Source of the DNA: Patescibacteria group bacterium
Lineage (GTDB): Bacteria; Patescibacteriota; Minisyncoccia; UBA6257; 2-01-FULL-56-20
Assembly: GCA_018971305.1 (NCBI GenBank)
Contig: JAGXBC010000001.1
Span: 245,687 to 309,686, forward strand
Direction of reading: 5' to 3'
DNA: 64,000 bases
The notes below the pieces were generated by a model. The model ran no database searches, was not told where the DNA came from, and saw only the letters and a program-made list of their open reading frames with translations. Shown one piece after another: positions 1 to 64,000 of this stretch (positions are counted from its first letter, which is position 1; the number at the start of each line of letters is the position of its first letter). The translations under genes and the position numbers were made by a program.

Positions 1-278
1 TGTTTTTTATGAAGAATCAAAAGACGGCGATGAAAGTAGCAGAGGCGAGGGGCGTCGCAATATTAGCTGCCGCGGAAAATGGGCTGAAGATATTGGAATA
101 CAGTCCGAACGAGGTAAAAGCTGGTGTTACCGGATATGGCTTGGCAGACAAGAAAGCCGTATCAAAAATGGTATCCCTAATTCTCGGAGAATCGGACCTA
201 AAAATAATAGATGACGCAAGCGACGCCCTGGCCATTGCCATTATGGGCTGTTATAAAAGACAAAGCACGGCAAACTAA
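1..278 (+). CDS. ruvC: Holliday junction resolvase RuvC, C-terminal fragment (5' end lies outside the window)
   Basis: ORF 9..278 ends ...EYSPNEVKAGVTGYGLADKKAVSKMV...IIDDASDALAIAIMGCY. This matches the conserved RuvC C-terminus (EY.P..VK.AV.G.G.ADK..V..MV ... DAADALAIAI.HC). The reading frame is open from the window edge. Confidence 0.6.
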   Translation, partial: FFMKNQKTAMKVAEARGVAILAAAENGLKILEYSPNEVKAGVTGYGLADKKAVSKMVSLILGESDLKIIDDASDALAIAIMGCYKRQSTAN

Positions 279-383
279 GCGGCCTTATCCACAACTTGAC
301 ACCGTAGAGGGTTAAGATAAACTTTTGTAAAATCATCGAGAAATTATAAAATAATCCTAAAAAAGGTCGCAATCTATTCGGAT

Positions 384-542
384 TTTATGGTAGAACTAAA
401 AGAAATAAAATCGGTTTTCCGTCCGCTGAGTGATGACGACAGCGGAGACGACGACTCCGCAAAACTTCCATCTGAAGACGAGGAAGAAGGTGATGCGGAG
501 GACGATTCGGATTTCGACGAAGTGGAAGAGGAGAGCAGCTAG
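384..542 (+). CDS. small, highly acidic hypothetical protein (~52 aa, D/E/S-rich); below the ORF-track length cutoff
   Basis: ATG at 384, in-frame stop at 540-542. Translation MVELKEIKSVFRPLSDDDSGDDDSAKLPSEDEEEGDAEDDSDFDEVEEESS. It sits in the gap between ruvC and the PBP gene. No homology is recognised. Confidence 0.25.
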   Translation, partial: FMVELKEIKSVFRPLSDDDSGDDDSAKLPSEDEEEGDAEDDSDFDEVEEESS

Positions 543-623
543 GAGAGTAATTGGTTACCGAATTAAAAAGCAGCCCCTTATATAAGGCGCTATTATGCGA
601 CTTGTGTGCCGGGCTGTTTTTGA

Positions 624-3137
624 TTGATAATATATATGACGATGACACACAAAAAGAGCGGCCGAGGCCTCAGGAGAATATTAATTATCGGAACCACAAT
701 TATTTTGGCGCTAGGGGTTATAGCTATTCTTGTTATTTTCTATTTAGCCAAGGGGCTGCCAACAATAGGACAGATATCGGCAAGGCAAGTAAGCCAATCT
801 ACGAAAATATACGATAGGACCGGAGCCGTGCTCCTGTATGAGATAAGCAACAGCCAGGAGAGAACTGTTGTGCCTCTTCAAAACATACCCAGATATCTCC
901 AGGAGGCAACCGTCGCGGTAGAGGATGAAAATTTTTACAATGAACCTGCCTTTGATTGGAGAGGTATATTGCGAGCACTTTTAGTTGACCTAATCCATGG
1001 ACAAATATTGCAGGGCGGTTCTACTATAACCCAACAATTGGCTAAGAACGCTTTCCTAACTCCGGAGCAAACTGTTATAAGAAAGATTAAAGAGCTTATT
1101 CTCGCCGATAGATTGGATCAATATTATTCCAAAGACAAAATCTTAGAACTTTATTTAAATGAGATCCCCTACGGACCGACCATCTACGGCGTGGAAGCAG
1201 CCAGTGAAGCATTCTTCGGCAAATCAGCAAAAGACTTAAACTTGTCCGAGAGCGTTCTTGTTGCTGCCATACCAAAAGCTCCGACTTATTATTCGCCCTG
1301 GGGTAGCCACCAAAAAGACCTTTTTGACCGACAGAAATTTATCCTGGATAAAATGCTGGGTTTAGGAGAAATCACCCAGAAAGAACACGATGCGGCAGCT
1401 AAGTTCAAATTGGTTTTTGCCCCGCAAGGGCACGCAATTAAAGCTCCGCATTTCGTTATGGCGGTTCAGGATTATCTTGTGCAAAAATATGGCGAGGATA
1501 TGGTCAGAAGCGGCGGACTGAAGGTTGTAACGACCCTTGACTGGGGATTGGAACAAGTAGCGGAGCGCGCTGTCCAGGCTGGCGCCGAGAGAAACGACAC
1601 CCTCTACGACGGCAAGAATGCCGCACTTGTCGCCGAAGACCCCAAGACCGGCCAAATTCTCGCCATGGTTGGCTCCCGGGACTACTTCGCCACTTCTTCC
1701 CTGCCCGAGGGATGCACGCCGGGAGTAAACTGCCAATTTGAGCCCAACTTCAATGCGGCAACACAAGGATTGCGCCAGCCCGGGTCATCACTCAAGCCTT
1801 TTGTTTATTTAACGGCTTTCCAAGAGGGATATACTCCCGACACCATTCTCTTTGATGTTCCGACTGAGTTCGCGGCCAACAACCCTCTCTGCCCGCCGGT
1901 TCCGGACTTCAATAATATTAATAAGGAGTGTTTCCATCCTCAAGATTTTGAGGGATCTTTCTCGGGACCAATGTCATTGCGGGATGCCTTGGCACAATCG
2001 GTGAACGTCCCGGCCGTAAAAGTATTATATTTAGCCGGACTTAATAATACGGTTAAGAATGCTTACGACTTCGGCCTTACAACGCTCACGAGTCCCAATC
2101 TTTACGGATTGTCCCTTGTTTTAGGGGGAGGAGCGGTGAGACTGAACGACCTGGTTGGCGCCTATTCGGTTCTTGCGGCCGACGGCATAAAACACAGGCA
2201 ATCGCTGGTTTTAAGCGTTACGAGTTCCGAAGGACAGATATTGGAATCATACCAGGATCAAAACTCACGCGTTGCCGACACAGAGTCCGTAAGATTAACG
2301 AATAGTATTCTCTCCGATCCTCAGGCGCGAAGCGGTTTATTCCAAAACAGTCTGTCCCTTACAACCTTCCCGGGATATGATGTTGCCCTGAAGACCGGCA
2401 CAAGTAATGATTATCGTGATGCTTGGTCCCTAGGATACACACCGTCGCTTGTGGTTGGAGTTTGGGCTGGAAATAATGACAACAGACCAATGCAGAGAAA
2501 CGGCTTCAGTGTTCTCGCGGCGGTACCGATCTGGCACGATTTTATGGTAGAAGCGATTAAAAATGTTCAGCCGGAAACTTTTAATAAGCCCGACCCCCAG
2601 TATCCACAGAAACCCATATTGGCTGGCGACTACCTCCACGATAAACAGGTCCACTCTATCCTTTATTATGTTGACCGTAATAATCCCACTGGTCCGCCCC
2701 CGCAGAATCCCGAGAACGATTCTCAGTTTACAAACTGGGAAACCGGCGTTCTTGCTTGGGCCGCTCAAAATATTCCCGATTTTAAGGACTATAACCAGAC
2801 AATTCCCGATTCTAATATCGCAACAAGCACGCAGAATTTCGGTCTGCCACCGCGTGTCAGAATAGCCGAGCCGCTTACCGGAGGATTTATAGACGGTCGG
2901 CAAATAAACGTAGCCGCTAGTATAAATAGCACCGACCCCTTGTTAAAAGTTATTGCGCGCTTTAATGGGTCAACAGTTCAAGAGATATCCTTTCCACAAG
3001 GAATGACGAGTTATGATCTGCGTTTTTCATTTTCACCCAATGATACTCAGTCCCAAAATTTATTAGAGGTAGAAGCGGTTGATAAAAACAATCAAAGCGG
3101 TAAGGCGGCAACAATAATTTACGGAAACAATAATTAA
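624..3137 (+). CDS. ponA: class A penicillin-binding protein (bifunctional GT51 transglycosylase / transpeptidase, PBP1A-like)
   Basis: N-terminal TM anchor. GT51 motifs EDENFY and QGGSTITQQLAKN. A transpeptidase module follows (SSLKPF, SVN, KTGT). 837 aa. Alternative starts at 636 and 642. Confidence 0.9.
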   Translation: MIIYMTMTHKKSGRGLRRILIIGTTIILALGVIAILVIFYLAKGLPTIGQISARQVSQSTKIYDRTGAVLLYEISNSQERTVVPLQNIPRYLQEATVAVEDENFYNEPAFDWRGILRALLVDLIHGQILQGGSTITQQLAKNAFLTPEQTVIRKIKELILADRLDQYYSKDKILELYLNEIPYGPTIYGVEAASEAFFGKSAKDLNLSESVLVAAIPKAPTYYSPWGSHQKDLFDRQKFILDKMLGLGEITQKEHDAAAKFKLVFAPQGHAIKAPHFVMAVQDYLVQKYGEDMVRSGGLKVVTTLDWGLEQVAERAVQAGAERNDTLYDGKNAALVAEDPKTGQILAMVGSRDYFATSSLPEGCTPGVNCQFEPNFNAATQGLRQPGSSLKPFVYLTAFQEGYTPDTILFDVPTEFAANNPLCPPVPDFNNINKECFHPQDFEGSFSGPMSLRDALAQSVNVPAVKVLYLAGLNNTVKNAYDFGLTTLTSPNLYGLSLVLGGGAVRLNDLVGAYSVLAADGIKHRQSLVLSVTSSEGQILESYQDQNSRVADTESVRLTNSILSDPQARSGLFQNSLSLTTFPGYDVALKTGTSNDYRDAWSLGYTPSLVVGVWAGNNDNRPMQRNGFSVLAAVPIWHDFMVEAIKNVQPETFNKPDPQYPQKPILAGDYLHDKQVHSILYYVDRNNPTGPPPQNPENDSQFTNWETGVLAWAAQNIPDFKDYNQTIPDSNIATSTQNFGLPPRVRIAEPLTGGFIDGRQINVAASINSTDPLLKVIARFNGSTVQEISFPQGMTSYDLRFSFSPNDTQSQNLLEVEAVDKNNQSGKAATIIYGNNN

Positions 3138-4246
3138 TCTCCGGCTATCGGTTTTACGATATAGATATACGAATCGTCGCCAAGGGATTTTAATTGAGCC
3201 GGCTCATTCTCGCTATTAATTCCAAAAAATACCTCTTCCGAGTTTAGAATTTTTAATGCCTCCGAAAGATATCTCCAATTAAAAATAGTTTCTTTGAGAT
3301 TTCCTTGTATTTTCCCGGATAGAAGATAATTGTTTTCCCCTATTGATTGGTCTGCCGAATTAACTTCTATTGTTTTTTTATTTTCTTGGGACTTTATTTT
3401 TACTTCATTATTTCTGCTGCCAAAAACGCTAGTTAATTTCAGTGCATTAATAAACTCTTGTTTATTAAGAATAATCTCTGTGTTGAATTTCTTCGGTATA
3501 ATAGCTTTATATTCCGGGAAATTTCCCTCTATTAATCTGGAGAGTAATTCTAATTGTTCAGTTTTGAATAAAATTTGATTGTCGTCATGATAAATTTTAA
3601 TAATTTCTTCTCCGTTCAATGTTTTTTGTAATTCTTTTGCCGTTTTAAGAGGTATTAAAACTTTAAATTTTTGTTCATAATTAGTTTTAAATTCGTCTTT
3701 ATTTATTGTTTTTTCTGCTAAACGAAAGCTGTCCGTCGCAGCCAATTTTATTTCATCTATAGAAAAATCAAATAATACTGAATTTAATTCCAGTCTTAAT
3801 TCTGAAAATTGTGAGGCAATAAGGACTTGATTTAATGAATTCTTTATTATTTCTGCTTTAATTTCAATAAATTCTTTTTGATTTTTTATCTTGGGAGTTA
3901 TAGGGAAATCTTCTGCCGGGGCTCCCTGAATAACAGCTTCATAATTATCTGTTTTTATAATTAATTTATTGTTTTTATTTTCTATATTTAACCTATCACT
4001 TTCGAGGTTATTAACGATATTTGATAATAAATTAACAGGTACGGTAAACCTTCCGTTTTCTATAACTTTTCCCAGAACAGAGAAACTTGAGGCAATTTCT
4101 AGGTCTGTTGATGTTATTTTTATTTTATTCCCGTCGGTTTCTAAAAGAATATTTTTTAATATCGGTAAATTAAGATTTTCATTATTTATTCTCTCTACAA
4201 CAAAAACACCTTTTTTAAGATTATCTTTTATAACTATAAATTTCAT
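3134..4246 (-). CDS. dnaN: DNA polymerase III beta sliding clamp
   Basis: 370 aa, immediately downstream of dnaA on the same strand. Three-domain clamp-like repeat organisation. N-terminus MKFIVIKDNLKKGV is typical of DnaN. Confidence 0.8.
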   Translation of the reverse strand: MKFIVIKDNLKKGVFVVERINNENLNLPILKNILLETDGNKIKITSTDLEIASSFSVLGKVIENGRFTVPVNLLSNIVNNLESDRLNIENKNNKLIIKTDNYEAVIQGAPAEDFPITPKIKNQKEFIEIKAEIIKNSLNQVLIASQFSELRLELNSVLFDFSIDEIKLAATDSFRLAEKTINKDEFKTNYEQKFKVLIPLKTAKELQKTLNGEEIIKIYHDDNQILFKTEQLELLSRLIEGNFPEYKAIIPKKFNTEIILNKQEFINALKLTSVFGSRNNEVKIKSQENKKTIEVNSADQSIGENNYLLSGKIQGNLKETIFNWRYLSEALKILNSEEVFFGINSENEPAQLKSLGDDSYIYIVKPIAGD

Positions 4247-4364
4247 TATATTAATTAAATTATTTTTACTGTTAATACTATTAGTCCTGTTAATTAGTGG
4301 ATAAGTATTATAACTATAAATTTAACCGATTAAATATAATTTTAATTTGTTAATATACTGTTTA

Positions 4365-5711
4365 TTAACTCTTAAAAATTATATCTTTAATAGATAATAT
4401 CTCCTGATTTAAATTGGGATTTTTATTAACTTCCTGGTTTATTTTCTCATATGAGTGTATTGCTGTTGTATGATCTCTCCCCATCTTTTCCCCAATATAC
4501 GGATAAGATAATTCTGAAATATCCCTTAATAAGTACATAGCAATTTGCCTCGGTTTTACAACTTCTTTCCTGCGATTATGGCTTATAAGATCTTCTATGG
4601 AAATATTAAAGAACTCGGCTACTGCTTTAAGAATTTGGCCGTCATTAACCCTTTTAAAAGACGACTGAATGGATTTTTCTATAATTTCTTCAGCGACAGA
4701 TTCGTTTATTGCGGTTTGTTTTTTGTCCTGATAAAAAAGTATCTTTTTTAAGACACCTTCTAATTCCCTGATATTTTTCTTTACTTTTTTAGCTATAATA
4801 TCAACAACGGCATCGCTTAAAACCAAACCGGTTTCCTGCAACTTGCTTTTTATAATAGCCACACGAGTTTCGTATTCTGGATAGCCGATGTCTGTTATTA
4901 AACCCCCCTCAAACCGCGAACGTAGGCGTTCTTCAAGGGTTGGAATGGATTGCGGCGGCCTGTCTGAGGATATTATTATTTGTTTATTGGCCTCATAAAG
5001 AGCGTTGAAAGTATGGAAGAATTCCTCCTCGGTTTTTTCTTTTCCGCCTATGAATTGAATGTCGTCAATAATCAAAACATCTACGTCGCGATATTTTCTT
5101 TTCATATCTTCCATTCTTTTATTACGTATCCCCCAGACGATGTCGCTTGTGAATTTTTCTGAAGAGACATATTTAGGACGTATCTTCCTCTGGTACCTGG
5201 AATTAATTTCGTTACCGATCGCTTGTATCAGATGGGTTTTCCCGAGACCAACCAACCCATAAACGAAAAAGGGATTATACTTCGTACCGATCTCGTTAAC
5301 GATTGATGATGCTGCGGCGAAGGCCAGTTCGTTTGATGGGCCGACCACGAATGACTGCATTGTATAGCGCGGATTCAGATTTGTTTCCGGATCAACCTTA
5401 AATTCTAAACCTATTGTGTTGTCCAGTTTTTGTGTCGGAGCGCTTGGGGAGAGGGGTTCTGTCGCCTGATTCGCAACCACAAACTCTAGTTTTCTGGCAG
5501 AGGTGTCGAAATTCCTCATAATCCCAAGAAGATTTTTATTATATTTATTTTCAACCCATTCTTTAGCAAAATTATTTGGTAAAGATATATAAAACGTGCC
5601 ATCTTTTTTATCGAAGAGGCGGCTATTTTTAAGCCATGTTGCAAAATTTGCCCTGGAAAGTTGGATTTCCATTTCCCCCAACGTAGATTGCCAAAGTTGT
5701 TCCAGGTCCAT
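4365..5711 (-). CDS. dnaA: chromosomal replication initiator DnaA
   Basis: AAA+ Walker A GLVGLGKTHL, Walker B IIDDIQF, sensor motifs. C-terminal DnaA-box-binding domain (...GRDHTTAIHSYEKI...). Confidence 0.95.
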   Translation of the reverse strand: MDLEQLWQSTLGEMEIQLSRANFATWLKNSRLFDKKDGTFYISLPNNFAKEWVENKYNKNLLGIMRNFDTSARKLEFVVANQATEPLSPSAPTQKLDNTIGLEFKVDPETNLNPRYTMQSFVVGPSNELAFAAASSIVNEIGTKYNPFFVYGLVGLGKTHLIQAIGNEINSRYQRKIRPKYVSSEKFTSDIVWGIRNKRMEDMKRKYRDVDVLIIDDIQFIGGKEKTEEEFFHTFNALYEANKQIIISSDRPPQSIPTLEERLRSRFEGGLITDIGYPEYETRVAIIKSKLQETGLVLSDAVVDIIAKKVKKNIRELEGVLKKILFYQDKKQTAINESVAEEIIEKSIQSSFKRVNDGQILKAVAEFFNISIEDLISHNRRKEVVKPRQIAMYLLRDISELSYPYIGEKMGRDHTTAIHSYEKINQEVNKNPNLNQEILSIKDIIFKS

Positions 5712-5959
5712 ATAATTATTTATCCAGTTTTTATTTTATTTATATCTCCAACACATCGTTAATTCGTTAGTCTTAATTCTAATTTTTATTTTGTCTTTTA
5801 GTCAAAGGACGAAATGGCTAGATTCTGGGGATTACATGTTGATAACTATTTTACAAAAGAAAATAATGTTATCAAAAATCTTAACGCCCTAATTGTAGTG
5901 TTATATAACACCGGCGTCAAATGTTTTGAATTTTTTAAAGACCGTGTTAGTATTTAAAA
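5712..5959. promoter_or_regulatory. putative oriC / divergent promoter region between dnaA and rpmH (AT-rich, with DnaA-box-like 9-mers)
   Basis: Classic dnaN-dnaA | rpmH-rnpA-yidC-jag synteny. Very AT-rich 248-bp spacer. TTATCCAGT at 5720-5728 and TGTTGATAA at 5837-5845 are each 1 mismatch from TTATCCACA/TGTGGATAA. A further AGTGGATAA sits at 4295-4303 in the dnaN-dnaA spacer. Confidence 0.4.
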
Positions 5960-6094
5960 ATGTCCGTTACCTATCAGCCCAAGAAGAGGAAGCGCGCAAA
6001 AGCCCACGGCTTTCGCTCTAGGCAAAGAACACCGGGCGGCCGCAGGGTTTTGGCGAAAAGGCGTCTCAAAAAAAGGCGACGCCTAGCAGTTTAA
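5960..6094 (+). CDS. rpmH: 50S ribosomal protein L34
   Basis: Translation [44 protein letters not shown]. Unmistakable L34. Not in the ORF track because it is shorter than 60 aa. Confidence 0.9.
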
Positions 6095-6184
6095 CGGCTC
6101 CGCAGTCCCCAATTTAACCATTAGCCCCCCTGTTTTGTGGCCAGGATTTTGTTGTTAAGCACTAAAGACTATTACTATTGGCAT

Positions 6185-6502
6185 ATGTTTCCCCGAAGCT
6201 ATCGTCTCCCGGTTAAGGAAGCGCACACAAGACTGCGGAAATTGTTCTCGTCTCCATATTTTATAGTGAAGACCGCCGTCAATACCACTGGGCATAATAG
6301 ATTCGGTATAATAATAGCTAACAGTTCGGTAAAGAAATCAACGAAGCGCCATTTTTGGAAAAGGCGTTTTATCGGAATTCTCCGGGGATGGCCAAATTTC
6401 CAGAAAGATTTTCTGTTTATCATTTCCCCTAAAATAAACAACCTAGATCAGAACAAACTTAAAGAGGAAATTAACGAGTCTCTGCCGGCCGCCGGTCGTT
6501 AG
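6185..6502 (+). CDS. rnpA: RNase P protein component
   Basis: Directly follows rpmH. MFPRSYRLPVKEAHTRLRK...RFGIIIANSSVKKSTKRHFWKRRFIGIL matches the RnpA RNR-motif region. The ORF track opens at 6137, so an alternative start is possible. Confidence 0.75.
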   Translation: MFPRSYRLPVKEAHTRLRKLFSSPYFIVKTAVNTTGHNRFGIIIANSSVKKSTKRHFWKRRFIGILRGWPNFQKDFLFIISPKINNLDQNKLKEEINESLPAAGR

Positions 6503-6529
6503 AGCGCAATAGCTATTTCAGTCAACACC

Positions 6530-7282
6530 ATGTCTTATTTATATAATTTAATTTTATACCACCCGCTCCTTAACGCCCTGATATTTTTCTACAACACGAT
6601 TGCTTTCCATGATTTGGGTTTAGCTATAATTTTCTTAACCCTTTTAATTCGCCTGATACTGTTTCCCCTTTTCCACAAGGGAAGCCGACACCAGATTGTG
6701 ATGCAAAAACTTCAGCCCAAGCTAAAAAAGATCCAGGAAGTCCACAAAGACGACAAAGAAAAACAGGCCCAAGCGATGATGGATTTATATAAAGAACACC
6801 AAGTCAACCCCTTCGCGGGAATTTTAATCCTCATCGTGCAGCTGCCGATACTCATCGCCCTTTATCAGATGTTTCTTAGAATTTTGAAACCAGATTTCCT
6901 TTCTGGCCTTTACGGATTTATTTCGGCTCCGGTTTCATTGAACGATTCGCTTTTCGGCTTGATTAATTTAGGTGAAAAGAGTATCCTGATTGTTGGTTTG
7001 GCAGCATTAGCACAATATTTTCAGGCGCGGCTTGTTCTGCCAAAACTGGAAACAGGACATAAGCAGACGCAGATGGAGAAAATGACGAGGCATATGACGT
7101 TTATCGGTCCGATTATGACGCTCGTCATCTTCTATAATTTGCCGTCAGCCATAGGCCTTTATTGGTTTGTAATGTCGCTTTTCTCTATTTTTCAACAAAT
7201 TTTAGTTAATAAAAAGTTAGAATCAGAACAAATCGAAAAAGAAAATGGAAAACTGGGAAACATTGGTCAAAAAAATAATTGA
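6530..7282 (+). CDS. yidC: membrane protein insertase YidC/Oxa1 family (short form)
   Basis: Conserved position after rnpA. Multi-TM protein with KEHQVNPFAGILILIVQLPILIALYQMF, the conserved YidC TM2/TM3 region. Confidence 0.85.
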   Translation: MSYLYNLILYHPLLNALIFFYNTIAFHDLGLAIIFLTLLIRLILFPLFHKGSRHQIVMQKLQPKLKKIQEVHKDDKEKQAQAMMDLYKEHQVNPFAGILILIVQLPILIALYQMFLRILKPDFLSGLYGFISAPVSLNDSLFGLINLGEKSILIVGLAALAQYFQARLVLPKLETGHKQTQMEKMTRHMTFIGPIMTLVIFYNLPSAIGLYWFVMSLFSIFQQILVNKKLESEQIEKENGKLGNIGQKNN

Positions 7283-7685
7283 GTTAATGGGTTTCGCGGA
7301 TTACAAGGTGGAGGCTAAGTCCGACGAAAAACACGGTTCAATTCATATCTACGACAACCCGAACCTTATCCAGGAGAACCTGCCAGTTATTATTGAAAGC
7401 TTGAATCATATTTTACAGATGGTCGCGAGAAAGAACGACCAGCCGCCGCCGTTTTTTGACGTTAACGATTACCGCCAGAGACGGGAGAGCTTGATAGCCG
7501 AGCTTGCGCGTGCAGCGGCAAAGAAGGTTTTAACAACCAAAGAACAAGTTTCTCTACCAGCTATGAATTCCTATGAGCGTCGCCTTGTGCACGTGGAGTT
7601 AGCCGTTCATCCGGAGGTAACCACCGAAAGCGTGGGCACCGGGAAAGAAAGATACGTGATTATAAAACCCCTGGAAGATAAATAA
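7245..7685 (+). CDS. jag: Jag/KhpB R3H-domain RNA-binding protein
   Basis: Follows yidC, overlapping its end. C-terminal R3H-like MNSYERRLVHVELAVHPEVTTESVGTGKERYVIIKP. Confidence 0.75.
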   Translation: MENWETLVKKIIELMGFADYKVEAKSDEKHGSIHIYDNPNLIQENLPVIIESLNHILQMVARKNDQPPPFFDVNDYRQRRESLIAELARAAAKKVLTTKEQVSLPAMNSYERRLVHVELAVHPEVTTESVGTGKERYVIIKPLEDK

Positions 7686-7752
7686 TTGTCGGTGCAAATA
7701 TAATACCCCGTATATGCGGGGTATTATATTTTATGATTGGAAAATCCGGAAA

Positions 7753-9045
7753 TTATTTTAGTGATATCGCATAAACGAGACTGTCGTATCTATTAATAAA
7801 GAGAAGAGTGTTGTTAAAGACCCCAAGATTCTTGGCGTCAAGTTTTTGATTCAAGTCGGCGAAGACGGAGGTTACGTTGCCGCTAGAAAGATCTATCTTA
7901 TAAAAGTTATCCAGGGTGAATAGGGCCATCTTTTCATAATCATCCGGCAGAGAGCTGACGCTTAATTTTTGGGAATCGCGTGGGACGGCGCAATAAAGAT
8001 AGTTTTTGACCGTTACCGGCGGCTGCTTTTGGGCGGCGCTTTTCGTGGTTGTTGCCGTGGTCGAGGTTGAGACCGTAGATGTCGGATTTTGGATTTCTGT
8101 GTCAAAGGTGCATTTTGACGGCAGAGTTAGGAAGGTAAGACTGTTGATAACATTCCCTTCGGGATTGGTCAGGGACAACTTTCCCCCTACGTTTGTCAGG
8201 CTGTTTCCGCTGAGGAGCAGTCCCATTCCAGCGGACCTGCTCCAGATAGATTCCATACCGGAGTAGCCATTAACGAGCTGGGACAATGTTTTATTTTTTG
8301 TATCAATAAGCCAAACGGACCCCGAGGTGAAGGCACTGCCCCTATCGGACATGATTATGTTATTGGGGCTAATCCAGTCTAAGATCTGATCCTGGACATT
8401 CAATTTCATCAACTCAACCGCCTTAGCCTTAGAGTTTGATATGTCTAGGGTTTGGAGCGAGAGGGCGCTAGAACCATTTATGTTGGAGAAATAGGCAATC
8501 TTGTAATCATCCGGTGACCATGTTGTTGACAGGAGACCTTGTGCGAGCGGCTGCCAAGATTTACTGTCAATATCAAATACGCTTTCCTGGGGATTGGATG
8601 AGTCGCCGAAGACAGCAAGAATTTTTTTGCCGTCGTAGGAAAAATCGGCGCGGATGAGGCCCGCTATCGCCGAAGAACTTAAAACCGAAGGATTGCCGGA
8701 AGATACTTTGATTATTTGTCCCGTGGGGCGGACAAGAATCGCGTTGTTCTGCGCGTCAACATAAAAATTTATCGCGGAGCTTTGTGAGATTACCCCGAAT
8801 TTTTGTCCGGCGGAAATGGTTGGTGTCGGAGTTTGGCCGTTCGTTCCGGTGCCCTGTCCGCTCGTTTCGTTGCCGTTGTTCTGCCCGGACCCTCCTCCTG
8901 CGGTCGTTTCTGTTGGAAGCGTGCCGGTGAAGGCGTTGCCGCTGGAAGGCGAAGGCGCACCTGAGCGATAGCGCAGGAAATAACCGATGCCTATAGCAAG
9001 CGCGATAACACCGACGATTCCTAAGATGTAATAGATGCGCTTCAT
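7753..9045 (-). CDS. membrane-anchored protein with a G/S/T-rich linker and PD40 (TolB-like) beta-propeller-type repeats; last gene of the T4SS-like operon
   Basis: N-terminal TM (YYILGIVGVIALAIGIGYFL). Low-complexity GGGSGQNNGNETSGQGTGTNGQTPTPT. Repeated motifs resembling PD40 (TTWSPDDYKIAYFSN, DGKKILAVFGD). Confidence 0.5.
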   Translation of the reverse strand: MKRIYYILGIVGVIALAIGIGYFLRYRSGAPSPSSGNAFTGTLPTETTAGGGSGQNNGNETSGQGTGTNGQTPTPTISAGQKFGVISQSSAINFYVDAQNNAILVRPTGQIIKVSSGNPSVLSSSAIAGLIRADFSYDGKKILAVFGDSSNPQESVFDIDSKSWQPLAQGLLSTTWSPDDYKIAYFSNINGSSALSLQTLDISNSKAKAVELMKLNVQDQILDWISPNNIIMSDRGSAFTSGSVWLIDTKNKTLSQLVNGYSGMESIWSRSAGMGLLLSGNSLTNVGGKLSLTNPEGNVINSLTFLTLPSKCTFDTEIQNPTSTVSTSTTATTTKSAAQKQPPVTVKNYLYCAVPRDSQKLSVSSLPDDYEKMALFTLDNFYKIDLSSGNVTSVFADLNQKLDAKNLGVFNNTLLFINRYDSLVYAISLK

Positions 9046-9083
9046 GTAATTCTAATTAATGATAATTATATAGAAAGATATGG

Positions 9084-10016
9084 TTACCTTGTTGAAAGCC
9101 ATCTAAGGAGCGGAGATACCGCCCAAGTACCTCCCATCAATGGACTCCCGGCCTTGAATGATATGGTTGTTCCGAGTAGAAGATCGTGTAATTGAGGGTC
9201 TAGAAAAAGTGACTGTGAAAACGTAGCAAAATGAGCGCCGTTCGGATCGGGTGTGAGTTTTAGCTTATAACCCGGGGTAGGAATGAGATAATCCGATGTT
9301 AAACCACTATAAAGGACTACATCTATAGTTGGAACACCAGAACAATCCCCATTAATCGTTCCGTCCATATAAACTGTATCTCCAGTGTAGGCAGTATAGG
9401 ACTGTGTTGATATCGTGTTTTGGTTGTTGGCGTCTTTCCATACTAAAGTAGCACCAGTTATGGTGCAGGTAGTTAGTGATGCTGTATTACCACAACCCTT
9501 ACTACTATTAGTATCGAGCAAAAAACAAGGATTACCACCACAACCCTGAATTGTTGAGCAGCTTGGCGCGCAGGCCAATATTCCATTAGGAGCAGCACAA
9601 CCATACATTGTTTGCCCACTCGACAAACTTACCCCTATCGACGACACATTAGCCGGAGATAGTGTGGGCAGATTGAGGTTAACAAGATTGGGGTTGATAA
9701 CGTTCAGTATAAGATATGCTCCACCAAGGAGAACTAAGCCCAATAAAGCGCTTTTTATCCAATCTTTACCCTCGCTTTGTCCGGAAGGATTGCCTGCGGC
9801 AAAGATATACTTAACTCCACCGAATACCACGGCTCCGAAAGCAAGGATGCCTCCTAGATATAAGGCATATTTGTAGAAAGCGTTAACGGTAGACGGAATG
9901 TCCGGACCTGTTGAGAAGGGGAGGCTCGTGTTGATGGAAACCGTGGCGGCTAAGGCCGAGTTCGCCGCGCAAGAGAACAAGAGCGCCATCGTTAACCAAT
10001 AAATAGATCTTTTCAT
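9084..10016 (-). CDS. decorated pilin: N-terminal VirB2/TrbC-like pilin domain (signal peptide + 2 hydrophobic helices) fused to a C-terminal Cys-rich extracellular domain
   Basis: The N-terminal ~110 aa are nearly identical to the N-terminus of the 59163..60386 protein (ATVSINTSLPFSTGPDIPSTVNAFYKYALYLGGILAFGAVVFGGVKYIFAAGNPSGQSEGKDWIKSALLGLVLLGGAYLILNVINPNLVNLNLPTLSPANVSS). The C-terminal half has many Cys. Confidence 0.6.
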   Translation of the reverse strand: MKRSIYWLTMALLFSCAANSALAATVSINTSLPFSTGPDIPSTVNAFYKYALYLGGILAFGAVVFGGVKYIFAAGNPSGQSEGKDWIKSALLGLVLLGGAYLILNVINPNLVNLNLPTLSPANVSSIGVSLSSGQTMYGCAAPNGILACAPSCSTIQGCGGNPCFLLDTNSSKGCGNTASLTTCTITGATLVWKDANNQNTISTQSYTAYTGDTVYMDGTINGDCSGVPTIDVVLYSGLTSDYLIPTPGYKLKLTPDPNGAHFATFSQSLFLDPQLHDLLLGTTISFKAGSPLMGGTWAVSPLLRWLSTR

Positions 10017-10705
10017 TATCGTCCGAAAGTTAAAATTTCGTTCGCGCTTGCCGCTTCCGACGAGTTGCGCGTGCCGTTTATGGAGAGCCCGACATCGAAC
10101 TCCGAACCTGGAGGGGTAGATGGATTTAGGTTAACCGTAAGCTTGGAAGGGTCCTCTAAATTTGTCGGAGACTGGTCGTTCACGGTCCAGGAGTAGTTCA
10201 ACGACGATGGCGTTGTCGTGTTGAAAAAATACGGGATAGCAGAAACCTGCAAAGAATTACCGGAGAAACTTCCATTGGGATAGGGCGAATAAATCACCGC
10301 CTCCGGAGAGACAAGTGGTATATCTATATTATCAACGAGGAGGTTGGTCGCGTAATTTGGGATTTGGATTCTTATGCTCGCAGTATCCGTGATTCCGTTT
10401 GGAACGAATCCTATGCTTTGCATGCCAGCTCCTCCGGCGAGGAGATCATCATTCAGATACCAGTAAACTGTTTGTTTAGAAATATCGGCAGGCTTTCCTC
10501 CGACCAAGAGCTCAAAAGACACGTTTATTAGAGAATTTGTCGTGGGCATAATTTTCCCCCGATAGTCCGCCGGCACATAGCTATTTGCCCGCCAAGTAAC
10601 AAGAAATTGGGGGGTTGATTGCTGGGCCCTCGCTTCGCGGATTAAAAGCAGGGCCGCGAATATAGCAGAGAACAATATTAAGACCGTATTAAGATTTTTT
10701 TTCAT
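10016..10705 (-). CDS. secreted hypothetical protein (signal peptide), T4SS-like operon member
   Basis: MKKNLNTVLILFSAIFAALLLIREARAQQ signal peptide. 229 aa with no recognisable domain. Its stop overlaps the start of the downstream gene at 10016. Confidence 0.5.
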   Translation of the reverse strand: MKKNLNTVLILFSAIFAALLLIREARAQQSTPQFLVTWRANSYVPADYRGKIMPTTNSLINVSFELLVGGKPADISKQTVYWYLNDDLLAGGAGMQSIGFVPNGITDTASIRIQIPNYATNLLVDNIDIPLVSPEAVIYSPYPNGSFSGNSLQVSAIPYFFNTTTPSSLNYSWTVNDQSPTNLEDPSKLTVNLNPSTPPGSEFDVGLSINGTRNSSEAASANEILTFGR

Positions 10706-10715
10706 CCTTTATTAA

Positions 10716-11756
10716 TTATAACAATTCCTTATTTTTATTCTTGTCACCGGTTTTACTCTTTCCGATTTGTTCTATTGGGACCGGTTCTTCCTCATCCTCT
10801 TGCTCTGGCTTCTTCTCGGCCTCAGGGAGCTTTCTCATAATATCCATTAATTTGCCCATTTCTTTAACTTCTCCCGGTTCTTCTTCTAACCCCATCTCCC
10901 CCTCCGATATTTCTTCGCCACCCTCCCCTCCGCCTGCTTCGATTTGTTCTCTTTCGCTTTCCTCAGCACCTTCCCCACCCTTACTTTCGCTGGGTTTTTC
11001 GTTGTTCTCTCCCTCGCCCCCAGTCGAACCCTCTCCTTTTTCTGCATCAGCACCCCGATCATCCGCACCTTCTCTACCCCCTCTTTCGCTGGGTTTTTCG
11101 CGCCCCTCTCCCTCTATTCCGGTCAGAGATTCTTCTTTCTCTGCTTCTTCCTCTTCTCCTGTCTCCAGCTCTTCGCGGCGTTCAGCTTCCCGACCTTCGC
11201 TTTTCGATTCTGATTGTTCTGTTCCCTCTCCCTCTAAGGATTCACCGCGACCCCCACCCGCTCCTTCTTCTGTAGTTCCTTCTGGTTTAGGTGTTGCACC
11301 TGCTTCCTCTGCTGTTTTCGCCGCACCGGCGGCTTCTTCTGTTGTCTTGGCTGCCTTGGCGGTTTCCTCCGCCGCTTTTTCCACCTCTTTTACCTCGGAG
11401 CCAGCTTCGTTTTCTGGTGCTGCAACTTTGGCTGCAAGTTCGGCCGCCTTTTCAAATTTAGGATGATCATCGGCATAAAATGTTAATAACAACATTGCCG
11501 TCATCCATGGAAGATCTCCTAAAACAGGCACAACTCCTCCGGCAAATCCATATAAGGCATAAATAGCTCCGACGCCCTTAAGCACCAAATACATAAGAAC
11601 AGCCGCCTCGCAAAAAGCGATTATCTTGGAAACTATTTCTCCGGCACCGGTAAACAGGAGAACAAGCTTTACTATATCAATCAAGCCAACCGGAAGTATT
11701 AGAAGTATGCGTTCTGGTAGAGAGATTTTGGGCTGCGGTTGCTGGTTTTCTTCCAT
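10716..11756 (-). CDS. membrane protein with an extreme Glu/Gly/Ala-rich acidic low-complexity C-terminal half
   Basis: Hydrophobic N-terminal ~110 aa (2-3 TM), then ~230 aa dominated by E, G, A, K (EEAEKEESLTGIEGEGREK...). The antisense Ser-rich ORF 10741..11466 is its shadow. Confidence 0.5.
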   Translation of the reverse strand: MEENQQPQPKISLPERILLILPVGLIDIVKLVLLFTGAGEIVSKIIAFCEAAVLMYLVLKGVGAIYALYGFAGGVVPVLGDLPWMTAMLLLTFYADDHPKFEKAAELAAKVAAPENEAGSEVKEVEKAAEETAKAAKTTEEAAGAAKTAEEAGATPKPEGTTEEGAGGGRGESLEGEGTEQSESKSEGREAERREELETGEEEEAEKEESLTGIEGEGREKPSERGGREGADDRGADAEKGEGSTGGEGENNEKPSESKGGEGAEESEREQIEAGGGEGGEEISEGEMGLEEEPGEVKEMGKLMDIMRKLPEAEKKPEQEDEEEPVPIEQIGKSKTGDKNKNKELL

Positions 11757-11777
11757 AATTGCATCTTAAAACTAAAT

Positions 11778-13532
11778 CTATGATTCCTGATCGTGTTCCT
11801 CTACCAATAACTGTTCCGGGTTGGTAGTAATAACGCGGTCTTCAAAATATGAAGCAACGACCTGTATGGCTACGTGCCGCTTATTCCCCGCGAAGAATAA
11901 TCCGGTGCCGACTTCGGCCCCCAAAAGAAAATTCTTTTCTGAATCAGTCAGGTCAAAAGCCTTAGCGACAATATCAATGGTTGCCGGCGCCTGTTTCAAA
12001 AGGAGTTGAAGCGAGGAATTCGTGATTATCGGCCGCCCGTTAGGCGAGCGCAGAAAGTCCTCAACGTCTTGCGTGATAGTCGTTAATCCTAAATAGTATT
12101 TACGGCAACGTTTGGCGATACCCAAAAGGAAAGAAGAACTATCCTCATTCTTCATCATCCACCAGGCTTCGTCGATGATGAGCAGGCGTTTTTTGAGCTG
12201 GGCGCGTACTAAATTCCAGATGAATCCCAAGATAATAAACATTGCTATCGGTCGCAATTCTTCCTCCAGGTCGCGGATAGAAAATATTATAAGTCGATTA
12301 TCAACATCTATATTGGTGGGCTGGTTTATAAACCCCGAGAAACTTCCCTTAGTGAACTTATAGAGGCGTTCGGCTATCGCTTTCCCTCCTTCAAGGTTTC
12401 GCAAGATAGTTTCCAGGTCTTCCAAAAGCGGAGATGTGGCGCCGGAAAAATCCTGTCCGGCAACTATTTCGCGCGAAGCATAGGTTTCTGTTATCGCTCT
12501 GTCGAGAAGGGCGTCTTCTTCCGGCTTAAGTTTTCCGAGCATGAGTTTAAGTAGGCTGGAGATGTTAACGATGTGGGAGCGCAGGACGTCGGAGGGAGAT
12601 TCGTCTTTGGGAATGGGCGGTATGTCAAAAGGGTTGATGTGTTCGTGCGAAGAAAGGGAAATATTAAAAATTGTTCCGCCCAGGGTATTGGAAAGTTTTT
12701 GATATTCGTTTTCGGGATCAATAACTATTACGTTTTCCGTATCCGTCATTAACGATCTTATTATTTCCAGTTTGGTGGCATATGATTTTCCCGAACCGGC
12801 TTTGGCAAAAACCACTTGATTGGCGTTCTCCAAAGAGAACCTGTCGAAAATCACCAGGCTGTTATTATGCAGGTTTATGCCGTACATAATTCCTTCATTG
12901 GAAGACAGGTCTTCGGAAACAAAGGGGAAGAAAGATGATATCGGTCCGGAATTCATCGGTGTATAGATCTGGATCTTGTCGTCGCCCGTAGGCATTATGG
13001 AGAATAATCCCTCCAGTTGCTGGAAGATGGCTGGTTTTAAATAGATAAGTTTTGCCTCCATAATTGATGTTAGTTTGGATTCTATCCGCGCCAGTTCTTC
13101 CTGTGAGTCGGCATAAACAGTTATATATACTCCTGTGTCAAAAAGTTTTTCCTGCGATTGTTGTAATGTGTCGCGCAGGGTTTCCACGTCGCGGAGGGCC
13201 GTCTCGAGCATTGGATCACGCACTAATCCCTTATCGGCGTTATCGTTTATTTGTGATTCAAGTTGGGCCGATTTTCTCCGAAGGTTTTTGAGTGCCGAGC
13301 CCGTGTCTATTGGATTTACAAAGATAGAGATATCAAATAGATTCGGAAGATCTATTATCGGTTCAAACCAGCCGGTGGAAAGATAGCGCGGATAAGAGAA
13401 AACGAAGAACGTCTTGGCTATTTTATCCCCGATCTTTAAGTAATTTTGGGCGACCTCCAATCCGGCCGGAGCGATAATCTTGGTTACGTTCTTAAAATCA
13501 CTATTTTGGCCTTCGTTTTTATTATTGGGCAT
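11778..13532 (-). CDS. virB4: VirB4/TrbE/CagE-family T4SS ATPase (central + ATPase domains)
   Basis: Walker A FAKAGSGKSYATK, Walker B LLIIDEAWWMM. The conserved VirB4 middle region is present (FFVFSYPRYLSTGWFEPII). 584 aa. Confidence 0.85.
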   Translation of the reverse strand: MPNNKNEGQNSDFKNVTKIIAPAGLEVAQNYLKIGDKIAKTFFVFSYPRYLSTGWFEPIIDLPNLFDISIFVNPIDTGSALKNLRRKSAQLESQINDNADKGLVRDPMLETALRDVETLRDTLQQSQEKLFDTGVYITVYADSQEELARIESKLTSIMEAKLIYLKPAIFQQLEGLFSIMPTGDDKIQIYTPMNSGPISSFFPFVSEDLSSNEGIMYGINLHNNSLVIFDRFSLENANQVVFAKAGSGKSYATKLEIIRSLMTDTENVIVIDPENEYQKLSNTLGGTIFNISLSSHEHINPFDIPPIPKDESPSDVLRSHIVNISSLLKLMLGKLKPEEDALLDRAITETYASREIVAGQDFSGATSPLLEDLETILRNLEGGKAIAERLYKFTKGSFSGFINQPTNIDVDNRLIIFSIRDLEEELRPIAMFIILGFIWNLVRAQLKKRLLIIDEAWWMMKNEDSSSFLLGIAKRCRKYYLGLTTITQDVEDFLRSPNGRPIITNSSLQLLLKQAPATIDIVAKAFDLTDSEKNFLLGAEVGTGLFFAGNKRHVAIQVVASYFEDRVITTNPEQLLVEEHDQES

Positions 13533-13568
13533 ATATTTATTTGTGCCGATAGTTAGGTGGTTAAAAAA

Positions 13569-14243
13569 TTATAATCCAGATTTTTCGGAAGCTATATTCA
13601 CACCTTCTTTCTCAACGGTTTCCGGATTGTAAAAATTATAGAAGAGCTCTATTAATTGTTCGTTGTTCAGGACGACGGCTTCCAGCCCTATCGATAAAAG
13701 CCCCTCCAATACTTGGTTCACGCGCTGTTTCAGCTGGGCAAGGTTTTCATTGAAACGCATCATCGTTTCCGCCTTAGCCTTTTCTTCGGCAGCATCATTC
13801 TTTTTGCCGAAGAATGGCAGGATTTTACTTATGGATTCCTGGTTTGGAAGCATCAGGGGGGAAAACGGCACAACCACCAGAAAGGCCTTTTCCATGATGG
13901 CATTTTTTTGTACGAAACCGCGCACAAATTCTATGTACTCCTCCGTTTGGTTCTGCAGAAGCGGCGACTTCTCTTTGGCTTCGTATTTAGCAAGGCCGCT
14001 CAAGTATTTTTCTATATTTACCTTCCGGGAATGGATGATGACTTGCATCGGAAAATCCAGGCCATTCAAAAAATTTTGGTAGGCCTGCGTTACGATGTTC
14101 TGCTCCATTTCAGATTTCAGGGCAAAATTAATTCCGCTTACCATAATAACCTGGCGCAGACTGCCGTTTTTCATTACCACCGTGTCTTGCACAATGTCTT
14201 TTATAGACACCAGGTCTTGAGTGTTCGCAAAATTTTTAGGCAT
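13569..14243 (-). CDS. VirB4 N-terminal domain (CagE/TrbE/VirB N-domain) as a separate ORF, i.e. a split VirB4
   Basis: KNGSLRQVIMVSGINFALKSEMEQNIVTQAYQNFLNGLDFPMQVIIHSRKVNIEKYL resembles the VirB4 N-domain (DGSL..v..v.G.d....s.ee...). It lies 36 nt upstream of the ATPase ORF on the same strand. Confidence 0.55.
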   Translation of the reverse strand: MPKNFANTQDLVSIKDIVQDTVVMKNGSLRQVIMVSGINFALKSEMEQNIVTQAYQNFLNGLDFPMQVIIHSRKVNIEKYLSGLAKYEAKEKSPLLQNQTEEYIEFVRGFVQKNAIMEKAFLVVVPFSPLMLPNQESISKILPFFGKKNDAAEEKAKAETMMRFNENLAQLKQRVNQVLEGLLSIGLEAVVLNNEQLIELFYNFYNPETVEKEGVNIASEKSGL

Positions 14244-14284
14244 CTTTTTATTTTATTATACCTTTTAATTACCCAATTCTAAAT

Positions 14285-14782
14285 TTATCTGTAATCAATG
14301 CGCCGTGCCGCCTCGCGATCTCCTGTGACGTGCTGGAATATTTGGTACTGATCATCAACCTTCTGCATGAATTGTTGGTTGGATACTTTTGTGCCGCTTT
14401 GCAGGTTTTTCCAGGCGCTGCGTAGCGCCGCTCCAGAAACAATATTCTCTAGTGAGAAATTACCAGACACTCCAAGCCCATCACTACCCTTGACCGTTTC
14501 CGGATTTTCCGGCTGCCAGACGTACACCTGCGGTTTCCAATAAAAACCGAAGGCGCTTAGAACCACGCTCGGTAGGGCTCTCCCCTCCACTCTTATAAAT
14601 GCCAGAGCCAGAGATCCGCCTACAAGGAAAATAGAAAGCATGGCAAAAAGCCATGGCTGTACTGTGAAATATAGGAGGAAACTAAGAATTCCTGCAGAGC
14701 CTACGTAGACGAACTGTTTAATAGTGAAGGGACCGACGAGCTTGTCTTCCGTTTGAATAAATTGAGGGACCTGAAATTGCAT
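14285..14782 (-). CDS. VirB3/PrgI-like small membrane protein
   Basis: 165 aa with two adjacent TM helices (FVYVGSAGILSFLLYFTVQPWLFAMLSIFLVGGSLALAFI). It sits immediately upstream of VirB4, as PrgI/VirB3 does in Gram-positive-type T4SS. Confidence 0.5.
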   Translation of the reverse strand: MQFQVPQFIQTEDKLVGPFTIKQFVYVGSAGILSFLLYFTVQPWLFAMLSIFLVGGSLALAFIRVEGRALPSVVLSAFGFYWKPQVYVWQPENPETVKGSDGLGVSGNFSLENIVSGAALRSAWKNLQSGTKVSNQQFMQKVDDQYQIFQHVTGDREAARRIDYR

Positions 14783-14899
14783 TGTTTTTAGGTTTTACCC
14801 ACCTGCCTCGTCTGCCGACTGGCAGGGCTATTTTAGGTGTTTGGCTTTTAGTTGATCTTAGCGGGGGCTTCCTAAAAGCCAAAAGTCAAAACCTAAAAG

Positions 14900-16156
14900 C
14901 TAGGTGTTTATTGGAGGCTTCGGCAGATTAACGTCTGATTGGTTTAGAGCTTGCGATGGCGACTGATCGCCGGGAATAGCTTTATTTTTTTCCAATATTT
15001 TTATTTTCTCAAACTCGCCCATTGTATCTTTAATTTGCGGTAAAGATTGTGGCGGTTCTGCTCTTTTGATTATCGGTGATCCTGCAAAGAGCGGTCTGAC
15101 TTGTTCGTTATTCCCCTCTATTTTTTTTGTTCCGGTGTCGTTCGCGATGGGCTGTGGCATGTCACCCACAATCGTCTTTAGTCCGGTGTAGTGTACTACC
15201 CTGGGCTGTTCTTGTTTCTGGGCAATAATTTCTGGTTGTGTGTTTGGGGCAGATGGCTGTTGGCTCTTTATATCTTTTGTAATTGGAGAGAAAACAAATT
15301 TATCCATTTTTGCCACCGGCGGACGTGGTGGTGGGGCTGGCTTCATTACTCCTTTATTTGTCGTGAATGAAACGGAGCCGCCGATTTCTATTTTTGCCGG
15401 TCCAAGCGGAGCTTGTCTGTCCTTAGTTTCTGAAATTTTCTGTTCGGGGATATTTATTCTGAACTCCGAGGCCGATTTTGTAGGAGAAGCCGGAGCTTCT
15501 TCGCGATGAAGCATTGCCGGGGGCGGTTCGTCGGGGGATTCTTCGGTTGATATTTTTTCTGTCCCATAATCAATACGTTCCGCTTTCTGGTTCTGTATTC
15601 CTTGCCGCCTATCACTCACCGCTTGTTGCTGGGCGGGAGATTCAGTGAGACGTGACGGTGGTATTTTCTTTCCCAACTCCATTCTCTCAAATTCCCCGAT
15701 GGGCTCTTTCTGTTTTTCCACCTGTAGTGTGGCGGAGAGCGTGGGTTTTGCAGAGACGAATGTTTCGCCGATATCTATCCCTCCCGGTCGGCGGATTTCT
15801 TCCATTACCCTCGGAGCGATCATATCAAATTTTGAAATCGGTTCATGCACAGACATAATATCGGCTTTCAGGGGATCAAAAATTCTCTTGTTTATCGCGC
15901 CGGCTATTGTGTCTGCGGCCTGCGGTACGATTCCCAACTCTTTAAGCTCTCCCGCCATGTCTTCCGGATGGATGAATCCCAAAATCACGTGGCCGAAAAT
16001 CCTTACCACATAATTTATTTGTTCTTCTGGCAGATGCTCATTGCCGCAAGTTTTCCAAATGAAATCGGAGTTCGCTTCCGAGACCATCGCTTCGCGCAAA
16101 ACATCCGGGATATTATCCCATCGTTCCAGCGCTTGATTTTGTGTGACTGTTACCAT
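14900..16156 (-). CDS. hypothetical protein with a globular N-domain and a long Pro-rich tail (T4SS-like operon member)
   Basis: 418 aa, no TM. The C-terminal two thirds are rich in P/Q/E/K (KPAPPPRPPVAKMD, PPINT). Confidence 0.45.
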   Translation of the reverse strand: MVTVTQNQALERWDNIPDVLREAMVSEANSDFIWKTCGNEHLPEEQINYVVRIFGHVILGFIHPEDMAGELKELGIVPQAADTIAGAINKRIFDPLKADIMSVHEPISKFDMIAPRVMEEIRRPGGIDIGETFVSAKPTLSATLQVEKQKEPIGEFERMELGKKIPPSRLTESPAQQQAVSDRRQGIQNQKAERIDYGTEKISTEESPDEPPPAMLHREEAPASPTKSASEFRINIPEQKISETKDRQAPLGPAKIEIGGSVSFTTNKGVMKPAPPPRPPVAKMDKFVFSPITKDIKSQQPSAPNTQPEIIAQKQEQPRVVHYTGLKTIVGDMPQPIANDTGTKKIEGNNEQVRPLFAGSPIIKRAEPPQSLPQIKDTMGEFEKIKILEKNKAIPGDQSPSQALNQSDVNLPKPPINT

Positions 16157-16164
16157 GTTTTATT

Positions 16165-18738
16165 TTATGGTCTATTATTTCCGCCGCCTTGGTTTCCGCC
16201 TCCTCCACCACCGCTACCTCCGCTACCAGGTCCGCCACCGGAGTATTCCCATGTCCCGAAGTAATTTTGTAATGTTCGTTCGTGGCCTTTGAGAGCACCT
16301 TCCAGTTGCCGTAATTTTATTGCGGCTGCTGCCTCGCCCTCTTTGTCCCCGGATGCTTTAAACGCATCTACGACCCCCTGCTGTGCATTAATGAGTTGTA
16401 TTAATAAATTAGGAATCTTTTCCATTCCGGTAGTAGCGAGCGTTTGCGAATTCATATTCCTTACTATGGTGGGTATGATGCGTTGGTTATTTTCGGTGAT
16501 TGCCGAAAGAAGTTCTTGGGTGGTGAGTGGGTGTTCTGCGTAGGCCTTTTTGCCGAAGATTGCGTTGGCGTTCATCCTTGCGGCGTCAGTGGCGGTAAGT
16601 TTTGTGGCGAATTCCTTCATGGATTCTCTAAGCAGTTGTGCTGCCGATATTTCTGTTTGTCCTGTTTGAAACATTTTTTTGGCCCATGTTTGTCCTGCTT
16701 GGAATATTTCATTTCCATCCTCATCTTTTACGGCTTCAGCTGGCTTAATTTTCGGGCTGTTCTGTTCTAGATACTCCCATCTAGCCTTATCTCCAGCAGA
16801 CTTGGCATTGGCTTCTTCTGCTGCCTCTCCCGCTTCCGTCGCGCGTTTAATAGTATCAATACTATTTTTGGCCTTATCTCCGGCGGCTTTTGCGTTATTC
16901 TCGGCTTCAGTTTGAGGGCGACCACGTTTAAGAGATGCCTTCCTCTCTGCTTCATACGCTTTGTCATATGCATTAGTAAGAACTTTATCGTGTGCAGTAG
17001 CGAACGCCTGATTAGTCATCATGGAGTACCCCGCGTTCATCACCGACACATTCCCCGGGGCCTTTGCTATATTGTACGCTTCCTCATATTTTTTATCAGC
17101 CTCGGATATTAACGGTTTCAAGGCCTTTTCCGATATTCTTGTATTCGTCGTGCTACCGGTTAGCTTATCGTAATCACCGAGCATCTTCTCCTGCCTAAAT
17201 CTTTTGATGGTGTCCATGTTGGACATAAACTCTCCGGCAGTGCTTTTGCCTCCATCAATCTTAGTATCATTGGATATCTTTTTGCTTTCTTTCAGCATTT
17301 CTATCGCCGCAAACTTCATTTCGGTTGTAAGGTTTCCAGAGTTAAGGAGTTCTGTTAACTCCGAGGAGCTTTTGCCTTTTAATCTGTCCTTCGCGCCTTC
17401 TACCATTCCCTCGTTGCTGGTTACCTTACCTAGACCGAGAGCTGTTTCCCGCTCTAGCCTGCCGGCAATAAATCCGGCTGCACCTCCCACAACCGGGATT
17501 TTCCTTATTTGCTTACTTACGGCGCCTTCTCGTAGATGCTTTTCAAGAACCTCGCCGCCCGCTTTCTGATATGCGAGCCGCCCACCCTTCTTGGCCTGCT
17601 TGCCGACGTATCCGCCGATTCCGGTTGCCGCGCTTTTAACCGCCGCCATTCCCGCGCTCGCGCCCATAATTCCTAAAGAGTTCGCCGCGATAAGCCCACC
17701 GACGGTCAGACCAAGGAGCACGAAGTCACCTAAAATATTCGGGATAAGTACTTTGAAAGTGCCGCTGAAGAATTGAGATACGGCACTTTGCGCGTTACCA
17801 AGGTTAACATTCGGCGTCGGTTCTGTTTGGGTTGAGATTCTATGGATTCCTGGTGCCATGATGACGACAAGATATAGAAAGAAAACAACTATCGGGGGGA
17901 AAAGCGCCCACCTGATGAAATTACTCCACCATTTTGTGAAATTTCCCCGTAAAGCAGGGAAAACCCAGCAAAGCCAGGCGAACGGCAGAAGAATGAAAAG
18001 TATGGACAAGTACACGTATCTTATTAAGAGCATTATGGCAAGAGTTCCTAAAACAATTACAATGCCGACAAGGGTTATTAGGGCAAAAACCATTGCCACT
18101 AAGATCACGATTACGCTTCCAGCGCTACTTCCTAGGGCGTCGGCGGTTCCCAGGTTCGAACCCCCGCTACTAGACAGCATTACTTGTGGCTGGAATAGGA
18201 TGGCGATTGCATTATTAAACCCCTGACCAGAAAATTGGTCTAAGAAAAAGTTAGTCAAACCATTTGCCGCGCTTACCAGCATGCCGCCGATGACCAATCC
18301 GAAGTTGACGAGGATAGCCATGAAGACAAGCTTCCAGAGGATTTGTTTAAGGCCGTATGTTTGGCTGCGGAGAATCGTAGCGAGAGCTATAACTATGATT
18401 CCCAGAACGAAACCAAGGTTGGCGATAGAGAGGGATGTGGCAAAGCCGGTTTGCACGAGGGCCGTATTTACTATACCCCTATTGATATCAAGGAGTAATT
18501 TTATCGCCCAACTCTCCACGGCTATAGCCAAGCTGGCAACCGTGGCCATAACGTACACGATCCCGTAAACAAGATTATTTACTACTGAGCTACCTATATC
18601 TTCTAAACATCCCGTTGCTGTAGCGCACCATGCTTTTGCCTGATGCGGAGATAATGCAAAAACCGCAAGCGCGATGAATAGTGTCGTTATAACCAATTTC
18701 GTTTTTCTATTTTTTGCTATTCGTGTAAATGTAGGCAT
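16165..18738 (-). CDS. VirB6/TrbL-like polytopic membrane protein with a long hydrophilic C-terminal domain and a Gly-rich tail
   Basis: Signal peptide plus about 7-8 TM helices in the first ~370 aa. An ~450-aa K/E/A-rich coiled-coil-like region follows. Terminal GGGPGSGGSGGGGGGNQGGGNNRP. Size and topology resemble Gram-positive VirB6 analogues (PrgH/TcpH). Confidence 0.55.
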   Translation of the reverse strand: MPTFTRIAKNRKTKLVITTLFIALAVFALSPHQAKAWCATATGCLEDIGSSVVNNLVYGIVYVMATVASLAIAVESWAIKLLLDINRGIVNTALVQTGFATSLSIANLGFVLGIIVIALATILRSQTYGLKQILWKLVFMAILVNFGLVIGGMLVSAANGLTNFFLDQFSGQGFNNAIAILFQPQVMLSSSGGSNLGTADALGSSAGSVIVILVAMVFALITLVGIVIVLGTLAIMLLIRYVYLSILFILLPFAWLCWVFPALRGNFTKWWSNFIRWALFPPIVVFFLYLVVIMAPGIHRISTQTEPTPNVNLGNAQSAVSQFFSGTFKVLIPNILGDFVLLGLTVGGLIAANSLGIMGASAGMAAVKSAATGIGGYVGKQAKKGGRLAYQKAGGEVLEKHLREGAVSKQIRKIPVVGGAAGFIAGRLERETALGLGKVTSNEGMVEGAKDRLKGKSSSELTELLNSGNLTTEMKFAAIEMLKESKKISNDTKIDGGKSTAGEFMSNMDTIKRFRQEKMLGDYDKLTGSTTNTRISEKALKPLISEADKKYEEAYNIAKAPGNVSVMNAGYSMMTNQAFATAHDKVLTNAYDKAYEAERKASLKRGRPQTEAENNAKAAGDKAKNSIDTIKRATEAGEAAEEANAKSAGDKARWEYLEQNSPKIKPAEAVKDEDGNEIFQAGQTWAKKMFQTGQTEISAAQLLRESMKEFATKLTATDAARMNANAIFGKKAYAEHPLTTQELLSAITENNQRIIPTIVRNMNSQTLATTGMEKIPNLLIQLINAQQGVVDAFKASGDKEGEAAAAIKLRQLEGALKGHERTLQNYFGTWEYSGGGPGSGGSGGGGGGNQGGGNNRP

Positions 18739-18746
18739 CGCAGTTT

Positions 18747-20618
18747 TTATAGATTAAGCAGTGAGCCGCCGGTGAATTTTCCGATAAGGCCATTTATGAA
18801 CGAAGCAAGGAATCCTGCTACGGCGTTCGCGTTCGCGGAAAGATGAATGTCGCCTCCAAGAGCGCTGGATAGTTTGTTGCCGATAGTGGCTCCAGGTGTG
18901 GTTATGAGTTGTTTAGATAGGCTTGGCGTTTTACATACTTCAGCGCTACAAGTTCCATTGGTACAGGTTGTTAGTTGGGTCTGAGTGTAGCCTGCTTGAA
19001 TTTCGTTGTTGACATTCGCTGTTATGGTGTTTACAGCATCTGTTTGGCTTTGGCCCGTAATATCGTTCACATCATAAGATGCGCTATATGGCAAGCAATC
19101 TCCGCCACTGCTTATGCCACCCCCAGTGTCTGTCCCGGGGAAACCTTGGCCGGCGACGGCTCTGTTTACTTGGGAGTTAAGCGCCGCGGCCGCATCTGAC
19201 AATTGTTTGTCGTGGGCGAGAGACAGGAATCCGAAAAAGTTATTATTTGGCCGCAACATTGCTCCGAAACCATTCCATCCCCCCCTGCTGAAATCGCCAT
19301 AGAAAGCATTTGCATCTGTTAAGACGAGCCTTAAGTCGCTTTTCGGAGTCGCATTTAGTGCCGTAAGGTTTAACATTTTCCCCACTAAACCGCTGAAGGA
19401 CGGATCTCCGCGGGCTACGCTCATGGTAAGTGATTGAGCCGCTGCCGTATCAAACGCTTTAGCCTGGTAATTCAGCCAATTGGTTATGAATTTCGGAGCG
19501 CCGGAACCCTGCACATACTTGACCATTGCCTGTTGTATTGTGTTTACAAGTTGCGTTCTTAGGACCAGTATGAGGGCTTGTTCTATAATCTTCCAGATAT
19601 TCGTTACAATATCGTTTATCAATGAGCTAATTTGGGTGCCCAAGCGTATGGGGCCAGTATAGTCAGCGTACGCTGTTTTGACGCCGATTAATTGATTTAT
19701 AAATGCCAAGACCCCCGTCTTTGTTTCTTGATGCACGGAGAGAGATTTTTGCAATCCGGCTTTTTCAAACTCGGTTTGTAGGTCGGAAGCTACGGTAGGC
19801 AGGACATTTTTTTCTGCTTGGGCGATAAGATAAGTTTTCACAGGATCGTCAGTTGTTTCCACATTTACTCCCATGTCGGCGAAGTTTTTTTCATAAACTA
19901 TCGCCGCGAGCAGGCTTTTATGGAAGCCAACAAGCGTAGACGGAATTGTTATCGATTGTGTGCTGCTTGCGGCCTTAGCTAACGTTTCGGCAACCGGCTG
20001 AAGTTCGCTCGGGTTTGCCGTGGTCGGATCTTTTTCTAAAAAGGCCGTAATAACTTGATTGGTCGTATATTGATTAAATATATTATCCAGCTCGGTGATG
20101 TATCTCTCTTTGGCGGCCACCGAGTTGTCGTCGGAAATATTGACCGTCAGTGCCTTGGCCTCGGCAATCCAGTCCGGAGCCTGGAGGGTCTGTATTTCGG
20201 GGGCGCCCGTTAGCTGATTTAGTAAGCTCGTCTGGTCCGGCATATTCAGCGAAGTTTGGCCGTCGGCGGTTTGTTGCGGTCCGGAGGGATTTGCGAGAAC
20301 AATTTGCCGCGCAAAACTGTCGGCAAAATCATGCGTAAGGTTCCCGGTTGTCTCCGCCGGCGGTAAGTCGCTGGCTTTTATCGCAACCGATCCGGCCGAA
20401 TTAACTGTTTGATTATCTGTTATTTGGGGAGCAACTGCATACTGATCCGTAAAAGCATTGCCAGGCACCAAATTGGCATAATTCTGTGACTGGTTGGAGA
20501 TGTTAGCTTGCTGGGTTAGGGTCTGGTTATTTTGCCAGTCGAGAAAAATCAAACCCGCGGAACTCATAATTGCCGCCAAAACCAAAAACCCCCCTATTAA
20601 CTTTTTTAAATCTATCAT
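18747..20618 (-). CDS. large membrane-anchored extracytoplasmic protein, first gene of the T4SS-like operon
   Basis: N-terminal TM LIGGFLVLAAIMSSAGLIFL, then ~590 aa rich in Q/T/N/S. No catalytic motif recognised. Confidence 0.5.
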   Translation of the reverse strand: MIDLKKLIGGFLVLAAIMSSAGLIFLDWQNNQTLTQQANISNQSQNYANLVPGNAFTDQYAVAPQITDNQTVNSAGSVAIKASDLPPAETTGNLTHDFADSFARQIVLANPSGPQQTADGQTSLNMPDQTSLLNQLTGAPEIQTLQAPDWIAEAKALTVNISDDNSVAAKERYITELDNIFNQYTTNQVITAFLEKDPTTANPSELQPVAETLAKAASSTQSITIPSTLVGFHKSLLAAIVYEKNFADMGVNVETTDDPVKTYLIAQAEKNVLPTVASDLQTEFEKAGLQKSLSVHQETKTGVLAFINQLIGVKTAYADYTGPIRLGTQISSLINDIVTNIWKIIEQALILVLRTQLVNTIQQAMVKYVQGSGAPKFITNWLNYQAKAFDTAAAQSLTMSVARGDPSFSGLVGKMLNLTALNATPKSDLRLVLTDANAFYGDFSRGGWNGFGAMLRPNNNFFGFLSLAHDKQLSDAAAALNSQVNRAVAGQGFPGTDTGGGISSGGDCLPYSASYDVNDITGQSQTDAVNTITANVNNEIQAGYTQTQLTTCTNGTCSAEVCKTPSLSKQLITTPGATIGNKLSSALGGDIHLSANANAVAGFLASFINGLIGKFTGGSLLNL

Positions 20619-20728
20619 TCATTATTATTATAGCGTATTTACTGTCTAGAACCGCGATAAAAGTTATGCACACTGGTTATTTATTCATTCATAGTTAGGG
20701 TGCATGCTACACGGAAAACAAAAAGAGT

Positions 20729-21595
20729 TTATTTGTCCAATAAATCCGCTATTTTTTTGATATCTTCGATGCTTAAATTTTGCGGCCTATCGTTTGGTTT
20801 TATATCAATTTTTTGCAATTTTTCCGAGATCCACTCCTTCGTTTTCCGTGGTTGGTAATTCGCGGCCAAATTGTTGAGTATTGTCTTCCGCGGTTGAGCA
20901 AATAGCATGCGAATTGTTTTATAGTAATTTATGCTTCTGTCTTCTGGCTTCTGATTTATAACTTCCAACCTTATCACTGCTGAATCTACTTCCGGAGGCG
21001 GGGAAAAATTTTCCCGTGACACCCTCATCACGATTTTCGCTATCGCCCAAAACTGGATGCTCGCGGCAAGGCGGTTCATCCCGTTGGGGGCAGGTGTGCG
21101 CTGCGGGCCCTCGCAGCCTCTAACGGGATTCATTTTCGGCACAGCGCAGATTCTTTCTGCAACCTCGTTTTGAATCATAAAGACGCACAACTCCGGCTTA
21201 TTCTCCAGCTCCCCGATTGTGCGAAGCAGGTGTCCAGTAATGTAGTATGGGATATTGCCGACCAATTTCCATTTTGACGTTTTCAGCTCTCCGGCAGAAA
21301 CAAGCTTAGGAATTATTTCCAGGGCATCGCCATCCACGACTTCCATATTTTTATTTTCGGAAAATTTTACACGCAGCAACTCAGCAAGTTTTTCATCTTT
21401 TTCAATCGCGACGATTGTTATCCCCACCCCGCCATTTTTGGAAATTGGAAATTGGAAATTGGAAATTTCGCTTGTCAGCTCCCCGTGCCCAGCGCCCACC
21501 TCTAAAACAACGTCGCCGGACTTCAGTTCCAATATTTTAACAATGTCTTTTAGAACGGTTCCGTTTTTAAGGAAATGTTGTCCTAGTCTTCTCAT
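20729..21595 (-). CDS. ksgA: 16S rRNA (adenine1518/1519-N6)-dimethyltransferase KsgA/RsmA
   Basis: MRRLGQHFLKNGTVLKDIV..., motif I VLEVGAGHGELT, C-terminal helical domain. It contains an ~18-aa insertion encoded by the heptanucleotide repeat listed below. Confidence 0.9.
   Translation of the reverse strand: MRRLGQHFLKNGTVLKDIVKILELKSGDVVLEVGAGHGELTSEISNFQFPISKNGGVGITIVAIEKDEKLAELLRVKFSENKNMEVVDGDALEIIPKLVSAGELKTSKWKLVGNIPYYITGHLLRTIGELENKPELCVFMIQNEVAERICAVPKMNPVRGCEGPQRTPAPNGMNRLAASIQFWAIAKIVMRVSRENFSPPPEVDSAVIRLEVINQKPEDRSINYYKTIRMLFAQPRKTILNNLAANYQPRKTKEWISEKLQKIDIKPNDRPQNLSIEDIKKIADLLDK
21440..21467. repeat. perfect tandem heptanucleotide microsatellite (GGAAATT)x4 inside the ksgA CDS
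   Basis: ggaaattggaaattggaaattggaaatt read directly from the sequence. It encodes ...EISNFQFPIS... within the KsgA insertion. Confidence 0.95.
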
Positions 21596-21619
21596 CTTAT
21601 TATATTAACCGTAGTATGG

Positions 21620-22144
21620 ATGAATTGTATAATTTTGTGCTCGCGAACCTCGCACATAACAAAGTATGTGTTGGGTGAGTCCGGTTCGTCCGGAGAAAAC
21701 AAACCCTTTGTTTATTTTCTGCTCTCTGACGGGTATAATAAAAATAACATGTTCCAATACTTGATGGCCGGGTATCTGCATAGTTGGCTCTTCCCATTTT
21801 TTTTCACGATAACGACCGAGACCATCATTTTGTGGCTGTTCGTAAGAAAAATCTTTCATATAAACGGGAGAGACCTGCCGCTTACGATTGTTATCGCGGC
21901 CGGAATTTTCGCCAATGGATTCACTCATCCACAGGTGTGGTTTGTCTTCCCGTTTATTTTTCAAAGCTATACTATTGCCATAGTTATTGCCGAACTTTTT
22001 GCCTTTATAGCGGAAGCTATTTTTTATAATATTTTCCTTAAAATAACTATAAAAAGGGCATTAATCGTTTCCCTGTCGGCTAACGCCTTCTCCTTTTTGG
22101 CGGGAATTTTCCTCCACTTTTTCGTAAACAGTAAGATATTTTAA
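21620..22144 (+). CDS. hypothetical multi-TM membrane protein (start likely internal, e.g. Met at 21749)
   Basis: Strongly hydrophobic (LWLFVRK..., IVIAAGIFANGF, IAIVIAELFAFIAEAIF). Co-directional with the next membrane gene, 18 nt apart. The overlapping minus-strand ORFs look non-coding. Confidence 0.4.
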   Translation: MNCIILCSRTSHITKYVLGESGSSGENKPFVYFLLSDGYNKNNMFQYLMAGYLHSWLFPFFFTITTETIILWLFVRKIFHINGRDLPLTIVIAAGIFANGFTHPQVWFVFPFIFQSYTIAIVIAELFAFIAEAIFYNIFLKITIKRALIVSLSANAFSFLAGIFLHFFVNSKIF

Positions 22145-22162
22145 CGATTAATCTGGGCCCTC

Positions 22163-23806
22163 ATGTTGAAAAAACTTCTGGTGAAAATTGAAAACGCAAA
22201 CATAGGTTTTAAGGAACTGGTTGTCGGTTTTTCGGCAATAGTTTTCGTGCGGATATTTTTGGAAAATTTTTCCAGTATTCCCCTTAGCGGAGTTATCACG
22301 TCTAACACATCAACTATACTGCACTACTTCCTTTATTATACGGTGAATACTTTGTCGGTGGCCCTTATTCTGGGGCTATCCGTGGGTAATTTCAGGAAGG
22401 CATGGAATTTCATTTTATTCGGATTGCTTATTGAATGGTTGCCCCCTATTTACGACCTTATTGTTTCCGCTGGGAACGGATATCCAATGCATTATCCGCC
22501 AATAGATTCGTGGCAGGTGTTATTGGGCCACTTTTTTATGGTTGGTGGGGGCGCGGTTAATCTCACCACTCCCGGACAGACGTTACAGATATCCTTGATT
22601 GTTGTGGGAATCTTGATCTATGTGATCTTATCAACTAAAAGCATTACTCGCGGCGTCGTGGCAGCGCTACTTTCTTACTCGGCAATTTTTTTCTGGGCGA
22701 CATCGCCTACTATCATCAAGGTAATCAACGATTTTTTTCATCCTGAGGTTGCGGGGCAAACGCTTATCCAGTTTTTTTCTGCGGAAATATCCAGGTCAAT
22801 GCTTATAAAGAATTTTTTACACCCCACCATTTCTGTGCAGCCGCTTCGTGCCTATGAAATATTCTTCGGGGTAACCATGTCTTCGTTTTATTATATTGCC
22901 GCATCCGTTCTGATCGTCGCCATTCTTCTATTAATGGATAAGCGCAAGACCCTTGCTACGCTTGGCAACTCTCGCATGATCCACGCTGTTTATTATTATG
23001 CAATTCTTGTGTCGGGGTTCTTGGTGGCCATAAACCTGACCGGTTCCATAATAGCTTTCGGCTGGCTAGACAGTTTTTCTTTATTGTCCCTTGCTGTCGC
23101 TTCTTTCTGCGCCAGGATGTTTGCCGTCGGCATAAACGACCTCTACGACATTGAGATTGATAAAATTTCCCACCCCAAGCGCCCCCTTCCCAGTAAAACC
23201 TTAACGGAAGGCGACATTAAGGACGCGAACCTTTTCTTTTTAATCTGGGCGCTTGTCGGGGCATTTATCGTTGGACACTATGTCTTTTTTATGATGCTTG
23301 TCATTATATCCGTTTCTTATATCTACTCTGCGCCCCCCTTGCGCCTAAAAAGAATTCCACTTTTTGCAAATTTTTTGATGTCTTTGGCGTATTTCTCTCT
23401 TTTCGCCTCCGGATTTTTTATGGCCAGTGCCGACCAATCAATACGGGCCTTGCCGATAAGATATCTATTCTTGATAACAATCGTTTTTACGCTGGGGACG
23501 ACAGTAAAAGATCTAAAAGATATTGATGGCGACCGTGCTGCAGGAGTTATGACCATCCCGGTTATTATTGGGAGGAATAACGGAAGGCGAATTATCGGAT
23601 TGTTATTGTCATCGGCATTTTTTCTGGTGCCGATAATCTTGAATATAAGGACTATCCTTATCCCCTCGCTCATTGCCGCCATTGCGGGGTATCTAATTGT
23701 CGTGTCCAACCACTATAAAGATAACTTTATTTTTATACTCTACATCGCATACATTATTGTTATCATATCCATTGTTCTATCGGGAGTATCTGCGCCGCTT
23801 TATTAG
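22163..23806 (+). CDS. large membrane protein with a C-terminal UbiA-family prenyltransferase domain
   Basis: UbiA signature NDLYDIEIDKISHPKRPLPS (NDxxDxxxD) and a second Asp-rich motif KDLKDIDGDRAAG. The N-terminal ~280 aa is an additional polytopic domain of unknown function. Confidence 0.6.
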   Translation: MLKKLLVKIENANIGFKELVVGFSAIVFVRIFLENFSSIPLSGVITSNTSTILHYFLYYTVNTLSVALILGLSVGNFRKAWNFILFGLLIEWLPPIYDLIVSAGNGYPMHYPPIDSWQVLLGHFFMVGGGAVNLTTPGQTLQISLIVVGILIYVILSTKSITRGVVAALLSYSAIFFWATSPTIIKVINDFFHPEVAGQTLIQFFSAEISRSMLIKNFLHPTISVQPLRAYEIFFGVTMSSFYYIAASVLIVAILLLMDKRKTLATLGNSRMIHAVYYYAILVSGFLVAINLTGSIIAFGWLDSFSLLSLAVASFCARMFAVGINDLYDIEIDKISHPKRPLPSKTLTEGDIKDANLFFLIWALVGAFIVGHYVFFMMLVIISVSYIYSAPPLRLKRIPLFANFLMSLAYFSLFASGFFMASADQSIRALPIRYLFLITIVFTLGTTVKDLKDIDGDRAAGVMTIPVIIGRNNGRRIIGLLLSSAFFLVPIILNIRTILIPSLIAAIAGYLIVVSNHYKDNFIFILYIAYIIVIISIVLSGVSAPLY

Positions 23807-23896
23807 ACGGCCCATGGGCCTAGTAACATCCATAAAAAATAAGAAGGCTTGGAATCGTAATCGGGATTTTGCTTGTGTTATTATTAAATTGTAACC

Positions 23897-24931
23897 ATGT
23901 CAATATCCAAAGGGCGTATTGCCCTACTTATCGGTTTGGGTGTCGTATTGTTGGGAATTTTTGTTTTGATATTCTTTTTTCAGAGACGGCCATCGGTGCC
24001 GACTCCGTCCGGCAACGAACTTAGCGCTGCTGGTACTCAGGGCGTGCAGTTTACTTTCGGCGGCCAGAATCCCGTTGTTGGGTCATCGGGTTCCGGGTCT
24101 TCCGGCGGACAAGGTTCGCTGTTTTTCCAGCAGTCTTCGCAGTCGGCTGGTCCGGGAACATCGGTCGGTAATGCTTTTCTGCCGTCGTCTGGAAATGGCG
24201 TCAGGATAAGTTCTGGCGGGAATACAAATACGGGCGTTGGCGGAGGAGGAATATCCATACCTACATACACTGCGCCGTCTTTGAGCGATTTAATAAACAA
24301 AGAATTCCCTTCAGGGATAAATGCCTTAAGCGTATTGAACGATCTCGGGAACGTCGGCTCTGTTATTAGTTCGCAAGACCCTTATATTCAGGGCCTGATC
24401 ACCCAGTATCAGCAGATTCTTGCCGAACAGCAGCAATTAAGATCGTTGGCTCAAACTATGCAGCAGAATGCGCCAGTTATCCCGGCGGATTTAATCCAGG
24501 GGGTTTCCAATGGCCAAGTCACCCTGTCGCTTTCCGCCATGCAAAATCTTTTGAATAATCAGGCGAGTACAACCGCCGCATTCAACGAAAAAATCAATAT
24601 TGCGAACAGCCAGCTCTCGTCAATACTCAATTCTCAAATATCTCAGGCTCAGAGCGCAGGAATTTCTTATCCCGGATTACAAAGTGCCTTAAGCCAAGTT
24701 GATCAATTCAATAGCTCCACAGCATCATTTGACCAGCAGGCCTCCACTTTTAATTCTCAGACAACCAATTTAATAAATCAGTTTTTGGCCAATTCTTCCG
24801 GAACGATGTCTCAAGAAGACTTACAAAACCTTCTTAGCCAATTAAATGCCAGTACGACGGCAATGCAGCAACAGATGAGCATGCTAGAAAATCAGGCCAC
24901 GAGTCTGACTAATACTCTCAGTTTTCAGTAG
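23897..24931 (+). CDS. membrane-anchored/secreted G/S- and Q/N/S-rich hypothetical protein
   Basis: N-terminal TM. Glycine-serine stretch (GSSGSGSSGGQGS). Gln/Asn/Ser-rich coiled-coil-like C-terminal half. Confidence 0.45.
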   Translation: MSISKGRIALLIGLGVVLLGIFVLIFFFQRRPSVPTPSGNELSAAGTQGVQFTFGGQNPVVGSSGSGSSGGQGSLFFQQSSQSAGPGTSVGNAFLPSSGNGVRISSGGNTNTGVGGGGISIPTYTAPSLSDLINKEFPSGINALSVLNDLGNVGSVISSQDPYIQGLITQYQQILAEQQQLRSLAQTMQQNAPVIPADLIQGVSNGQVTLSLSAMQNLLNNQASTTAAFNEKINIANSQLSSILNSQISQAQSAGISYPGLQSALSQVDQFNSSTASFDQQASTFNSQTTNLINQFLANSSGTMSQEDLQNLLSQLNASTTAMQQQMSMLENQATSLTNTLSFQ

Positions 24932-24946
24932 CATTCGTATCTCGTC

Positions 24947-26788
24947 TTAGTCCCAGCTTACACTGATGTCATCTTCTGTAGGGGAAAATGATTCGCTTTC
25001 CAATTCCAGTAATTCCTGCGGAATTTCAGAAAGAAATCGTGACGGGGCACCGAAGAAACTCAAAAAAAGTTTTTTCTTGGCCCGTGTCATAGCAACGTAC
25101 ATCAACCTTCGTTCTTCCTCCATCTGGTCTTCGTCTTCGTAAGACATAATATGCGGCAAAAGGCCTTCGGAAGACCCGGCAATAAAAACCCGGTCAAATT
25201 CCAACCCTTTGGCCAGATGGATCGTTGATAAATGCACCTCCGGTTGGGAATCACCCCCTCTTGAATTTTCCGTTTCTGTCACCGATTTTCCCATATCAGT
25301 TTGCTGCACGAGAGCTATCTCTTCCAGGAATTGCTGGAGATTATCAAAACCGGCGGCAAAACCAATAAGCTCGGCAATGTTCTCGCGCCTCTCTTCTGGG
25401 TTGAGAAAATTATTTTCCAGATATTCAAAATAATCGGTTGCTTTGAGAAATATTCCTATCAAATCGAGCGGCGCGCTGCTTTGCGCGGCAGCGAAACCTT
25501 CCTGGAGGTCGGCGAATTTTCTCTGCGATAGCAGTTTTTCCAGGCGTTCGCGGCTTGGCTCATCGCTTTTATTCATGGCCCATCTGAGGGCGGCGACGAT
25601 ATCCTTTATTTCTTTGCGTTCGTAGAATTTCAGGCCGCCGAAAATTTTATATGGGATTTGCCGGCGGATAAGAGCTTGTTCTATCGCGCGCGACTGCGCA
25701 TTGGTCCGATATAGTACCGCCGTTGTGCCACCCTCCGGTTCTTTAATGTTTTTCGCAATCCACTCCGCTTCCTCGTTCTCGTCGCCAGCTTCAAAAATTT
25801 TTATCGGTTCCCCCGCGGGATTTCTTGTCCAGAGATTTTTCGGCCGCCTATTGGCATTATTTTTGGAAACTTCGGCGGCTGCCGAAATTATATTGGAGGT
25901 TGAGCGATAATTTTCTTCCAAAAACGTGATTTGCGCATCAGGCCAGTCTTTTTCGAAATTTTGAAAAATTTCCATGTCGGCGTAGCGCCAGCCATAGATC
26001 AATTGTTCGTCGTCGCCGACAACGCTCAGGTTTTTGTGTGAGCCCGCAAGCAATTTTATTAATTCGTACTGTTTAGGGTTCATGTCCTGATATTCATCAA
26101 CAAGAACAGCGTCAAACCTTTTTTGATATTTATTAAGGACCTCGGGATGTTTCTTGAAAAGCCAAACAACTTTTTCTATTAAGTCGTCAAAGTCGAAAGC
26201 ATTATTGCGGATGAGGTCTTCTTCATAAAGCTCATATGCCCGAAATGCCAGCCGATTCTTCTCGTGAGAGCTTTTTTTTAGTTCTCCAATAAACGAATTT
26301 TTGTTTTTCGCGGCGGAGATCTGTCTTTTGAAGAACGCCGGCATTTCCCGGGAATCTTTTTTGGCTTCGCCGTCCCGCTCTTCGGATTTTTTCTTCGGGA
26401 CCAGCCTCCTCGCTATTTTTTTTATAAGGTCAAAAGAGTCGTGATCGTCAAAAATCGTGAAGTTCGGAGTTCTATTAAGAAGATTAGCTTCTTGCCGCAA
26501 TATTCTGGCGCCAAATGAGTGGAATGTGCCTATAAATGGTTCTGTGCCCGTGGTTCCGCGTCCTATATTCAGTCCCGTGCGATCGGCCATCTCTCTGGCG
26601 GCCTTGTTCGTAAAAGTTATGGCACAGATTTTCCCGGGAGGCATGCCTTTTTTGATAAAATATCCAATTCGGCTTGTCAGTGTGCTGGTTTTTCCAGTTC
26701 CGGCTCCGGCCACTATTAAAAGGGGCGAGTTAGGAGCTTCCGTGGCTGCTTTTTGCTGTTCGTTCAGCGTGCTGGATTTTTTTGGCAT
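24947..26788 (-). CDS. UvrD/PcrA/Rep-family ATP-dependent DNA helicase
   Basis: Walker A LLIVAGAGTGKTSTLTSR, motif II VLVDEYQDMN, and the C-terminal helicase motifs (YRST, GLEFD, VAMTRAKKKL). Confidence 0.9.
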   Translation of the reverse strand: MPKKSSTLNEQQKAATEAPNSPLLIVAGAGTGKTSTLTSRIGYFIKKGMPPGKICAITFTNKAAREMADRTGLNIGRGTTGTEPFIGTFHSFGARILRQEANLLNRTPNFTIFDDHDSFDLIKKIARRLVPKKKSEERDGEAKKDSREMPAFFKRQISAAKNKNSFIGELKKSSHEKNRLAFRAYELYEEDLIRNNAFDFDDLIEKVVWLFKKHPEVLNKYQKRFDAVLVDEYQDMNPKQYELIKLLAGSHKNLSVVGDDEQLIYGWRYADMEIFQNFEKDWPDAQITFLEENYRSTSNIISAAAEVSKNNANRRPKNLWTRNPAGEPIKIFEAGDENEEAEWIAKNIKEPEGGTTAVLYRTNAQSRAIEQALIRRQIPYKIFGGLKFYERKEIKDIVAALRWAMNKSDEPSRERLEKLLSQRKFADLQEGFAAAQSSAPLDLIGIFLKATDYFEYLENNFLNPEERRENIAELIGFAAGFDNLQQFLEEIALVQQTDMGKSVTETENSRGGDSQPEVHLSTIHLAKGLEFDRVFIAGSSEGLLPHIMSYEDEDQMEEERRLMYVAMTRAKKKLFLSFFGAPSRFLSEIPQELLELESESFSPTEDDISVSWD

Positions 26789-26956
26789 AAATGATATAGT
26801 GATTGTGTTATTAATACCATTTTAGGCCAATTAAATAAACCCCCGGCTGCTAGCGGGGGTAGTGCTTTTGAGGGCAGAAACAAGGGTTTTTCGTTTTTTT
26901 TAGCTTTTCTGTTCCGGTCACTAGCCAAAATAAAAAGTAAATTAGCTAATCCGCTT

Positions 26957-27952
26957 ATGGCCGGAGTTATTCTGGCGTCCATTCTGGTATTATCGGCGTC
27001 TTTCTCTCCGTTTCATTATTATCAACCGTCCTCGGAGGAGAGGGGAATTTTGGGCGGACCGATTGATGTTAGCGCGGAGCGGGGTGGAATTATGGATGGC
27101 TCAATTTATAGTTCAGAGCCGGTTATTACTGGTTCGGCGGTCAACAATGGTTTATATCCGCCGGATGCCGGTGTCCAAAATATGCTCATAGCTAGCGTGA
27201 GCGATCAAGGCCAGCTTGCCGGCCTTGCCTCATCTCGGAGCAATCTTCTGGACTATAAGGTACAGAAAGGAGACACTCTTTCTGGAATAGCTTCTTACTT
27301 CGGCGTTTCGCTGGACACGCTTATCAATGCCAACCCGACAATTAAGGCCAAATATTTGCAGCCGGGAGATGAATTAAACATCCTTCCTACCTCTGGCATA
27401 GTTTACACAACCAAAGAGGGAGACACGCTGGAATCAATTTCCTCTTATTTCAATATTGCCGAGGATCAAATAACCCAATTCAATTCTGCGATAAATTTCG
27501 GAGTCTTGGGTGCCGGAATCTCTCTCGTTATACCGGGAGTACATAATGTTAATGCCGCCACGGAAAATTCTCTACCCAATTATAATTCCAGTTTCGCTAT
27601 GCCCGCTAACGGTTACGACTGGGGAATATTGCATCACTATAACGCAGTAGATATCGCCGCGTCCTGCGGTACTCCGGTTAAGGCCTCGGCCGAAGGGCTC
27701 GTTGTTCCCGACGATAGTTTCGGCGATGGCACAAGCGGTTGGAATGGTGGTTATGGAGAATTCGTTCTTATAGAACACCCTTTCGGCGACAGCGTTCGCA
27801 CCCGCTACGCCCACCTGGAAAAAGTGTTAGTCAGTATCGGCGACTACGTTCAGCAGGGACAAATCATCGGCCTTATGGGTCAAACAGGCGACGCAACCGG
27901 TTGCCACGTACACTTTGAAATTTATGGAGCGCAGAATCCGTTTGCTAAGTAG
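26957..27952 (+). CDS. LysM-domain M23-family metallo-endopeptidase (cell-wall hydrolase)
   Basis: Two LysM repeats (YKVQKGDTLSGIASYFGVSLDTLINANP; YTTKEGDTLESISSYFNI). C-terminal M23 motifs HYNAVDIAA and GQTGDATGCHVHFEIY. Confidence 0.85.
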   Translation: MAGVILASILVLSASFSPFHYYQPSSEERGILGGPIDVSAERGGIMDGSIYSSEPVITGSAVNNGLYPPDAGVQNMLIASVSDQGQLAGLASSRSNLLDYKVQKGDTLSGIASYFGVSLDTLINANPTIKAKYLQPGDELNILPTSGIVYTTKEGDTLESISSYFNIAEDQITQFNSAINFGVLGAGISLVIPGVHNVNAATENSLPNYNSSFAMPANGYDWGILHHYNAVDIAASCGTPVKASAEGLVVPDDSFGDGTSGWNGGYGEFVLIEHPFGDSVRTRYAHLEKVLVSIGDYVQQGQIIGLMGQTGDATGCHVHFEIYGAQNPFAK

Positions 27953-28036
27953 TTAAATTCGATTCATCGCCGAAGGGGCGACAATGGTTTATGGCGGTCT
28001 GAGTTCCACTATCTTGGGTTCGCGAAATAAACGGAA

Positions 28037-28066
28037 AACAAAAAGAGCCGGACTATTTGGTCCGGC
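28037..28066. terminator. hairpin terminator between convergent genes (gccggac-tatttg-gtccggc)
   Basis: 7-bp GC stem with a 6-nt loop. On the minus strand it is followed by TCTTTTTGTTTTCC, so it best serves the minus gene 28100..28861. Confidence 0.5.
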
Positions 28067-28099
28067 CCATAAGTTTATTCACTTCACGGGTTTTTTGTT

Positions 28100-28861
28100 T
28101 TATTCGGATTGTTCGAGCCAACTGAATGAGAACTCGTGAAATAGCGTGAAAGCATTGAAGAGTTTCTTTATCCCAAATCTCTTCTGTAATGCTTCGCAGG
28201 TGAACCAGTAGTTGTGATGATGATCGCATATCACCACGGCATCTTTCAAGTCGGGTGGTGACAGTTCGGGCGAAAGAATTTCTTCGTCAGCCCAGAGTCT
28301 CTCTATCACTACAGGAGTAATGCCTCTGGCCTTCAGGCGCCATATCCATTGATTCGTAACCCATTCAATACGTTCAGGTTTCCGACTGATTTTATATTCA
28401 TCCGACGAGCCTTCCAGTCCTTCACTGTTGTGGTTCGCGATACACGCGCGAACCAATATAACTTTGGACGCTCCTTGGGATTGTTTCACGATCTCATCGA
28501 CGTAAATCTCGTATTTTTCAGCATCATCCTGCCGAATCACGAAAATCTGCCGATAGTGTTCGTCTCCGTACCTTCCGGTTTCCTCGTTTACCCAGGGTAC
28601 GATTTCTTGCTGTTTTTCCGTAAGTCTCATCGCGAGCCAAACTGTGCCGTCAATGAGAATACAGCAGCCATTCCGAAGATTCTCGCCATGAGCATGTTCC
28701 CAAATTTCTCCCGGCAAAAAGGGCAATTCTCTGGCAATATCTTCAATGGATGCACTGGCCGGGAATTCCCGCTTGAAAACAGTGTTCAGTTTTTCAACTT
28801 GAGCCGACAGATTTTCGTTGGCCCTGTAAATCACGATGATTTTTTCATTTTTCATAGCCAC
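28100..28861 (-). CDS. hypothetical protein (253 aa) in a compositionally atypical, higher-GC segment
   Basis: Long ORF with GC-rich codon usage (frequent GAG, CGC, CTG, GCC) unlike its neighbours. CDHHHNYW near the C-terminus. No family recognised. Confidence 0.45.
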   Translation of the reverse strand: MAMKNEKIIVIYRANENLSAQVEKLNTVFKREFPASASIEDIARELPFLPGEIWEHAHGENLRNGCCILIDGTVWLAMRLTEKQQEIVPWVNEETGRYGDEHYRQIFVIRQDDAEKYEIYVDEIVKQSQGASKVILVRACIANHNSEGLEGSSDEYKISRKPERIEWVTNQWIWRLKARGITPVVIERLWADEEILSPELSPPDLKDAVVICDHHHNYWFTCEALQKRFGIKKLFNAFTLFHEFSFSWLEQSE

Positions 28862-29093
28862 TCTCCATTCCCGCCTGCCGTTTCCGGTCAGGACTTATAG
28901 GTTTTGATTTTCAAAGAACTTTCGGGTTATTCACCCTTTTTGAAATGACCAATTCTCAATCATCTCAAAAAGGGTGGCGTGTTTGGTTAAAACGCGCCGA
29001 GTTTTATAAGAATAGCCGGGGCGGGTCGTGAGTTGGGGGTGGGATCTGTGGAGATTTTACCTCACCCCCATTCTAAGCTTTTGATTCCAGTTG

Positions 29094-29315
29094 CTATTTG
29101 ATTCGTCCGGCAATTATGCCGTCAATCCATGGCACTATGACGCCCACCGGCATTTCAATGTCGGCGAGACATAGAGAACGCAGTCTCTGTAAGCAAGTCA
29201 TTCGTGTTGGTTCGGGAAGCCGATGGGCATATATTGCTGCTTTCTGATACCCCTCGACCTCAAGGATTTCTTCCATCCGCTTAATTTCTTCGTATGGGCT
29301 GACATTCATTGTCAT
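29094..29315 (-). CDS. small hypothetical protein (73 aa)
   Basis: ORF MTMNVSPYEEIKRMEEILEVEGYQ... with a GGGGGTG/CACCCCC hairpin immediately downstream (29033-29070). Same atypical composition as 28100..28861. Confidence 0.3.
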   Translation of the reverse strand: MTMNVSPYEEIKRMEEILEVEGYQKAAIYAHRLPEPTRMTCLQRLRSLCLADIEMPVGVIVPWIDGIIAGRIK

Positions 29316-29459
29316 GGCAAGCTCCTTTTCGGTTTTTGGTTTGTAGATATTATTCGATGTTCTACGTATATAATAACAAGTAATTTAACTAATGTCAAGT
29401 ATATTTGATGATAAAATATATGATAAAATAATATTGCAAATAAATATTAATCTGCTATA

Positions 29460-30227
29460 ATGTCAATAATGCTTGATGAAATAAATTCGAAAAAACTAAA
29501 TAGGGAACTCCAAGCACTCGGTTTAGACCGAAAATCCGCGGCGGTTTATATGTCGCTTTTGCACCTCGGCGAGGTCGGAAGTTCAAAAATTATCAATGAT
29601 ACCGACCTGCATGGGCAATACGTGTATCAGTCGCTCGAAAAATTGGAAAAAATGGGATTGGCTCAGCACATTATCAAGCGCGGGCGCAAAAAATTCACGG
29701 CAAAATCCCCTTCCGTTCTTGTGAAGCTAGCGGAGGAGCAAAAAATTCAAGCCGAGAAGCTGGCCGGAGAACTCAATAAATTGATGATCCTGCCGCCTGA
29801 GCAAACATTTGAGATCTACCAGGGCAGCGAATCATATATTTCGCACGAATTCGATCTGATAAACCGCGCGCCAGAAAATTGTGAGTTACTGATAATCGGC
29901 GGTTCCGGTGATAAGTTCAATGATGAAATGGGTGAACGCCTAAAGGAATATACAGGTATCCAATTCAAAAAAAATATTTCAATGAGGTATATCGGCTCTG
30001 AAGATCAGCGAGCAGCTATGCCTCAAATGCACGGCCCGCGGCGGAATTTCAAAATCCGTTATTTACCCGGGCTTTTTACGGGGCAGGTCAATACGAATCT
30101 TTGGCCGGACATATTGGGTTTCAATATCTACGGCGAGCCTGTGACGAGGTTTACGATATCAAGCAAAATTGTCGCCGAAAGCTACAAGCAATTTTTCGAA
30201 ACACTCTGGGGGTTGGCGAAAGAATAA
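29460..30227 (+). CDS. TrmB-like winged-HTH transcriptional regulator
   Basis: N-terminus LGLDRKSAAVYMSLLHLGEVGSSKIINDTDLHGQYVYQSLEKLEKMGLAQ matches the TrmB-family HTH (LGLSEYEAKVYLALL..G..TASEIA...). An AT-rich promoter region lies upstream. Confidence 0.5.
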   Translation: MSIMLDEINSKKLNRELQALGLDRKSAAVYMSLLHLGEVGSSKIINDTDLHGQYVYQSLEKLEKMGLAQHIIKRGRKKFTAKSPSVLVKLAEEQKIQAEKLAGELNKLMILPPEQTFEIYQGSESYISHEFDLINRAPENCELLIIGGSGDKFNDEMGERLKEYTGIQFKKNISMRYIGSEDQRAAMPQMHGPRRNFKIRYLPGLFTGQVNTNLWPDILGFNIYGEPVTRFTISSKIVAESYKQFFETLWGLAKE

Positions 30228-30243
30228 CCCGCGCAAGGCATGG

Positions 30244-30759
30244 TTAATGTTTATCAGGAATAATATATAATCGCACGCCATTTTCCGATTCGACCTCCTT
30301 TAAATTAGGGAAAGCATAAATATTTGATATCACCTTTGTTCCGGGCGCGAGCTCGGTTTTTAATTTCTCTCCCAATTTTTTCATAATTCTCGGATATCCA
30401 TAAACAACGACAGTACTGTATTTATTGAGGTTTTCCTTCCAGTAGCTTTTCCAGTAGATAAAGGCTTTTTTCTGTAGATTCTCGAGTTTTATTTCCCGCC
30501 GGGAATACCAAACAAGCAGCGGGTTTATTTCGTAGCCATAGGCCTTTGCCCCTGATTTCGCGAGCGCTGTAACAATTCTGCCATCTCCGGAACCGAGGTC
30601 GGCGACCCTGTCCCCAACCTTAGGTTCTATAAATTTTATAATGGTTTCTATATTCGCCCGCTTAGTGGGGAAATACGCTGCGCCTTTTATAATCGGCCGC
30701 ACGAGGAGATAAATAATCGCAATGATTATTACACTGGTAAAAATATAAACAATCAGCAT
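30244..30759 (-). CDS. class I SAM-dependent methyltransferase with an N-terminal TM anchor
   Basis: Motif I VADLGSGDGRIVTALAKSG, motif post-I YGYEINP. N-terminus MLIVYIFTSVIIIAIIYLL is hydrophobic. Confidence 0.55.
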   Translation of the reverse strand: MLIVYIFTSVIIIAIIYLLVRPIIKGAAYFPTKRANIETIIKFIEPKVGDRVADLGSGDGRIVTALAKSGAKAYGYEINPLLVWYSRREIKLENLQKKAFIYWKSYWKENLNKYSTVVVYGYPRIMKKLGEKLKTELAPGTKVISNIYAFPNLKEVESENGVRLYIIPDKH

Positions 30760-30760
30760 T

Positions 30761-32308
30761 CTATATTTCTTCTCTCAGTCTATAGCTGAACGCTTCCGCC
30801 AAATGTTCCACGGCAACCACATCTTTTGATTCCAAGTCAGCGATAGTGCGGGCGGTTTTGAGCAGTCGGTAATAGCCGCGCGGCGAAAGACGCGAACGGT
30901 CTAGTGTTTCCAAAAACTTTTCCGCGCCCGGTTCGAATTTGATCAAATCCTCCGTTTGCTTAGAGCTCATTTCCGAGTTTGTGGAAATTTTTTGCGTGGC
31001 GCGATGCGTGGTGAATCTCTCTGCCTGAATTTTTCTCACACGTTCCACCTTCTTTTTTATTTCGGGGCTCTGTGGTTCCAGATTTTTCTTCTCTCTTAGC
31101 TCGGCTATTTTTACGCGCGGAACTTTTACCTGCAGGTCTATTCTGTCCAAGAGCGGACCAGAAATTTTCTTCTGATATCGGATCACTTCGTAGGCGCTGC
31201 AGCGGCATTCTTTTTCTGGATCACCGTAGTATCCGCAGGGGCAGGGATTCATAGCGGCAACTAGAGAAAATTTTGCCGGGAAAGAAATCGTGTTCTTGGC
31301 GCGGGCCACCCTTACAACTCCAGATTCCAGGGGTTGGCGCAATGCCTCCAGAATATTTTTCTGAAACTCCGGAACTTCGTCCAGAAATAATATTCCCCTA
31401 TGCGCTAAACTGATCTCTCCTGGTTTGGGATCGGTGCCGCCGCCGATGACCGCGACAACAGATGCTGTCTGGTGCGGAGAGCGGAACGGCCGCTGGCTAA
31501 CGAGACCGCCAGAACTTAAGCCAGCGGCACTGTAAATACGTGTAATCTCTATCGCTTCGTTTAACGACAAACTAGGTAAAATGCCGATTAAGGCTTGCGC
31601 CATAAGGCTTTTCCCTACACCTGGCGGACCAGTCATCAACAGGTTATGCCCACCGGCAGCGGCGATGGTCAAGGCCCGCTTAGCGTTCTCCTGGCCCTTG
31701 ATCTCGGAAAAATCCGGAGAAGAAATTTCCTCTGATTGTATTGGTCTGAACTCAGCCGACTTGATAGATTTTCTTCCTTCTAGGAAATCTATGGCATCTT
31801 GGATTGTTTCTAGTGGTATAACTTTTATATTTTTAATGACGGCGGCCTCATTGGCATTCTCGTGCGGTAAAAATAAATATTCAAAACCTGATTTCTCGGC
31901 AAGCTCGGCAATGTTTAACCCCCCATTCGCCGGCCGCAGGCGTCCATCAAGCGCCAATTCCCCGATAAAAATTTTATTTTTAGCGTCAAACTCTTTTATC
32001 TGTTTAGTGGCAGCCAAATATCCGATGGCGATAGCCAAGTCATATTGTGAGCCGGCTTTTTTTACATCCGCCGGCGCGAGATTCACGGTAATTTTTCTGT
32101 TTTCCCTGTTCGGCGGCTTGATGCCGGAATTTTTTAAAGCAGAGTTCACTCTTTCCTTAGCTTCGTTCAGTGCTTTGTCGGCGAGACCGACGATATTAAA
32201 AGCATGAAGGCCGACGTTCAGGTCGACCTCTACTTCTATTAATTTTGCTTTTATTCCTTCCAGCTCTGCAGAATAGACCCGTGCGAGATTTTTTAACATT
32301 TTACGCAA
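30761..32308 (-). CDS. comM: YifB/ComM-family Mg-chelatase-like AAA+ ATPase
   Basis: N-terminal Lon-like domain. Walker A LLMTGPPGVGKSLMA, ILFLDEVPEF, and the C-terminal ComM domain with a Cys cluster (CPCGYYGDPEKECRCS). Confidence 0.85.
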   Translation of the reverse strand: MRKMLKNLARVYSAELEGIKAKLIEVEVDLNVGLHAFNIVGLADKALNEAKERVNSALKNSGIKPPNRENRKITVNLAPADVKKAGSQYDLAIAIGYLAATKQIKEFDAKNKIFIGELALDGRLRPANGGLNIAELAEKSGFEYLFLPHENANEAAVIKNIKVIPLETIQDAIDFLEGRKSIKSAEFRPIQSEEISSPDFSEIKGQENAKRALTIAAAGGHNLLMTGPPGVGKSLMAQALIGILPSLSLNEAIEITRIYSAAGLSSGGLVSQRPFRSPHQTASVVAVIGGGTDPKPGEISLAHRGILFLDEVPEFQKNILEALRQPLESGVVRVARAKNTISFPAKFSLVAAMNPCPCGYYGDPEKECRCSAYEVIRYQKKISGPLLDRIDLQVKVPRVKIAELREKKNLEPQSPEIKKKVERVRKIQAERFTTHRATQKISTNSEMSSKQTEDLIKFEPGAEKFLETLDRSRLSPRGYYRLLKTARTIADLESKDVVAVEHLAEAFSYRLREEI

Positions 32309-32335
32309 ACGCCAGTTTAATCGATTACAAATTTC

Positions 32336-32671
32336 TTATTTAGCGGCGGTTTTACAATTTTGGCACAACCGTGACTCTGGGGACACAGACAGTACTTTAT
32401 CACCTATTTCCCCTCCGCAGTTTTCACAGATACCATATTTACCATTTGTTATTTTTTCCAACGCCTCGTTTATTTCTTCTAGGCGGTTTTTAAAATCCTG
32501 GTCAAGCGCCAGTTGGTTGGTCATTTCCTCGGCTTCGTCAGCCTCTTCGTCATAGTGATCTACGTCGTTTCCAAAATCTTCCGGTTTAATATCCTTTTTT
32601 AATCTAGCAAGAATATTATCTCGTTCGGTCTCAAGCCTTGTTTTATATTCTCGTATTTTAGTTTGGTCCAT
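32336..32671 (-). CDS. DksA/TraR-family C4 zinc-finger protein
   Basis: Coiled-coil N-terminus. C-terminal CENCGGEIGDKVLSVSPESRLCQNCK (CxxC-x17-CxxC). Confidence 0.6.
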   Translation of the reverse strand: MDQTKIREYKTRLETERDNILARLKKDIKPEDFGNDVDHYDEEADEAEEMTNQLALDQDFKNRLEEINEALEKITNGKYGICENCGGEIGDKVLSVSPESRLCQNCKTAAK

Positions 32672-32867
32672 TTGTTTACTTAAGATTATTAGGTAGGCGG
32701 AGGCAAGTCAATGCCTTGATTGGTGGTTTTATCTAACTGGATATCAGGTGAAGGTAGATTGACAACCAACAAGTTTATTCCTTGTATAAGTATTTTTAGC
32801 AATCTTATTCTCTTGAGATGTTAATAATTATTTAAACAATGCGGCAATAATATACGGCAAAACCAAT

Positions 32868-33116
32868 AAACGTTGAAAATAGCCGTTGCCGCATTATATG
32901 ACAAACATTTTTGTTTATCAACAATAAAATTAATAATCTATTAATATAATCCAATAGCGTTGAAAAATATAGATTTAAGTAAAAATATCGTATGAAAAGT
33001 TTGGCGACAAACAATATTTAGCATAAAATAGTTATTATCTTTTAAATATTTATGATTAAAAATGTTTATCGCCAAACATAGCAAATAAAAGATACTATGT
33101 TTGGCGATAAACAAAG
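32868..33116. promoter_or_regulatory. AT-rich intergenic region with repeated palindromic 16-mers (TGTTTATCGCCAAACA / TGTTTGGCGATAAACA, TTTGGCGACAAACA, TGACAAACATTTTTGTTTATCA) upstream of yraN
   Basis: Read directly: 32889-32911 gacaaacatttttgtttatc (self-palindrome), 33000-33014 tttggcgacaaacaa, 33062-33077 tgtttatcgccaaaca, 33098-33113 tgtttggcgataaaca. Confidence 0.4.
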
Positions 33117-33156
33117 ACATTGTTCTAGGGCGTCCTCCGTGATAGTCTTTTAATCA

Positions 33157-33534
33157 ATGGCCGAGCATAATATTGTTGGTAAAATTGGTGAAAATTTTGC
33201 CTGTGAATATATTATTAAAAAAGGATATAAGATTTTATATCGAAATTATAAAGAAAAATGGGATGAAATAGATATCATAGCAAAAAATAGAGATGGGACC
33301 GTGGTATTTTTTGAGGTCAAGACAATAAAGAATTATAAGGATAGTGATGATCATATTGTCCCCGAGGACAATATGACAGAATCCAAATTGGCTAAGATTT
33401 CTAGGGCATGTCAGATGTTTGCCGCCAAACATTCAGAATTAGTCATTGAAGATAAGGGTTGGCAAATAGATCTTCTTGCCTTGACAATTAAAGATGATAA
33501 TTGTATAATTAAACATTATGAGAATATCGCCTAA
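33157..33534 (+). CDS. yraN: YraN/UPF0102-family endonuclease
   Basis: GENFACEYIIKKGYKILYRNYKEKWDEIDIIAKNRDGTVVFFEVKT matches the YraN core (GE..A..YL...G..IL.RN.R...GEIDLIA.....LVFVEVK.R). Confidence 0.65.
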   Translation: MAEHNIVGKIGENFACEYIIKKGYKILYRNYKEKWDEIDIIAKNRDGTVVFFEVKTIKNYKDSDDHIVPEDNMTESKLAKISRACQMFAAKHSELVIEDKGWQIDLLALTIKDDNCIIKHYENIA

Positions 33535-33551
33535 GATATTAATCTAAAGAA

Positions 33552-34493
33552 ATGGAAGAATTAAATGGTAAAAACTTGGATAATAAAAAAGAATACCCCG
33601 CCGAGTCGGGCGTAAGTTTTGATAAATTTGTTGAGGGCGGTATAGAGATATCTTTGGCGCACATAAGAGATAATTATGAAAATAGAAAAAACCCCCTTGA
33701 AAATTTAGCATTCCATAACACCGGACATACAAAGACCATAGTGAGACGCGTTGACAAAATTCTTGAAGCGCTTGGGGCGGATACGAGAACAAGAAGCCTC
33801 GGGAGGTTATTTGCCGGTGGTCATGACACGGTGCAAAATTGGGAAGCCAAAACTGCCGAGAACGGCAACATAGTAAGAGATCGTTCCCCGTTTCCTAACG
33901 AGCGGGATAGTTTCAGAATGATTGGAGATTATATGGAAGCGGTTAATAAGAACGAGGGGAGAGAAATTTTTACCGAAGAAGATATAGCGCTCGGTGATGA
34001 AGCTATCATGGCGACAAAGGCAAGCGGTCCGGGAAGTTGGGACAGTGAGCGCGGTACGGTTATACAGCAGAACCTCAATGAAAAATCATCCCTACTGGCC
34101 CGCGTTTTGGCGCTTGCTGACATTGGCGGTGCCGGAATGGATGGAGGGAAACAGTTTATCTATGAAGGCAATACTTTTTTCCGAGAAGATAACCTTGATA
34201 TCTTAGATGTAATGAGTCATGCGGAAAAATTATCCGCGCTTACCGATGAACAAAAAGAGTCATTACGGAAAAGGATGATTTCTTGGGGTGTTTCCCAGCA
34301 GAAATTTGCCGAAGGAAGAATGGCTAGGTTTGAAATGGAAATTGCCGGCTTAACCGAAAAAGAAAAAGACGTTCTGAGAAAAGAAATTTTTAACAAATTT
34401 GATAATTCTATAGAGGCCGTTAAAAATAAGGCTAGCGAGCGGGAATCTATGGGTTTTGAAGAATTAGCGAGGGATTTTGGTTATACAATATAA
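33552..34493 (+). CDS. hypothetical protein, possibly HD-domain phosphohydrolase-like
   Basis: Spaced H ... HD ... D residues (LAFHNTGHT, FAGGHDTV, LALADIGG). Weak family assignment. Confidence 0.35.
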   Translation: MEELNGKNLDNKKEYPAESGVSFDKFVEGGIEISLAHIRDNYENRKNPLENLAFHNTGHTKTIVRRVDKILEALGADTRTRSLGRLFAGGHDTVQNWEAKTAENGNIVRDRSPFPNERDSFRMIGDYMEAVNKNEGREIFTEEDIALGDEAIMATKASGPGSWDSERGTVIQQNLNEKSSLLARVLALADIGGAGMDGGKQFIYEGNTFFREDNLDILDVMSHAEKLSALTDEQKESLRKRMISWGVSQQKFAEGRMARFEMEIAGLTEKEKDVLRKEIFNKFDNSIEAVKNKASERESMGFEELARDFGYTI

Positions 34494-34618
34494 TATCACC
34501 ATGACAGCGTGTTGACTTCTGCCGTGGTTCACATATAATTAATTAAACATCCGCTTTTTAAGCGGATTGCGTCGTTTTTAAGGGAGTCAAATTAAAGGTT
34601 ATAATTTATATATAGAAG

Positions 34619-35917
34619 ATGATCAATATAAAAGATTTAGGAAAGGCATTGAAACAGGTTGCCGAGGAGAAGGGTCTGCAACCGGAAAAAGTTTTAGAAG
34701 CAATAGAGGCCTCAATTGCCGCCGCGTACAAAAAGGAATACGGAGAGCGCGGGGAAATAGTGAAGTGCAAGCTGGACCAGAAAACCGGAGAGCTTAAATT
34801 TTGGCAAATAAAAACCGTAGTTGACGAGACCGCGGTGCGTTTTATTGAAGAAGATGAAGCGATTGAGGGCGGAGAAGCGGCTGGAGCCAAGGAGGCCGGG
34901 GCGCAAGACAAAGAAAATAAAAAGAAAGTAGAGAAGAGGCCGGAAGCGCAGCCGTTTTCTGAAGACGAAGAGCAAAAACTCCCGCGCTATAATTCTGAGC
35001 GCCATATTCTTTTGGAAGAAGCGAAAAAAATAAAGAAGGATTTGATCTTAGGTGAGGAACTTACCTTCCCGCTGGAGACCCATGAGGATTTCGGAAGAAT
35101 TGCCGCACAAACAGCCAAACAAGTTATCTTACAGAAACTTAGAGAATCAGAGAGGGATTCAATCTTGGGAGAGTGGCACGATAAAGAAGGAGGCATTGTG
35201 AGCGGCGTTGTCCAGCGTTTTGAACGCGGGCATGTTTACGTTGATTTAGGCAGAACCATAGGTGTGATGTTCGCTAATGAATCTATACCAGGAGAACACT
35301 ACCGTGCCGGAGAAAGATTAAGATTTTTGGTTTTGGCGGTTCAGGAAGACGCTCGGCTTCCGGGCATAGTTCTTTCGCGATCGCACCCTAAATTTGTGAT
35401 GGAACTTTTCCGTATGGAAGTTCCCGAGCTTGCCGAGGGTAATGTGGAAATAAAATCAATCGCTCGCGAACCTGGCAACAGAACCAAATTAGCCGTAGCT
35501 TCTAAGGCGGATGGGGTTGACCCCGTTGGTGCGCTTGTCGGTCAGAGGGGGACGCGCGTGATGTCGGTAAACAATGAATTGGGTCAAGAAAAGATTGATA
35601 TAGCAGAGTGGTCCGAAGACCCGGAAAAATTTATCAGCAATTCCTTGTCGCCGGCGAAAGTACAGCGTGTGGAGATTTTGCCGAGGCGTGAGGCACGTGT
35701 TTATGTTCCGGAGGACCAATTGAGTTTGGCCATCGGCAAGGGCGGTCAGAATGTTCGCTTAGCGGCGCGGCTTACCGGTTGGAAAATAGATGTGCGTTCC
35801 GAGAGGCGTCCAGAAGAAGTGCAGGAAGGTGGAATAGCCGGCACCGCTCCAATTGAGGACCAGATACCCGCCGAGCCGGCTCCCGACCCTGAGGAAAGGG
35901 GCGATTTGAGCGTGTAG
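34619..35917 (+). CDS. nusA: transcription termination/antitermination factor NusA
   Basis: NusA N-terminal domain, S1 domain (GGIVSGVVQRFERGHVYVDLG), two KH domains (LVGQRGTRV...; LAIGKGGQNVRLAARLTGWKIDV). An acidic insertion lies between the NTD and S1. Confidence 0.85.
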   Translation: MINIKDLGKALKQVAEEKGLQPEKVLEAIEASIAAAYKKEYGERGEIVKCKLDQKTGELKFWQIKTVVDETAVRFIEEDEAIEGGEAAGAKEAGAQDKENKKKVEKRPEAQPFSEDEEQKLPRYNSERHILLEEAKKIKKDLILGEELTFPLETHEDFGRIAAQTAKQVILQKLRESERDSILGEWHDKEGGIVSGVVQRFERGHVYVDLGRTIGVMFANESIPGEHYRAGERLRFLVLAVQEDARLPGIVLSRSHPKFVMELFRMEVPELAEGNVEIKSIAREPGNRTKLAVASKADGVDPVGALVGQRGTRVMSVNNELGQEKIDIAEWSEDPEKFISNSLSPAKVQRVEILPRREARVYVPEDQLSLAIGKGGQNVRLAARLTGWKIDVRSERRPEEVQEGGIAGTAPIEDQIPAEPAPDPEERGDLSV

Positions 35918-35992
35918 ATTTTTGTTTTAATTATTGAAAAATCGCGGTTTTGCGATAAAATAAAGCTATAAATTAATATAACTAAATAAAAT

Positions 35993-37978
35993 ATGATTAC
36001 CTTCGCAATTGTAGCTTCTTTGGTGGCAATAATCGTTGCCCTAGTTTTGTCTTGGAGCATACTGCGGGAACCTGCAGGAGAAAAGCAGATGCAGGAAATA
36101 GCGAGCGCTATCCAGATCGGAGCATCTGCTTATTTGAATAGGCAATATAAAACCGTCGCTGCCGTAGCCGTTGTTGTTGCTTTGCTTATAGGCTGGTTCC
36201 TGGGAATGACGACTATGGTCGGATTTATAATCGGGGCCTTCGCTTCGGCTTTGGCCGGATATGTTGGGATGAACGTTGCGGTACGGGCGAATGTTCGCAC
36301 CACCCAGGCTGCGCGTTCCGGATTGCATAAAGCGCTAAGCATTGCTTTTAGGGGCGGGGCTGTTACTGGTTTCCTTGTAGCTGGCCTAGCACTTTTTTCT
36401 GTTTCCACATTTTATTTTTTCACAAAAAATGTTTCTGCTTTAATAGGCCTGGGATTTGGAGGAAGTTTAATATCCATCTTTGCCCGCTTGGGCGGAGGAA
36501 TTTTTACGAAGGGCGCTGATGTTGGCGCGGACTTAGTGGGCAAAGTTGAAGCCGGAATCCCGGAGGACGATCCGCGCAACCCGGCGGTTATTGCGGATAA
36601 TGTCGGCGACAATGTTGGCGACGACGCCGGCATGGCCGCTGACCTTTTTGAAACTTACGCCGTGACAACGGTAGCGGCGATGATTTTAGGAAAAATTACT
36701 TTCCCCGGGAACGAAGGCATAATTACTCTGCCGCTTCTCATAGGAGGAATTACGATAATCGCTTCGCTCCTTGGGCTATTCTTTGTCCGTCTTGGTAAAA
36801 GCCTTGATATTATGAAGGCTTTGTATAAGGGTCTTATTTCCGCTAGCGTTATTTCCCTTGCCGGTTTCTGGTTTTTAGCCGCCAACTACGGCACGTCTTT
36901 ATCTCTTTCTTTTGATAAACTTTTTTACCCGATGGTCATCGGTGTTGCCGTGACCGCTTTTATGGTTTTAATAACGGAATACTATACTTCAAAAAGTTTT
37001 CGGCCGGTGCGTTCAATTGCCGAGGCATCCAAAACCGGACATGGTACGAATGTGATCACCGGGCTTTCTGTTGGCATGGAAGCCACTGCTATGCCGGTTG
37101 TTGTTATCGTGGCCGGCATTCTTTCCGCATTTTATTTTAACGGCGTTTATGGGGTGGCGCTTGCTGCAACAAGTATGCTTGGTATGGCGGGAATAATTAT
37201 TGCTATAGACGCCTTTGGTCCGATAACTGACAACGCCGGCGGTATCGCCGAGATGGCCGGGCTTCCGGAATCAGTGCGCAAGGTGACAGATTCCTTGGAC
37301 GCGGTAGGCAACACTACTAAGGCGGTAACTAAGGGTTATGCCATAGGATCGGCAGGGCTTGCGGCGCTTGTACTCTTCTCTTCTTATGTTCAAGAGTTGC
37401 AAACACACTACGGCTCACGTCCTGCACTTTTTGATCTTAACGACCCAAAGGTTCTAATAGGTTTATTGCTTGGAGGCATGATTCCATATTTATTTGCTTC
37501 AATTTCTATGAGGGCGGTTGGTAAGGCCGCGAGCAGTGTTGTTGTGGAAGTGCGAAGACAGTTTAAAGAAATTCCGGGGATTATGGCTGGCACAGCAAAA
37601 CCGGATTACGCGAAATGCGTGGATATTGTGGCTTCGGCGGCAATCAAGGAAATGGTTGTGCCCGCGCTTCTGCCCGTTGTTGTGCCTATCGCCGTAGCAT
37701 TCATTCTTGGTCCGATTGCTTTGGGAGGATTGCTTGTTGGTTCGATTGTAACCGGCTTATTCGTTGCTATTTCCATGACCTCCGGCGGCGCGGCTTGGGA
37801 CAATGCCAAGAAATACATTGAGGAGGGCAACTTGGGCGGTAAGGGTTCGGAGGCGCACAAAGCGGCAGTTACTGGGGACACTGTCGGCGACCCCTACAAA
37901 GACACTGCCGGCCCGGCGATAAATCCCGTTATCAAGATAATTAATATAATTGCTTTATTACTAGTTCCATTTTTATAA
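35993..37978 (+). CDS. hppA: membrane-bound H+/Na+-translocating pyrophosphatase
   Basis: Signature [55 protein letters not shown] and about 15 TM helices. 661 aa. Confidence 0.9.
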
Positions 37979-37985
37979 TTAAATT

Positions 37986-38588
37986 ATGAGCGAATTCAGC
38001 CAATATTTAATTCCAACTGTTATCGAGAAATCGCAGAATGGCGAGCGGGCTTACGATATTTATTCTCGTCTGCTCAAAGACCGCATAATCTTTTTAGGAG
38101 GAGGAATAAACGATGTTGTGGCAAACGCCATTATTGCCCAGCTCTTGTTTTTGGAGCACGAAGACCCCAAGAAAGATATCAAGCTTTATATAAACTCTCC
38201 GGGAGGTTCGGTCACGGCAGGAATGGCGATTTACGACACGATGCAGTTTATTAAGCCGGACGTTTCCACAATGTGCGTGGGCATAGCGGCTTCTATGGGC
38301 GCATTTCTTTTGGCTGCAGGACAAAGGGGCAAGCGGCTCGCCCTCCCCAATTCTCAGATTCTTCTGCACCAGGTAGCGGTGGAATCGATTGGCGGCCAGG
38401 CCTCGGAAATAGAAATTTCAGCCAAGCAAATCGTAAAAACAAAAGAACGCCTGAATCATATTCTCTCCAAGCACACGGGTCAGCTGATAGTTAAGGTAGA
38501 AAAAGATACCGACCGCGACTTCTGGCTTTCCGCCGACGAGGCCAAGGCCTACGGAGTTGTGGACGAAATAATCAAAACAAGGAAGTAG
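37986..38588 (+). CDS. clpP: ATP-dependent Clp protease proteolytic subunit
   Basis: [25 protein letters not shown]..., catalytic Ser in [11 protein letters not shown], His in ILLHQ. Confidence 0.9.
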
Positions 38589-38619
38589 TAGCCGCTAGGG
38601 CCGAGCCGATATTCTATTT

Positions 38620-38967
38620 TTAGTTAGCCTCGCTGAGGTGCTGTTCTTTGAATTTTAGCTCAAGGTCTTTCTCGGCCAAAAAATTTACGTAAAGAAGTAA
38701 TTCATCCTTACTATTTCTTATTTCTAAATAATCGGGCATCCGTTTATCTAGGCGATCTATATTAATTTTATATTCGCCATTTGCAACTGCCTCCCAGAAA
38801 CTGTCGCGCTGTATAAGGTCAAAAAAGTAGATGGCCCTTTCTCCCGCTGAAAACTGTTCGCTAAGGGAAGATTTGCCGTCAGACAACTTTTCTTTTTCCG
38901 GTTGATCGGCTGGCAGACGACGCTCCGCTCCCGGTTCAGATTTTGGTTTTTCCATACCTATGAACAT
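38620..38967 (-). CDS. hypothetical protein (115 aa)
   Basis: Clean ORF between clpP and tyrS with no recognised domain. Confidence 0.4.
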   Translation of the reverse strand: MFIGMEKPKSEPGAERRLPADQPEKEKLSDGKSSLSEQFSAGERAIYFFDLIQRDSFWEAVANGEYKINIDRLDKRMPDYLEIRNSKDELLLYVNFLAEKDLELKFKEQHLSEAN

Positions 38968-39030
38968 AAGTTATATTGGGATAATAGTCAAAGACTTCCA
39001 GCGCGGTTTTTATTCTGTTAGAATAGTTAA

Positions 39031-40257
39031 ATGAATATGAGCGATAACGATAAAATAAAAGAAGTTTTGAACCGCTCCGTGAGTGCGATTTATCCTTCGC
39101 GTGAGGCGCTGGAAAAGGCACTAAGCTCCGGCAAGAAACTCAAAATATATCTCGGTGTTGACCCGACCGGGCCGCATTTACACCTTGGACAGCTTACTAA
39201 TCTTTTACTGCTCAAAAAGCTGCAAAATCTGGGGCACGAAATAATATTCCTTATAGGAGATTTTACGGGCCGCATCGGCGATCCGACGGACAAGCTTGCT
39301 ACTAGAAAACAACTTACAGAAAAAGACGTTGCTATAAATATGAAAACATTCAAGGAGCAGGTCGGTAGGATAATAAATTTTAGCGGTAAAAACGCCGTAA
39401 AAATCGCCTTCAACTCCAAATGGCTCGCCAAAATGACTCTTACCGATTGGATCGGGATTTCAGCGAACGTTACGGTCCAACAGATGATAGAAAGAGATAT
39501 GTTTCGGGAGCGCTTAAAGGGGGGGAAACCGATTTTCATACATGAATTTTTTTACCCTTTGATGCAGGGATACGACTCTGTTGCTATGGATGTTGACATG
39601 GAGATCGGCGGCAATGACCAAACATTCAATATGCTTATGGGTCGCCACCTGATGAAAACCTATAAGAATAAAGAGAAATTTGTTCTGACGACAAAACTTC
39701 TGGAGCATCCTAAAACCGGCAGGAAATTAATGAACAAAAGTGAGGGGGGGATGATAAATCTGGACGACGAGCCGGCAGATATTTTTGGCAAAGTTATGGC
39801 GCTGGACGATGTTTCCATTGTGCCAGTTGCCGAGCTGTGCACGGAGATGCCGCTGGCAGACGTTGAGAAAATTAAAAAAACTCTCGTGGATGGAAAATCC
39901 AACCCGCGTGACTCCAAGTTTGATGTTGCCGAAGCGGTCGTCAAAACTATTTATGGCGAAAAGGAGGCCGCCGCCGCCCGCGCAAGATACATAGAAATGT
40001 TTTCCAAAAAAGAAATACCCGAAGATTTGCCGGTATATAAGATTGTAGAGAACAATCTAACCGCTTTCGGTACTATTGCCACCATAATCAAGGCGATTGA
40101 ACATAGGGATATAAGCAATAGCGAGGCGCGGCGGCTCGTAGAGCATGGAGGATTTGAGGTGGCAGGTACTGTTAAAAAAGACCCAAAAGAAAAAATAAAT
40201 TTAAAAGGCGGGGAAATAATTAGAATCGGAAAGAAAAAGTTTTTTAGGGTAGGATAA
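39031..40257 (+). CDS. tyrS: tyrosine--tRNA ligase
   Basis: Class I HIGH-region GVDPTGPHLHLGQ, KMSKS-like KLMNKSEGG, and a C-terminal S4-like domain (GGFEVAGTVKKDPKEKINLKGGEIIRIGKKKFFRV). Confidence 0.8.
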   Translation: MNMSDNDKIKEVLNRSVSAIYPSREALEKALSSGKKLKIYLGVDPTGPHLHLGQLTNLLLLKKLQNLGHEIIFLIGDFTGRIGDPTDKLATRKQLTEKDVAINMKTFKEQVGRIINFSGKNAVKIAFNSKWLAKMTLTDWIGISANVTVQQMIERDMFRERLKGGKPIFIHEFFYPLMQGYDSVAMDVDMEIGGNDQTFNMLMGRHLMKTYKNKEKFVLTTKLLEHPKTGRKLMNKSEGGMINLDDEPADIFGKVMALDDVSIVPVAELCTEMPLADVEKIKKTLVDGKSNPRDSKFDVAEAVVKTIYGEKEAAAARARYIEMFSKKEIPEDLPVYKIVENNLTAFGTIATIIKAIEHRDISNSEARRLVEHGGFEVAGTVKKDPKEKINLKGGEIIRIGKKKFFRVG

Positions 40258-40539
40258 TAACAGCGGAGTTTGAATATCTTCGGACGGAATATCAAAAAAA
40301 GAAGCCCCCGCAAAAAAGCGAGGGAGTTTGAGTCGGGGGTTTGTGCCCAAAGGGTTTTATCCCGACTAAGGCTTTACGGACGAGCCCTCACGCTCAGGTG
40401 TGACGCTGCGCAGTGAGCAGAAGACTCATAAAGAGCCTAAGTGTACTGGCTAAATTATATGTCGGATTGCGATGTTTATCAAGTAGTATGGTATGGCAAT
40501 ATTTTTGACGAAAGAACGGTTTATATTTTTAGATAACAA

Positions 40540-41238
40540 TTAATTTATTGTAAGTTTGGACAGAACAGTATTCGCCGCATCAATATCTTTCTGCAAAGTA
40601 TAGCCGTTATTTGTCAGGTAAATCGAATATACAAGATTATTTTTCGTCACAAAGTATTCGCGGAAAGTAAATCCGTTGAACGAAGCGAACGCTTCCATCC
40701 CGGGTAGTCCGGCGATGGTTACGCTTGTAGTCGCCAATATCGGAGTAGGATAAAATTGCGGGAATTCCTTGCCCTGAAGTGTTTTGGCGTACCAATCTTC
40801 TACTGGGAGTGTGTTCTTGTCGTAATAAACCCGCATTACAACGCTAAACACCTCATCACCGTGTTCCGGGGAATCAATATTTCTTTGCTCGTAATTATTA
40901 GTCGGGCTGCCGGAATATTTTCGCGAATCTCTTAGTGTCCATGTTCCGGGATAGCTCACATTGTAACCGTAGGTCGGGTCGGTGAATATCTGCCACGAGA
41001 TTGTGTTGGCTTTAGGTTCGGTTGGTTTACTGCTTGATGCAGCTGGAGGTGGCTGGGGGACTCTAGTTTGGTCCAGGAACGCGTTTGTCGGGGATGTGCT
41101 TGTAGCTGTGACGGCATTTCCCTCCGGAGTATTATTCACCGATCCGGTTCTTAATACTGTATACAACCAAACGCCGGCGAGAATAGTTACAGATACCAAA
41201 AAAACTATTATTATCTTTTTTAGCCACTGTCTTTCCAT
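40540..41238 (-). CDS. secreted/membrane-anchored hypothetical protein
   Basis: N-terminal TM IIIVFLVSVTILAGVWLYTVL, then a T/S/P-rich linker and a globular domain. No family recognised. Confidence 0.45.
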   Translation of the reverse strand: MERQWLKKIIIVFLVSVTILAGVWLYTVLRTGSVNNTPEGNAVTATSTSPTNAFLDQTRVPQPPPAASSSKPTEPKANTISWQIFTDPTYGYNVSYPGTWTLRDSRKYSGSPTNNYEQRNIDSPEHGDEVFSVVMRVYYDKNTLPVEDWYAKTLQGKEFPQFYPTPILATTSVTIAGLPGMEAFASFNGFTFREYFVTKNNLVYSIYLTNNGYTLQKDIDAANTVLSKLTIN

Positions 41239-41282
41239 TTAGTTTATTATAGCAGTCCAGATGCTATGAAAGATTTATGCTA

Positions 41283-41313
41283 TAAAAAAATAAAACCGCC
41301 ATGCAACGTGGCG
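41283..41313 (-). terminator. rho-independent terminator downstream of the DUF151 nuclease gene
   Basis: On the minus strand: ccgccacgttgcatggcgg followed by TTTTATTTTTTT. Confidence 0.55.
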
Positions 41314-41341
41314 GCTCGTTTAATATTATCGGCAATATCTA

Positions 41342-41839
41342 TTATGGGGTTTCTCCCTGGGGTTCCGGCGGGGCTTCTCCCCGATTTTCAATTTCCATGA
41401 ACATTCTACCAATGAGGTCAACAGTTAAATTAGTTTTTTCATCAGTCATTGTTTCCAGCAAGAGTTCCTCTGTTACAAAAATAGGAACTTCGAATTTTAA
41501 TGCCAGTGCAACGGCATCACTCGGTCGGCAATCAAGAGACGTTTTTTCTCCGTTCCGGTCTAAGTGAATAAGGGCATAGAAAACATCATCCTTTATTTCG
41601 GTAATAACCGCCTTAGTCATCATCGCCCCCAAAGACACGACTGCATTCTTTAATAGATCGTAAGGCATTGGCCGGGGTGGTTCAATTTTGTTGGCCGCAG
41701 CTAAGATTTGCTGAGCTTCCCATGGTCCTATCCATATCGGTATCGGCGAGTTAGTTATCTTATTCCTCACAAGAAGGATTAAATCGCCATTAATAAAAAC
41801 TATGCTGTTTTCCGGATTTACGGTTACCTCTATTTCCAT
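41342..41839 (-). CDS. bifunctional nuclease family protein (DUF151/BFN domain)
   Basis: ...DRNGEKTSLDCRPSDAVALALKFEVPIFVTEELL... matches the BFN-domain core (D.RPSDA.ALA.R...PI.V.E.V). Confidence 0.6.
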   Translation of the reverse strand: MEIEVTVNPENSIVFINGDLILLVRNKITNSPIPIWIGPWEAQQILAAANKIEPPRPMPYDLLKNAVVSLGAMMTKAVITEIKDDVFYALIHLDRNGEKTSLDCRPSDAVALALKFEVPIFVTEELLLETMTDEKTNLTVDLIGRMFMEIENRGEAPPEPQGETP

Positions 41840-41958
41840 GTAAACACCTCGATAATGCTAAATATTCTAAGGCGAATTTTAATGGTTGCTGGAGGTTTAG
41901 TCAAATATTTATTGTCTTGGCTAGCTTTGTGTCTGCCGGATAAAATAAAAAAACAGGG

Positions 41959-42324
41959 CTAATTGATAATAGTCCTGTCGGGTGTATATTTTTTCATCAG
42001 ATTGGAAGATTCCGGTTCCAGCGGTTTGCCTTCGCCCCAGATTTTCCTGTTTCCGGGAGGGGCGCAGTCGTCGTGGGCGTACAGCAACCCTCTTTTCAAG
42101 TCATTGAATTCCGCGATCCTTTCCAGCGGCATTATCGGACATTCGCAAAAGATGCACAATACGCAATATTTATTGGAATAGGCCTGAAGGCATTCGCGGC
42201 AGGCGTGGAAATTATCCGGGAGAGATTCAATAATCGCCCGTCGCCCAAGGATAACTATATCAATAGGTAGGTTTATCTCGTGCTCGCAGTGCGGAAAGTT
42301 TTTTAAGGACGACCTAGCGAACAT
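41959..42324 (-). CDS. Cys-rich hypothetical protein (several CxxC/CxC pairs; possible metal-binding)
   Basis: 121 aa with HCEHE, CRECLQ, CVLCIFCECP and DDCAPPG. Confidence 0.35.
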   Translation of the reverse strand: MFARSSLKNFPHCEHEINLPIDIVILGRRAIIESLPDNFHACRECLQAYSNKYCVLCIFCECPIMPLERIAEFNDLKRGLLYAHDDCAPPGNRKIWGEGKPLEPESSNLMKKYTPDRTIIN

Positions 42325-42419
42325 TGTTCACCTCCAGGTCACAATTTATTCTATTTCTGATATTATGCGCGCCACGAGGATAAGTCAAAAATGAACCGCC
42401 AGTAATGGCGGTTTATGGT

Positions 42420-42590
42420 TAGTTCTTGCTCTCTCTAATTCCTTTTTCAACCGCATTTTTAATGACTATGTGAAGTAGTGCTATTAAGGATATCCCTGCT
42501 ACAAAAAGTCCGATAGTCCTCGGAAGAAAATTAAAAATTAAATCCAGAAGAGAAATACCACCACCCACCAGAAGAATTATATATTCCATT
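42420..42590 (-). CDS. small hydrophobic membrane protein (56 aa), below the ORF-track cutoff
   Basis: Translation MEYIILLVGGGISLLDLIFNFLPRTIGLFVAGISLIALLHIVIKNAVEKGIRESKN. A hairpin-plus-T-tract terminator lies just downstream on the minus strand (42395-42415). Confidence 0.35.
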
Positions 42591-42898
42591 TCTATATAAT
42601 TATATCATGTTTTTCTCTGAGATCAGGGTAGTTGGGATAATCGCTACTGGCGGAGGTGAATAACCAACGCTACGAAAATATTCTAACTGCCCTGATTTAA
42701 GAGAAATTATGTAGTGATGGAATAGGTACCGAGTTATCCACAGGTGACAATTTTGTGGTGTGCTATAGTATATTTAGTCTCACTGACAATTTCATACCTT
42801 TATTATTTTCTCGTCATACTTGCCGAGACGCATTCATACACTTAGCTGGCTTCCCCTGGGAATGACCAGCTCTTTTTTTACAAAAAGTTTCGCAACAA

Positions 42899-42926
42899 AA
42901 AACCGCCCCAATTTTTATCGGGACGG
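42899..42926. terminator. bidirectional hairpin terminator downstream of pnp
   Basis: ccgccccaatttttatcggggcgg flanked by A-run/T-run (caaaaaa...ttttg). Confidence 0.55.
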
Positions 42927-42965
42927 TTTTGCATTTCTGTTCTATGCTCCGTGTTCTATGGTTTA

Positions 42966-45068
42966 TTATTTCCCTTCCATCTGTTTTAGCGACAATCCGA
43001 TTCGTCCGTCTTCGTCAGCGCGGATTATTTTCGCCCGCACGAAGTCGCCAACTTTTACGACTTCTTCAACGGTTTTTACATAGCCCTGTTTCAGCTCCGA
43101 GACGTGAATCATTCCGTCTTTGCCTCCGCCCAAATCCATTATCGCGCCGAAGTCCAGTGTTTTAATAATTTTCCCTTCCACGATTTCTCCGACTTTATAT
43201 TCTTTGGTTAGTGCGGTGATTTCGGCGACTGCGGTTTCCACTGTTTTTACATCCGAACCGGAAACGGAGACCGAACCATCCTCCTCAACATCAATCCCGG
43301 CAAGCGCATACTTCTTAATAAGTCCGTTTATCATCTTGCCGCCAGGGCCGATAAGCGAACCGATTTTCTCCGGATTGATCTTCAGCTGGCGGATAATCGG
43401 GACATACTTGGATAATTCCTTTTTCGGCTGAGAAATAACAGATTTAATGAACTGCAGTATCTCTAAACGGGCCTTTTTGGCCTGTTCCAGACCCTTGGCG
43501 AGCATTTCCATTGTTACGCCATCAACTTTTACATCCATTTGCATGGCGTTTACGCCATCGTCCGTGCCAGCAATTTTGAAGTCCATATCGCCGTGGTGGT
43601 CTTCAGGACCCTGAATGTCGGTGAGGACTTTATAATTTTTTTCGTCCTTCATCATCATCCCCATAGCAATTCCGGCTGCCGGTTTTTTTATCGGCACGCC
43701 TGCGTCCATCAAAGACATCACCGAGGCGCAGACCGTTGCCATAGAAGACGAGCCGTTGGAAGACAAGATTTCCGAAACTACGCGAATTGTGTACGGGAAT
43801 TCTTCTTTGGGAGGAATTAATGGTTCAACAGCTTTGCGCGCTAAGTTGCCATGGCCGATGTCACGGCGTCCTGGTCCGCGGAAGCCGCCGATCTCGCCAA
43901 CCGAGAACGGCGGGAAGTTGTAGTGCAACATAAAGCGGCGCTTACCGGTCATTTCCATTGTTTCTATCATCAATTCCTGCCCCGGAGGCGCGAGGGTTAC
44001 AATGCCCAAGGCCTGCGTGTTGCCGCGAATAAATACGGCCGAGCCGTGCGTGCGCGGGAAGAGTCCGATCTCTCCGTTTAGTGCGCGGAGTTCATCCAGT
44101 TTTCTCCCATCAGGACGCATGTCGCGCTCCAAAACATTTTTATGCACGAGGTCGTTTATAGCTTCTTCGAATAAAAAGTCCGCGGCTTTGAAATTCGGTT
44201 CCGGGAACTTTTCTTTAATGTGCGCAAAATAATCGTGCTTAAGCGCGCCGAGCTTACTTGCGTGTTCCTGTTTGTTTTTCTGGTATACTGCTTCTTCCAG
44301 TTTGTCGTTCAAAAATTCCTCAGTGGCCTTTTTTAATTCCGGATCTGGCTCCGAGAGGGATATTTCCGTTTTCGCCTTACCTACTTCCGCGACTATCTTT
44401 TTCTGGAAATCAATAAGGTTGTTGATATCTTTTTGCGCGAGCTCAAAGCCGGCAATAATATCCTTTTCGTCCGTATCGCTGCCTCCGAGCTCTATCATAT
44501 TTATTTTTCCGTAGGAGCCGGCAACGAAGGAGTCGAATTTGGCTTTGCCATCCACAACCTCGGAATTTGTGGGGTTTACAACGAATTTATCTCCTATTTT
44601 AGCCAAGCGGATGCCTCCAACGGGGCCATTCCAGGGGATATCGGACATGGCGAGTGCTGTGGAGGCCCCGATTAGACCGACGAATTCCGGTTCATTCTGC
44701 TCGTCTATTTCTAATACAGTGACGACAACCTGTATGTCGCGGCGGATGCGGTGGTCAAATAGTGGTCTGATTGTGCGGTCCACCAAGCGTCCGGCGAGGA
44801 TGGCGTCTTCGGATGGCCTGGATTCGCGGCGAACGTAGCGGCTGCCGATGATCTTTCCGGCGGCATAAAATTTCTCTTCGTAGTCGACTCTAAGCGGCAT
44901 ATAGTCCGTGCTCGCGTCGGTTTTAGACATTACGACCGTCGTTAATACGATTGTTTCGCCGTATTTAGCAATGACCGAGGCGTTTGTTTGTCCGGCAAGG
45001 TCGGATACTTCTATCGTCAGAGTTTTCCCTCCTATCTCTGTTTCAAATTTTTTGCGTTGTATTGGCAT
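42966..45068 (-). CDS. pnp: polyribonucleotide nucleotidyltransferase (PNPase)
   Basis: Two RNase PH domains, then KH (LIGPGGKMINGLI) and S1 (VGEIVEGKIIKTLDFGAIMDLGGGKDGMIHVSEL). 700 aa. Confidence 0.9.
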   Translation of the reverse strand: MPIQRKKFETEIGGKTLTIEVSDLAGQTNASVIAKYGETIVLTTVVMSKTDASTDYMPLRVDYEEKFYAAGKIIGSRYVRRESRPSEDAILAGRLVDRTIRPLFDHRIRRDIQVVVTVLEIDEQNEPEFVGLIGASTALAMSDIPWNGPVGGIRLAKIGDKFVVNPTNSEVVDGKAKFDSFVAGSYGKINMIELGGSDTDEKDIIAGFELAQKDINNLIDFQKKIVAEVGKAKTEISLSEPDPELKKATEEFLNDKLEEAVYQKNKQEHASKLGALKHDYFAHIKEKFPEPNFKAADFLFEEAINDLVHKNVLERDMRPDGRKLDELRALNGEIGLFPRTHGSAVFIRGNTQALGIVTLAPPGQELMIETMEMTGKRRFMLHYNFPPFSVGEIGGFRGPGRRDIGHGNLARKAVEPLIPPKEEFPYTIRVVSEILSSNGSSSMATVCASVMSLMDAGVPIKKPAAGIAMGMMMKDEKNYKVLTDIQGPEDHHGDMDFKIAGTDDGVNAMQMDVKVDGVTMEMLAKGLEQAKKARLEILQFIKSVISQPKKELSKYVPIIRQLKINPEKIGSLIGPGGKMINGLIKKYALAGIDVEEDGSVSVSGSDVKTVETAVAEITALTKEYKVGEIVEGKIIKTLDFGAIMDLGGGKDGMIHVSELKQGYVKTVEEVVKVGDFVRAKIIRADEDGRIGLSLKQMEGK

Positions 45069-45076
45069 AATTTATT

Positions 45077-45616
45077 TTAAGTATTGTTAATTAAATTTTT
45101 GTATGTTGCCATATCTTGCTCGAGGGAGACGATATGATTGCTCATTGATGTTCTATTAGACCTGATTGATAGATACTCTCTTTTTTCCTGGGGTGACATC
45201 GCTTCTAATTCATTAAATATTCTATAAATTTTCTCTACTTTATCTTCTAGGCCGCTTACATCTATATCGGCTATTCCTTTCTTTTTTATTTTTTGTTTCA
45301 TCACGGCTAATGACATCCTCACCTGATCGACGCGCCGACGGTATTTTTTTATCTCTTCCGGGTCTATCGTTTCGTCCTCGGCTTCTGGTAACCTGTCTTC
45401 TCTTAAATGTCTGTCTAGAATATCGTCGATTTTCTGTCTTTTTAACGATTCAGTTTTAAAATCTTCAGCCTGGGTATCTAGCTCGCTTCCTAACCTTTCG
45501 GATTTAGAAACTTCTTTTGCTTTTGCCAATAATTCAGCTTTATTTTTATCGAGTACTTCTTGCAATTCTTTCTGGCTTAGATTGTTTACTTTTTCTCCGG
45601 GGACTTCTTTATTCAT
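45077..45616 (-). CDS. hypothetical charged coiled-coil protein
   Basis: 179 aa, K/E/D-rich, predicted helical, no motif recognised. Confidence 0.4.
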   Translation of the reverse strand: MNKEVPGEKVNNLSQKELQEVLDKNKAELLAKAKEVSKSERLGSELDTQAEDFKTESLKRQKIDDILDRHLREDRLPEAEDETIDPEEIKKYRRRVDQVRMSLAVMKQKIKKKGIADIDVSGLEDKVEKIYRIFNELEAMSPQEKREYLSIRSNRTSMSNHIVSLEQDMATYKNLINNT

Positions 45617-45623
45617 ACTCCGT

Positions 45624-46259
45624 TTAATATCCTCTCTTAATGATTATTTTGGGTATTTCCTCAATGTTTATGAACTTATCCGCGGCGTCTTGAAGTTTCG
45701 CCGAGGCGCTGCGCTTGAAAGCCGCGACTTCCACGAGCCGGCCGACGCCCCATTTTAAGTAGTCTACAAGGGGCAAATGGTCGCCGTCGCCTGTAACGAG
45801 AATAATTACATCTAGAAAAGAAGACATTCTAATGGCATCTACCGCCATGCCGACATCCCAGTCGGCTTTTTTCATTCCACCCGCATAAACCTGCAGGTCT
45901 TTGACGCGAAGTTCAAGTCCGGCATTCTCCAGCGCCTCAAAGAATGCGGCTTCTGTAGACAATACTGGTGCACCGCGGCGCGTTCCGGCAGTCGGTCTCA
46001 CTGGTTGTTCTATTATCCCCTCGCTTTTTACGACGTAGGCCATAGAACGGATAAGCTGCCTGTCGCCGACAAGGTATTTTATAAGTTCTGAATAATTAAC
46101 TCGGCCGTGGTAGAGGTTTTTCGCGGAATGATAAAGATTGTGGACGTCAACGAAGATACCAACGCGTTGATTGGAATATGAGGGGACAGATTTCATTTGC
46201 TTTTCCGGCGTTGAGGAATTATTACGAATTTGCGAATGATCGGATTTTATTTCGGTCAT
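45624..46259 (-). CDS. NYN-domain (LabA-like) protein
   Basis: VGIFVDVHNLYHSAKN...IILVTGDGDHLPLV matches the NYN/LabA fold motifs (vDg.N.....; ...SgDgDf.p). Confidence 0.55.
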   Translation of the reverse strand: MTEIKSDHSQIRNNSSTPEKQMKSVPSYSNQRVGIFVDVHNLYHSAKNLYHGRVNYSELIKYLVGDRQLIRSMAYVVKSEGIIEQPVRPTAGTRRGAPVLSTEAAFFEALENAGLELRVKDLQVYAGGMKKADWDVGMAVDAIRMSSFLDVIILVTGDGDHLPLVDYLKWGVGRLVEVAAFKRSASAKLQDAADKFINIEEIPKIIIKRGY

Positions 46260-46317
46260 TCGTAAACTCGCAAAGTAATTCTCTATCTGCCGGTATTTTA
46301 GTTTTAATTTATTCGGC

Positions 46318-46584
46318 CTATTTCTTTAAATCCAATTTTTTAATAAGTTTTTCGTATTCTTTCTCGTTGTGTTTTTTGAGATAAGAGAGAAGCTTGCGGC
46401 GCTTGGAAACTATTTTTAAAAGCCCACGCCGTGAATGGCGGTCTTTGGCGTTTTTCTTTAAGTGGCTGGCCAATTCGTCAATGCGGCGGGAGAGCATGGC
46501 AATCTGCACCTGAGCAGAGCCAGTGTCTTTATCGTGAACTTTATGTTCGCCGATTATTTTAGATTTTACCCGTTTGGTAAGCAT
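46318..46584 (-). CDS. rpsO: 30S ribosomal protein S15
   Basis: MLTKRVKSKIIGEHKVHDKDTGSAQVQIAMLSRRIDELASHLKKNAKDRHSRRGLLKIVSKRRKLLSYLKK is canonical S15. Confidence 0.9.
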   Translation of the reverse strand: MLTKRVKSKIIGEHKVHDKDTGSAQVQIAMLSRRIDELASHLKKNAKDRHSRRGLLKIVSKRRKLLSYLKKHNEKEYEKLIKKLDLKK

Positions 46585-46652
46585 TTAAATTATTATTGAA
46601 ATTTTATTATCTTTTATCTAAACAATCAAGTATCGGTTTTTTCTTCTTAATG

Positions 46653-46866
46653 AAAAAGTGAGGGGCCGGCCGCGGGATGATGTTGCGATAATGTCCGCGG
46701 CCGGCAGCCTCTGGGCGGTGATGTGGCCGTATAACCCTATGACTGCCACAGCGACACCGCCCTCGCTCAGGGACGCCCACCCGCACGAAGCGACCCCGAG
46801 AATTGGCGCGGGAGCCCGTGTTTCCCGGCCAAAGTCAAAAAACTAAAGAACTTATCAGCGAGTATC
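46653..46866 (-). ncRNA. candidate structured RNA: a GC-rich ~210-nt element with its own near-consensus sigma70 promoter and a hairpin/T-tract terminator, either an rpsO leader/attenuator or an independent sRNA
   Basis: Minus strand: -35 TTGACA (46893-98), 16-nt spacer, -10 TATAAT (46871-76). The transcribed segment is about 65% GC in an AT-rich genome. It ends in an 11-bp perfect GC hairpin gccggccgcgg/ccgcggccggc (46665-46705) followed by CCCTCACTTTTTC, about 70 nt upstream of the rpsO ATG. Confidence 0.4.
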
Positions 46867-46937
46867 GGTAATTATACGCCTTTTACACTATTTGTCAATG
46901 TCAATGTTTTGCGACAGATAAAGTATAATAAAGGAAT

Positions 46938-47822
46938 ATGTCTGATATAGAGAAATTTCTTAATGATTATTTAGCTTATCTGGAGATAGAAAAGAACCGC
47001 TCGCCGAAAACACGGGAGAATTACGAGCGATATTTGGCGGAATTTTTGAAGTTCGCCAGGATAAAGTCGCCGAAGGAAATCACGGAGAATATCGTGCGAG
47101 AGTTCCGCCTTAATTTGGCGCGGAGTGACCGTAAAAAAATTACACAAAATTATTATATAATCGCTTTGCGTAATTTTTTGAAGTATCTCGCCAAGCGCGA
47201 CGTAAAAGTTCTGTCTCCGGAAAAAATAGAATTGCCCAAAATTCCCGAGCGGCAGATAGAGATTTTGGAGTACGGCGATTTGGAGCGGCTCCTGGCAGCT
47301 CCTCGCGGAGGAGGGTTAAGAAGTTTGCGCGATAAGGCTATCCTGGAAGTTTTTTTTTCCACAGGTCTGCGGCTTTCAGAATTATGCAATTTGTCCAGAT
47401 ATATTGATCTGAAACGCGGCGAGTTGTCCGTTCGCGGCAAAGGAGATAAATTAAGAGTTGTCTTCCTTTCTGATTCGGCGAGAGAAGCGATGCAGAAATA
47501 TATTGCGAAACGGACCGATACTGAAGAGTCTTTGTTTATCAGCTTAACCAAAGCCGGAAAAGGAATGGGAAAGATAACGCAGCGTTCCGTGCAGAGGATG
47601 ATAGAGTCCCGAGCCAAAGAAGCCGGCATCCAGAAGAAAATCCACCCGCACCAGTTAAGGCACTCGTTCGCAACAGATTTGCTTGTAAACGGCGCCGATT
47701 TGCGCTCGGTTCAGGAACTTTTGGGCCACGCCAATATTGCGACAACCCAGGTTTACACCCATCTCACGAACAAAGAGTTGCGGGAAATTCATAAAACATT
47801 TCATGCGCGGAGAAGAAGTTAA
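46938..47822 (+). CDS. xerC: tyrosine site-specific recombinase XerC/XerD family
   Basis: Catalytic region HPHQLRHSFATDLLVNGADLRSVQELLGHANIATTQVYTHL (R..H..R..H..Y). N-terminal SAM-like core-binding domain. XerC versus XerD cannot be resolved. Confidence 0.85.
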   Translation: MSDIEKFLNDYLAYLEIEKNRSPKTRENYERYLAEFLKFARIKSPKEITENIVREFRLNLARSDRKKITQNYYIIALRNFLKYLAKRDVKVLSPEKIELPKIPERQIEILEYGDLERLLAAPRGGGLRSLRDKAILEVFFSTGLRLSELCNLSRYIDLKRGELSVRGKGDKLRVVFLSDSAREAMQKYIAKRTDTEESLFISLTKAGKGMGKITQRSVQRMIESRAKEAGIQKKIHPHQLRHSFATDLLVNGADLRSVQELLGHANIATTQVYTHLTNKELREIHKTFHARRRS

Positions 47823-48858
47823 GAAAAAAGATTCCAATCCGGGAACGAGCAGGTGGTTTTATTTTATTAACTACGGAGTTTTGGCTGTGGTTTCAGCTAT
47901 GTTTATTGTTCTCGACGGACGTGGTGCACTGGCCAAGGAAAATTTTGTCGGTTTTTATCTGAATTTTTTGTTTTTCTCCGGGCGAACAGTCGTAATTTGG
48001 ATAGCCATTGCCGCCAGCGTAGGTATGCTGGCGATACTGATAATAAGTTTTGTTGAGCATGCGTTTTCGTCATCAGAGCCGGCCATCTTTTTAAGAAAGA
48101 TTTTTAGTAAAGCCGGCCTTGGATTCGTTATTAGAGGAATAAAAAATTTTTTTCTTTTTGCTTGTCCGGCACTTGCCAGTTACCTGGTTCTGAGCTTGGC
48201 CCTCGGTGCCATCAATACGAGCGGTGCTTTGCGGCTTAAGGATGGATTGATTCTGTCTTGGGATGCGGCGATAACCGGCACATATCCTTTTATTGCCCTT
48301 GGAAATATCCATTATCCCGCCTGGATTTTTTCTTCCGTTACCTGGTCTTTTGATGCGCTGCCGATGGCCGTTACGATTTTCGCCTTTTATCTTTCTCTTA
48401 AAAATATACGGCTTGTCAGGGAATATTCCACTGCTTTCTCTCTTGCCTTGTTCATTATGCTCCCCGTCTGGTTTTTATTCCCGGCGCTTAGCCCGCAGGA
48501 TCGCTATATCGACAATGTTTATAAACTGCCGATTCCACAGGAAATACAGGCCCGGCTGGCCTCTTTTAATCCGCAAAAAGAGTTAACAGATTTTTTCCTA
48601 TCTATGAGGGATAGTAAAAAAAATTTGAACGGAGTTATGCCGACAACGACTATGCCTAGTGCTCACGTGGCCTGGGGAGCTTTGCTTTTTATTTACGCCC
48701 TCCGCGACAGGAAATTATTGGGTTGGATTTTATTCCCCATAGTTGCGCTCTCAACTCTTGGAACGATTGTTCTCGCCCAGCATTATTTTGTTGATATGCC
48801 GACCGGCATTTTATTCGGGCTTGCCGCCGCCGCACTCGCGAAGTTCAGCCTGTCATAA
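47803..48858 (+). CDS. PAP2-superfamily membrane phosphatase
   Basis: PAP2 motifs near the C-terminus: MPSAHVAWGALLF (PSGH-like) and AQHYFVDMPTG (SRxxxxxHxxxD-like). The ORF opens at 47737; the start is uncertain, and Met 47803 overlaps the xer end by 20 nt. Confidence 0.55.
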   Translation: MRGEEVKKKDSNPGTSRWFYFINYGVLAVVSAMFIVLDGRGALAKENFVGFYLNFLFFSGRTVVIWIAIAASVGMLAILIISFVEHAFSSSEPAIFLRKIFSKAGLGFVIRGIKNFFLFACPALASYLVLSLALGAINTSGALRLKDGLILSWDAAITGTYPFIALGNIHYPAWIFSSVTWSFDALPMAVTIFAFYLSLKNIRLVREYSTAFSLALFIMLPVWFLFPALSPQDRYIDNVYKLPIPQEIQARLASFNPQKELTDFFLSMRDSKKNLNGVMPTTTMPSAHVAWGALLFIYALRDRKLLGWILFPIVALSTLGTIVLAQHYFVDMPTGILFGLAAAALAKFSLS

Positions 48859-48869
48859 CCTATTTATTC

Positions 48870-48953
48870 GGTGCCCAGGAGAGGATTTGAACCTCTACGC
48901 CTTTCGGCACGAGCTCCTAAAGCTCGCGTGTCTGCCAATTTCACCACCTGGGC
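48870..48953 (-). tRNA. tRNA-Leu (anticodon UAG), long variable arm
   Basis: Minus-strand read GCCCAGG-TG-GTGAAATTGGCAGACAC-GCGAGC-TTTAGGA-GCTCGT-GCCGAAAGGCGT-AGAGG-TTCAAAT-CCTCT-CCTGGGC-A-CC. The acceptor stem pairs, T-loop is GGTTCAAATCC, anticodon loop is TT-TAG-GA. Confidence 0.8.
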
Positions 48954-48965
48954 AATCGTGGCCTG

Positions 48966-49037
48966 TGCGCGCTGGGGGGATCGAACCCTCGGCCTACTCG
49001 GTGTAAACGAGTCGCTCTGCCACTGAGCTAAGCGCGC
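48966..49037 (-). tRNA. tRNA-Val (anticodon UAC)
   Basis: Minus-strand read GCGCGCT-TA-GCTC-AGTGGCA-GAGC-G-ACTCG-TTTACAC-CGAGT-AGGCC-GAGGG-TTCGATC-CCCCC-AGCGCGC-A. One A:C mismatch in the T-stem. Confidence 0.75.
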
Positions 49038-49041
49038 CGCT

Positions 49042-49830
49042 TCAAGAAAATTCTAACACCATCGGCAGATGGTCGGAAACGTCTATGTCCGGCACGCTGA
49101 AATTTAGCACATTTACGTCGGGAGATACAAATGTATAATCGGCGAACGCTTGGAATTCCGGTTTGCCATAGAATGGAGAGATCTTGCTGCGAGTACGCTC
49201 AATGCCGAATGTCTTAATAAGATTTTTCATGCCTGTGCGTTCTATCATTGCAATGCTTTCGGTGTCGGGCAGCAGATTGAAATCACCGCAAAGTATTTTC
49301 TGGCCCTCTTCGCGCGCGAGAAAGTTTATTATCTTTTGCGATTGTATAAGGCGTTCCGGCGTGTCGGACTTATTTCCTGGCGGATAGGGAAGGCCGTGGA
49401 TGTTTACAATTAACAATTGATTTTCTGGTATCCCTTTTGGTTCAATCCTGATGTATTGAAAATTAGAAGGTTGGCCCTCGGCAAGTTGTGTCGTGTCCGG
49501 CAACTCTATTTTTCTTAGATTTACAAACACGCTGCCGCTTGAGTGCATATGCAGTATTTTGTTTCTAATAAATATTGCTTGTCCTAATGACACATTATGT
49601 TCTGACAATCTGCTGACTTCCGGTGCGAAATGATAATCAAATTCTTTAAGCATAGTTTTAAGTTCAGTCAGGATATCTATCCGTATTTCTTCGCCATCTG
49701 GTTGGATGGATGGAGATTCCGCTATTTCCTGAAAGCAAAAAATATCGGTATCAGCCGATTGCTCCTTGATGAATTTCATGAGCGGTTCATATATCTTTCC
49801 GCCCCAGATGTTTAGGGAAATAAGTTTCAT
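49042..49830 (-). CDS. endonuclease/exonuclease/phosphatase (EEP) family protein
   Basis: MKLISLNIWGG..., DIFCFQEI, GDFNLLPD and SDHLPMVLEF are the conserved EEP catalytic motifs. Confidence 0.75.
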   Translation of the reverse strand: MKLISLNIWGGKIYEPLMKFIKEQSADTDIFCFQEIAESPSIQPDGEEIRIDILTELKTMLKEFDYHFAPEVSRLSEHNVSLGQAIFIRNKILHMHSSGSVFVNLRKIELPDTTQLAEGQPSNFQYIRIEPKGIPENQLLIVNIHGLPYPPGNKSDTPERLIQSQKIINFLAREEGQKILCGDFNLLPDTESIAMIERTGMKNLIKTFGIERTRSKISPFYGKPEFQAFADYTFVSPDVNVLNFSVPDIDVSDHLPMVLEFS

Positions 49831-49840
49831 ATTTGTTTTG

Positions 49841-49912
49841 TGCCCCCGGTAGGAATCGAACCCACATCAACGCCTTAGAAGAGCGTTGCTTTATCCATTA
49901 AGCTACGAGGGC
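49841..49912 (-). tRNA. tRNA-Arg (anticodon UCU)
   Basis: Minus-strand read GCCCTCG-TA-GCTT-AATGGAT-AAAGC-A-ACGCT-CTTCTAA-GGCGT-TGAT-GTGGG-TTCGATT-CCTAC-CGGGGGC-A. Confidence 0.8.
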
Positions 49913-50229
49913 CTTGTTCTTCCCCAATATCCTAACTGAATATATGTTTTTCGTCTATGACAATTAGCACAACGAATGTCGCATTTATTTATTTCTCGCT
50001 CGATAGATTCCCAAGAGTAATGACCGGATAACATTTTCCCGACAATTTTAAATTTATTTTTCTGGTCGCGGTGATCGAACTCCAAAACTATCGGATCTTT
50101 TTCTCCACAATCTATACATTTCTTTGTGGATAGAAAAGAAAACAATTTTGCTCTTACTTTGAGTCGGTGTCTTTTCTGCGCAGCATATAATGCCGCTCTT
50201 TCTTTGTATGGCATATTGTATAAAACCAT
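49903..50229 (-). CDS. small HNH-endonuclease-like protein (CxxC ... H ... CxxCH), wedged between tRNA genes
   Basis: CIDCGEKDPIVLEFDHRD...CDIRCANCHRRKT is a zinc-ribbon/HNH-like arrangement. Its 3' end overlaps the 5' end of tRNA-Arg by ~10 nt. Confidence 0.45.
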   Translation of the reverse strand: MVLYNMPYKERAALYAAQKRHRLKVRAKLFSFLSTKKCIDCGEKDPIVLEFDHRDQKNKFKIVGKMLSGHYSWESIEREINKCDIRCANCHRRKTYIQLGYWGRTRPS

Positions 50230-50312
50230 TCTAACCCAGATTGTTAATATTGCAAAATGGCGTCAGATTTATACACTATCTATATATTCGGGCTTGCCCG
50301 CCATAGCGCGCA

Positions 50313-50383
50313 AGCGCGAAGGCGGGCCGTCGTATACCGGTAGTACGCGTGCTTTGGGAGCACGTAGACTGGGTTCAATTCCC
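50313..50383 (+). tRNA. tRNA-Pro (anticodon UGG), atypical D-arm
   Basis: CGGGCCG-TC-GTAT-ACCGGTA-GTAC-G-CGTGC-TTTGGGA-GCACG-TAGA-CTGGG-TTCAATT-CCCAG-CGGCCCG-A. Acceptor, anticodon and T arms pair perfectly. The D-stem has only 3-4 bp with a G:U pair. Confidence 0.6.
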
Positions 50384-50570
50384 AGCGGCCCGACATTAGA
50401 AACATCTTAGCGAGTATGTCGAGCCTAGATGTTCTTATGTCCCGCAGAAGCATGGCGGATGCGGGACTAATGGTTTTTGCGAGCGCTCTAAATTTTCAAG
50501 ACCAGACCGAGTATAATTAATTTTATCGTACTTGAATAAGGATTTTACTTTCGTTACAATACGAAAAATC

Positions 50571-50642
50571 GCCTGGGTAGCTCAGTGGTAGAGCGCAGCC
50601 CTGAAGAGGCTGGCGTCCGGTGTTCGATTCACCGCCCAGGCA
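50571..50642 (+). tRNA. tRNA-Phe (anticodon GAA)
   Basis: GCCTGGG-TA-GCTC-AGTGGTA-GAGC-G-CAGCC-CTGAAGA-GGCTG-GCGTC-CGGTG-TTCGATT-CACCG-CCCAGGC-A. Confidence 0.9.
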
Positions 50643-50654
50643 CAAAAATAAAAA

Positions 50655-50676
50655 ACCGCCGATACGGCGGTTTTTT
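50655..50676. terminator. rho-independent terminator shared by tRNA-Phe (plus) and rpsA (minus)
   Basis: aaaaaACCGCCgataCGGCGGTttttt, a perfect 6-bp GC stem flanked by an A-run and a T-run. Confidence 0.7.
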
Positions 50677-50685
50677 AAATGGAGA

Positions 50686-51789
50686 CTACTTCTTCAATTT
50701 CAGAACAATTCTTTTTTCTTCGGGTTTTACCGAGTCAATTACGAATTTGTGTGGAGTGTCCGGGGTCAATGCCGCTTTCATTTCGTCGGCGCCGCCGAAT
50801 TCCGAAATGTGTATGAGCCCCTGGTGTCCGCCTTCCAGGTTAATAACCGCTCCGAATGGATTGAATTTATAGACGGTGCCGGAAATTTCTTGGCCGGCTT
50901 TGTATGATTCGCTTATTCTTTCCCAAGGATTGGACTCCATGGCTTTAAGCGAAAGGAAAACCTTGCCCTCTTTAATGTCTACGATTTTTATTTTTATCTG
51001 GTCGTTAACTTTTACTATCTCTTTAGGATTATCCACGAGGCGGTGGGCGAGCTCCGAAATATGGACCATGCCTTCAATGTCCGGGTTATCAACGAAGCGC
51101 ACGAAAACTCCGAAGTCGGCGATGCCCGAAACCAATCCATCCACGACTTGCCCTACGGAATATTTGGACAATAATTCTTTGACGTTGGCCGAGAGAACTT
51201 CGCGTTCGGAAACTATCAGTTTATTGCTCCGGGGATTCATATCTATGATCTTCACGCCTAATTCTTCGCCGATGAATTTTTTAAGTTCGTCTGCTATTTT
51301 TTGGCGATCGTTGTCCGTAACGCGGGGGTAGTGGTCAAGAGATAACTGCGAAACAGGCAGGAAAGCTTTAAGGTCTATGTCACCGACAGAGGTAGTAAGC
51401 CCTCCGGCGTTCGCTGCCAACACCTTTACTTTAATAACTTCGCCGATTTCCATGAGGTCTCCGACTTGTTGCCAGAGTTTTTGTTTTCCGGCTTCCGACA
51501 GAGAAAGTTCTATGTAGCCGTTCTCGCCGTCAACATTAACGATTTTTGCAGGGATTTTTGCTCCTACTTCCAGATTACGTAAAATTTCCCTGGCGTTTAT
51601 GGCCTCAACTCCGAAGACAAGGCCGGTTCCGAATCTTCCTAAATCAAAGTAGGCCTCGCGGGGAAGTTTCTTGATAAGCGTCGCTTCCACGACGTTGCTT
51701 TCCCTCGGCCAATCTGCGGCTTGCAGCTCGTTCTTGATAGCCGTGGTCAGAGCCGAATCTATTTTGTCGTTTTGTTCTACTGTTGGCAT
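50686..51789 (-). CDS. rpsA: 30S ribosomal protein S1 (short, 4 S1 domains)
   Basis: Four tandem S1 OB-fold repeats (e.g. GQVVDGLVSGIADFGVFVRF...GMVHISEL; GQEISGTVYKFNPFGAVINLEGGHQGLIHISEF). Confidence 0.8.
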   Translation of the reverse strand: MPTVEQNDKIDSALTTAIKNELQAADWPRESNVVEATLIKKLPREAYFDLGRFGTGLVFGVEAINAREILRNLEVGAKIPAKIVNVDGENGYIELSLSEAGKQKLWQQVGDLMEIGEVIKVKVLAANAGGLTTSVGDIDLKAFLPVSQLSLDHYPRVTDNDRQKIADELKKFIGEELGVKIIDMNPRSNKLIVSEREVLSANVKELLSKYSVGQVVDGLVSGIADFGVFVRFVDNPDIEGMVHISELAHRLVDNPKEIVKVNDQIKIKIVDIKEGKVFLSLKAMESNPWERISESYKAGQEISGTVYKFNPFGAVINLEGGHQGLIHISEFGGADEMKAALTPDTPHKFVIDSVKPEEKRIVLKLKK

Positions 51790-51856
51790 TAGGGTTGATT
51801 ATAGATATCTAAACAAAAAAAGCAAGTTTTATAAAAAAAGAAGCCCGGTTTGGGCT

Positions 51857-52468
51857 TCAGATGTAGTAAGGCTTGAATCTTTCTACCGTTTCAGACCACA
51901 GTTGGCGGTCCAGTTCGGGGTCCATTGTCCGCCAATTGGCTCTCTCGGGTCGCCCGAGAGCTTTGGCCGCAACTATCCGCCAGTACATTGATTCTGCGGG
52001 AGGATTCCAGCAGACCTGTGGTCCCTCGTCGTGTCCTATCCAAAAAAGATAGGGCCGCGGGTTTTTCTGATAAAGAGTTGCCAGTTTGCTTAGGGGATAA
52101 AAGGATTCTACTTCCGCGTTGGGAAAATCTTTGGCAATTGCTACGGAAGGTTTTATGTCGAAGGGTATTATATGAATATGGGCATGCGGTATTGTTTGTG
52201 CGACCTTACCATGCTCAACGATGGTAACTGGAGATTCATATTCGCATAAAGTTATAGTGGCAGCGGACAATACCATCAAGTCCAACTCTTCGTGGATAAC
52301 TTTTTCGTCCAGAGCTCCGATACAGGGAACCTGCTCCTTGGGGAAAATAAGCGTGTAGCCGCCGTCAGTGATTTGTCCTAGGGTTGCAATTTGATGAAAT
52401 CCTGGGCTCTCATATATGTGTCGTTCTTCAAACTGAGTTCTGTCACAAAAAGCGCATGGTTTGTCCAT
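51857..52468 (-). CDS. HIT-family (histidine triad) hydrolase/transferase-like protein
   Basis: Histidine triad PHAHIHIIP (HxHxHxx). An N-terminal CAFC pair. Confidence 0.55.
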   Translation of the reverse strand: MDKPCAFCDRTQFEERHIYESPGFHQIATLGQITDGGYTLIFPKEQVPCIGALDEKVIHEELDLMVLSAATITLCEYESPVTIVEHGKVAQTIPHAHIHIIPFDIKPSVAIAKDFPNAEVESFYPLSKLATLYQKNPRPYLFWIGHDEGPQVCWNPPAESMYWRIVAAKALGRPERANWRTMDPELDRQLWSETVERFKPYYI

Positions 52469-52645
52469 CTGGTCACCCCTTAAATTAATATCGCTGCCCG
52501 AAGTTTATGTTTTGCCCGTGTTTTTGTCAATAAATAACCGGCTGCAGACAGAGTGGTATTTCCCTGTCTGCCGGGAAATAGGAACTGGCAGATAATAAAA
52601 AAGACATTGGCAATTAAGGCGAATTTCTGCTAAAATATATGAGAA

Positions 52646-53215
52646 ATGGTCATCAATTATTTGGGTAATGGCTCGTTCAGGTTGCAGAGCGGAGAAACAT
52701 CGCTTCTCGTCAATCCCGAAAACAACCGCTTCAAGGCGGATGTCGTTTTGCGCACTCTTTCACCGGTTGATTTGGCCAAAGACGAGAATGCCGCGCCGAA
52801 CGAAATTTCTTTCGCCGGCGAATATGAAATAAAAGGAGTGGAGATAACTGGCATCGCGCTTCCCGAGGAATCCGGAGAAAAATTTTTGAAGACGGCCTAT
52901 TCTGTTAAATGGGAAGATATCAAGCTGGCTTTCTTGGGGCATATGTCCAAGATGCCTTCGTCCGATATCATGGAGAGATTGGCCGAGCCGGATGTTTTGT
53001 TCTTGCCGGTCGGCGGCGGGCATTTTCTTTCTCCGGAACTTGCGGCGAAACTGGTGAAGCAGATTGAGCCGGCTTTTGTAATCCCGGATTTTTATAAAAG
53101 CCCCGCAGATTTTTTAAAGGCCATGGGCCAGAAGGCGGAGCCGCAGGAAAAATTGGTTTTTAAGAAAAAAGATCTGGAGAATTCTAAGAGCCAGGTTATT
53201 GTATTGAAAACATAA
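52646..53215 (+). CDS. hypothetical protein (possibly a degenerate MBL-fold/UPF0173-like)
   Basis: N-terminus MVINYLGNGSFRLQSGETSLLVNP resembles the start of UPF0173/MBL proteins, but no HxHxDH motif is present. Confidence 0.3.
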   Translation: MVINYLGNGSFRLQSGETSLLVNPENNRFKADVVLRTLSPVDLAKDENAAPNEISFAGEYEIKGVEITGIALPEESGEKFLKTAYSVKWEDIKLAFLGHMSKMPSSDIMERLAEPDVLFLPVGGGHFLSPELAAKLVKQIEPAFVIPDFYKSPADFLKAMGQKAEPQEKLVFKKKDLENSKSQVIVLKT

Positions 53216-53232
53216 CGATATAAGATTAAAAA

Positions 53233-53562
53233 ATGGAAGATTTTTTGGGGAAAATTCAATCCGCGGACGAATCGACGAAAAGGCGCTGGATTATAATATG
53301 TACGATAGTCATTATGGTTGTTATTCTGTATGTCTGGCTTGCCTACTTTAATAATCTGATGGCCAGCGTTTCCAATCAGGGGGAGAATATTGCCGATACG
53401 TCAGGCAGTCCGGCTGCAGCCCGTACGAGCAGCGGCTCGACGTTTTTACAATCTGTAAAAAATTCTCCGGCCTTCATCTACAATATTTTTACCAATAGCA
53501 TCAGTTTCCTTGGCGGGATTCTACAATCACCGCGCGAATATATAGTTAAGCCGCCGCAATAA
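53233..53562 (+). CDS. small membrane protein (109 aa)
   Basis: Single [23 protein letters not shown]. Immediately upstream of gyrA. Confidence 0.4.
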
Positions 53563-53566
53563 ACTT

Positions 53567-56005
53567 ATGTCTAACATCGAACCACGGGAAATAACAAAAG
53601 AGCTTAAGGAGTCGTATTTGGATTACGCCATGTCCGTGATAGTCTCGCGCGCCCTGCCCGACGTGCGCGACGGACTAAAACCGGTGCACAGGAGAATTCT
53701 CTGGGACATGTGGGACAGCGGGCTCACGCATCTTTCCAAATTCAGAAAATCGGCGAACGTCATCGGTCAGGTTCTGGCTCGCTACCATCCGCACGGCGAT
53801 GTTGCGGTTTACGATGCCCTCGTGAGAATGGCCCAGGATTTTTCTTTGCGATATCCCCTGATAGACGGGCAGGGAAACTTCGGTTCCATCGACGGCGATT
53901 CGGCTGCCGCTTACAGGTATACCGAGGCCAAACTCTCTAAAATATCAGAAGAGCTGCTTTTGGATATAGATAAAGAAACCGTGGAATGGCGGCCGAATTA
54001 CGATGCAACACGCGAAGAGCCGTCTGTTTTGCCGGCCAAATTGCCGAATTTATTACTAAATGGTTCTTTGGGTATCGCGGTCGGTATGACCACGAATATC
54101 CCGCCGCATAATTTGACCGAAATTGCCGACGCGATTTTGTATCTGGCGGATAACTCCGATGCCACGAGCGAAGACCTTTTGAAATTTATTAAAGGACCGG
54201 ACTTTCCTACTGGCGGTATAATTTTTGACGAAAAGGCGATTAAGGCCGCCTATGTTTCCGGCCGGGGAGGAATTACCACGCGAGCCAAGGCGGAAATAAC
54301 AGAAAAAAAGAATAAGCAATTCGACATAGTTATTACCGAGATTCCTTATCAGGTGAACAAATCAGAGCTAATCAAGAAAATTGCCGAGCTTGCCCAAGAT
54401 AAAAAGATAGACGGCATCCGCGATATCCGCGACGAATCCGACAGGGAAGGATTGCGTGTTGTGATCGAGCTCAAGAACAGCGTCCCGCCGCAGAAGATTT
54501 TGAATCAGCTTTACAATCACACCGACCTGCAAAAAGATTTTCACCTCAATATGATTGCGCTTGTGAACGGAATTGAGCCGCAATTACTTTCGGTTAAAGA
54601 CGTGCTCGCTGAATATCTCGGCCACAGGAAGAACGTCGTCAAAAGACGCACGCAATTTGACCTGAAGAAAGCCGAGGAGAGGGCCCATATTTTATCCGGT
54701 CTGCATAAAGCCCTTGGAGTTATAGATAAGGTCATCGCTACGATCAAAAAATCCAAAGACCGTGAGGATGCCCACATAAACCTTGTAAAAATTTTCAAAC
54801 TTTCGGATATTCAGGCGACGGCGATATTGGAGATGAAACTGCAAACCTTAGCGGCTCTGGAGCGCGAGAAGATTGAGGCGGAACTAAAAGAAAAGCTGGA
54901 AATAATTAAGGAGCTGAACTTGATATTAAAAAGCCCGGCTAGAATTTTGAAGATAATAAAAGACGAGATAAGCGAGCTCAAAGAAAAGTATGGCGACGAT
55001 AGGCGTACGCACGTCGTTGCCACGCCGCTCAAGGCCTTCCACGACGAGGATTTAATTCCGGAAGAAGACGCCATAGTAACTTTCTCCGCCGGCGGTTATA
55101 TCAAACGTCTGCCGCCGGATACTTTCCGGGCCCAGAAGCGGGGCGGCAAGGGGCTAATCGGTTCGGAAGTTTCCGAAGAAGATGTACTTTCTCAGTTTTT
55201 CAGCGCCAAAACCCACGACAATCTGCTTTTCTTTACCGACAAGGGCCGAGTTTTTCAGACCAAGGTTTACGAGATACCCCCGGCAAGCCGTGTGTCCAAG
55301 GGCCGCGCCATACACAATTTCTTGGAGATACCGACAGACGAAAATGTTAGCGCGATTATCAGTTATTCAGAAAAAAAGGAAAAAACAAAAGAAAAAAGTT
55401 TCCTGATTATGGCTACGCAGAAAGGGCTTATCAAAAAAACAACGCTTGAAGATTTTATGAACATCCGCCGCACCGGAATTATCGCCATCGCTCTTAAAAA
55501 GGGAGATATTTTGAAATGGGTCCGACTCTCCGGCGGCAGCGACCAGATCATGATAACCACTAAGCTTGGCCAATCAATAAGATTTGAAGAGAAGCAGATC
55601 AGAGCTATGGGGCGAACGGCAGCTGGCGTTCGGGCAGTGAGATTGAAGAAAGACGATGAAGTCGCCGGTTTTGATATAATTGAAGAGTCAAGATTAAAGG
55701 GACAAGATACGAGATTATTGGTTGTTATGACTAACGGTTTCGCCAAGCAAACGCCGCTCAAGGAATATAAAATTCAGCATCGCGGCGGTTCCGGCATAAA
55801 AACCGCGAAGATAACGGCTAAAACCGGTCCGCTCGTGTCCGCACATGTAATTGGCGAAGAAAAAGAGATATTCGCGCTCTCTGCCAAGGGACAGATGATC
55901 CGAACTAATTTGGAGAGCGTAAGAAAAACAGGACGTTCGGCCCAGGGGGTGAAAATTATGAACTTGAAGGCCGGGGATAAGCTGGCGGGGACCGTAATTA
56001 TATAA
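53567..56005 (+). CDS. gyrA: DNA gyrase subunit A
   Basis: [29 protein letters not shown], active-site Tyr region [10 protein letters not shown], GyrA-box-like QRGGKGL. C-terminal beta-pinwheel repeats. Confidence 0.95.
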
Positions 56006-56060
56006 AAAGCCGATTAGCTGGTTAGCTATCACGCTATCAAGCTGTAGGGCTGATAAGCTA

Positions 56061-57344
56061 ATGAAGTTTTCCAAAAAACAAATAATCATTATAGCTGGAG
56101 GAGCAGTTTTATCTATTGTTTTAATCTATTTAGTTGCCGCAAATATCCGTCCCAAGCCCACCGTGGGGCCAAGTTTGACTTTGAATCTTTGGGGATTGGA
56201 CGATAAATCCGCAATGTCCAAAATCATCGGCGGCTATCAAAAACTTAGGCCGACAGTTAAAGTAAATTACCAGCAATTCTCTCCTGCCGATTACGAAAAC
56301 CAGCTTCTTGAAGCGATGGCTTCCGGCCAGAGCCCGGATATCTTCTATATCGGCAACCATGGCGTACCCAAGAGTTTAGACAGAATTGTCGCCGTGAGTC
56401 CGACACAGTTTAATTTATCGGGCATACGGTCATTATTCCCGGCGGCCGTTGAGCAGGATTTTGTGCAGAACGGAACGATTTACGCCTTGCCCTTGTATAT
56501 GGATACAATGGCTCTCATATATAACAAGGATTATTTCAATCAGGCGGCGATTGTTTATCCTCCGAAGACCTGGAACGATTTCCAAAACGATGTGAAGATT
56601 CTCAGGGTTATCAGTCCGAACGGGCAAATTGCCCGCGCTGGAGCCGCACTCGGCGGTTCGGAAAAAACTGTTGATGCCGGCGTGGACTTAATCAATCTCC
56701 TGATGCTGCAGAACGGAACGCAGATGATACCGAGCAACTTCCAGGGTTACACCCCACAGGGTTTTGGCGACTCGGGCTTGGCGGCATTCAATTTTTATCT
56801 GCAGTTTGTTAACAGCACTTCTCCTTATTACACTTGGAACGAGGGGCAGGGCAATTCCTTAGACAGCTTTGCCGGCGGCAAGACGGCGATGATTCTTAAC
56901 TATCAATCGGCCATTTCCGTTATCCAGAGTAAGGGTCCTTATATAAATCTGGCCGTTGCGCCGATGCCTCAGCCGACCGGTGCAAAACTTGATGTCAATT
57001 ATCCTCGCTATTATGGCCTTGTTGTTTCCAAGCTCAGTAAAGCAACGAGTTGGGCCTGGGATTTTGTAATTTACGCGTCTACAAACGAGAGCGCGCAACA
57101 AGCTTATTTAGGAGCAACCGGCAGGCCGCCGGCGCTACTTTCGCTTATCAATGCCGACTTGAATGATTTGAATTTGGGGGTTTTTGCCAAGCAGGCGCTT
57201 ACCGCCCGCTCCTGGTATATACCGGATGATACTAAAGTTGAAGACAGCTTCAACTCGGCGATAGAGAATGTTCTTAGCGGCAAGATAAATTCCAAGGTTG
57301 CTCTTGATCAAGTGGGAGGAGCAATAGGGCAATTATTGAAATAA
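56061..57344 (+). CDS. ABC transporter extracellular solute-binding protein (family 1, sugar-type)
   Basis: N-terminal TM/signal anchor, then an SBP_bac_1-like fold (LTLNLWG, DIFYIGNHG, YALPLYMDTMALIYNKD). Confidence 0.7.
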   Translation: MKFSKKQIIIIAGGAVLSIVLIYLVAANIRPKPTVGPSLTLNLWGLDDKSAMSKIIGGYQKLRPTVKVNYQQFSPADYENQLLEAMASGQSPDIFYIGNHGVPKSLDRIVAVSPTQFNLSGIRSLFPAAVEQDFVQNGTIYALPLYMDTMALIYNKDYFNQAAIVYPPKTWNDFQNDVKILRVISPNGQIARAGAALGGSEKTVDAGVDLINLLMLQNGTQMIPSNFQGYTPQGFGDSGLAAFNFYLQFVNSTSPYYTWNEGQGNSLDSFAGGKTAMILNYQSAISVIQSKGPYINLAVAPMPQPTGAKLDVNYPRYYGLVVSKLSKATSWAWDFVIYASTNESAQQAYLGATGRPPALLSLINADLNDLNLGVFAKQALTARSWYIPDDTKVEDSFNSAIENVLSGKINSKVALDQVGGAIGQLLK

Positions 57345-57380
57345 CAAAACGCATAACCCTGAACACCGATAATTAAGCCG

Positions 57381-59159
57381 ATGAAAAAATTTTATATTCT
57401 ATGTTCTATGGTTGGCGTTCTGCTGTTGTCGGCCGGTTTTGTATTTTCTGTTCAGTTGGCCAATGCCCAAAGCTGCGGCAATGGCAATTTCTGCAGTATC
57501 ACTGTTCAGTTGGGAGCTCCCAGCCAAAGCGTTTCGTCTGGTGGGGAATTTCTTAGCTTCACTGCGACTGTCTCGTGGAATGATGCCAGCTATATTGATT
57601 CTAATAATAACTATTGCGGTTCGGGAAATTATTCGTATTGTAGCCAGGGAAACTCCGTGAGCGTAGTCCTCGCCCAATCGACAGGTTCCGGTTATACGGT
57701 TGTAAACAGTAATTCCGTTACGCTCGTTGCCACTGGGAGCACTAATCAAGCCACGACATTTTTCAGCGCGAATGTTCCATTATCTTCAACTGCCACGACG
57801 GCTTCATTCGTAGTAATAGTATTGCCCTCCGGTGCAACCATTCCGGCAGTAGGCAGTAGTATAAGCGTATCATCTCCTTCAAGTAATGTTGTGTCCGTAT
57901 CTATCCCGGCAGCCAATACCTATACGTATTGTATAGATACGAAAAGTTGTATCCTCGGCGATGGCGGCGCCGGTTGTCCAACTTCCACTACCTGTCCTAA
58001 TGGGTGCAATGGAACTTACGATACGCAAGCAGATTGCGTATCAAGTAATGGTGGCGGCACAGTCTCCTCAAATTTATGCCCTGCTACCTATTACGAGCAA
58101 TGCAATGCCAACTCAAGCGGCGGGAATTCGTGTATGACGTCAAGCGATTGCAACGACTCAAGCAAATGCTTCTCCTGCGATACTACTTCGAATTTCTCCG
58201 ATTCAAGCTGTAATACTTCTTGCGCGGTTTCGGGAACCGGCAGCACGAGCGGGGCATTTTACTCTTGCCCCGCTAACGGCACATGCAATTTTTATACAAG
58301 CTTGGCCGTTTGTAACGCCATCTGTAGTGGAACATGCAGTGGGCCGTTTAGTTCTGGATGCAACGGCAGTTTGTCGTCGTATACCTTTTGCATAGATACA
58401 CAGAGTTGCGTTGTCGGCGATGGCGGTGCCGGTTGTCCAACTTCCACTACCTGTCCAAATGGGTGTAATGGAACTTATGATACGCAAGCAGATTGCGTAT
58501 CAAGCAATGGTGGCAGTAGTGGTTATGGATACCAAGATGCTAGTGGGAAATGCTTCAGTACGCTATCGGATTGTACGAATGGCGGGTCTGGCGGATGTGT
58601 GCCGTGCGCATCGTCTTGTGTTGACGGTTCTGATTGCACGATTGGCAGCTCTGGCGGCACTACCGCAACCGGCTGCGCATCTTTTACAGCTCAATCGGGA
58701 TGCGAGGCCGCCGGTTGTTCGTGGAGTGGTAGTTCCTGTACCAGTCCCAGCACAACACCGCCATCGCTCAGCGGCATTCAGATGCCGGCGCTCTGGCCGA
58801 CCGGATATTGGGCACCGACCGGGCTTTTATCCTGCAATAATACAAAAAACTCGGATAATACCATTAAGCTTAACTGCACCAGTTTGGCCGACCTAATGCA
58901 AACCTTGTTGAATATCCTTTCTTTCGCCATGACTATCGCCATATTCGTTTTAGCTCCTATATTTTTCGCTTGGGGGGGCATAATGATAATGATTGCCGGA
59001 GCATCGCCCGATAAATTCGCGACCGGAAAGAAAATTTTAACGGGAACTATAATCGGCGTTGTTATTGTGCTCGCTTCTTACCTTATCGTCAGTACCTTCG
59101 TTAGTGCACTCGGCATACTTTGTGTCGGTGGTTTCAGTAGCGGGTCGTGCCCGTTATAG
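57381..59159 (+). CDS. large Cys-rich secreted protein with an internal duplicated module and a C-terminal VirB2/TrbC-like pilin domain
   Basis: Signal peptide. More than 60 Cys. The module YTYCIDTKSCILGDGGAGCPTSTTCPNGCNGTYDTQADCVSSNGG occurs twice. The C-terminal two hydrophobic helices flank ASPDKFATGKK, like the small pilins downstream. Confidence 0.6.
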   Translation: MKKFYILCSMVGVLLLSAGFVFSVQLANAQSCGNGNFCSITVQLGAPSQSVSSGGEFLSFTATVSWNDASYIDSNNNYCGSGNYSYCSQGNSVSVVLAQSTGSGYTVVNSNSVTLVATGSTNQATTFFSANVPLSSTATTASFVVIVLPSGATIPAVGSSISVSSPSSNVVSVSIPAANTYTYCIDTKSCILGDGGAGCPTSTTCPNGCNGTYDTQADCVSSNGGGTVSSNLCPATYYEQCNANSSGGNSCMTSSDCNDSSKCFSCDTTSNFSDSSCNTSCAVSGTGSTSGAFYSCPANGTCNFYTSLAVCNAICSGTCSGPFSSGCNGSLSSYTFCIDTQSCVVGDGGAGCPTSTTCPNGCNGTYDTQADCVSSNGGSSGYGYQDASGKCFSTLSDCTNGGSGGCVPCASSCVDGSDCTIGSSGGTTATGCASFTAQSGCEAAGCSWSGSSCTSPSTTPPSLSGIQMPALWPTGYWAPTGLLSCNNTKNSDNTIKLNCTSLADLMQTLLNILSFAMTIAIFVLAPIFFAWGGIMIMIAGASPDKFATGKKILTGTIIGVVIVLASYLIVSTFVSALGILCVGGFSSGSCPL

Positions 59160-59162
59160 CTT

Positions 59163-60386
59163 ATGAAAAAATTATTCTTTATCTTCTCGCTTGCCATTTC
59201 TGTTTTTTACCTGTCATTTTTATTAACAAGCAGAGTTTTCGCTACAGTCCCCATCAACACCAACCTCCCCTTCTCAACAGGTCCGGACATTCCGTCTACC
59301 GTTAACGCTTTCTATAAATATGCCCTATATCTCGGAGGCATCCTTGCCTTCGGAGCTGTGGTATTCGGGGGAGTAAAGTATATCTTTGCCGCAGGCAATC
59401 CTTCCGGACAAAGCGAGGGTAAAGATTGGATAAAAAGCGCTTTATTGGGCTTAGTTCTCCTCGGTGGAGCTTATCTCATCCTGAACGTCATCAACCCCAA
59501 CCTTGTTAACCTCAATTTACCAACATTGTCCCCGGCTAATGTGTCGTCGCTCGCGGTAAATTTGTCGAGTTCGAATTTGTGGTATGTTTGCGACAGCAAT
59601 GGGCTTACAACTGGTCAGTCGTATTCCGATCTGTCAAGTTGTGATAGCGCCAATTTGTTAAATCCATCGGGCTATACATGCCAGCAGGGCAAATGCCAAA
59701 ATGGCGGCAATGCATATTATCTTTGTGATAGCAATAACCAATCCACTTCGTATACATATTCAGACCTTAGTAGCTGTCAGGCCGACCTTTACAAATATCC
59801 GGGCGGTTCCTGTAAGTCTGGTTCTTGTGTGAGTACGGGGGGCGGTACTTGTCAGTCAACTACGGACTCGAGTAATATGTGTAGCGTGGGTAACGTACAG
59901 ACTGCATGCTCATCTTGGGATCCGAATTCTGCTTCGCAAATTTGCCTGGTAGAGAGCGCGGGGGGTAATCCCAATATTATGAGTGGCAGTGATATATGTT
60001 ATAACAACGGCAACCCTGTATCGTTCTCCGGTGGACTGTGGCAAATTAATCTTACTAATACATCCGGCGTTCCGTCAGCTTGTAGTTTCAGCCCAACCAG
60101 CAATTATAGTGGGCAATTGAGGCAGGGTTGTGGGTCGGCATTCTCTTCCACAAACAGCACGCAGGGAAGTTGTATAAAGTGTAATACAAACAATAAGGGG
60201 CAGATATATTGTGCGCAATGGACTTGTTCTTTTCAGGGTTCTACGACTGATTACAACACCTGTGTAAACGGCGCCGAAGCCAATAATAATCAATTGGCTT
60301 GTAACCTCTACAATAATTCACACGGCGGAAGTTTTTGCCCATGGAAAATTACTGCACAGGGTTGCGGAATTTCCGTACCATGCTAA
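59163..60386 (+). CDS. decorated pilin: N-terminal VirB2/TrbC-like pilin domain plus a C-terminal Cys-rich domain (paralog of 9084..10016)
   Basis: Residues 27-129 are about 98% identical to the N-domain of the 9084..10016 protein. The C-terminal Cys-rich domain differs. Confidence 0.6.
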   Translation: MKKLFFIFSLAISVFYLSFLLTSRVFATVPINTNLPFSTGPDIPSTVNAFYKYALYLGGILAFGAVVFGGVKYIFAAGNPSGQSEGKDWIKSALLGLVLLGGAYLILNVINPNLVNLNLPTLSPANVSSLAVNLSSSNLWYVCDSNGLTTGQSYSDLSSCDSANLLNPSGYTCQQGKCQNGGNAYYLCDSNNQSTSYTYSDLSSCQADLYKYPGGSCKSGSCVSTGGGTCQSTTDSSNMCSVGNVQTACSSWDPNSASQICLVESAGGNPNIMSGSDICYNNGNPVSFSGGLWQINLTNTSGVPSACSFSPTSNYSGQLRQGCGSAFSSTNSTQGSCIKCNTNNKGQIYCAQWTCSFQGSTTDYNTCVNGAEANNNQLACNLYNNSHGGSFCPWKITAQGCGISVPC

Positions 60387-60404
60387 TAAAATAAAAATTT
60401 ATTT

Positions 60405-60962
60405 ATGAAAAAATTAATTATTATCGCGGTCATTATTATAATAATTGTAGCGGTATTATTCTTGGTTTTTATTGGGAGAAGGCAGACCCAGCAGCAAGTT
60501 GGCGGCTCTGGTAGTGTTCGGCCACTTCCAGTTCCCGTCTCCTTGCCACAACCTACCGATCAGACAATTTCTCTGCAGACGAGCCAGGGTTCTATTGTCT
60601 TGAAAAATTTTTATAATACGGCGGTGGTAGACAATGGCCCCGGCGCTGTTAATGATATAAATATACTTATGAGATCTGATATCGGAAATAAATACCACTA
60701 TGAGATGGGGTATGAAAGGCAGGTCAGTAGATTCGACATCGTTTTAAACACCTATTCTTTGGAAGATGCAATTAAATATAGGAAGGAGGCCGAGGCTGAT
60801 TTCCTAAATATACTTGGGATCAACGAACCGGATGCGTGCAAACTTAACGTTGACCTCATAGTTAATCCGACATATGTGTCTATCGGCAATTATCCTCCTG
60901 GATTCCGATCGGAAACTAACTATGGTCTAAGTTTTTGTCAAAGCGGTTTGCCGTTGCAATAG
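60405..60962 (+). CDS. membrane-anchored hypothetical protein
   Basis: N-terminal TM IIIAVIIIIIVAVLFLVFI, then a ~150-aa extracytoplasmic domain. It starts 19 nt after the previous gene. Confidence 0.45.
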   Translation: MKKLIIIAVIIIIIVAVLFLVFIGRRQTQQQVGGSGSVRPLPVPVSLPQPTDQTISLQTSQGSIVLKNFYNTAVVDNGPGAVNDINILMRSDIGNKYHYEMGYERQVSRFDIVLNTYSLEDAIKYRKEAEADFLNILGINEPDACKLNVDLIVNPTYVSIGNYPPGFRSETNYGLSFCQSGLPLQ

Positions 60963-61022
60963 ATTATCCATTGATTTAATTAGTGAATTGAGTTATGGTC
61001 CACCTGTTGTACAATAAAAACA

Positions 61023-61349
61023 ATGCTAAACTCACTATTCAAGCAAATTTTACTCAGAAGCGGTTTGGTTAAGGAAGCGTTTGCCCAAACGCTGATAAAC
61101 CCCCTTGGGACAGGTGCGACTTTTACGAGCGTAGTGGACAGCGTAATTAATTTTTTGATAACAATCGGCATACCGATTGCCGCCGTGATGGTTCTAGTCG
61201 GAGGCTTTCAGATGATGGTCTCCGCCGGTAATCCGGAAAAAATCTCCAGCGGGAAAAAGACCATCGTTTATGCGGCCATTGGCATAGCTGTCATTTTGGC
61301 GGGGAAAAGCATTATTGTTCTCATCAAAAATGTTCTGGGAGCGTCGTAG
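61023..61349 (+). CDS. VirB2/TrbC-like T4SS pilin (small, 108 aa)
   Basis: Leader, then two hydrophobic helices separated by SAGNPEKISSGKKT. Ends IVLIKNVLGAS. Confidence 0.65.
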   Translation: MLNSLFKQILLRSGLVKEAFAQTLINPLGTGATFTSVVDSVINFLITIGIPIAAVMVLVGGFQMMVSAGNPEKISSGKKTIVYAAIGIAVILAGKSIIVLIKNVLGAS

Positions 61350-61406
61350 TCGTGGATTCGCATGGGAATTCACATATATATTACGGAATTGCTATAATAT
61401 AAAGAA

Positions 61407-61808
61407 ATGAGAAGCAAAAATTTTTTAATCGGAGAGGCCGGTAGGGTTTTAGGGGTTGCCGCCCCGTCTGCTTTTTTTATAGCTTTACAACTTTTTGCAT
61501 CCGTGGCGAATGCCGCAGTTAGTGGGACCGGTATTGACATCAGTACTCCCGACCAAGTAGTCGGCATCATCTGCAGGATCGCCGCCGACATGTTCTGGAT
61601 CCTAATAGCGCTTTCTACTGTTATGGTGTTATTCGGGGCTTTCACGTATGTTACAGCCGGAGAGAGCGCGGAAAAGGTGAATAGCGCGCATAAAATAATT
61701 ACCTATGCCGCAGTCGGCATAGTTGTGGCCCTGCTTGCCAGGGGTTTCCCTTATATCGTGGCGAGCGTTTTAGGCGCTTCATCCGGAACCGGCATAAAAG
61801 GCTGTTAA
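61407..61808 (+). CDS. VirB2/TrbC-like T4SS pilin paralog (133 aa), C-terminal Cys
   Basis: MFWILIALSTVMVLFGAFTYVTAGESAEKVNSAHKIITYAAVGIVVALLARGFPYIVASVLGAS...GC. A TGCTATAAT extended -10 lies upstream. Confidence 0.65.
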   Translation: MRSKNFLIGEAGRVLGVAAPSAFFIALQLFASVANAAVSGTGIDISTPDQVVGIICRIAADMFWILIALSTVMVLFGAFTYVTAGESAEKVNSAHKIITYAAVGIVVALLARGFPYIVASVLGASSGTGIKGC

Positions 61809-61891
61809 ACACAACCCCCTTGTTTTTAGGGTCTGATTATGCTATAATGGATAGAATATAAAGAAAGGCCGAAAAAACATATAAAATATCA

Positions 61892-62356
61892 ATGAAATCA
61901 ATAAAAAATTACTTAATAAAATCCGCGCTCATAAGGCGCGACGTAGTTATGGGTTTGAGTTATGCTTTGGTTGGGTTATTCAGCCTTGGCGTAGCTAATG
62001 CTCAAACAGGTTTGCCTGGTATAGGGTTTGTATCGTCCAGGGGTGTAATTTATACACCAACTGTAAGTAGCATATTTTTGGGATCCAATGGATTCATATG
62101 TAGAGCAGCCTCTATTCTGTTCTGGATTCTTATAGCGCTCACTGTTGTATTTGTATTGGTTGCAGCCTATAAATATCTGACATCCGGCGGCGATGAAGCT
62201 AAAGTTTCCAGCGCTACAAAAACAATCACCTATGCGGCAATAGCTATCGTCGTCGCGCTGCTTGCCAGAGGATTTCCGTTTATTGTAAGTAGCGTTATTG
62301 GATATTTTGGAGGAACTTATTTAGGCGCATCTGGTCCGCCCCTATTGGGTTGTTAG
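61892..62356 (+). CDS. VirB2/TrbC-like T4SS pilin paralog (154 aa), C-terminal Cys
   Basis: ILFWILIALTVVFVLVAAYKYLTSGGDEAKVSSATKTITYAAIAIVVALLARGFPFIVSSVIG...GC. A TGCTATAAT lies upstream. Confidence 0.6.
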   Translation: MKSIKNYLIKSALIRRDVVMGLSYALVGLFSLGVANAQTGLPGIGFVSSRGVIYTPTVSSIFLGSNGFICRAASILFWILIALTVVFVLVAAYKYLTSGGDEAKVSSATKTITYAAIAIVVALLARGFPFIVSSVIGYFGGTYLGASGPPLLGC

Positions 62357-62509
62357 TAAAAATCATTCAGCTGCAACCATCTTCTCGTTAATGGTTAGGA
62401 TAATATGATATAATTTATTTATTATGCGGGTGTGGCTTTTATAAGAAGTCCCTGCCACCAACTAAGATAATTAGATATATACCCAAAGGTCGAAAAGCGA
62501 TTAAAATCT

Positions 62510-62869
62510 ATGAAAAAGTTAATTAAATTTGCGGTTAGTGGTTTACCTGCGCTTTTGCCGGTTATGGCATTTGCGCAAACCTATACTTCTCTCACGGTGA
62601 CATCGCCGGTTACAAGCATAGGCGGTTTTATCGGATTGATTTGTACCGCGATAAACTGGTTATTTACGTTCTTGATTGTTTTAGCCGTTCTTTTCGTCCT
62701 TCTCGCGGCGTTCAAGTATTTGACCGCCTCCGGGGATCCGGAAAAGGTTAAAGGTGCAAGCCATCAGTTGATCTACGCGGCAGTTGCCGTGGCGGTCGCC
62801 GTTCTTGCAAAAGGCATTCCGCTGATCGTCGGCAGTTTCTTGGGCGCAAGTGGCCTGAAGTCCTGTTAG
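62510..62869 (+). CDS. VirB2/TrbC-like T4SS pilin paralog (119 aa), C-terminal Cys
   Basis: INWLFTFLIVLAVLFVLLAAFKYLTASGDPEKVKGASHQLIYAAVAVAVAVLAKGIPLIVGSFLGASGLKSC. Confidence 0.65.
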   Translation: MKKLIKFAVSGLPALLPVMAFAQTYTSLTVTSPVTSIGGFIGLICTAINWLFTFLIVLAVLFVLLAAFKYLTASGDPEKVKGASHQLIYAAVAVAVAVLAKGIPLIVGSFLGASGLKSC

Positions 62870-62894
62870 TCGAAAAGTTTTGTTATGCAGCCAA

Positions 62895-62919
62895 AAACCC
62901 GCCAATTGGCGGGTTTTTG
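62895..62919 (+). terminator. rho-independent terminator closing the pilin array
   Basis: aaaCCCGCCaattGGCGGGttttt. Confidence 0.65.
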
Positions 62920-63097
62920 ATTCTATTAATAGGAGATGATAAGAACCTATAATATTTCCAGATATCTAATATCTAAGAACGCATTGCCTTGGCTAGTATT
63001 TTTAGGGCTCTTTCCAGCTGTGGGCCGAGAGGTTTATCAAAGCTCTCCGAACTCTCTGAGGAACCAGCGGAGCGGTACAGCAGTCTTCTGATATCCG

Positions 63098-63892
63098 CTA
63101 TTTTTCTTCATTCAGTTTATAGAAGTTCTCAAAAACCTTAGCTACTAAGATCGGGCCGGTACCGCCAGGTGTCGGAGTGTGCCAGCCGGTTTCCATATCG
63201 GTAGAATCCAAGTCACCCTTATTGTTGTCGTAGCCAAAATCAATAACACCTGTTCCGAGCTTTAACATTCCTGGTTTAATGAGTCCGGCAGATCCGACAC
63301 CGGTTATTACGAGGTCTGCTTTTTTAAGTTCAGAGAAATCGCTGCCCCTATGGACGAGGAATAATCCGGCAACTTTTTTTACAAGCCACATAGAGATCGG
63401 TTTGCCTACGAGGGGTCCTAATCCGACGACGGCTACAGAACTGTTTTTAAGGTCATAATTCTGTGTTTTTAGTATTTCTTCAACTACTCCTACCGCCGGG
63501 GGCAGGACCGGATTCCGTCCCGCATAAAAAGCTCCGAGCGAACGCTCTCCCAGAACATCAACATCTTTTTCTCGCGGAATGACGTTGATAACATATTGGG
63601 AATTCAAGTGCTCCGGCAGCGGCAATTGCACGACAACGCCGCCGCAGGTTGTGTGCTCGGCCAATTTACGGACCTCGTCGCGCAATTCGTCGTTCTTCAT
63701 CTCTGGCGGGAATTTGTAGATGCGGAAATCAACACCAAGCTCTTTCGCGGTTTTTTCTTTCTGCTTTATAAAACTTACGGAAGATTGGTCATTGCCAACC
63801 AAAATTATGCCGAAGAATTTTGTCGGCTTCGGCATAAGTTTAAGGCGCTCAATTATGCCGGCAGCAATCTCCTTTCCGTTTATCGCAGTCAT
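63098..63892 (-). CDS. folD: bifunctional methylenetetrahydrofolate dehydrogenase/cyclohydrolase
   Basis: GGVVVQLPLP...KDVDVL...VAVVGLGPLVGKPISMWL...TPTPGGTGPILVAKVFEN matches FolD motifs (DGILVQLPLP, KDVDG, GRS.IVGKP, TPVPGGVGPMT). Confidence 0.85.
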   Translation of the reverse strand: MTAINGKEIAAGIIERLKLMPKPTKFFGIILVGNDQSSVSFIKQKEKTAKELGVDFRIYKFPPEMKNDELRDEVRKLAEHTTCGGVVVQLPLPEHLNSQYVINVIPREKDVDVLGERSLGAFYAGRNPVLPPAVGVVEEILKTQNYDLKNSSVAVVGLGPLVGKPISMWLVKKVAGLFLVHRGSDFSELKKADLVITGVGSAGLIKPGMLKLGTGVIDFGYDNNKGDLDSTDMETGWHTPTPGGTGPILVAKVFENFYKLNEEK

Positions 63893-64000
63893 TCAGATAT
63901 TCTATGCGCAAAATCAGATAAATTCAATTATTTTCTTGGGTGAATAATAACAGGATCTTTTATTCAATCGGGAATTTACGGCAGAGTTTTTTTACTAAAG

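Follow-up and report, generated by a model that had tools for sequence, protein, structure and literature searches.

Gene content and borders of the operon

The analysed window, a 64-kb stretch of DNA, carries ten co-directional minus-strand ORFs (g1 to g10), all of which are intact and lie exactly where the initial annotation had placed them (Table 1). The spacing between successive genes, from g1 to g10, is 8, 8, 117, 41, 36, 21, 10, -1 and 38 nt. The cassette is flanked on one side by ksgA (Pfam RrnaAD, 1.8e-44) and on the other by jag, yidC, rnpA, rpmH, dnaA and dnaN, i.e. an origin-type neighbourhood, which bears out the proposed chromosomal location next to oriC.

Table 1 Coordinates of the analysed features.
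Feature	Position	Strand	Description
dnaN	3134-4246		origin-type neighbourhood
dnaA	4365-5711		origin-type neighbourhood
rpmH	5960-6094		origin-type neighbourhood
Palindromic hairpin	7696-7731		inverted repeat between convergent g10 and jag; 15-bp stem, 6-nt loop
g10	7753-9045	-	430 aa; membrane-anchored TolB-like (PD40) beta-propeller; N-terminal TM, low-complexity linker
g9	9084-10016	-	310 aa; VirB2-like pilin module (residues 42-107) fused to ectodomain
g9 core	9639-9923	-	g9 residues 32-126
g8	10016-10705	-	229 aa; surface protein; signal/anchor helix, then two tandem Ig/FN3-like beta-sandwich domains
g7	10716-11756	-	346 aa; small polytopic membrane protein; TM-rich first ~95 aa
g7 repeat	10960-11147		internal repeat
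g6	11778-13532	-	584 aa; VirB4 ATPase body, monoderm CD1110 type; Walker A AKAGSGKS, Walker B LLIIDE
g5	13569-14243	-	224 aa; TrsD-like, N-terminal ~215 residues of VirB4
g4	14285-14782	-	165 aa; PrgI/VirB3-like 2-TM protein
g3	14900-16156	-	418 aa; cytoplasmic protein; 10.8% Pro, no TM segment
g2	16165-18738	-	857 aa; extended VirB6-like (weak assignment) polytopic membrane protein
g1	18747-20618	-	623 aa; bitopic surface protein; one N-terminal TM segment
TATAAT hexamer	20627-20632	-	-10-like; 8 nt 5' of g1 ATG (20618)
ksgA/rsmA	20729-21595	-	co-directional with g1
Distal pilin array	57381-62869	+	six PF18895 pilin-domain genes
Array pilin	57381-59159	+	592 aa; pilin module C-terminal, after 500-aa Cys-rich ectodomain
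Array pilin	59163-60386	+	407 aa; PF18895
Pilin-core segment	59265-59549	+	protein identical to g9 core
ORF among array genes	60405-60962		no family match
Array pilin	61023-61349	+	108 aa; PF18895; also PF04956
Array pilin	61407-61808	+	133 aa; PF18895
Array pilin	61892-62356	+	154 aa; PF18895
Array pilin	62510-62869	+	119 aa; PF18895

The hairpin behind g10 has an RNA folding energy of -22 kcal/mol (z=-5.6, with 0 of 200 shuffles equally stable) and is likely a bidirectional terminator closing the operon. At the opposite end, the TATAAT hexamer claimed for the first gene is indeed present, and TAnAAT occurs 7-11 nt before the start codon in three of the four closest orthologous loci. This hexamer is a candidate promoter that would give a leaderless or near-leaderless mRNA, but g1 need not start the transcript, since 110 nt separate it from the co-directional upstream gene ksgA, a scan of the gap revealed no terminator-like hairpin and the gene order is conserved (ksgA precedes the operon in the same orientation in 40 related loci). 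It may be that ksgA and the operon are co-transcribed.

The secretion core and its pilins

The g6 product scored 401.6 bits against NF045971 (CD1110 family; curated cut-off 325) and matched PF19044 with an E-value of 1.8e-24. Its homologues number more than 8000, and those ranking highest are all from Patescibacteria (75-83% identity). The matches of g5 to the NCBIfam models of the VirB4 N-terminus, NF045975 (9e-11) and TIGR00929 (2.7e-8), and to the TrsD model NF041427 (2.3e-9) are all below the curated cut-offs. When aligned to a fused 790-aa VirB4 orthologue, g5 covers residues 5-210 (51% identity) and g6 residues 223-782, so that the two ORFs, read from the start as a VirB4 in two parts, are together colinear with the full-length protein. 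TrsD and VirB4 are split in 73 of 78 loci (and fused in 5), with both halves retaining 40-60% identity, and the split is therefore a conserved arrangement and not a sign of decay.

Profile support for the neighbours of VirB4 is uneven. The g4 product passes the gathering score of PF12666 PrgI (33.3 against 27 bits, model positions 2-87 of 91), occurs in 75 of 80 related loci and is the presumed membrane anchor for VirB4. The VirB6/TrbL assignment of g2 is the weakest link of the original reading. Its polytopic architecture and Gly-rich C-terminal tail were recovered (~8 hydrophobic segments, TM-rich residues ~1-360, then a long hydrophilic part), but the match to Pfam TrbL/VirB6 (E=6.5e-4, 20 bits, model positions 2-177 of 215) falls below the gathering score of 25.9, TrbL is matched by only 1 of 23 orthologues and a search against PDB sequences gave no match. 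The VirB6 call, which is weak, therefore rests on architecture and position, g2 being detected at the same place in 46 related loci.

The pilin reading of g9 was well founded: its match to PF18895 (T4SS_pilin) reaches 41.2 bits (gathering score 26.6), and the module is followed by a 185-aa ectodomain with 8 Cys. Counterparts in 53 related loci range from 99 to 538 aa, hence the C-terminal extension varies. The system reaches beyond the 7753-20618 interval to an array of further pilin genes at 57-63 kb, 37 kb from the cassette. One of these (108 aa) also passes PF04956 TrbC/VirB2 (30.4 bits against 27.9). Seven pilin-domain genes are thus present in the window, and in three the module is joined to a large Cys-rich ectodomain. 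Two of the pilin-ectodomain fusions, g9 and one array gene, share an identical 95-aa core, whose coding sequences differ at 19 nucleotides, all synonymous (0 non-synonymous).

Conserved accessory proteins

The remaining genes (g1, g3, g7, g8 and g10) encode five conserved accessory members of the cassette, and the initial descriptions of their products held. The g1 ectodomain is large and mostly helical, with a conserved motif, W[IV]QGSGAPxFITNW; orthologues occupy the same position in 19 loci (19-29% identity), and database homologues carry PKD domains at the C-terminus. Its AF2 model was poor (pLDDT 47), and a fold search of that model gave no match. In g3, present in 18 related loci (tblastn), the orthologue alignment shows a conserved ~110-aa N-terminal domain followed by a variable, Pro-rich disordered region, together with two short conserved motifs (PFIIHxEE-like and RVVHYSxxxT-like); family-profile searches gave no match.

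In most related loci, virB4 is directly followed by an ORF for a small polytopic membrane protein; an alignment of 21 such ORFs shows a common g7 core of ~100 aa (KISLPE ... LIPxxxxLPxxT). The polyacidic tail of g7 (247 aa, 76 Asp/Glu versus 35 Lys/Arg), which holds a 99-nt tandem duplication, is lineage-specific and shared by the closest relatives only. The g8 product, initially called a secreted protein and found in 37 related loci (one homologue is annotated PF06832), was modelled confidently (AF2 pLDDT 88.5), and its best Foldseek matches are tandem Ig/FN3 modules; g8 is not VirB8-like. For g10, found in 28 related loci, a family profile matched TolB structures with E=2.4e-12, whereas scores of the single sequence are weak. 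The profile and fold searches of the operon identified neither a VirB8-like nor a VirB1-like component.

Relationship to known systems and probable function

The order ksgA-g1-VirB6-g3-PrgI-TrsD-VirB4-g7-g8-pilin-g10-jag-yidC-rnpA-dnaA-dnaN recurs, at 20-80% protein identity, in dozens of species-representative genomes, and in dozens of Paceibacteria-type species the cassette occupies the same chromosomal site. The locus is an intact copy of the already described relaxase-less T4SS of ultrasmall Patescibacteria (CPR), located near the replication genes. An MPF_FATA-derived, non-conjugative, origin-proximal T4SS has been described for Patescibacteria (Quinonero-Coronel 2025, PMC12102498), and in the Saccharibacterium Southlakia epibionticum, which has no recognisable relaxase or coupling protein, epibiotic growth requires the T4SS and pilin genes (Wang 2023, PMC10633639; review PMC12857230). 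The verdict "largely uncharacterised" is consequently out of date, the same conclusions having been reached in PMC12102498 and essentiality in PMC10633639; the system was published in 2023-2025 and is not a new find. What is added here is the six-gene pilin array, the two fusions with an identical core and the five conserved accessory genes.

Nothing differs in kind between this locus and the Patescibacteria-clade T4SS (PMC12102498; S. epibionticum ML1 SEML1_0006-0019, PMC10633639). Both have a VirB4 of monoderm type, preceded by a TrsD-like ORF of its own, together with PrgI/VirB3, a VirB6-like protein and VirB2-like pilins (PF18895) that also occur in arrays, and both are without a relaxase or a nearby coupling protein. 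The Paceibacteria T4SS lies at the same chromosomal site, beside dnaA/dnaN/rnpA/ksgA (PMC12102498). In the published work most neighbouring ORFs are unassigned, whereas here five prove to be conserved parts of the cassette, with folds partly assigned. In the Saccharibacteria locus the cluster itself includes the pilin array, and virB4 is followed by peptidase/lysozyme genes, while here the array is 37 kb away and the nearest LysM-M23 peptidase is encoded 6 kb upstream.

We consider it quite probable that the locus is a vertically inherited, chromosomally fixed Patescibacteria T4SS in a Paceibacteria-type ten-gene form, non-conjugative and likely serving protein or cargo transfer. This agrees with the initial view of a chromosomal, non-conjugative, T4SS-like machine of minimised Gram-positive type in the genome of an episymbiont, which is supported by the VirB4 score above the CD1110 cut-off and by the conserved chromosomal site. 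A decaying remnant, with pseudogene debris accounting for the split VirB4 and the unannotatable ORFs, could be imagined from the two-ORF VirB4 and from the half of the products without a family match; this is refuted by conservation and has almost no probability left, as the split is widespread, orthologues of each accessory ORF occupy the corresponding place, g8 folds confidently and the pilin core has changed only synonymously. It is also very improbable that the locus is a conjugative element (an ICE or integrated plasmid) with its relaxase and coupling protein outside the window. The VirB4 family is named for conjugative transposons and relaxases occur in a few Patescibacteria (PMC12102498), but this reading is largely refuted by a chromosomal position and gene order that dozens of species have in common and by VirB4 identities that fall across related loci in step with those of dnaA, yidC and jag nearby. 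Moreover, the cassette has the GC content of its flanks, and neither a shift in composition nor an integrase or att-like repeat marks its borders. The window was initially said to hold neither a relaxase nor VirD4; none of its ORFs of at least 100 aa matched these families, and tblastn searches with pCF10 VirD4 and relaxase queries, run over 10 kb on either side of 80 related loci, found neither. With gene order, position and the VirB4 split conserved in this way, nothing in the cassette is a pseudogene or a mobile element. According to PMC12102498, the majority of Patescibacteria genomes encode VirD4 homologues, usually remote from virB4, and this genome, of which 64 kb are viewed here, could have a coupling protein gene at another site.

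Two further readings retain a non-conjugative machine and are both unlikely. One is a relaxase-less T4SS that imports environmental or host DNA, comparable to H. pylori ComB or archaeal Ced, and feeds a cell without nucleotide synthesis. Such synthesis is absent from Patescibacteria (PMC10633639), the window lacks a relaxase and a coupling protein, and VirB4 has a partial, weak match to CedB (4.1e-10, far below the cut-off); however, VirB4 belongs to the conjugation-type CD1110 family, competence in S. epibionticum needs type IV pili and ComEC, and deletion of comEC ends transformation with viability unaffected, while the T4SS is still essential (PMC12857230). The other, to which we assign a similarly small chance, is an organelle for adhesion only, in which VirB4 assembles VirB2-like filaments that display ectodomains for host attachment and translocates nothing. 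The seven pilin-domain genes with their three Cys-rich ectodomains, the adhesion-type accessory folds (Ig-like, propeller, PKD) and the absence of a coupling protein nearby fit this, but an extended VirB6-like channel subunit is kept, and in the Patescibacteria studied so far adhesion is already served by type IV pili (PMC12857230, PMC10633639). Adhesion alone and transfer cannot be separated by sequence data.

For the favoured cargo-transferring T4SS, VirB4/TrsD docked on PrgI and VirB6 would form a cytoplasmic-membrane translocon, which would pull pilins from the membrane and build a short pilus or conduit, while the Ig-like, propeller, PKD-type and Cys-rich pilin-fused ectodomains would cross the wall and touch the host cell. 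The machine does not appear to conjugate DNA, because there is no relaxase and no adjacent coupling protein; a more likely role, proposed likewise for the essential Saccharibacteria system, is the transfer of proteins or other cargo between epibiont and host bacterium. This function is proposed wholly by analogy, with experimental support coming from Saccharimonadia, another class.

Non-conjugative use of VirB4-centred machines is also known from H. pylori ComB, Bordetella Ptl and Brucella VirB (PMC12857230), but these belong to the diderm MPF_T type and have an outer-membrane core of VirB7/9/10, components that are all absent here. Compared with the conjugative Gram-positive MPF_FATA systems, the locus lacks a relaxase, PcfC/VirD4, a PrgK-type hydrolase and PrgL/VirB8, has VirB2-like pilins, which are generally missing there (PMC12857230), and is chromosomally fixed and vertically inherited instead of plasmid- or ICE-borne. 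Its VirB6-VirB3-VirB4 order is that of PrgH-PrgI-PrgJ in pCF10, whose PrgJ belongs to the same NCBIfam family as g6 (26-29% identity over ~550 aa), and PrgI-TrsD-VirB4 corresponds to TrsC(VirB3)-TrsD-TrsE(VirB4) of pGO1 Trs (PMC12102498). Mycoplasma ICEs are mobile and conjugative, whereas the locus described here is neither; nevertheless, their VirB4 model (Mbov_0397) is matched by g6 (305 bits) and by the TrsD-like g5 (9e-11), and five pilins match the pilin-like model (Mbov_0395) near full length (E-values of 7e-6 to 2e-2), all below the curated equivalog cut-offs.

Organization and genomic position of the operon

The ten ORFs of the putative type IV secretion system (T4SS) operon (g1 to g10, in minus-strand order) lie exactly where the initial annotation had placed them and are separated by overlaps or short gaps (from g1 to g10: 8, 8, 117, 41, 36, 21, 10, -1 and 38 nt). 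One flank comprises dnaN, dnaA, rpmH, rnpA, yidC and jag, and the other ksgA, which agrees with the chromosomal position next to the oriC neighbourhood proposed earlier. The GC content of the operon (0.44-0.48) is like that of the rest of the window. A scan of species-representative genomes yielded 80 related loci. According to a tblastn synteny table, dozens of these share the order ksgA, g1, VirB6, g3, PrgI, TrsD, VirB4, (g7), g8, pilin, g10, followed by jag, yidC and rnpA on the opposite strand and then by dnaA and dnaN, with protein identities of ~20% to 80%.

No relaxase or VirD4 family was matched among the ORFs of at least 100 aa in the 64-kb window, as the initial annotation had stated, and no pair of such genes adjoins the operon; the only VirD4-type match in the window was that of the VirB4 protein g6 itself to T4SS-DNA_transf (E 0.06). 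When conjugation proteins of plasmid pCF10 were used as queries, only PrgJ/VirB4 was detected in the window and the 80 loci, and neither PcfC (VirD4) nor PcfG (relaxase) gave a match in them. Integrase or att borders, a variable insertion site and atypical composition were likewise not found, the same site between housekeeping genes being occupied in dozens of species. Synteny, these flanks and the lack of a pCF10 relaxase or VirD4 match in the 80 loci rule out an integrative and conjugative element (ICE). Judged by sequence comparison, the locus is a fixed chromosomal system, evidently under purifying selection, and neither an ICE nor debris.

A palindrome located between the convergent genes g10 and jag is plausibly a bidirectional terminator. 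At the other end of the operon, the TATAAT reported earlier is present 8 nt before the ATG of g1, and TAnAAT occurs 7-11 nt before the g1 start in 3 of the 4 closest orthologous loci, a pattern that mildly favours a promoter with a short leader or none. As the co-directional ksgA ends no more than 110 nt before g1, in conserved order and with no terminator-like hairpin found in between, transcription need not begin at g1, and its designation as the first gene is not certain.

Coordinates of the operon, its elements and other features of the window
Feature	Position	Strand	Remarks
Operon, g1 to g10	7753-20618	-	g1 ATG at 20618
TATAAT element	20632-20627		
Palindrome	7696-7731		15-bp stem; -22 kcal/mol, z = -5.6
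g3 (Pro-rich protein)	14900-16156	-	
Tandem duplication in g7 tail	10960-11147	-	99 nt (33 codons), 72% identity
95-aa pilin core in g9	9639-9923	-	
95-aa pilin core in 407-aa array pilin	59265-59549	+	
Distal pilin array	57381-62869	+	pilins of 592, 407, 108, 133, 154 and 119 aa
Pilin matching NF045849	9084-10016		sub-threshold
Pilin matching NF045849	59163-60386		sub-threshold
Pilin matching NF045849	61023-61349		sub-threshold
Pilin matching NF045849	61892-62356		sub-threshold
Pilin matching NF045849	62510-62869		sub-threshold
SBP_bac_1 solute-binding protein gene	56061-57344	+	
LysM x2 + peptidase M23 protein gene	26957-27952	+	
AT-rich intergenic region	32672-33156		485 nt, GC ~0.32
XerC/D-type tyrosine recombinase gene	46938-47822		
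XerC/D-tRNA cluster	46938-50643		tRNA-Leu, -Val, -Arg, -Pro, -Phe

Components of the secretion apparatus

The VirB4 ATPase body (g6, 584 aa) scored 401.6 bits against NCBIfam NF045971 (CD1110 family, cut-off 325) and matched PF19044 at 1.8e-24, and its translation contains Walker A (AKAGSGKS) and Walker B (LLIIDE) motifs. A "Patescibacteria group bacterium" MAG encodes a protein with 100% identity to g6, the best homologues after it share 75-83%, and the source names among the best 120 of more than 8000 homologues (75-100% identity) are all Patescibacteria, Paceibacteria or Parcubacteria. The preceding ORF, g5 (224 aa), matched the TrsD model (2.3e-9) and VirB4 N-termini, in both cases below threshold. 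Since g5 and g6 are colinear with residues 5-210 and 223-782, respectively, of a fused 790-aa VirB4 orthologue, together they constitute one complete VirB4, divided into an N-domain and a Walker A/B ATPase as first described. Of 78 loci, 73 have the two separate ORFs and 5 a fusion, which rules out the split as a frameshift pseudogene. The gene upstream, g4, is a VirB3/PrgI-like 2-TM protein as predicted (PF12666, 33.3 bits versus a gathering score of 27) and PrgI is kept upstream of TrsD/VirB4 in 75 of the 80 loci; a PDB-sequence profile search with the PrgI family gave nothing relevant. The order VirB6-VirB3-VirB4, previously likened to that of Gram-positive T4SSs, is indeed the PrgH-PrgI-PrgJ order of pCF10.

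Of the VirB6/TrbL-like assignment of g2, the polytopic layout stands, whereas the family assignment is weak: TrbL was matched under its gathering score (E=6.5e-4) and by 1 of 23 orthologues only, and the family profile found no relevant match among PDB sequences. The protein has ~8 hydrophobic segments and, C-terminal to them, a hydrophilic part of 500 aa, a layout described as "extended VirB6" in a 2025 FEMS review (PMC12857230), and its topology and gene position fit a VirB6/PrgH polytopic channel subunit. Comparisons of the family alignments with single pCF10 PrgH, PrgF and PrgG sequences (hhalign) gave no match, but they carry no weight because the positive control (PrgI family against pCF10 PrgI) failed too.

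Neither a VirB8-like NTF2 fold, looked for in the model of the only size-matched candidate, g8, nor a PrgL match was found. As VirB8, g8 is ruled out by its fold: the AF2 model (pLDDT 88.5) consists of an N-terminal helix and two Ig/FN3-like sandwiches, and according to this model g8 is a surface protein, not VirB8. A VirB1-type cell-wall hydrolase domain is present in none of the ten operon products, and no PrgK match was obtained. At a distance of 6 kb upstream, however, lies the gene of a protein with two LysM domains and a peptidase M23 domain, a type that has been counted among VirB1 stand-ins (PMC12102498).

The operon pilin g9 was recovered as a pilin-domain protein, as proposed (PF18895 T4SS_pilin, 41.2 bits versus 26.6); its counterparts in the operons of related loci are 99 to 538 aa long. 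A further array, 37 kb from the operon and outside the region initially annotated, contains six PF18895 VirB2-like pilin genes and one ORF without a match. In the 592-aa array pilin the pilin module is C-terminal to a 500-aa ectodomain with 45 Cys, and in the 407-aa one it is N-terminal to a 280-aa ectodomain with 24 Cys. A 95-aa core is identical in g9 and the 407-aa pilin, and each of the 19 differences among its 285 nucleotides is synonymous, while the two proteins have unrelated signal peptides and ectodomains. Such a pattern suggests that the pilin module is extremely constrained or has undergone gene conversion. Both ends of the pilin point outward in the known pili of VirB2/TraA, so N- or C-terminal fusions would sit on the surface. 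The small pilins would probably be major subunits, and the fused ones minor subunits or tip adhesins. NCBIfam NF045849, the family of a pilin-like conjugal transfer protein from Mycoplasma ICEs, was matched by five pilins over nearly the full length but below threshold (E 7e-6 to 2e-2), and the VirB4/TrsD pair obtained good scores with the VirB4 model of Mycoplasma ICEs; the MPF_FATA lineage may thus have pilin-like subunits of its own. Directly upstream of the array, on the same strand, is a gene for a SBP_bac_1 solute-binding protein, which no permease or ATPase adjoins.

Among the accessory proteins, g10, annotated as a PD40-repeat membrane protein, matched the TolB beta-propeller (family profile against PDB sequences, 2.4e-12). 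In g7, a polytopic core of ~100 aa is conserved and the acidic tail is limited to the closest relatives, for which reason the tail, with its tandem duplication, is seen as a recent low-complexity expansion. The Pro-rich protein g3 has a conserved N-terminal domain of ~110 aa followed by a Pro-rich disordered stretch, unalignable except for two short motifs (PFIIHxEE-like and RVVHYSxxxT-like) that are kept across 19 orthologues and look like docking motifs. The motif QGSGAPxF is invariant in g1, whose homologues carry PKD domains at their ends. The fold of g1 could not be established: the AF2 model from an 11-sequence alignment had a mean pLDDT of 47, Foldseek found nothing in the PDB below E=0.4, and the family profile had no relevant match among PDB sequences. 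A PADLOC scan of the five unknown operon products gave no match to a defence system.

Known systems and possible functions

In a survey of 3,035 Patescibacteria genomes, Quinonero-Coronel et al. (2025; PMC12102498) reported that the VirB4 proteins of this group form a monophyletic clade nested in MPF_FATA and that TrsD accompanies them more often than any other partner. PrgI/VirB3, VirB6 and PF18895 pilins (with arrays of 2-11 genes) were also reported, relaxases were rare, T4CP genes were usually far from virB4, and the T4SS of Paceibacteria was located near dnaA, dnaN, rnpA, ksgA and rpmH (PMC12102498). The locus studied here resembles these systems in (i) the separate TrsD-like ORF beside virB4, (ii) the PF18895 pilins in both operon and array, (iii) the window without a relaxase and without a coupling protein near virB4, and (iv) the chromosomal position near dnaA, dnaN, rnpA and ksgA. 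Tn-seq has shown that a Saccharibacterium cannot grow epibiotically without its T4SS and pilins, and protein export or an alternative role, not DNA transfer, was proposed (Wang et al. 2023; PMC10633639). The description of the system as "largely uncharacterised" does not hold, as every interpretive point has been published (PMC12102498, PMC10633639): the T4SS at this locus is already known and is no new kind of system. Few machines are known on which the epibiotic life of the ultrasmall Patescibacteria depends, and their T4SS is one of them. Nearly all experimental work to date has been on Saccharibacteria; the present locus is a clean and complete example for Paceibacteria.

With its parts list, integrity and conservation established, the locus supports the earlier interpretation as a non-conjugative chromosomal T4SS-like machine, for which the parts, synteny and lack of a relaxase or VirD4 in the window all speak. 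In such a machine, TrsD and VirB4 docked on PrgI and VirB6 would form a membrane translocon and pilin-extraction motor, the pilins would build a filament or conduit, and g1, g8 and g10 together with the pilin ectodomains would extend across the wall as far as the host; what is transported would presumably not be relaxase-mobilised DNA. A conjugative element is most improbable given the fixed site, the housekeeping flanks and the lack of a relaxase or VirD4 match in the window, and a decaying remnant even more so, since the ten ORFs are conserved and the divided VirB4 is widely retained. Use of the apparatus for DNA uptake has a somewhat better but still small chance: VirB4 matched the CedB model partially (38.9 bits versus a cut-off of 700), and deletion of comEC abolishes competence without loss of viability (FEMS review, PMC12857230), which argues against such a role. 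A pilus or adhesion organelle only is about equally unlikely.

A further, rather doubtful reading is that the Paceibacteria cassette would be a distinct T4SS architecture and not a trimmed Gram-positive one, in which the conserved, lineage-specific proteins g1, g3, g7, g8 and g10 replace VirB8, VirB1 and adhesins and the VirB2-like pilin modules serve as membrane or pilus anchors that display interchangeable Cys-rich ectodomains. If true, this would be a modular contact organelle able to switch host specificity. The interest that is left lies in the conserved accessory genes and in the pilin-ectodomain fusions, which are under strong constraint. The five conserved accessory genes, two of them with fold assignments, could guide structural and genetic work in a tractable Paceibacterium.

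Other features of the window

The AT-rich intergenic region, which is flanked by divergent genes, is located where the GC skew changes sign sharply and the cumulative skew of the window reaches its minimum. Within it, TTTGGCGA[CT]AAACA occurs three times, once in inverted orientation. These features make the region, ~27 kb away from dnaA, a candidate for a replication origin, in which case the leftward fork and the T4SS operon would run in the same direction. The DnaA-box consensus, which is that of E. coli, was not enriched across the window (19 found versus 13.5 expected). The XerC/D-type recombinase gene adjoins five tRNA genes in a cluster 26 kb from the operon and unlinked to it.

Follow-up and report, generated by a model that had tools for sequence, protein, structure and literature searches.

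Pilin hairpin segments of two distant, inverted fusion genes in a Patescibacteria genome are probably kept alike by recurrent gene conversion and purifying selection

Two genes encoding pilin fusions lie near opposite ends of the window, as the whole 64,000-nucleotide stretch of DNA analyzed here, from an ultrasmall bacterium of the Patescibacteria, is called. Gene A (9084..10016, minus strand; NCBI KGJ89_01320) encodes a protein of 310 amino acids in which a signal peptide is followed by a PF18895 pilin hairpin, a Cys-rich module and a near-orphan, beta-rich C-domain. The start codon of gene A overlaps the stop codon of the preceding gene in a T4SS operon (10016..20618, minus strand), which gene A closes and which comprises orf623, a VirB6/TrbL-like gene, orf418, a PrgI/VirB3-like gene, a VirB4 split into N and C parts, orf346 and orf229. 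The dnaN and dnaA genes (3134..5711, minus strand) adjoin this region, and gene A and the T4SS operon are therefore situated beside the probable replication origin. The C-terminal region of gene A (residues 127-310; 9087..9638, minus strand) was described by homologue search and structure modeling; among 1.84 billion representative proteins searched, its only homologue besides itself was P0014, and its AlphaFold2 model was of low confidence (pLDDT <50).

Gene B (59163..60386, plus strand; NCBI KGJ89_01575) encodes 407 amino acids and is arranged as a signal peptide, a PF18895 pilin hairpin, two Cys modules of ~45 residues each and an SLT_3-like, lysozyme-like domain. It belongs to a pilin array (57381..62869, plus strand) that, besides gene B and orf185, encodes four short PF18895 pilins and a 592-residue protein whose pilin domain is C-terminal. 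Gene B starts 3 nt past the stop codon of the preceding pilin-fusion gene. A terminator-like hairpin is located beyond the array (62892-62919), and a promoter scan gave no more matches than the shuffled expectation. The lysozyme-like (SLT_3-type) C-terminal domain of gene B (59847..60383, plus strand) carries the motif ...C.VESAGG...SGSD.C...SGGLWQIN.... It scored 16.7 bits (E = 0.01) against SLT_3 (PF18896), below the curated threshold of 27, which the aligned relatives P0057 (37.2 bits) and P0077 (35.6 bits) exceed. The catalytic-type motif (E-S ... G-L-x-Q-I-N) is conserved, VESAGG...GGLWQIN of gene B being in register with ESGG...GLFQIN of the relatives. In the AlphaFold2 model of gene B (pLDDT 64), which gave nothing significant when compared with the PDB by Foldseek, the lysozyme-like region spans pLDDT 47-88 and itself lacks a significant Foldseek or PDB sequence match; the family profile returned only noise against PDB sequences.

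Both proteins are members of the T4SS_pilin (VirB2-like) family as judged by profile, predicted hairpin and gene context. The PF18895 profile scores were 41.2 bits for gene A and 40.4 bits for gene B, above the curated cut-off of 26.6. AlphaFold2 predicted, after an N-terminal hydrophobic helix, a two-helix hairpin in each protein (gene A, helices 40-72 and 77-107; gene B, 43-75 and 80-110; pLDDT ~75-88). Foldseek gave no significant match, the best pilus match being 8dfu with E = 4.4. Gene A lies directly 3' of the operon for VirB6/TrbL-like, PrgI and split VirB4 components, and gene B is found among five further PF18895 genes.

A repeat search of the window recovered an inverted pair with arms of 331 nt that are 91% complementary, separated by a spacer of 49,291 nt. 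Arm 1 (9618..9948, minus strand) codes for the mature pilin hairpin of gene A (approximately residues 24-133) and arm 2 (59240..59570, plus strand) for that of gene B (approximately residues 27-136). No second long inverted repeat occurs in the window, the other listed pair measuring 40 nt at 73%. The first-pass annotation had described a near-identical inverted repeat of ~310 bp at 9639-9947 and 59241-59549; self-comparison of the window confirms that it is present, and these coordinates correspond to a 103-codon core that was found again by tblastn. An 85-nt string quoted there as common to both copies occurs once on the plus strand, at 9728, and its reverse complement once, at 59376. The arms differ at 29 of 331 nt and contain exact runs of up to 86 nt, the next being 51 nt. 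The 86-nt run (9727..9812, minus strand, matched by 59376..59461, plus strand) comprises the codons for KYIFAAGNPSGQSEGKDWIKSALLGLVL and would be the longest tract of conversion, or substrate for crossover, of the pair.

Alignment showed that the similarity of the arms ends sharply on either side and that the flanks lack similarity. The upstream border coincides with the predicted signal-peptide cleavage sites (ALA|ATV in gene A, VFA|TVP in gene B) and the downstream border falls just after ...PANVSS, such that the repeat codes exactly for the mature VirB2-like pilin hairpin (PF18895) of the two genes. Neither the signal peptides nor the C-terminal regions of A and B are related to each other, in agreement with the complete divergence outside the block that had been reported earlier.

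Within the hairpin, protein and DNA similarity follow different patterns. Over a core of 95 codons the two proteins are identical, and the genes show synonymous changes in 17 of the 95 codons and no non-synonymous ones (dS = 0.32); for the 74-codon core used in comparisons between lineages the values are 100% amino-acid identity, dS 0.38 and dN 0. The changes are distributed as a mosaic: dS is 0 in codons 8-23, 45-72 and 97-102, 0.6 in codons 24-44 and 1.26 in codons 73-96. A permutation test of clustering, weighted by synonymous sites, yielded P = 0.03 when the longest identical run was considered and P = 0.0125 when the two longest were taken together; these P values are modest (0.01-0.03). 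By simple arithmetic, omega values of 0.04-0.09 would leave a probability of roughly 0.003-0.10 that no non-synonymous change is found at dS 0.38. Purifying selection alone could account for part of the amino-acid identity, since a control pair, P0014/P0013, keeps 34 hairpin residues identical at merely 74% nucleotide identity. The first-pass annotation had called the exchange recent, a description that suits the identical tracts but not the block as a whole, where dS is ~0.32 and such tracts alternate with patches of dS 0.6-1.3.

The two loci were also found in other lineages. A metagenome contig of 459,847 bp from a distant lineage (Ga0335072_10000010) carries both of them, inverted and ~72 kb apart. 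The gene order at its first locus is prgI-virB4-orf229, A-type gene, orf430-jag-yidC-dnaA, and at its second MBL-gyrA-SBP-pilin, B-type gene, orf185 and three pilins; the genes to either side of each locus are conserved, and the loci are thus orthologous by synteny. The A-type and B-type genes of this contig (L028 and L031) are 99.4% identical over 335 nt, a stretch bordered just as it is in the window, and are 100% identical in both amino acids and nucleotides over the 74-codon core. Over that core the syntenic orthologues (A of the window against L028, B of the window against L031) share only 69% of their amino acids, with dS >2.8 (saturated) and dN 0.22. Lineage-specific residues, e.g., KYALYL...VVF and SPANVSS, are common to A and B only. 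For a third lineage, the B-locus genes L019/L020 and the A-locus gene L021 are 89% identical over 353 nt (dS 0.56); L019 and L021 come from different samples and may not share one genome. In the MAG CAZADL the loci L002 and L004 are 80% identical (dS 1.05), and the values for this MAG and the third lineage indicate that homogenization is episodic. The contigs of the MAG DATJLR01 that carry the 3' halves of A and of B both break off inside the pilin module, with an overlap of 141 nt, which is assembler behavior at an exact repeat. The C-terminal domains found at the A and B syntenic slots differ from lineage to lineage, and the earlier idea of a shared pilin stalk with swappable tip domains therefore holds on the evolutionary scale. 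An exact-protein look-up with genes A and B gave no match and hence no alternative assembly of the source genome.

Taken together, the sequence patterns make it probable that the repeat represents the hairpin-coding segments of two old, syntenic paralogues that are kept alike by recurrent short-tract gene conversion together with purifying selection. Conversion is inferred because the paralogues within a genome are closer to each other than the syntenic orthologues are between lineages, and a mosaic of tracts with sharp homology borders accompanies this pattern. The hairpin segments of A and B would pair and recombine non-reciprocally, repeatedly and in short tracts, presumably through RecA-type intrachromosomal gene conversion, while strong purifying selection would act on the hairpin. 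Conversion would halt where homology ends, on one side at the signal-peptide cleavage site and on the other where the unrelated C-terminal domains begin. The same T4SS/pilin machinery may insert and handle both proteins, with the Cys-rich C-domains displayed outside the cell, and identity of the module would be advantageous since both fusions must fit one assembly; it may have been selected in this manner or may be a neutral by-product of recombination. Of the two processes proposed initially, gene conversion or cassette exchange, the former agrees with these data (paralogues 100% identical in amino acids at dS 0.32-0.38, orthologues 69% at dS >2.8), whereas a new duplication or cassette swap does not suit a pair that is old and conserved.

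Other explanations for the likeness of the two modules have to be weighed against this one. A single recent event in the lineage (duplication of the module, one domain swap or a fusion), followed by ordinary divergence without ongoing exchange, could yield 91% identity with synonymous changes only, if the copies diverged to dS ~0.3 under strong selection. We regard it as very unlikely: the A and B loci have their own types of C-domain and their own neighbors in several lineages, which indicates that the pair is old; independent lineages each exhibit their own within-genome similarity (99.4%, 91%, and 89%); and the differences occur in clusters and tracts, not evenly. Extreme purifying selection or co-adaptation that holds the protein modules identical in the absence of any DNA exchange would account for dN = 0 and is in line with the 34 conserved residues of the control pair, yet selection on protein cannot hold synonymous sites, and the contrast between dS 0.32-0.38 for paralogues and >2.8 for orthologues already contradicts it. 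The exact runs of 86 and 51 nt also span many four-fold degenerate codons, and the residues KYALYL...VVF and SPANVSS are confined to A and B of the same lineage, all of which leaves an explanation by selection only scarcely credible. An equally negligible chance is assigned to an assembly artefact, in which reads from one copy of the module would have been wrongly built into the other or the repeat would have collapsed. The source is a metagenome-assembled genome and related assemblies break at the repeat, but a collapse or chimera predicts identical copies, whereas 29 differences are observed, and those in the 95-codon core are all synonymous and in frame with each gene's own flanks. As the same pair moreover recurs in an independent assembly of another lineage, the collapse that the first-pass annotation had raised as an objection is improbable.

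It had also been proposed that crossing-over between the copies would invert the segment between them. The arms are indeed inverted and 49.3 kb would flip, but inversion finds no support so far: the window and contig Ga0335072_10000010, from the one other lineage with both loci on a single contig, share the same arrangement, and thus a fixed inversion is not observed. Under conversion between paralogues a reciprocal crossover leading to inversion would be possible, although as a fixed state it has not been seen. Because A and B have the same mature pilin module, only their signal peptides and operon context would trade places on inversion, not "tips" on a "stalk". An origin-symmetric inversion was suspected from a cumulative GC-skew minimum at ~32 kb, close to the arm midpoint at 34.6 kb; it was dropped as dnaA/dnaN are at 3.1-5.7 kb, housekeeping genes occupy 32-36 kb and no cluster of DnaA boxes is present (19 matches in the scan against 13.5 expected).

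A distinct view of the arms is that they serve as crossover sites of an invertible segment or phase switch, with frequent flips of the 49-kb origin-proximal segment that would exchange which C-domain gene and downstream genes lie behind the T4SS operon and which lie behind the gyrA-SBP-pilin operon. The inverted orientation with exact runs of 86 and 51 nt, the 99.4% identity over 335 nt in the other lineage, the breaks of contigs from several assemblies at the repeat and, from the ORF list, a segment without a strong strand bias for inversion to upset are all compatible with this possibility. So is contig L025, in which the pilin module connects the 5' flank and signal peptide of the B locus with the 3' flank of the A locus. 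Either a genuine inversion or a chimeric assembly may underlie this contig: it is a lone contig of 3 kb, a chimera formed in the assembly graph at an exact repeat of >300 nt would account for it just as well, and a search for further copies of its hybrid protein found that one contig only. Against a switch, one configuration is common to the window and contig Ga0335072_10000010 of the distant lineage, and partial contexts elsewhere are parental, with orf229 upstream of A-locus genes and SBP and a pilin gene upstream of B-locus genes. Among the Pfam-annotated neighbors of both arms no recombinase gene adjoins either of them, and the sole integrase (46938-47822), XerC/D-like, is conserved in the other lineage. 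Both mature proteins would be unchanged by inversion, save two residues near the N-terminus. A switch of this kind is consequently considered unlikely. Somewhat more doubtful still is a fuller version, in which the repeats would be a working switch whose RecA crossover flips, in a fraction of the cells, 50-70 kb of origin-proximal DNA, re-wiring the pilin-fusion gene and the array behind the T4SS operon; L025 would then be its first glimpse and conversion the trace of frequent pairing of the arms.

The A and B loci bear on the biology of the group. The T4SS and VirB2-like pilins are essential for epibiotic life in the sole genetically tested Patescibacteria species (PMC12857230). Some Patescibacteria "pilins" appear to be carriers in which a constant hairpin bears varied Cys-rich domains, predicted to be extracellular, that are lysozyme-like here, with CHAP-like and VanY-like hints elsewhere. 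Two such carriers occupy conserved sites, the end of the T4SS operon and the pilin array, and their hairpins, alike within a genome and diverging between genomes, point to a shared assembly partner. A "missing VirB1" function is noted for the Patescibacteria T4SS in a passage of PMC12102498, and the fusion of a pilin to a lysozyme-like domain is a candidate for it. On the practical side, the repeat breaks metagenome assemblies near the replication origin and can produce chimeric contigs.

The VirB2-like pilins of the Patescibacteria T4SS and their arrays were surveyed by Quinonero-Coronel et al. 2025 (PMC12102498), as consulted in part, and reviewed in PMC12857230. The present loci resemble those arrays in their PF18895/VirB2-like family and in a monoderm-type T4SS (VirB4, PrgI, VirB6) beside dnaA together with a tandem array. 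They differ in that an array gene and a T4SS-operon gene share a module that is 100% identical; the survey reports 25% mean and 54% maximum amino-acid identity for paralogues within an array, and its passages found by term search say nothing of enzymes fused C-terminally to the pilin domain or of exchange from one locus to another. Concerted evolution of Patescibacteria T4SS pilin modules was not described in the literature searched, and the mechanism, ordinary in itself, is apparently undescribed for the T4SS VirB2-like pilin family.

Conversion within a pilin family has a counterpart in Neisseria, where silent pilS cassettes diversify the expressed variable region of pilE, a type IV pilin. 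The N-terminal module is conserved and the C-terminal parts vary in both cases; however, the Neisseria protein is unrelated to VirB2, and conversion here would homogenize the conserved module in two expressed genes. In the R64 shufflon the Rci recombinase switches C-terminal segments of PilV by means of short repeats and clustered segments, and alternative C-terminal "tips" on a constant pilin/adhesin N-terminus are thus swapped by DNA inversion. The loci described here, in contrast, have no adjacent recombinase, their coding repeats of 331 bp are 49 kb apart, and inversion would leave the mature proteins unchanged. Closer to the present case are tufA and tufB, distant inverted paralogous coding repeats for which chromosomal inversion is an occasional by-product. 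In Salmonella and E. coli they reportedly undergo RecA-dependent conversion and concerted evolution, as Abdulkarim and Hughes in 1996 and Hughes in 2000 are said to have described. Both systems involve inverted coding paralogues, far apart, that are homogenized by gene conversion (probably so in ours), but in tuf conversion covers the entire gene and both copies specify the same protein, whereas here a single domain of two otherwise unrelated fusions, known from sequence alone, would be affected. Long-lasting concerted evolution of prokaryotic paralogues is reported for 26 gene families in the parts of PMC6053082 consulted, and the A/B pair resembles these families in that paralogues within a genome are closer than orthologues across lineages, repeatedly and over the long term.

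Comparison of the window with itself returned one long inverted repeat, with arms of 331 nt at 9618-9948 and 59240-59570 that are 91% complementary (29 mismatches; longest exact runs of 86 and 51 nt) and separated by a spacer of 49,291 nt; an 85-nt string quoted in the first-pass annotation starts at 9728, and position 59376 carries the reverse complement of that string. The first arm lies inside a 310-aa ORF (gene A; 9084-10016, minus strand) and the second inside a 407-aa ORF (gene B; 59163-60386, plus strand). NCBI lists the products as hypothetical proteins, that of A as KGJ89_01320 and that of B as KGJ89_01575, on a 319,838-bp contig of a MAG labelled 'Patescibacteria group bacterium'. 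Both match the T4SS_pilin family (Pfam PF18895; 41.2 bits for A and 40.4 for B, cut-off 26.6), and their common block was modelled by AlphaFold2 as a two-helix hairpin (pLDDT about 75-88). In the pairwise alignment the similarity starts at the predicted signal-peptide cleavage sites (between ALA and ATV in A, VFA and TVP in B) and stops after ...LSPANVSS; A and B could be aligned in no part of their signal peptides or C-terminal regions. The earlier description of a near-identical inverted repeat confined to one module is thus confirmed as written.

Gene A is next after orf229, whose stop codon is overlapped by its start codon, in a minus-strand T4SS operon that also encodes a VirB6/TrbL-like protein, PrgI (VirB3-like) and a split VirB4, and it is followed on its 3' side by orf430, jag, yidC, dnaA and dnaN. 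VirB4 occupies two ORFs within 11778-14243 (minus strand; N-terminal part 13569-14243, ATPase part 11778-13532), a conserved feature rather than a frameshift because the same split occurs in three related loci (L028, L002 and L048). The operon also encodes a low-complexity Glu/Gly/Lys-rich protein of 346 aa (10716-11756, minus strand) without a Pfam match, its gene carrying a 99-nt direct repeat (10960-11048 and 11059-11147, 72%). Gene B starts 3 nt past a 592-aa gene ending in a pilin domain, and after it come orf185 and a set of four short PF18895 pilins; a strong terminator-like hairpin (62892-62919, plus strand; 12 pairs, 7 of them G-C, with a T-rich tail) comes directly after the last pilin gene of this array. 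The 592-aa protein (57381-59159, plus strand) has the reverse architecture, with Cys-rich repeated modules first and the PF18895 domain C-terminal (aa 505-573), and within its gene 57921-58055 is repeated directly at 58380-58514 with 89% identity. A monoderm-type T4SS adjoining dnaA together with a VirB2-like array is the layout described for Patescibacteria by Quinonero-Coronel et al. (PMC12102498), and that of the window is the same. At 3134-7685, dnaN and dnaA on the minus strand and then rnpA-like, yidC and jag on the plus strand directly adjoin the T4SS operon, as reported for many Patescibacteria; the cumulative GC-skew minimum, however, is near 32 kb and no DnaA-box cluster was found, so these signals do not give the exact position of the origin.

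Over the 95 codons shared by A (residues 32-126) and B (35-129) the proteins are identical, with synonymous changes in 17 codons and no non-synonymous change (dS = 0.32). These changes are clustered: in the numbering of the codon comparison, dS is 0 at codons 8-23, 0.6 at 24-44, 0 at 45-72, 1.26 at 73-96 and 0 at 97-102, and when changed codons were permuted in proportion to their own synonymous sites, the longest identical run had P = 0.03 and the two longest P = 0.0125. The block thus combines young tracts with older ones and is not uniformly recent; the gene conversion proposed in the first-pass annotation is largely right.

A metagenome scan detected two inverted matches about 72 kb apart on the contig Ga0335072_10000010 (459,847 bp). 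The first (L028) is flanked by prgI-virB4-orf346-orf229 on the 5' side and orf430-jag-yidC-dnaA-dnaN on the 3' side, and the second (L031) by MBL-gyrA-SBP-pilin and by orf185 and three pilins; they represent the A locus and the B locus in a second lineage, in which DnaA, GyrA and VirB4-C are 72%, 74% and 79% identical to those of the window. Their hairpin segments share 99.4% identity over 335 nt and, as in the window, the common block opens at the signal-peptide cleavage site and closes where the unrelated C-domains begin. Over a 74-codon core, the paralogues of the window are 100% identical in amino acids (dS 0.38, dN 0) and those of the second lineage in amino acids and nucleotides (dS and dN 0), whereas the orthologues (A with L028, B with L031) share 69% of their amino acids (dS above 2.8, dN 0.22). 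At conserved loci in at least two lineages, then, paralogues are far more alike than orthologues, which is the pattern of concerted evolution. Elsewhere, L019/L020 (B locus) and L021 (A locus), on contigs from different samples, share 89% of 353 nt (dS 0.56), and L002 (A locus) and L004 (B locus) of MAG CAZADL show 80% nucleotide identity (dS 1.05), so that lineages differ in how long ago their two modules were last homogenised.

Purifying selection by itself may keep some of the protein sequence constant but has no hold on synonymous sites: in a negative control from one sample, P0014 (A locus) and P0013 (B locus), 34 hairpin residues are identical with only 74% nucleotide identity. We infer that recurrent short-tract gene conversion between the sole homologous parts of two old paralogues, alongside strong purifying selection on the module, accounts for all the sequence facts. 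Given omega values of about 0.04-0.09 in other pairs, roughly 2-6 non-synonymous changes were expected at dS 0.38 and none was observed (P about 0.003-0.10, by hand arithmetic from these values); this slight shortfall hints at selection for keeping the two modules identical, as might arise if both fusions were handled by, or built into, one T4SS/pilin assembly.

In protein searches the hairpin was found fused to diverse C-terminal regions in hundreds of proteins, the closest outside the genome of the window having about 78% identity in the hairpin. In B, a tandem pair of ~45-aa modules with conserved Cys (aa 139-228; 59578-59846, plus strand; Y.CDSN...YSDLSSC...), missing in the B-type orthologues P0002-P0004 and L031, stands between the hairpin and a lysozyme-like domain that aligns with SLT_3 (PF18896) members, with ...ES.GG...SG.D.C...GL(F/W)QIN conserved; B is sub-threshold for the SLT_3 profile (16.7 bits, E = 0.01) and the aligned relatives are above it (37.2 and 35.6 bits). 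The C-terminal region of A (aa 127-310; 9087-9638, minus strand) comprises one Cys module and a beta-rich region for which no confident structure model was obtained, and its sole detectable homologue among 1.84 billion representative proteins is P0014 (E = 3e-9), which occupies the A locus of a different lineage (L048). The B slot holds SLT_3-like domains in the window, L031 and L004, sub-threshold CHAP-like (E = 0.006) and VanY-like (E = 0.003) hints in L019/L020 and L018 (= P0013), respectively, and a Cys/His-rich domain without family assignment in L003. The A slot holds the Cys module and beta-rich domain in the window and P0014, Cys-rich repeats in L028 and short tails in L021, L027 and L029/L030; overall, the contents of this slot range from a 17-aa tail up to regions of 180-270 aa. 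All enzyme hints are peptidoglycan-related and, except for SLT_3 in the relatives, below Pfam thresholds. The C-terminus of VirB2-type pilins is outside the membrane, and the Cys-rich C-domains of A and B would be expected there by analogy. According to the published survey (PMC12102498) VirB1 is missing in most of these genomes, and a lysozyme-like domain anchored by a pilin, as predicted for B, could plausibly take its place.

Reciprocal recombination at the two arms would flip the segment 9949-59239, as the first-pass annotation pointed out from their geometry, but such inversion is unproven: the window and Ga0335072_10000010 have the same configuration and, among readable partial contexts, all are parental bar one, with orf229 upstream of the A-locus genes of L002, L021, L027, L029, L030 and L048, and SBP plus a pilin gene upstream of the B-locus genes of L003, L004, L018, L020 and L026. 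The exception, L025 (Ga0181517_10037349, 3,095 nt), begins with 548 nt that match the B locus of L003 (9707-10254) and L026 at 100% identity, covering the last part of the preceding pilin gene, a B-type signal peptide and the pilin module, and continues as an A-locus 3' flank (17-aa tail, orf430, jag, yidC). This hybrid protein was recorded on that contig only; L025 may mark a genuine inversion junction, or it may be a chimera formed in the de Bruijn graph where the repeat is exact. The repeat is long and exact enough for short-read assemblies to break there, near the probable replication origin, as seen from contig ends: in MAG DATJLR01, the same species as Ga0335072_10000010, the A-3' (127,689 bp) and B-3' (133,378 bp) half contigs both end within the hairpin (L015 1-155 and L017 1-155; 141-nt overlap, k141 in the contig names). 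Among other contigs, L026 stops precisely where the repeat stops, and L043 begins within it.

Inversion would exchange signal peptides and operon context and, judging from the sequences, leave both mature proteins essentially unchanged, and for that reason it offers no route to new tips on the stalk. The stalk with swappable tips proposed earlier fits on an evolutionary scale, where one slot carries different C-terminal regions in different lineages, but not as a product of inversion, and a cassette switch driven by inversion is unproven. No recombinase gene is next to either arm; the only integrase of the window (46938-47822) is XerC/D-like and conserved in the Ga0335072_10000010 lineage. In the window a pnp-NYN-xerC block falls between A and B (42966-47822); in the Ga0335072_10000010 lineage (L017 6546-10101) it is found beyond the pilin array and in the opposite relative orientation, a rearrangement that did not go via the pilin repeat.

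Long-lasting concerted evolution in prokaryotes has already been surveyed (PMC6053082), and the maximum within-array pilin identity is 54% in the published pilin survey (PMC12102498). No report of Patescibacteria VirB2-like fusion modules evolving in concert between a T4SS operon and a pilin array was found in the literature searched; we rate the mechanism as known and its occurrence between these fusions as without report in that literature. Gene conversion between inverted paralogues is classical, and the nearest analogue of genes A and B is the tufA/tufB pair.

Follow-up and report, generated by a model that had tools for sequence, protein, structure and literature searches.

A 64,000-nt stretch of DNA (the window) carries virB4 as two open reading frames (ORFs) rather than one, and the question arises as to whether this layout represents a genuine two-gene arrangement or a single gene broken by mutation or by error. 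A previous sequence-only reading of the window had offered either a genuine domain split or a recent disruption or sequencing frameshift as explanations, and had proposed that the assembly at the junction be re-inspected, that orthologous loci be aligned and that a ribosome-binding site be sought upstream of position 13532. Here, the two ORFs, hereafter N-ORF (upstream) and C-ORF (downstream), were characterised with respect to their position, their products, the conservation of their junction and their relationship to known VirB4 systems.

Organisation of the virB4 locus

The two ORFs are located in a T4SS-like gene cluster, the relevant features of which are as follows:

3134..4246: dnaN
4365..5711: dnaA
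9084..10016, minus strand: T4SS pilin-like (VirB2-like) gene (Pfam T4SS_pilin, 41.2 bits, cutoff 26.6)
11778..13532, minus strand: C-ORF, an N-terminally shortened VirB4 ATPase of 584 aa, in which residues ~1-213 make up the second half of the N-terminal domain and residues 214-568 the C-terminal P-loop ATPase domain
12162..12185, minus strand: Walker B motif LLIIDEAW (C-ORF residues 450-457)
12783..12797, minus strand: Walker A motif GSGKS (C-ORF residues 246-250)
13532..13530, minus strand: ATG start codon of the C-ORF, the earliest possible start codon past the TAA of the N-ORF
13533..13568, minus strand: spacer between the two ORFs, exactly 36 nt, 72% A+T
13571..13569, minus strand: TAA stop codon of the N-ORF
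13569..14243, minus strand: N-ORF, a TrsD-like gene of 224 aa representing a free-standing first half of the VirB4 N-terminal domain
14285..14782, minus strand: PrgI-family (VirB3-like) membrane protein gene (Pfam PrgI, 33.3 bits, cutoff 27), 41 nt upstream of the N-ORF
16165..18738, minus strand: VirB6/TrbL-like polytopic membrane protein gene, 857 aa (weak, sub-cutoff Pfam TrbL match, E 6.5e-4; precomputed TrbL_3 annotation also weak)
20729..21595: KsgA (rRNA adenine dimethylase)

The sizes, the 36-nt separation and the shared strand given by the sequence-only reading agree with these coordinates (both ORFs being on the minus strand), and the clean stop and new ATG, the VirB4 N-domain motif in the upstream ORF (KNGSLRQVIMVSGINF, residues 25-40) and the Walker A and B motifs in the downstream ORF were all confirmed. 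Its statement that the ORFs lie in different frames, however, proved to be incorrect, as their starts are offset by 711 nt (14243 - 13532 = 711 = 3 x 237) and they therefore share one frame. The ORFs are separated by one TAA and 11 sense codons (L*FFNHLTIGTNKYM when translated across the junction, the asterisk marking the stop); the in-frame junction reads ...EKSGL*FFNHLTIGTNKYMPNNK..., and FFNHLTIGTNKY is the peptide stretch that spans the spacer. The shared frame eliminates a frameshift error, leaving a nonsense mutation or stop-codon readthrough as the rivals to be considered, although the in-frame relation of the two ORFs in the window is, in the light of the relatives described below, a coincidence.

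The T4SS-like cluster is flanked by dnaN, dnaA and KsgA, and is chromosomal and origin-proximal. The 857-aa VirB6/TrbL-like protein carries a long C-terminal extension that is coiled-coil-like and K/A/E-rich, with a glycine-rich end (GGGPGSGGSGGGGGGNQGGGNNRP). Directly downstream of virB4, a 346-aa ORF (10716..11756, minus strand) encodes N-terminal hydrophobic helices followed by a long and extremely acidic, low-complexity, E/G/K/A-rich tail, and has no Pfam match. Three further cluster ORFs on the minus strand (7753..9045, 14900..16156 and 18747..20618, of 430, 418 and 623 aa, respectively) similarly lack a Pfam match and are candidate lineage-specific T4SS components. The ORFs scanned in the cluster yielded neither a relaxase nor a coupling protein.

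Assignment of the two products

The C-ORF product scored 401.6 bits (cutoff 325) against the NCBIfam VirB4 model conju_CD1110 (NF045971), aligning with profile positions 187-730 of 752, while the N-ORF product aligned with positions 1-117 of the same model. Against the VirB4 profile TIGR00929 (792 positions), the C-ORF and N-ORF covered positions 264-724 and 6-185, respectively. Pfam matches of the C-ORF comprised P-loop_TraG (86.6 bits), DUF87, AAA_10 and TraC_F_IV (positions 287-372 of 375), and its residues 214-568 align with the crystallised VirB4 C-terminal domain (PDB 4AG5, E 4e-39). Since approximately 213 residues of the N-terminal domain are retained on the C-ORF ahead of the ATPase domain, the profile alignments place the break inside the VirB4 N-terminal domain and not at the border of the ATPase domain. 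The earlier description of the pair as N-domain plus ATPase was thus right in assigning the ATPase to the C-ORF, but not in placing the break between domains. With its above-cutoff score and its P-loop ATPase domain carrying Walker A and B motifs, the C-ORF product resembles members of the CD1110 VirB4 family, and the mating-pair-formation genes PrgI, TrbL-like (weak) and T4SS_pilin are present in the same minus-strand cluster; it departs from that family in not being one polypeptide, as the start of the profile is found on the separate 224-aa ORF.

The N-ORF product matched the TrsD/TraD model NF041427 over positions 16-142 of 201 with 37.3 bits (E 2.3e-9), far below the curated cutoff of 200 bits, and judged by these scores it is a remote relative of TrsD/TraD, not a member by the NCBIfam threshold; it shares with that family its homology to the N-terminal portion of VirB4. 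Fold comparison of the predicted N-ORF model returned TrwK/VirB4 as the top structural match, and a sequence-profile search of the N-ORF family against the PDB gave no match at E<=10. PF26593 (TraC-like) is listed in the precomputed annotation of the exact N-ORF protein and of all 120 of its best homologues; our Pfam scan gave only a sub-cutoff TraC_F_IV match. Across these 120 homologues 24 columns are invariant, and the conserved block LIELFYNFYNPETVEKE gives way to a tail that varies among them. Strong residue conservation is retained in both the N-ORF and the C-ORF, and purifying selection was shown for both genes. An internal duplication of the N-terminal domain was also considered and rejected, as the N-ORF and the first 215 residues of the C-ORF displayed no similarity (hhalign probability 0.2%).

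Reproducibility and conservation of the junction

The exact N-ORF protein is present on contigs of three independent Logan assemblies, derived from three SRA runs, and the 171-nt junction is identical in all three, which agree with the window without a single mismatch over 2.8-4.6 kb. The best 120 N-ORF homologues (55-100% identity) are all 215-259 aa in length, while among the best 120 C-ORF homologues 117 measure 567-591 aa, the other three being a 651-aa protein and two fusions of 792 and 793 aa. Additionally, 80 loci were fetched from species-representative Patescibacteria genomes and the junction was measured in each. The two-gene layout was observed in 77 of these, two were fused and one was cut by a contig end, and the gene order PrgI/VirB3, TrsD-like, VirB4 was always adjacent, with short spacers that vary in length and frame.

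Together with the window, the 77 relatives yielded 78 split pairs, in which the frame of the C-ORF relative to the N-ORF was 0, 1 or 2 in 18, 32 and 28 cases, respectively, the median spacer was 8.5 nt long (extremes -8 nt, an overlap, and 220 nt), and the N-ORF ended in TAA (51), TGA (16) or TAG (11). These varied spacers, together with the use of all three frames and all three stop codons, rule out a frameshift, a nonsense mutation and programmed readthrough. Reassignment of a stop codon was likewise rejected, as all three stop codons terminate the N-ORF among relatives. The assemblies and the comparative data together exclude that the stop arose by a recent nonsense mutation or through an assembly error, and they equally exclude codon reassignment and conserved readthrough. 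The genuine split that the sequence-only reading had offered is upheld by 77 of 80 species-representative loci and by 149 of the 150 best cluster representatives (see below), orthologs not being uniformly single-chain; its alternative, a recent disruption or sequencing frameshift, is refuted, given the single frame, the conserved split and the exact agreement of the three Logan assemblies at the junction.

When 1.84 billion cluster representatives (50% identity) were searched with a profile, 3032 relatives were recovered at E<=1e-3, of which 394 reached E<=1e-30; among the best 150 of the 3032 matches, 149 were not fused and one was fused (~800 aa). Many of the distant TrsD-like representatives (P0256, P0277, P0339, P0356 and others) are 300-440 aa long, with extra sequence after, and sometimes before, a core of ~210 aa.

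Fused relatives

In the single-chain relatives P0189 and P0200, both parts are joined by a short variable linker located exactly at the break (...NPETVEKEKLNLP-GEVSPTSFKDIAKIIAPAG...). The linker of P0200 (residues 203-243) has pLDDT <50 in an AlphaFold model which, being poor as a whole (pLDDT 60.9, pTM 0.41) and too poor to place the break in three dimensions, was used for linker disorder alone. The break was thereby shown to fall at a variable linker that is predicted to be disordered.

The two fused loci of the species survey, L010 (QZIV01000017.1) and L040 (CAZLXS010000010.1), carry single-chain VirB4 genes of about 792 and 805 aa, respectively. A neighbour-joining tree built from the ATPase parts puts them at separate positions within the split clade, with only split loci as their nearest neighbours. 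Because they are nested at two separate places in this clade, the tree indicates that the fused state is derived, not ancestral, in the Patescibacteria split clade, and L010 and L040 most plausibly represent two independent secondary re-fusions, or else assembly errors in their metagenome-assembled genomes.

Expression signals at the junction

The genes around the junction are co-oriented and closely spaced, with gaps of 41 nt between PrgI and the N-ORF, 36 nt between the N-ORF and the C-ORF, and 21 nt between the C-ORF and the next ORF. The spacer (13533..13568) contains no alternative start codon and no Shine-Dalgarno motif, and a promoter and terminator scan detected no terminator-like hairpin within it. 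Promoter-like matches numbered 18 against a shuffled expectation of 14.5 +/- 3.6, which is no excess, and no internal promoter is claimed. The sequence around the start of the C-ORF is rich in A and U and has next to no predicted structure (MFE -3.3 kcal/mol).

The search for a ribosome-binding site upstream of 13532 was uninformative: a Shine-Dalgarno-like motif precedes just three of the 51 genes in the window, and since the remaining 48 are without one, its absence from the spacer cannot discriminate between the explanations. At many starts in the window a TATAAT-like box precedes the ATG by 5-15 nt (for example at 14243, 20618, 21595, 41238 and 47822). The scarcity of Shine-Dalgarno motifs together with these boxes suggests that leaderless transcripts, or very short A-rich leaders, may be the usual mode of initiation. 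Among the relatives, most pairs either overlap or lie 1-12 nt apart, from which we infer that translation of the two ORFs would be coupled; tight coupling is less certain in the window, where the 36-nt spacer exceeds the median.

Proposed model and alternative explanations

The locus very probably represents a genuine and ancient two-gene VirB4, in a chromosomal, origin-proximal T4SS-like cluster of a Patescibacteria (Paceibacteria-type) genome, the pieces of which reassemble. The first gene provides a 224-aa TrsD-like protein corresponding to the first half of the VirB4 N-terminal domain, and the second the remaining VirB4, i.e. the second half of that domain and the P-loop ATPase. The two ORFs are presumably co-transcribed, and their products would reassemble non-covalently into a VirB4-like protomer. 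In the single-chain VirB4 of R388 the N-terminal domain docks the ATPase hexamer onto the VirB3 membrane protein, and in most bacteria the TrsD-like module belongs to the VirB4 chain itself. By analogy, the TrsD-like piece is probably an adaptor through which the ATPase hexamer is docked to the membrane protein PrgI/VirB3. This model of reassembly and linkage to VirB3 is put forward because the two ORFs tile one VirB4 profile, because the module is fused to VirB4 elsewhere and has been re-fused, and because it is fused to PrgI in Embleya (see below). These are arguments of the Rosetta-stone type, and the last fusion supports a putative physical VirB3-TrsD-VirB4 chain.

The shared frame, the single TAA and the 11 uninterrupted sense codons between the ORFs are what would be expected if a sense codon had recently mutated to TAA and turned a single-chain virB4 into a pseudogene, and a few relatives (P0189, P0200 and L040) are indeed single-chain. 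However, the stop is found at the same linker in 77 of 80 other species, with differing stop codons, spacers and frames, the downstream ATG sits where homologues start, both parts are strongly conserved, and the fused forms, being nested at two places in the split clade, are derived; this explanation is hardly credible. That the stop was introduced artificially, by a sequencing or assembly error at 13520-13580, might be suspected in that the source of the window is a metagenome-assembled genome, but the chance of it is negligible, as the junction and the surrounding 2.8-4.6 kb are identical in assemblies of three SRA runs, the two-gene layout is the norm of the family, and the shared frame means that no frameshift is involved. 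Programmed readthrough of the TAA, yielding a full-length VirB4 beside two separate products, would be favoured by the in-frame layout, the lack of further stops in the spacer and the A/U-rich context past the TAA, and low-level fusion is possible for this genome, which has a single in-frame TAA between the ORFs. Against this, only 18 of the 78 split pairs are in frame, which is below the one third expected by chance, many pairs overlap or are 1-2 nt apart, the sequence of the spacer is not conserved, and no promoting structure is predicted (the folding energy around the start being so small); programmed readthrough is accordingly regarded as very improbable.

It is also conceivable that the TrsD-like protein has departed from the VirB4 complex and has adopted another role, its adjacency to virB4 serving co-regulation alone. 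The C-terminal extensions that bring many homologues in the representative search to 300-440 aa would be in keeping with such a departure. Conversely, the two ORFs match complementary parts of one VirB4 profile, they lie strictly side by side in 77 of 80 genomes, and the module is VirB4-fused in most bacteria, re-fused at least twice in the clade and PrgI-fused elsewhere, so that a departure of this kind is considered unlikely, and reassembly of the two products into one VirB4-like protomer remains the preferred reading.

Significance of the arrangement

The two-gene arrangement of VirB4 is already known, both from the TrsD/TrsE layout of pGO1 and, according to passages of PMC12102498, across Patescibacteria. 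The locus accordingly carries little weight as a discovery, and its main value lies in annotation: the 224-aa 'hypothetical protein' would properly be named a TrsD-like VirB4 N-terminal subunit, and neither a pseudogene flag nor merging of the two ORFs is warranted. A modest addition consists in the exact tiling of one VirB4 profile, in the break at a disordered linker and in the actinobacterial PrgI fusion, the last of which hints at a testable VirB3-TrsD-VirB4 contact chain. More speculatively, should the free state confer a functional advantage, for instance by letting the ATPase dock in a regulated or sub-stoichiometric manner on the membrane channel of a T4SS that has come to serve uptake from a host, the locus would offer a natural 'split-protein' handle on VirB4-VirB3 recruitment.

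Comparison with known systems

The closest layout outside Patescibacteria considered here is that of the staphylococcal plasmids pGO1/pSK41 (MPF_FATA, pGO1 subclass), in which a gene of ~225 aa lies directly upstream of a shortened VirB4 (TrsD and TrsE, or TraD and TraE). Annotations of this layout on staphylococcal plasmids go back decades. In pGO400, a derivative of pGO1, trsD (227 aa) is followed after a 14-nt gap by the 672-aa DUF87/VirB4 protein TrsE, to be compared with 224 aa, 36 nt and 584 aa in the window. Residue 6 of the C-ORF is collinear with residue 16 of TrsE (E 1e-36), indicating the same break point as that between TrsD and TrsE, while TrsE exceeds the C-ORF in length by 88 aa. 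The pGO1 system belongs to a conjugative plasmid; the cluster in the window, by contrast, is chromosomal and adjoins dnaA/dnaN. The N-ORF family matches TrsD of pGO400 weakly (hhalign probability 44%, E 2.4e-4). The splits of pGO1 and Patescibacteria may reflect common ancestry, or two independent breaks at the same linker, the match of the N-ORF to TrsD being weak (37 versus 200 bits, probability 44%).

Passages of PMC12102498 (Microb Genom 2025) describe TrsD as 'remotely homologous to the N-terminal portion of VirB4' and report 2,272 TrsD homologues in Patescibacteria, found with the CONJScan TrsD profile, of which 1,664 are associated with virB4. In these passages the TrsD homologue is the most abundant T4SS component recovered in Patescibacteria, that of the cultured Ca. 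Southlakia epibionticum ML1 is listed as essential, and the T4SS cluster of Patescibacteria/Paceibacteria often adjoins dnaA, dnaN and KsgA. The window matches the system so described in its VirB4, TrsD homologue, PrgI/VirB3, VirB6 and VirB2-like pilin, as well as in its origin-proximal site; compared with those passages there is no difference of substance, and the window, from a Patescibacteria metagenome-assembled genome, is one more instance. The same passages are silent on whether the neighbouring VirB4 is without exactly that N-terminal portion, which the profile tiling presented here shows to be the case. The phrase 'split VirB4' was not found in our literature search, and 'TrsD' is absent from the main text of the 2014 CONJScan paper (PMC4027160).

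With respect to single-chain VirB4 proteins, namely TrwK of R388 and the CD1110-family proteins of monoderm ICEs, the whole profile is covered jointly by the two ORFs of the window; the ATPase domain matches 4AG5 and TrwK, and the fold of the N-ORF has TrwK as its top match. The difference lies in the number of chains, one polypeptide of ~750-820 aa in the former and two in the window.

A third configuration is found on the plasmid NZ_CP108778 of Embleya sp. (L082), which encodes a 349-aa 'PrgI family protein' (1365-2411) followed by VirB4 (2995-4926). Residues 139-242 of this PrgI-family protein constitute a TrsD-like segment (hhalign probability 96% versus the N-ORF family), and the Embleya VirB4 is without its first ~200 residues and begins at the same break point, the missing module being encoded upstream. 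In Embleya the module is thus fused to a VirB3-like protein, whereas it is free-standing in the window, and this fusion with its accompanying shortened VirB4 indicates that VirB3/PrgI can take the place of VirB4 as the fusion partner of the VirB4 N-terminal subdomain. The NCBIfam model SCO6880_fam weakly matches both the PrgI-like ORF of the window and the N-ORF, and a PrgI-TrsD-like fusion may be a defining trait of the SCO6880 family. It is tempting, if rather doubtful, to generalise from these systems that the first half of the VirB4 N-terminal domain is a separable adaptor module that shifts between states in the course of evolution, being part of VirB4 in most bacteria, on its own in Patescibacteria and pGO1, joined to VirB3/PrgI in Embleya and possibly SCO6880, and re-fused to VirB4 at least twice in Patescibacteria.

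What the first reader, a model, noticed from the sequence alone, without database searches (positions are those of the whole stretch)
21440..21467. Frameshift-prone (GGAAATT)x4 microsatellite inside the essential-type rRNA methyltransferase gene ksgA
A perfect 7-bp tandem repeat, four copies, is read directly from the sequence. It encodes an insertion (EISNFQFPIS...) just after SAM-binding motif I and absent from canonical KsgA. The unit length is not a multiple of 3, so gain or loss of one or two units by slipped-strand mispairing would truncate KsgA; only changes of three units keep the frame. This is a classic phase-variation architecture. Loss of KsgA is known to confer kasugamycin resistance and alter ribosome maturation.
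Basis: partly seen in the sequence, partly recalled or inferred. Interest (0 to 1): 0.5.

Follow-up and report, generated by a model that had tools for sequence, protein, structure and literature searches.

The report
In-frame heptamer repeat scar in ksgA
The perfect (GGAAATT)x4 repeat in this Patescibacteria ksgA gene is real and could frameshift the gene, but it looks like one of many in-frame seven-base repeat insertions found across this bacterial group, including in essential genes, and not like a dedicated on/off switch.

Summary
The repeat is confirmed. Window 21440-21467 is a perfect (GGAAATT)x4, and the periodic tract runs 21438-21467 (30 nt). It lies in codons 43-53 of an intact KsgA/RsmA gene (20729-21595, minus strand) of a Patescibacteria MAG. 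Only 1, 4 or 7 units keep the frame.

The "classic phase-variation switch" reading is only partly supported.
- In 80 related species, 7-nt arrays outnumber every other period (51 against about 1.4 in shuffles). They are 8.5-fold denser in ksgA than in its flanks, and 35 of 80 ksgA genes carry one.
- All 81 ksgA genes are intact, and most arrays are decayed.
- The same (AATTTCC)n array sits in frame in LeuRS, PheS, TsaD, TrmD, Fmt and LepA in metagenomes. Its modal length there is 30 nt, which equals a 9-nt seed plus three units (+7 aa).
- The orthologous array in a 60%-identical KsgA has the same copy number. Five alleles of an independent lineage all have 4 units.

My best reading is a slippage-born +7-aa insertion in a tolerant surface loop. 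It remains a latent frameshift hotspot in a gene that is probably dispensable.

Two things remain unexplained: hairpins abut one side of such arrays, and arrays close together on one contig tend to share their unit.

The parts
21440..21467 (-). Four perfect heptamer units, (AATTTCC)x4 on the coding strand and (GGAAATT)x4 on the plus strand. They cover nt 129-156 of ksgA and encode ISNFQFPIS.
21438..21467 (-). Full periodic tract of 30 nt (4.3 copies). It equals the inferred 9-nt seed AATTTCCAA (ancestral GAA ATT TCC AAA, E-I-S-K) plus 21 nt, that is three added units and +7 aa.
   Evidence: TRF. Coding-strand reading. A 30-nt modal length for coding arrays of the same unit.
20729..21595 (-). 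Intact ksgA/rsmA ORF of 288 aa (16S rRNA A1518/A1519 dimethyltransferase).
   Evidence: Pfam RrnaAD 1.8e-44. TIGR00755 190.4 bits against a cutoff of 171. KsgA structures are the top sequence and fold matches.
21473..21496 (-). SAM-binding motif I (G34-T41, GAGHGELT), immediately 5' of the array in the gene.
   Evidence: Invariant columns G34, G36, G38, L40 and T41 in alignment A1.
21395..21415 (-). Strand beta2 and motif II (I61-D67, IVAIEKD). This is the 3' anchor of the variable aA-beta2 loop that holds the array.
   Evidence: Invariant E65 and D67. Strand E60-65 in the model.
20933..20953 (-). Second, imperfect heptamer array in the same gene: CAGAAGC CAGAAGA CAGAAGC, encoding QKPEDRS (aa 214-220). 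It lies in another loop of variable length.
   Evidence: TRF period 7, 3.0 copies, 85% matches. Variable alignment region. Coil between E205-212 and H221, block pLDDT 75.

Best explanation
The tract is an in-frame heptanucleotide simple-sequence repeat. It arose by slipped-strand mispairing from a 9-nt seed (AATTTCCAA inside ancestral GAA ATT TCC AAA), and selection kept only the state with three added units (21 nt, +7 aa). The added peptide lengthens the helix aA to strand beta2 surface loop of an otherwise intact KsgA and is probably close to neutral for the enzyme. It is one instance of a lineage-wide process in Paceibacteria-type Patescibacteria that scatters heptamer arrays of about four copies through coding DNA. 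ksgA is a preferred place, most simply because the gene is dispensable and has several loops that tolerate insertions. The tract is still pure, so it remains a latent frameshift hotspot. There is no sign that switching is frequent, selected or regulated.

Shown: the repeat itself, its frame consequences, its loop location, the lineage-wide excess of heptamers, the excess in ksgA, the occurrence in essential genes, and the stable copy number in relatives.

Inferred: the seed-plus-three-units origin, neutrality of the insert, and dispensability of ksgA as the reason for the hotspot.
For: 1. Heptamer excess. In 289 kb from 80 species, non-overlapping TRF arrays of at least 2.8 copies number 51 for period 7. 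The other periods give 1 (period 5), 4 (period 6), 10 (period 8) and 7 (period 9). Shuffles give 1.4 for period 7. Perfect arrays of at least 4 copies occur only for periods 2, 3 and 7. A 50-kb E. coli control that includes rsmA has none.
2. ksgA hotspot. 37 arrays lie in 68 kb of ksgA against 14 in 221 kb of flanks, p = 2e-13. 35 of 80 species have at least one array in ksgA, with 14 at this site and 24 just before motif IV.
3. Frame filter. Of 123 (AATTTCC)n arrays from metagenomes, 90 lie in ORFs of at least 150 aa. Their perfect length peaks at 30-33 nt (59 of 90). The 20 non-coding arrays are mostly 21-26 nt, with outliers of 57 and 80 nt.
4. Essential hosts. Pfam identifies LeuRS x3, a class I tRNA synthetase, TsaD, TrmD x2, Fmt x2, LepA, an amidase, PheS, KsgA, RecG and UvrD.
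5. Loop location. Residues 44-52 form the end of helix 39-46 and the coil 47-59. Block pLDDT is 66 in a model with mean pLDDT 89.
6. Stability and turnover. P0003 (60% identical) has AATTTCT AATTTCC AATTTCT AATTTCT AAT at the same site in the same register. Most ksgA arrays are decayed, and only 3 of 80 have a perfect tract of 26 nt or more.
7. Prior literature. Heptanucleotide repeats were reported as the most abundant class of 5-11-nt long SSRs in prokaryotes and attributed to polymerase slippage (Mrazek et al. 2007, as summarised in PMC4679880).
Against: - A perfect 30-nt tract in a gene that has diverged to 60% identity from its nearest relative implies repeated homogenisation, that is ongoing slippage. 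That is also what a contingency locus would show.
- Arrays in essential genes cannot have passed through viable frameshifted intermediates. Simple one-unit-at-a-time slippage is therefore incomplete as a mechanism.
- Arrays on one contig share their unit about ten times more often than arrays on different contigs.
- 14% of AATTTCC arrays abut a perfect hairpin on one side only. Purely local slippage predicts neither of these last two.
- No population data exist for the window's own organism.
Confidence: 0.62

Rival explanations
1. It is a real contingency locus. Slippage of the heptamer tract switches KsgA OFF and ON at an elevated rate, producing subpopulations with unmethylated A1518/A1519. 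Such cells would be resistant to kasugamycin-type aminoglycosides and have altered ribosome maturation. Second-order selection keeps the tract pure.
For: - The frame arithmetic fits, and the position in the 5' part of the ORF is like neuO.
- RsmA is non-essential in a cultivated Saccharibacterium.
- ksgA is 8.5-fold enriched for heptamer arrays relative to its flanks. This fits a gene that tolerates, or benefits from, OFF intermediates.
- The tract is perfect despite deep divergence from P0003. The P0003 variant unit has spread to 3 of 4 units, which shows turnover.
Against: - There are only 4 units.
- 81 of 81 ksgA genes are in frame.
- Copy number is identical in the orthologous P0003 array and in five alleles of the P0104 lineage.
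- Most ksgA arrays are decayed, so purity is not generally maintained.
- Identical arrays sit in essential genes, where switching would be lethal.
- A search for truncated N-terminal products found only fragments at contig ends or chimeric contigs.
Confidence: 0.15
2. The array was not made from local sequence. It was copied in from elsewhere, either by ectopic template switching or gene conversion from another array of the same unit, or by break repair with snap-back synthesis. It would then be a kind of dispersed or mobile microsatellite with genome-specific units, comparable to cyanobacterial STRR or Beggiatoaceae TAACTGA arrays.
For: - Within-contig arrays share the same unit in 12% and 8% of pairs, against 1% between contigs.
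- The same AATTTCC x4 occurs at the same KsgA loop in a second lineage, in a different reading register, so it originated independently.
- 17 of 121 AATTTCC arrays directly abut a perfect 7-12-bp hairpin on their 5' side, against 0 of 118 on the 3' side and 0.4% at random positions.
- In several cases the first hairpin arm is conserved host coding sequence, for example PheS DTFWL in L146 and the glycosyltransferase GGSTDN motif in L094.
Against: - The window holds no other multi-copy AATTTCC site, and single units are not enriched (27 observed, 25.7 expected).
- The window array has no adjacent hairpin (reading).
- The two weaker arrays in the window use different units.
- The 30-nt length is exactly what a local seed plus three units predicts.
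Confidence: 0.15
3. The heptamer tract is a functional nucleic-acid signal. It could be a binding array for a protein with a 7-nt footprint (cold-shock or S1-type) on the mRNA or single-stranded DNA, or an internal promoter or spacer element affecting neighbouring genes.
For: - CspB has been reported to bind heptamer direct repeats, one protein per unit (reviewed in PMC4679880).
- The same unit recurs in many contexts.
Against: - There is no Rfam match and no promoter-like site at the tract.
- Units differ freely between lineages at the same site.
- Arrays decay.
- Coding arrays obey a frame filter and show no positional rule relative to gene starts.
Confidence: 0.05

Closest known systems
neuO O-acetyltransferase of E. 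coli K1 (CUS-3 prophage): heptanucleotide AAGACTC repeat in the 5' coding region
   Same: Both are 7-nt units inside the 5' part of an ORF. In both, only certain unit numbers give full-length protein, and the repeat is translated as a 7-aa periodic peptide (PMC13001214).
   Different: neuO has 3-53 units (mode 20), and 65.6% of complete genomes are OFF. Mixed populations have been measured. Here there are 4 units, there is no variation in relatives, all genes are ON, and the host gene is a housekeeping rRNA methyltransferase.
Heptanucleotide long simple sequence repeats of prokaryotic genomes (Mrazek, Guo and Shah 2007, as summarised in PMC4679880)
   Same: A genome-wide excess specifically of 7-nt units among 5-11-nt repeats, attributed to polymerase slippage. 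The CPR loci examined here show the same bias.
   Different: [quoted passage not shown] Here the heptamer arrays are mostly inside genes, locked at about one plus three units, and concentrated in particular loops of ksgA.
Genome-specific heptamer arrays: Beggiatoaceae and cyanobacterial TAACTGA direct repeats (PMC4679880), and cyanobacterial STRR heptamers (from my own knowledge)
   Same: Short arrays (2-6 copies) of a 7-nt unit dispersed through a genome. Here, arrays near one another tend to share a unit.
   Different: Those arrays are mostly intergenic, one unit dominates a genome, and many lie just upstream of start codons. The window array is coding and is the only one of its unit in 64 kb.
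Haemophilus influenzae heptanucleotide SSRs: hmw1A/hmw2A promoter (TGAAAGA)13-38, in-ORF (AATTTTG)14, and (AACAACC)1-13
   Same: Slippage-prone heptamers linked to phase-variable or modulated expression, one of them inside an ORF and associated with a frameshift (PMC2651432).
   Different: Those tracts are much longer, differ between strains, and are associated with adhesin and TonB-dependent receptor genes.

Membership tests
KsgA/RsmA 16S rRNA (A1518/A1519) dimethyltransferase | Sequence family membership above curated thresholds | tested here: met
   Pfam PF00398 at 152 bits against a cutoff of 24. NCBIfam equivalog TIGR00755 at 190.4 bits against a cutoff of 171.
KsgA/RsmA 16S rRNA (A1518/A1519) dimethyltransferase | SAM motif I (GxGxGxLT), acidic motif II (E65), motif III (D90) and catalytic motif IV (N-I/L-P-Y) | tested here: met
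   G34, G36, G38, L40, T41, E65, D67, D90 and G113-N114-x-P116-Y117 are invariant columns of the 40-sequence alignment and are present in the window protein.
KsgA/RsmA 16S rRNA (A1518/A1519) dimethyltransferase | Two-domain KsgA fold | tested here: met
   AlphaFold model with pLDDT 89 and pTM 0.86. The top 16 Foldseek PDB hits are all KsgA, with TM about 0.77-0.89.
KsgA/RsmA 16S rRNA (A1518/A1519) dimethyltransferase | Methylation of A1518/A1519 in vivo, and kasugamycin resistance on loss | not testable with these tools
   This needs rRNA modification mapping or genetics.
SSR contingency locus (phase-variable gene) | Perfect tandem repeat whose unit is not a multiple of 3, placed so that unit changes shift the frame | tested here: met
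SSR contingency locus (phase-variable gene) | Repeat number differs among strains or close relatives | tested here: not met
   The orthologous P0003 array has 4.4 units in the same register. Five alleles of the P0104 lineage all have 4 units. No close strains of the window organism are available.
SSR contingency locus (phase-variable gene) | Out-of-frame (OFF) alleles present in natural genomes or populations | tested here: not met
   0 of 81 ksgA genes are out of frame, although the sample is biased towards intact genes. The fragment search gave no clean OFF allele. Read-level data are not available.
SSR contingency locus (phase-variable gene) | Tract length in the range where slippage is frequent | tested here: not met
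   There are 4 units here. Heptamer repeats linked to phase variation in the papers read mostly carry more: neuO 3-53 (mode 20), hmw 13-38, AACAACC up to 13.
SSR contingency locus (phase-variable gene) | Gene can be lost without death | tested here: inconclusive
   RsmA is scored NE in the Tn-seq of Southlakia epibionticum (PMC10633639 supplement). This has not been tested in this lineage.
Heptanucleotide long SSR (slippage-derived) | Array longer than chance, with 7-nt units predominating among 5-11-nt repeats in the lineage | tested here: met
Genome-specific dispersed heptamer arrays (TAACTGA or STRR type) | One unit recurring at many, mostly intergenic, sites of the same genome | tested here: not met
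   There is only one multi-copy AATTTCC site in the 64-kb window, and it is coding. Single units occur at the chance level. The whole genome was not available.

The most novel reading that the evidence does not exclude
Heptamer arrays in Paceibacteria-type CPR bacteria may not be ordinary microsatellites. They could be the footprint of a distinct mutational or repair process that is sequence- and polarity-specific, primed next to snap-back hairpins, with units preferred by each genome, and that adds units in bursts. Such a process would insert 7-aa peptides into housekeeping proteins. Under this reading the dispensable ksgA is its favoured target and is repeatedly inactivated and restored over evolutionary time. 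The window tract would be a young, still active example that can switch KsgA off.
Probability: 0.15. Interest if true: 0.7.

Novelty: new member of a known kind. Interest (0 to 1): 0.42.

Why it matters
For this gene, the result means that ksgA in the MAG should be annotated as intact. It carries a 7-aa loop insertion and should not be treated as a pseudogene or as a demonstrated phase-variable gene.

More broadly, four-copy heptamer arrays appear to be a common source of 7-aa insertions in conserved proteins of Patescibacteria, with ksgA as a hotspot. They affect protein alignments, can join unrelated contigs (L215), and point to an unusual slippage or repair behaviour in a group whose DNA metabolism is barely known.

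If ksgA does toggle in populations, it would link ribosome-maturation heterogeneity and aminoglycoside tolerance to a simple repeat in ultra-small bacteria.

Tried and rejected
- Looking up the window protein and P0001 on contigs found nothing on record, so strain-level comparison of the window organism was impossible.
- The Rfam search of 20500-21900 gave only a meaningless lncRNA hit at E = 0.72. The promoter and terminator scan gave nothing at the tract, so an RNA or promoter role was set aside.
- I asked whether the peptide NFQFPIS is conserved as protein. It is not. The P0104 lineage reads the same DNA in another register (RNFQFPISNFR), and other lineages have unrelated units at the site.
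- I asked whether AATTTCC is a dispersed repeat of the window. It is not.
- I searched for OFF alleles with the N-terminal 56 aa of P0104. Only 12 candidates were scored. The short products are a chimeric low-coverage contig joined at the array (L215), an ORF that stops 16 nt before its contig ends (L213), and a fragment followed by unrelated sequence (L214).
- I asked whether the GC-rich palindromic insert is a dispersed element. It occurs only at the same ksgA site in L006 and L091.
- I first read the hairpins next to arrays as terminators. Most of these arrays lie inside long ORFs, so I dropped that reading.
- Literature searches found nothing that links heptamer repeats or phase variation to Patescibacteria or to ksgA.

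Full report
**1. Observation**

The plus strand at 21440-21467 is ggaaatt repeated four times without a mismatch. TRF extends the periodic tract to 21438-21467: period 7, 4.3 copies, 100% matches. A run of this length at lag 7 is expected about 1.5e-8 times in a 64-kb sequence of this composition. It never appeared in 300 shuffles. It is the only strong tract of period 5 to 11 in the window.

The tract lies in ORF 20729-21595 on the minus strand (288 aa). This ORF is a KsgA/RsmA 16S rRNA dimethyltransferase.
- Pfam RrnaAD matches at 1.8e-44.
- The NCBIfam equivalog TIGR00755 scores 190 bits, above its cutoff of 171.
- KsgA structures are the best sequence matches and the best fold matches.

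An identical protein is recorded from an NCBI "Patescibacteria group bacterium" MAG with locus tag KGJ89_01365.

On the coding strand the tract reads (AATTTCC)x4 and encodes ISNFQFPIS immediately after motif I. Solved KsgA proteins show a 10-residue gap at this point. I rebuilt the gene with 0 to 8 units. Full-length products appear only for 1, 4 and 7 units. All other numbers stop the product after 49-73 residues.

**2. Where the insert sits in the protein**

An AlphaFold model built from 40 homologues has mean pLDDT 89 and pTM 0.86. It places residues 44-52 at the end of helix 39-46 and in the coil 47-59 that precedes strand 60-65, which carries motif II. This stretch is one of three low-confidence regions of the model. 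All catalytic and SAM-binding motifs are intact. The tract therefore lengthens a surface loop of an enzyme that looks functional.

**3. Relatives**

The nearest other KsgA proteins are only 50-60% identical, and all come from Patescibacteria. In a 40-sequence alignment the segment after motif I varies greatly in length. Its peptides look like translated 7-nt repeats.

I fetched ksgA with flanks from 80 GTDB species representatives and read the DNA at this site. Many show lag-7 or lag-8 periodicity with quite different units, for example GAAAGTT, AGAAATA, CTCAAAT, AATTTCT and ATTGAAAG.

TRF on the 289 kb gave these counts of non-overlapping arrays with at least 2.8 copies:

| Period | Arrays observed |
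|---|---|
| 5 | 1 |
| 6 | 4 |
| 7 | 51 |
| 8 | 10 |
| 9 | 7 |

Shuffles that preserve local composition gave 1.4 for period 7 (the overlapping count is). Perfect arrays of four or more copies exist only for periods 2, 3 and 7. A 50-kb stretch of E. coli K-12 that includes rsmA has no period-7 array at all.

The arrays are concentrated in ksgA.
- 37 lie in 68 kb of ksgA against 14 in 221 kb of flanks, p = 2e-13.
- 35 of 80 species carry at least one. Fourteen are at the site of the finding, 24 lie immediately before motif IV, and 17 are elsewhere.
- Copy numbers cluster at about 4.3-4.6.
- Only 3 of 80 genes have a perfect tract of 26 nt or more, so most arrays are decayed.
- All 80 genes, and the window gene, are in frame.

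The window gene holds a second, imperfect array, CAGAAGC CAGAAGA CAGAAGC (QKPEDRS, 20933-20953), in another variable loop.

**4. The same heptamer elsewhere**

- 90 of 123 arrays lie inside ORFs of at least 150 aa.
- In coding DNA the perfect length peaks sharply at 30-33 nt (59 of 90, with 28 at exactly 30 nt), and lengths of 28-29 nt are almost absent.
- The 20 clearly non-coding arrays are mostly 21-26 nt, with outliers of 57 and 80 nt.

This is the pattern expected if units are added in variable numbers and selection keeps only additions of three units on top of a seed with at least 2 nt of microhomology. The window tract fits exactly. GAA ATT TCC AAA (E-I-S-K) contains AATTTCCAA, and 9 + 21 = 30 nt.

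Pfam shows that the host ORFs include leucyl-tRNA synthetase (three times, at one site), another class I tRNA synthetase, PheS, TsaD (two arrays), TrmD, methionyl-tRNA formyltransferase, LepA, an amidase of GatA type, RecG, UvrD and another KsgA. Several of these genes are essential in bacteria generally. A non-triplet repeat inside an ORF is therefore not evidence for a switch in these organisms. These contigs also carry 150 further period-7 arrays with other units, against 8, 26, 48 and 32 arrays for periods 5, 6, 8 and 9.

**5. Stability and turnover**

P0003 is the KsgA closest to the window apart from the identical record (60% identity). It has AATTTCT AATTTCC AATTTCT AATTTCT AAT at the same site and in the same reading register. 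The array therefore predates the split of the two lineages, and the copy number has not changed.

Three of the four P0003 units share the same C-to-T variant. This is unlikely for independent substitutions (about 1e-3). It indicates homogenisation by slippage or conversion. The perfect state of the window tract points the same way.

A second lineage (P0104, a Nealsonbacteria-type KsgA, 47% identity) carries exactly (AATTTCC)x4 in the same loop but in another register (RNFQFPISNFR), so it arose independently. Five near-identical alleles of that lineage, two of them on 23 and 19 contigs, all have four units.

A search with the N-terminal 56 residues for truncated products returned only a chimeric low-coverage contig joined at the array and short fragments on small contigs. 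It gave no clean OFF allele.

For comparison, the heptamer switch in neuO has 3-53 units, and 65.6% of complete genomes are OFF (PMC13001214). H. influenzae heptamer tracts linked to phase variation have up to 38 units and differ between strains (PMC2651432).

**6. Interpretation**

The best-supported reading is a slippage-derived heptanucleotide repeat fixed in its in-frame state. It adds seven residues to a tolerant loop and belongs to a lineage-wide class.

A heptamer bias among longer simple repeats, attributed to the length of DNA that interacts with the polymerase, was already described for other prokaryotes (Mrazek et al. 2007, as summarised in PMC4679880). I therefore rate the finding as a new member of a known kind.

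The phase-variation idea is not excluded.
- The tract is pure and has clearly turned over.
- RsmA is non-essential in the Tn-seq of a cultivated Saccharibacterium (PMC10633639, supplementary file 1).
- The strong excess of arrays in ksgA is what one would expect if frameshifted intermediates are tolerated there.

However, no variation or OFF state was seen anywhere. Four units is short. Most ksgA arrays are left to decay. I give the switch reading about 0.15.

**7. What remains unexplained**

- Arrays in essential genes cannot have passed through viable single-unit frameshifts, so units must sometimes be added in bursts or copied in as a block.
- Arrays on the same contig share their unit about ten times more often than arrays on different contigs.
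- 17 of 121 AATTTCC arrays directly abut a perfect 7-12-bp hairpin on their 5' side. None of 118 do so on the 3' side, and the figure is 0.4% at random positions.
- In several cases the first hairpin arm is conserved host coding sequence, so the second arm looks like part of the insertion.

These points suggest template switching or snap-back synthesis in at least a subset of events. The window tract itself has no adjacent hairpin. The window holds no second array of its unit.

**8. Negative checks**

- No Rfam family matches the tract, and there is no promoter-like site at it.
- No paper in the searchable library connects heptamer repeats or phase variation with Patescibacteria or ksgA.

Noticed in passing
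window 21078-21129 (minus strand; ksgA aa about 156-172): A GC-rich, in-frame palindromic insert, ATCCCGTT..AACGGGAT. It folds at -22 kcal/mol within a 66-nt segment and encodes NPVRGCEGPQRTPAPNG, flanked by ATGAAT and ATGAAC. About 15 of 40 CPR KsgA homologues have an insert at this site and the rest lack one. The DNA ends are conserved in L091 and L006, and the motif was not found elsewhere in the window or in the other fetched loci. It resembles the in-frame palindromic elements of Rickettsia (from my own knowledge).
   Followed up: partly
window 20933-20953 (minus strand): A second heptamer array in the same ksgA gene: CAGAAGC CAGAAGA CAGAAGC, encoding QKPEDRS, in another variable loop.
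   Followed up: yes
window 14874-14900: A third, degenerate heptamer array (AAAAGCC x3.9, 75% matches). It lies in the gap between two minus-strand ORFs, directly after the stop codon of the 418-aa ORF.
   Followed up: partly
L001-L080 (ksgA starts at about 1501 in most loci): Heptamer arrays recur at fixed loops of ksgA in 35 of 80 species, and several lie just upstream of the start codon. Octamer arrays occupy the same site in some species (L030, L075, L077). At site 2 the unit often contains the conserved Y-K-L codons of strand beta4.
   Followed up: partly
L092-L211 (metagenome contigs with AATTTCC arrays): The same array sits in frame at the same position of LeuRS in three organisms (L102, L107, L145) and of Fmt in two (L111, L116). 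The coding orientation is biased, with 67 arrays in the AATTTCC sense against 37 in the GGAAATT sense (p = 0.004).
   Followed up: partly
L093, L094, L104, L110, L114, L146, L156, L159, L170, L203 and others: A perfect hairpin of variable sequence ends exactly at the 5' edge of the AATTTCC array: 17 of 121 arrays, against none at the 3' edge. In several cases the first arm is conserved coding sequence of the host gene.
   Followed up: partly
L013, L034, L046, L063, L097, L117, L118, L130, L131, L143: Different arrays on one contig use the same heptamer, sometimes in opposite orientation and in different genes.
   Followed up: partly
P0006, P0084, P0104 (KsgA homologues): Other short in-frame inserts recur in CPR KsgA. 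LRQAQGKP occurs once or twice. In P0006 an SGQAS...LRRAG element interrupts what looks like a heptamer-derived peptide at site 1. P0104 has a 10-aa tandem duplication, EADKRGSMRI IEADKRGF.
   Followed up: no
L215 (577-nt contig, coverage about 2): The 5' end of P0104-type ksgA is joined to unrelated sequence after 2.3 units of the array. This is probably an assembly chimera through the shared repeat, which shows that these arrays can mislead assemblers.
   Followed up: partly
L089 position 2692: In one groundwater sample, a G-to-T difference coincides with the 284-aa hypothetical gene downstream of ksgA being called as two ORFs.
   Followed up: no
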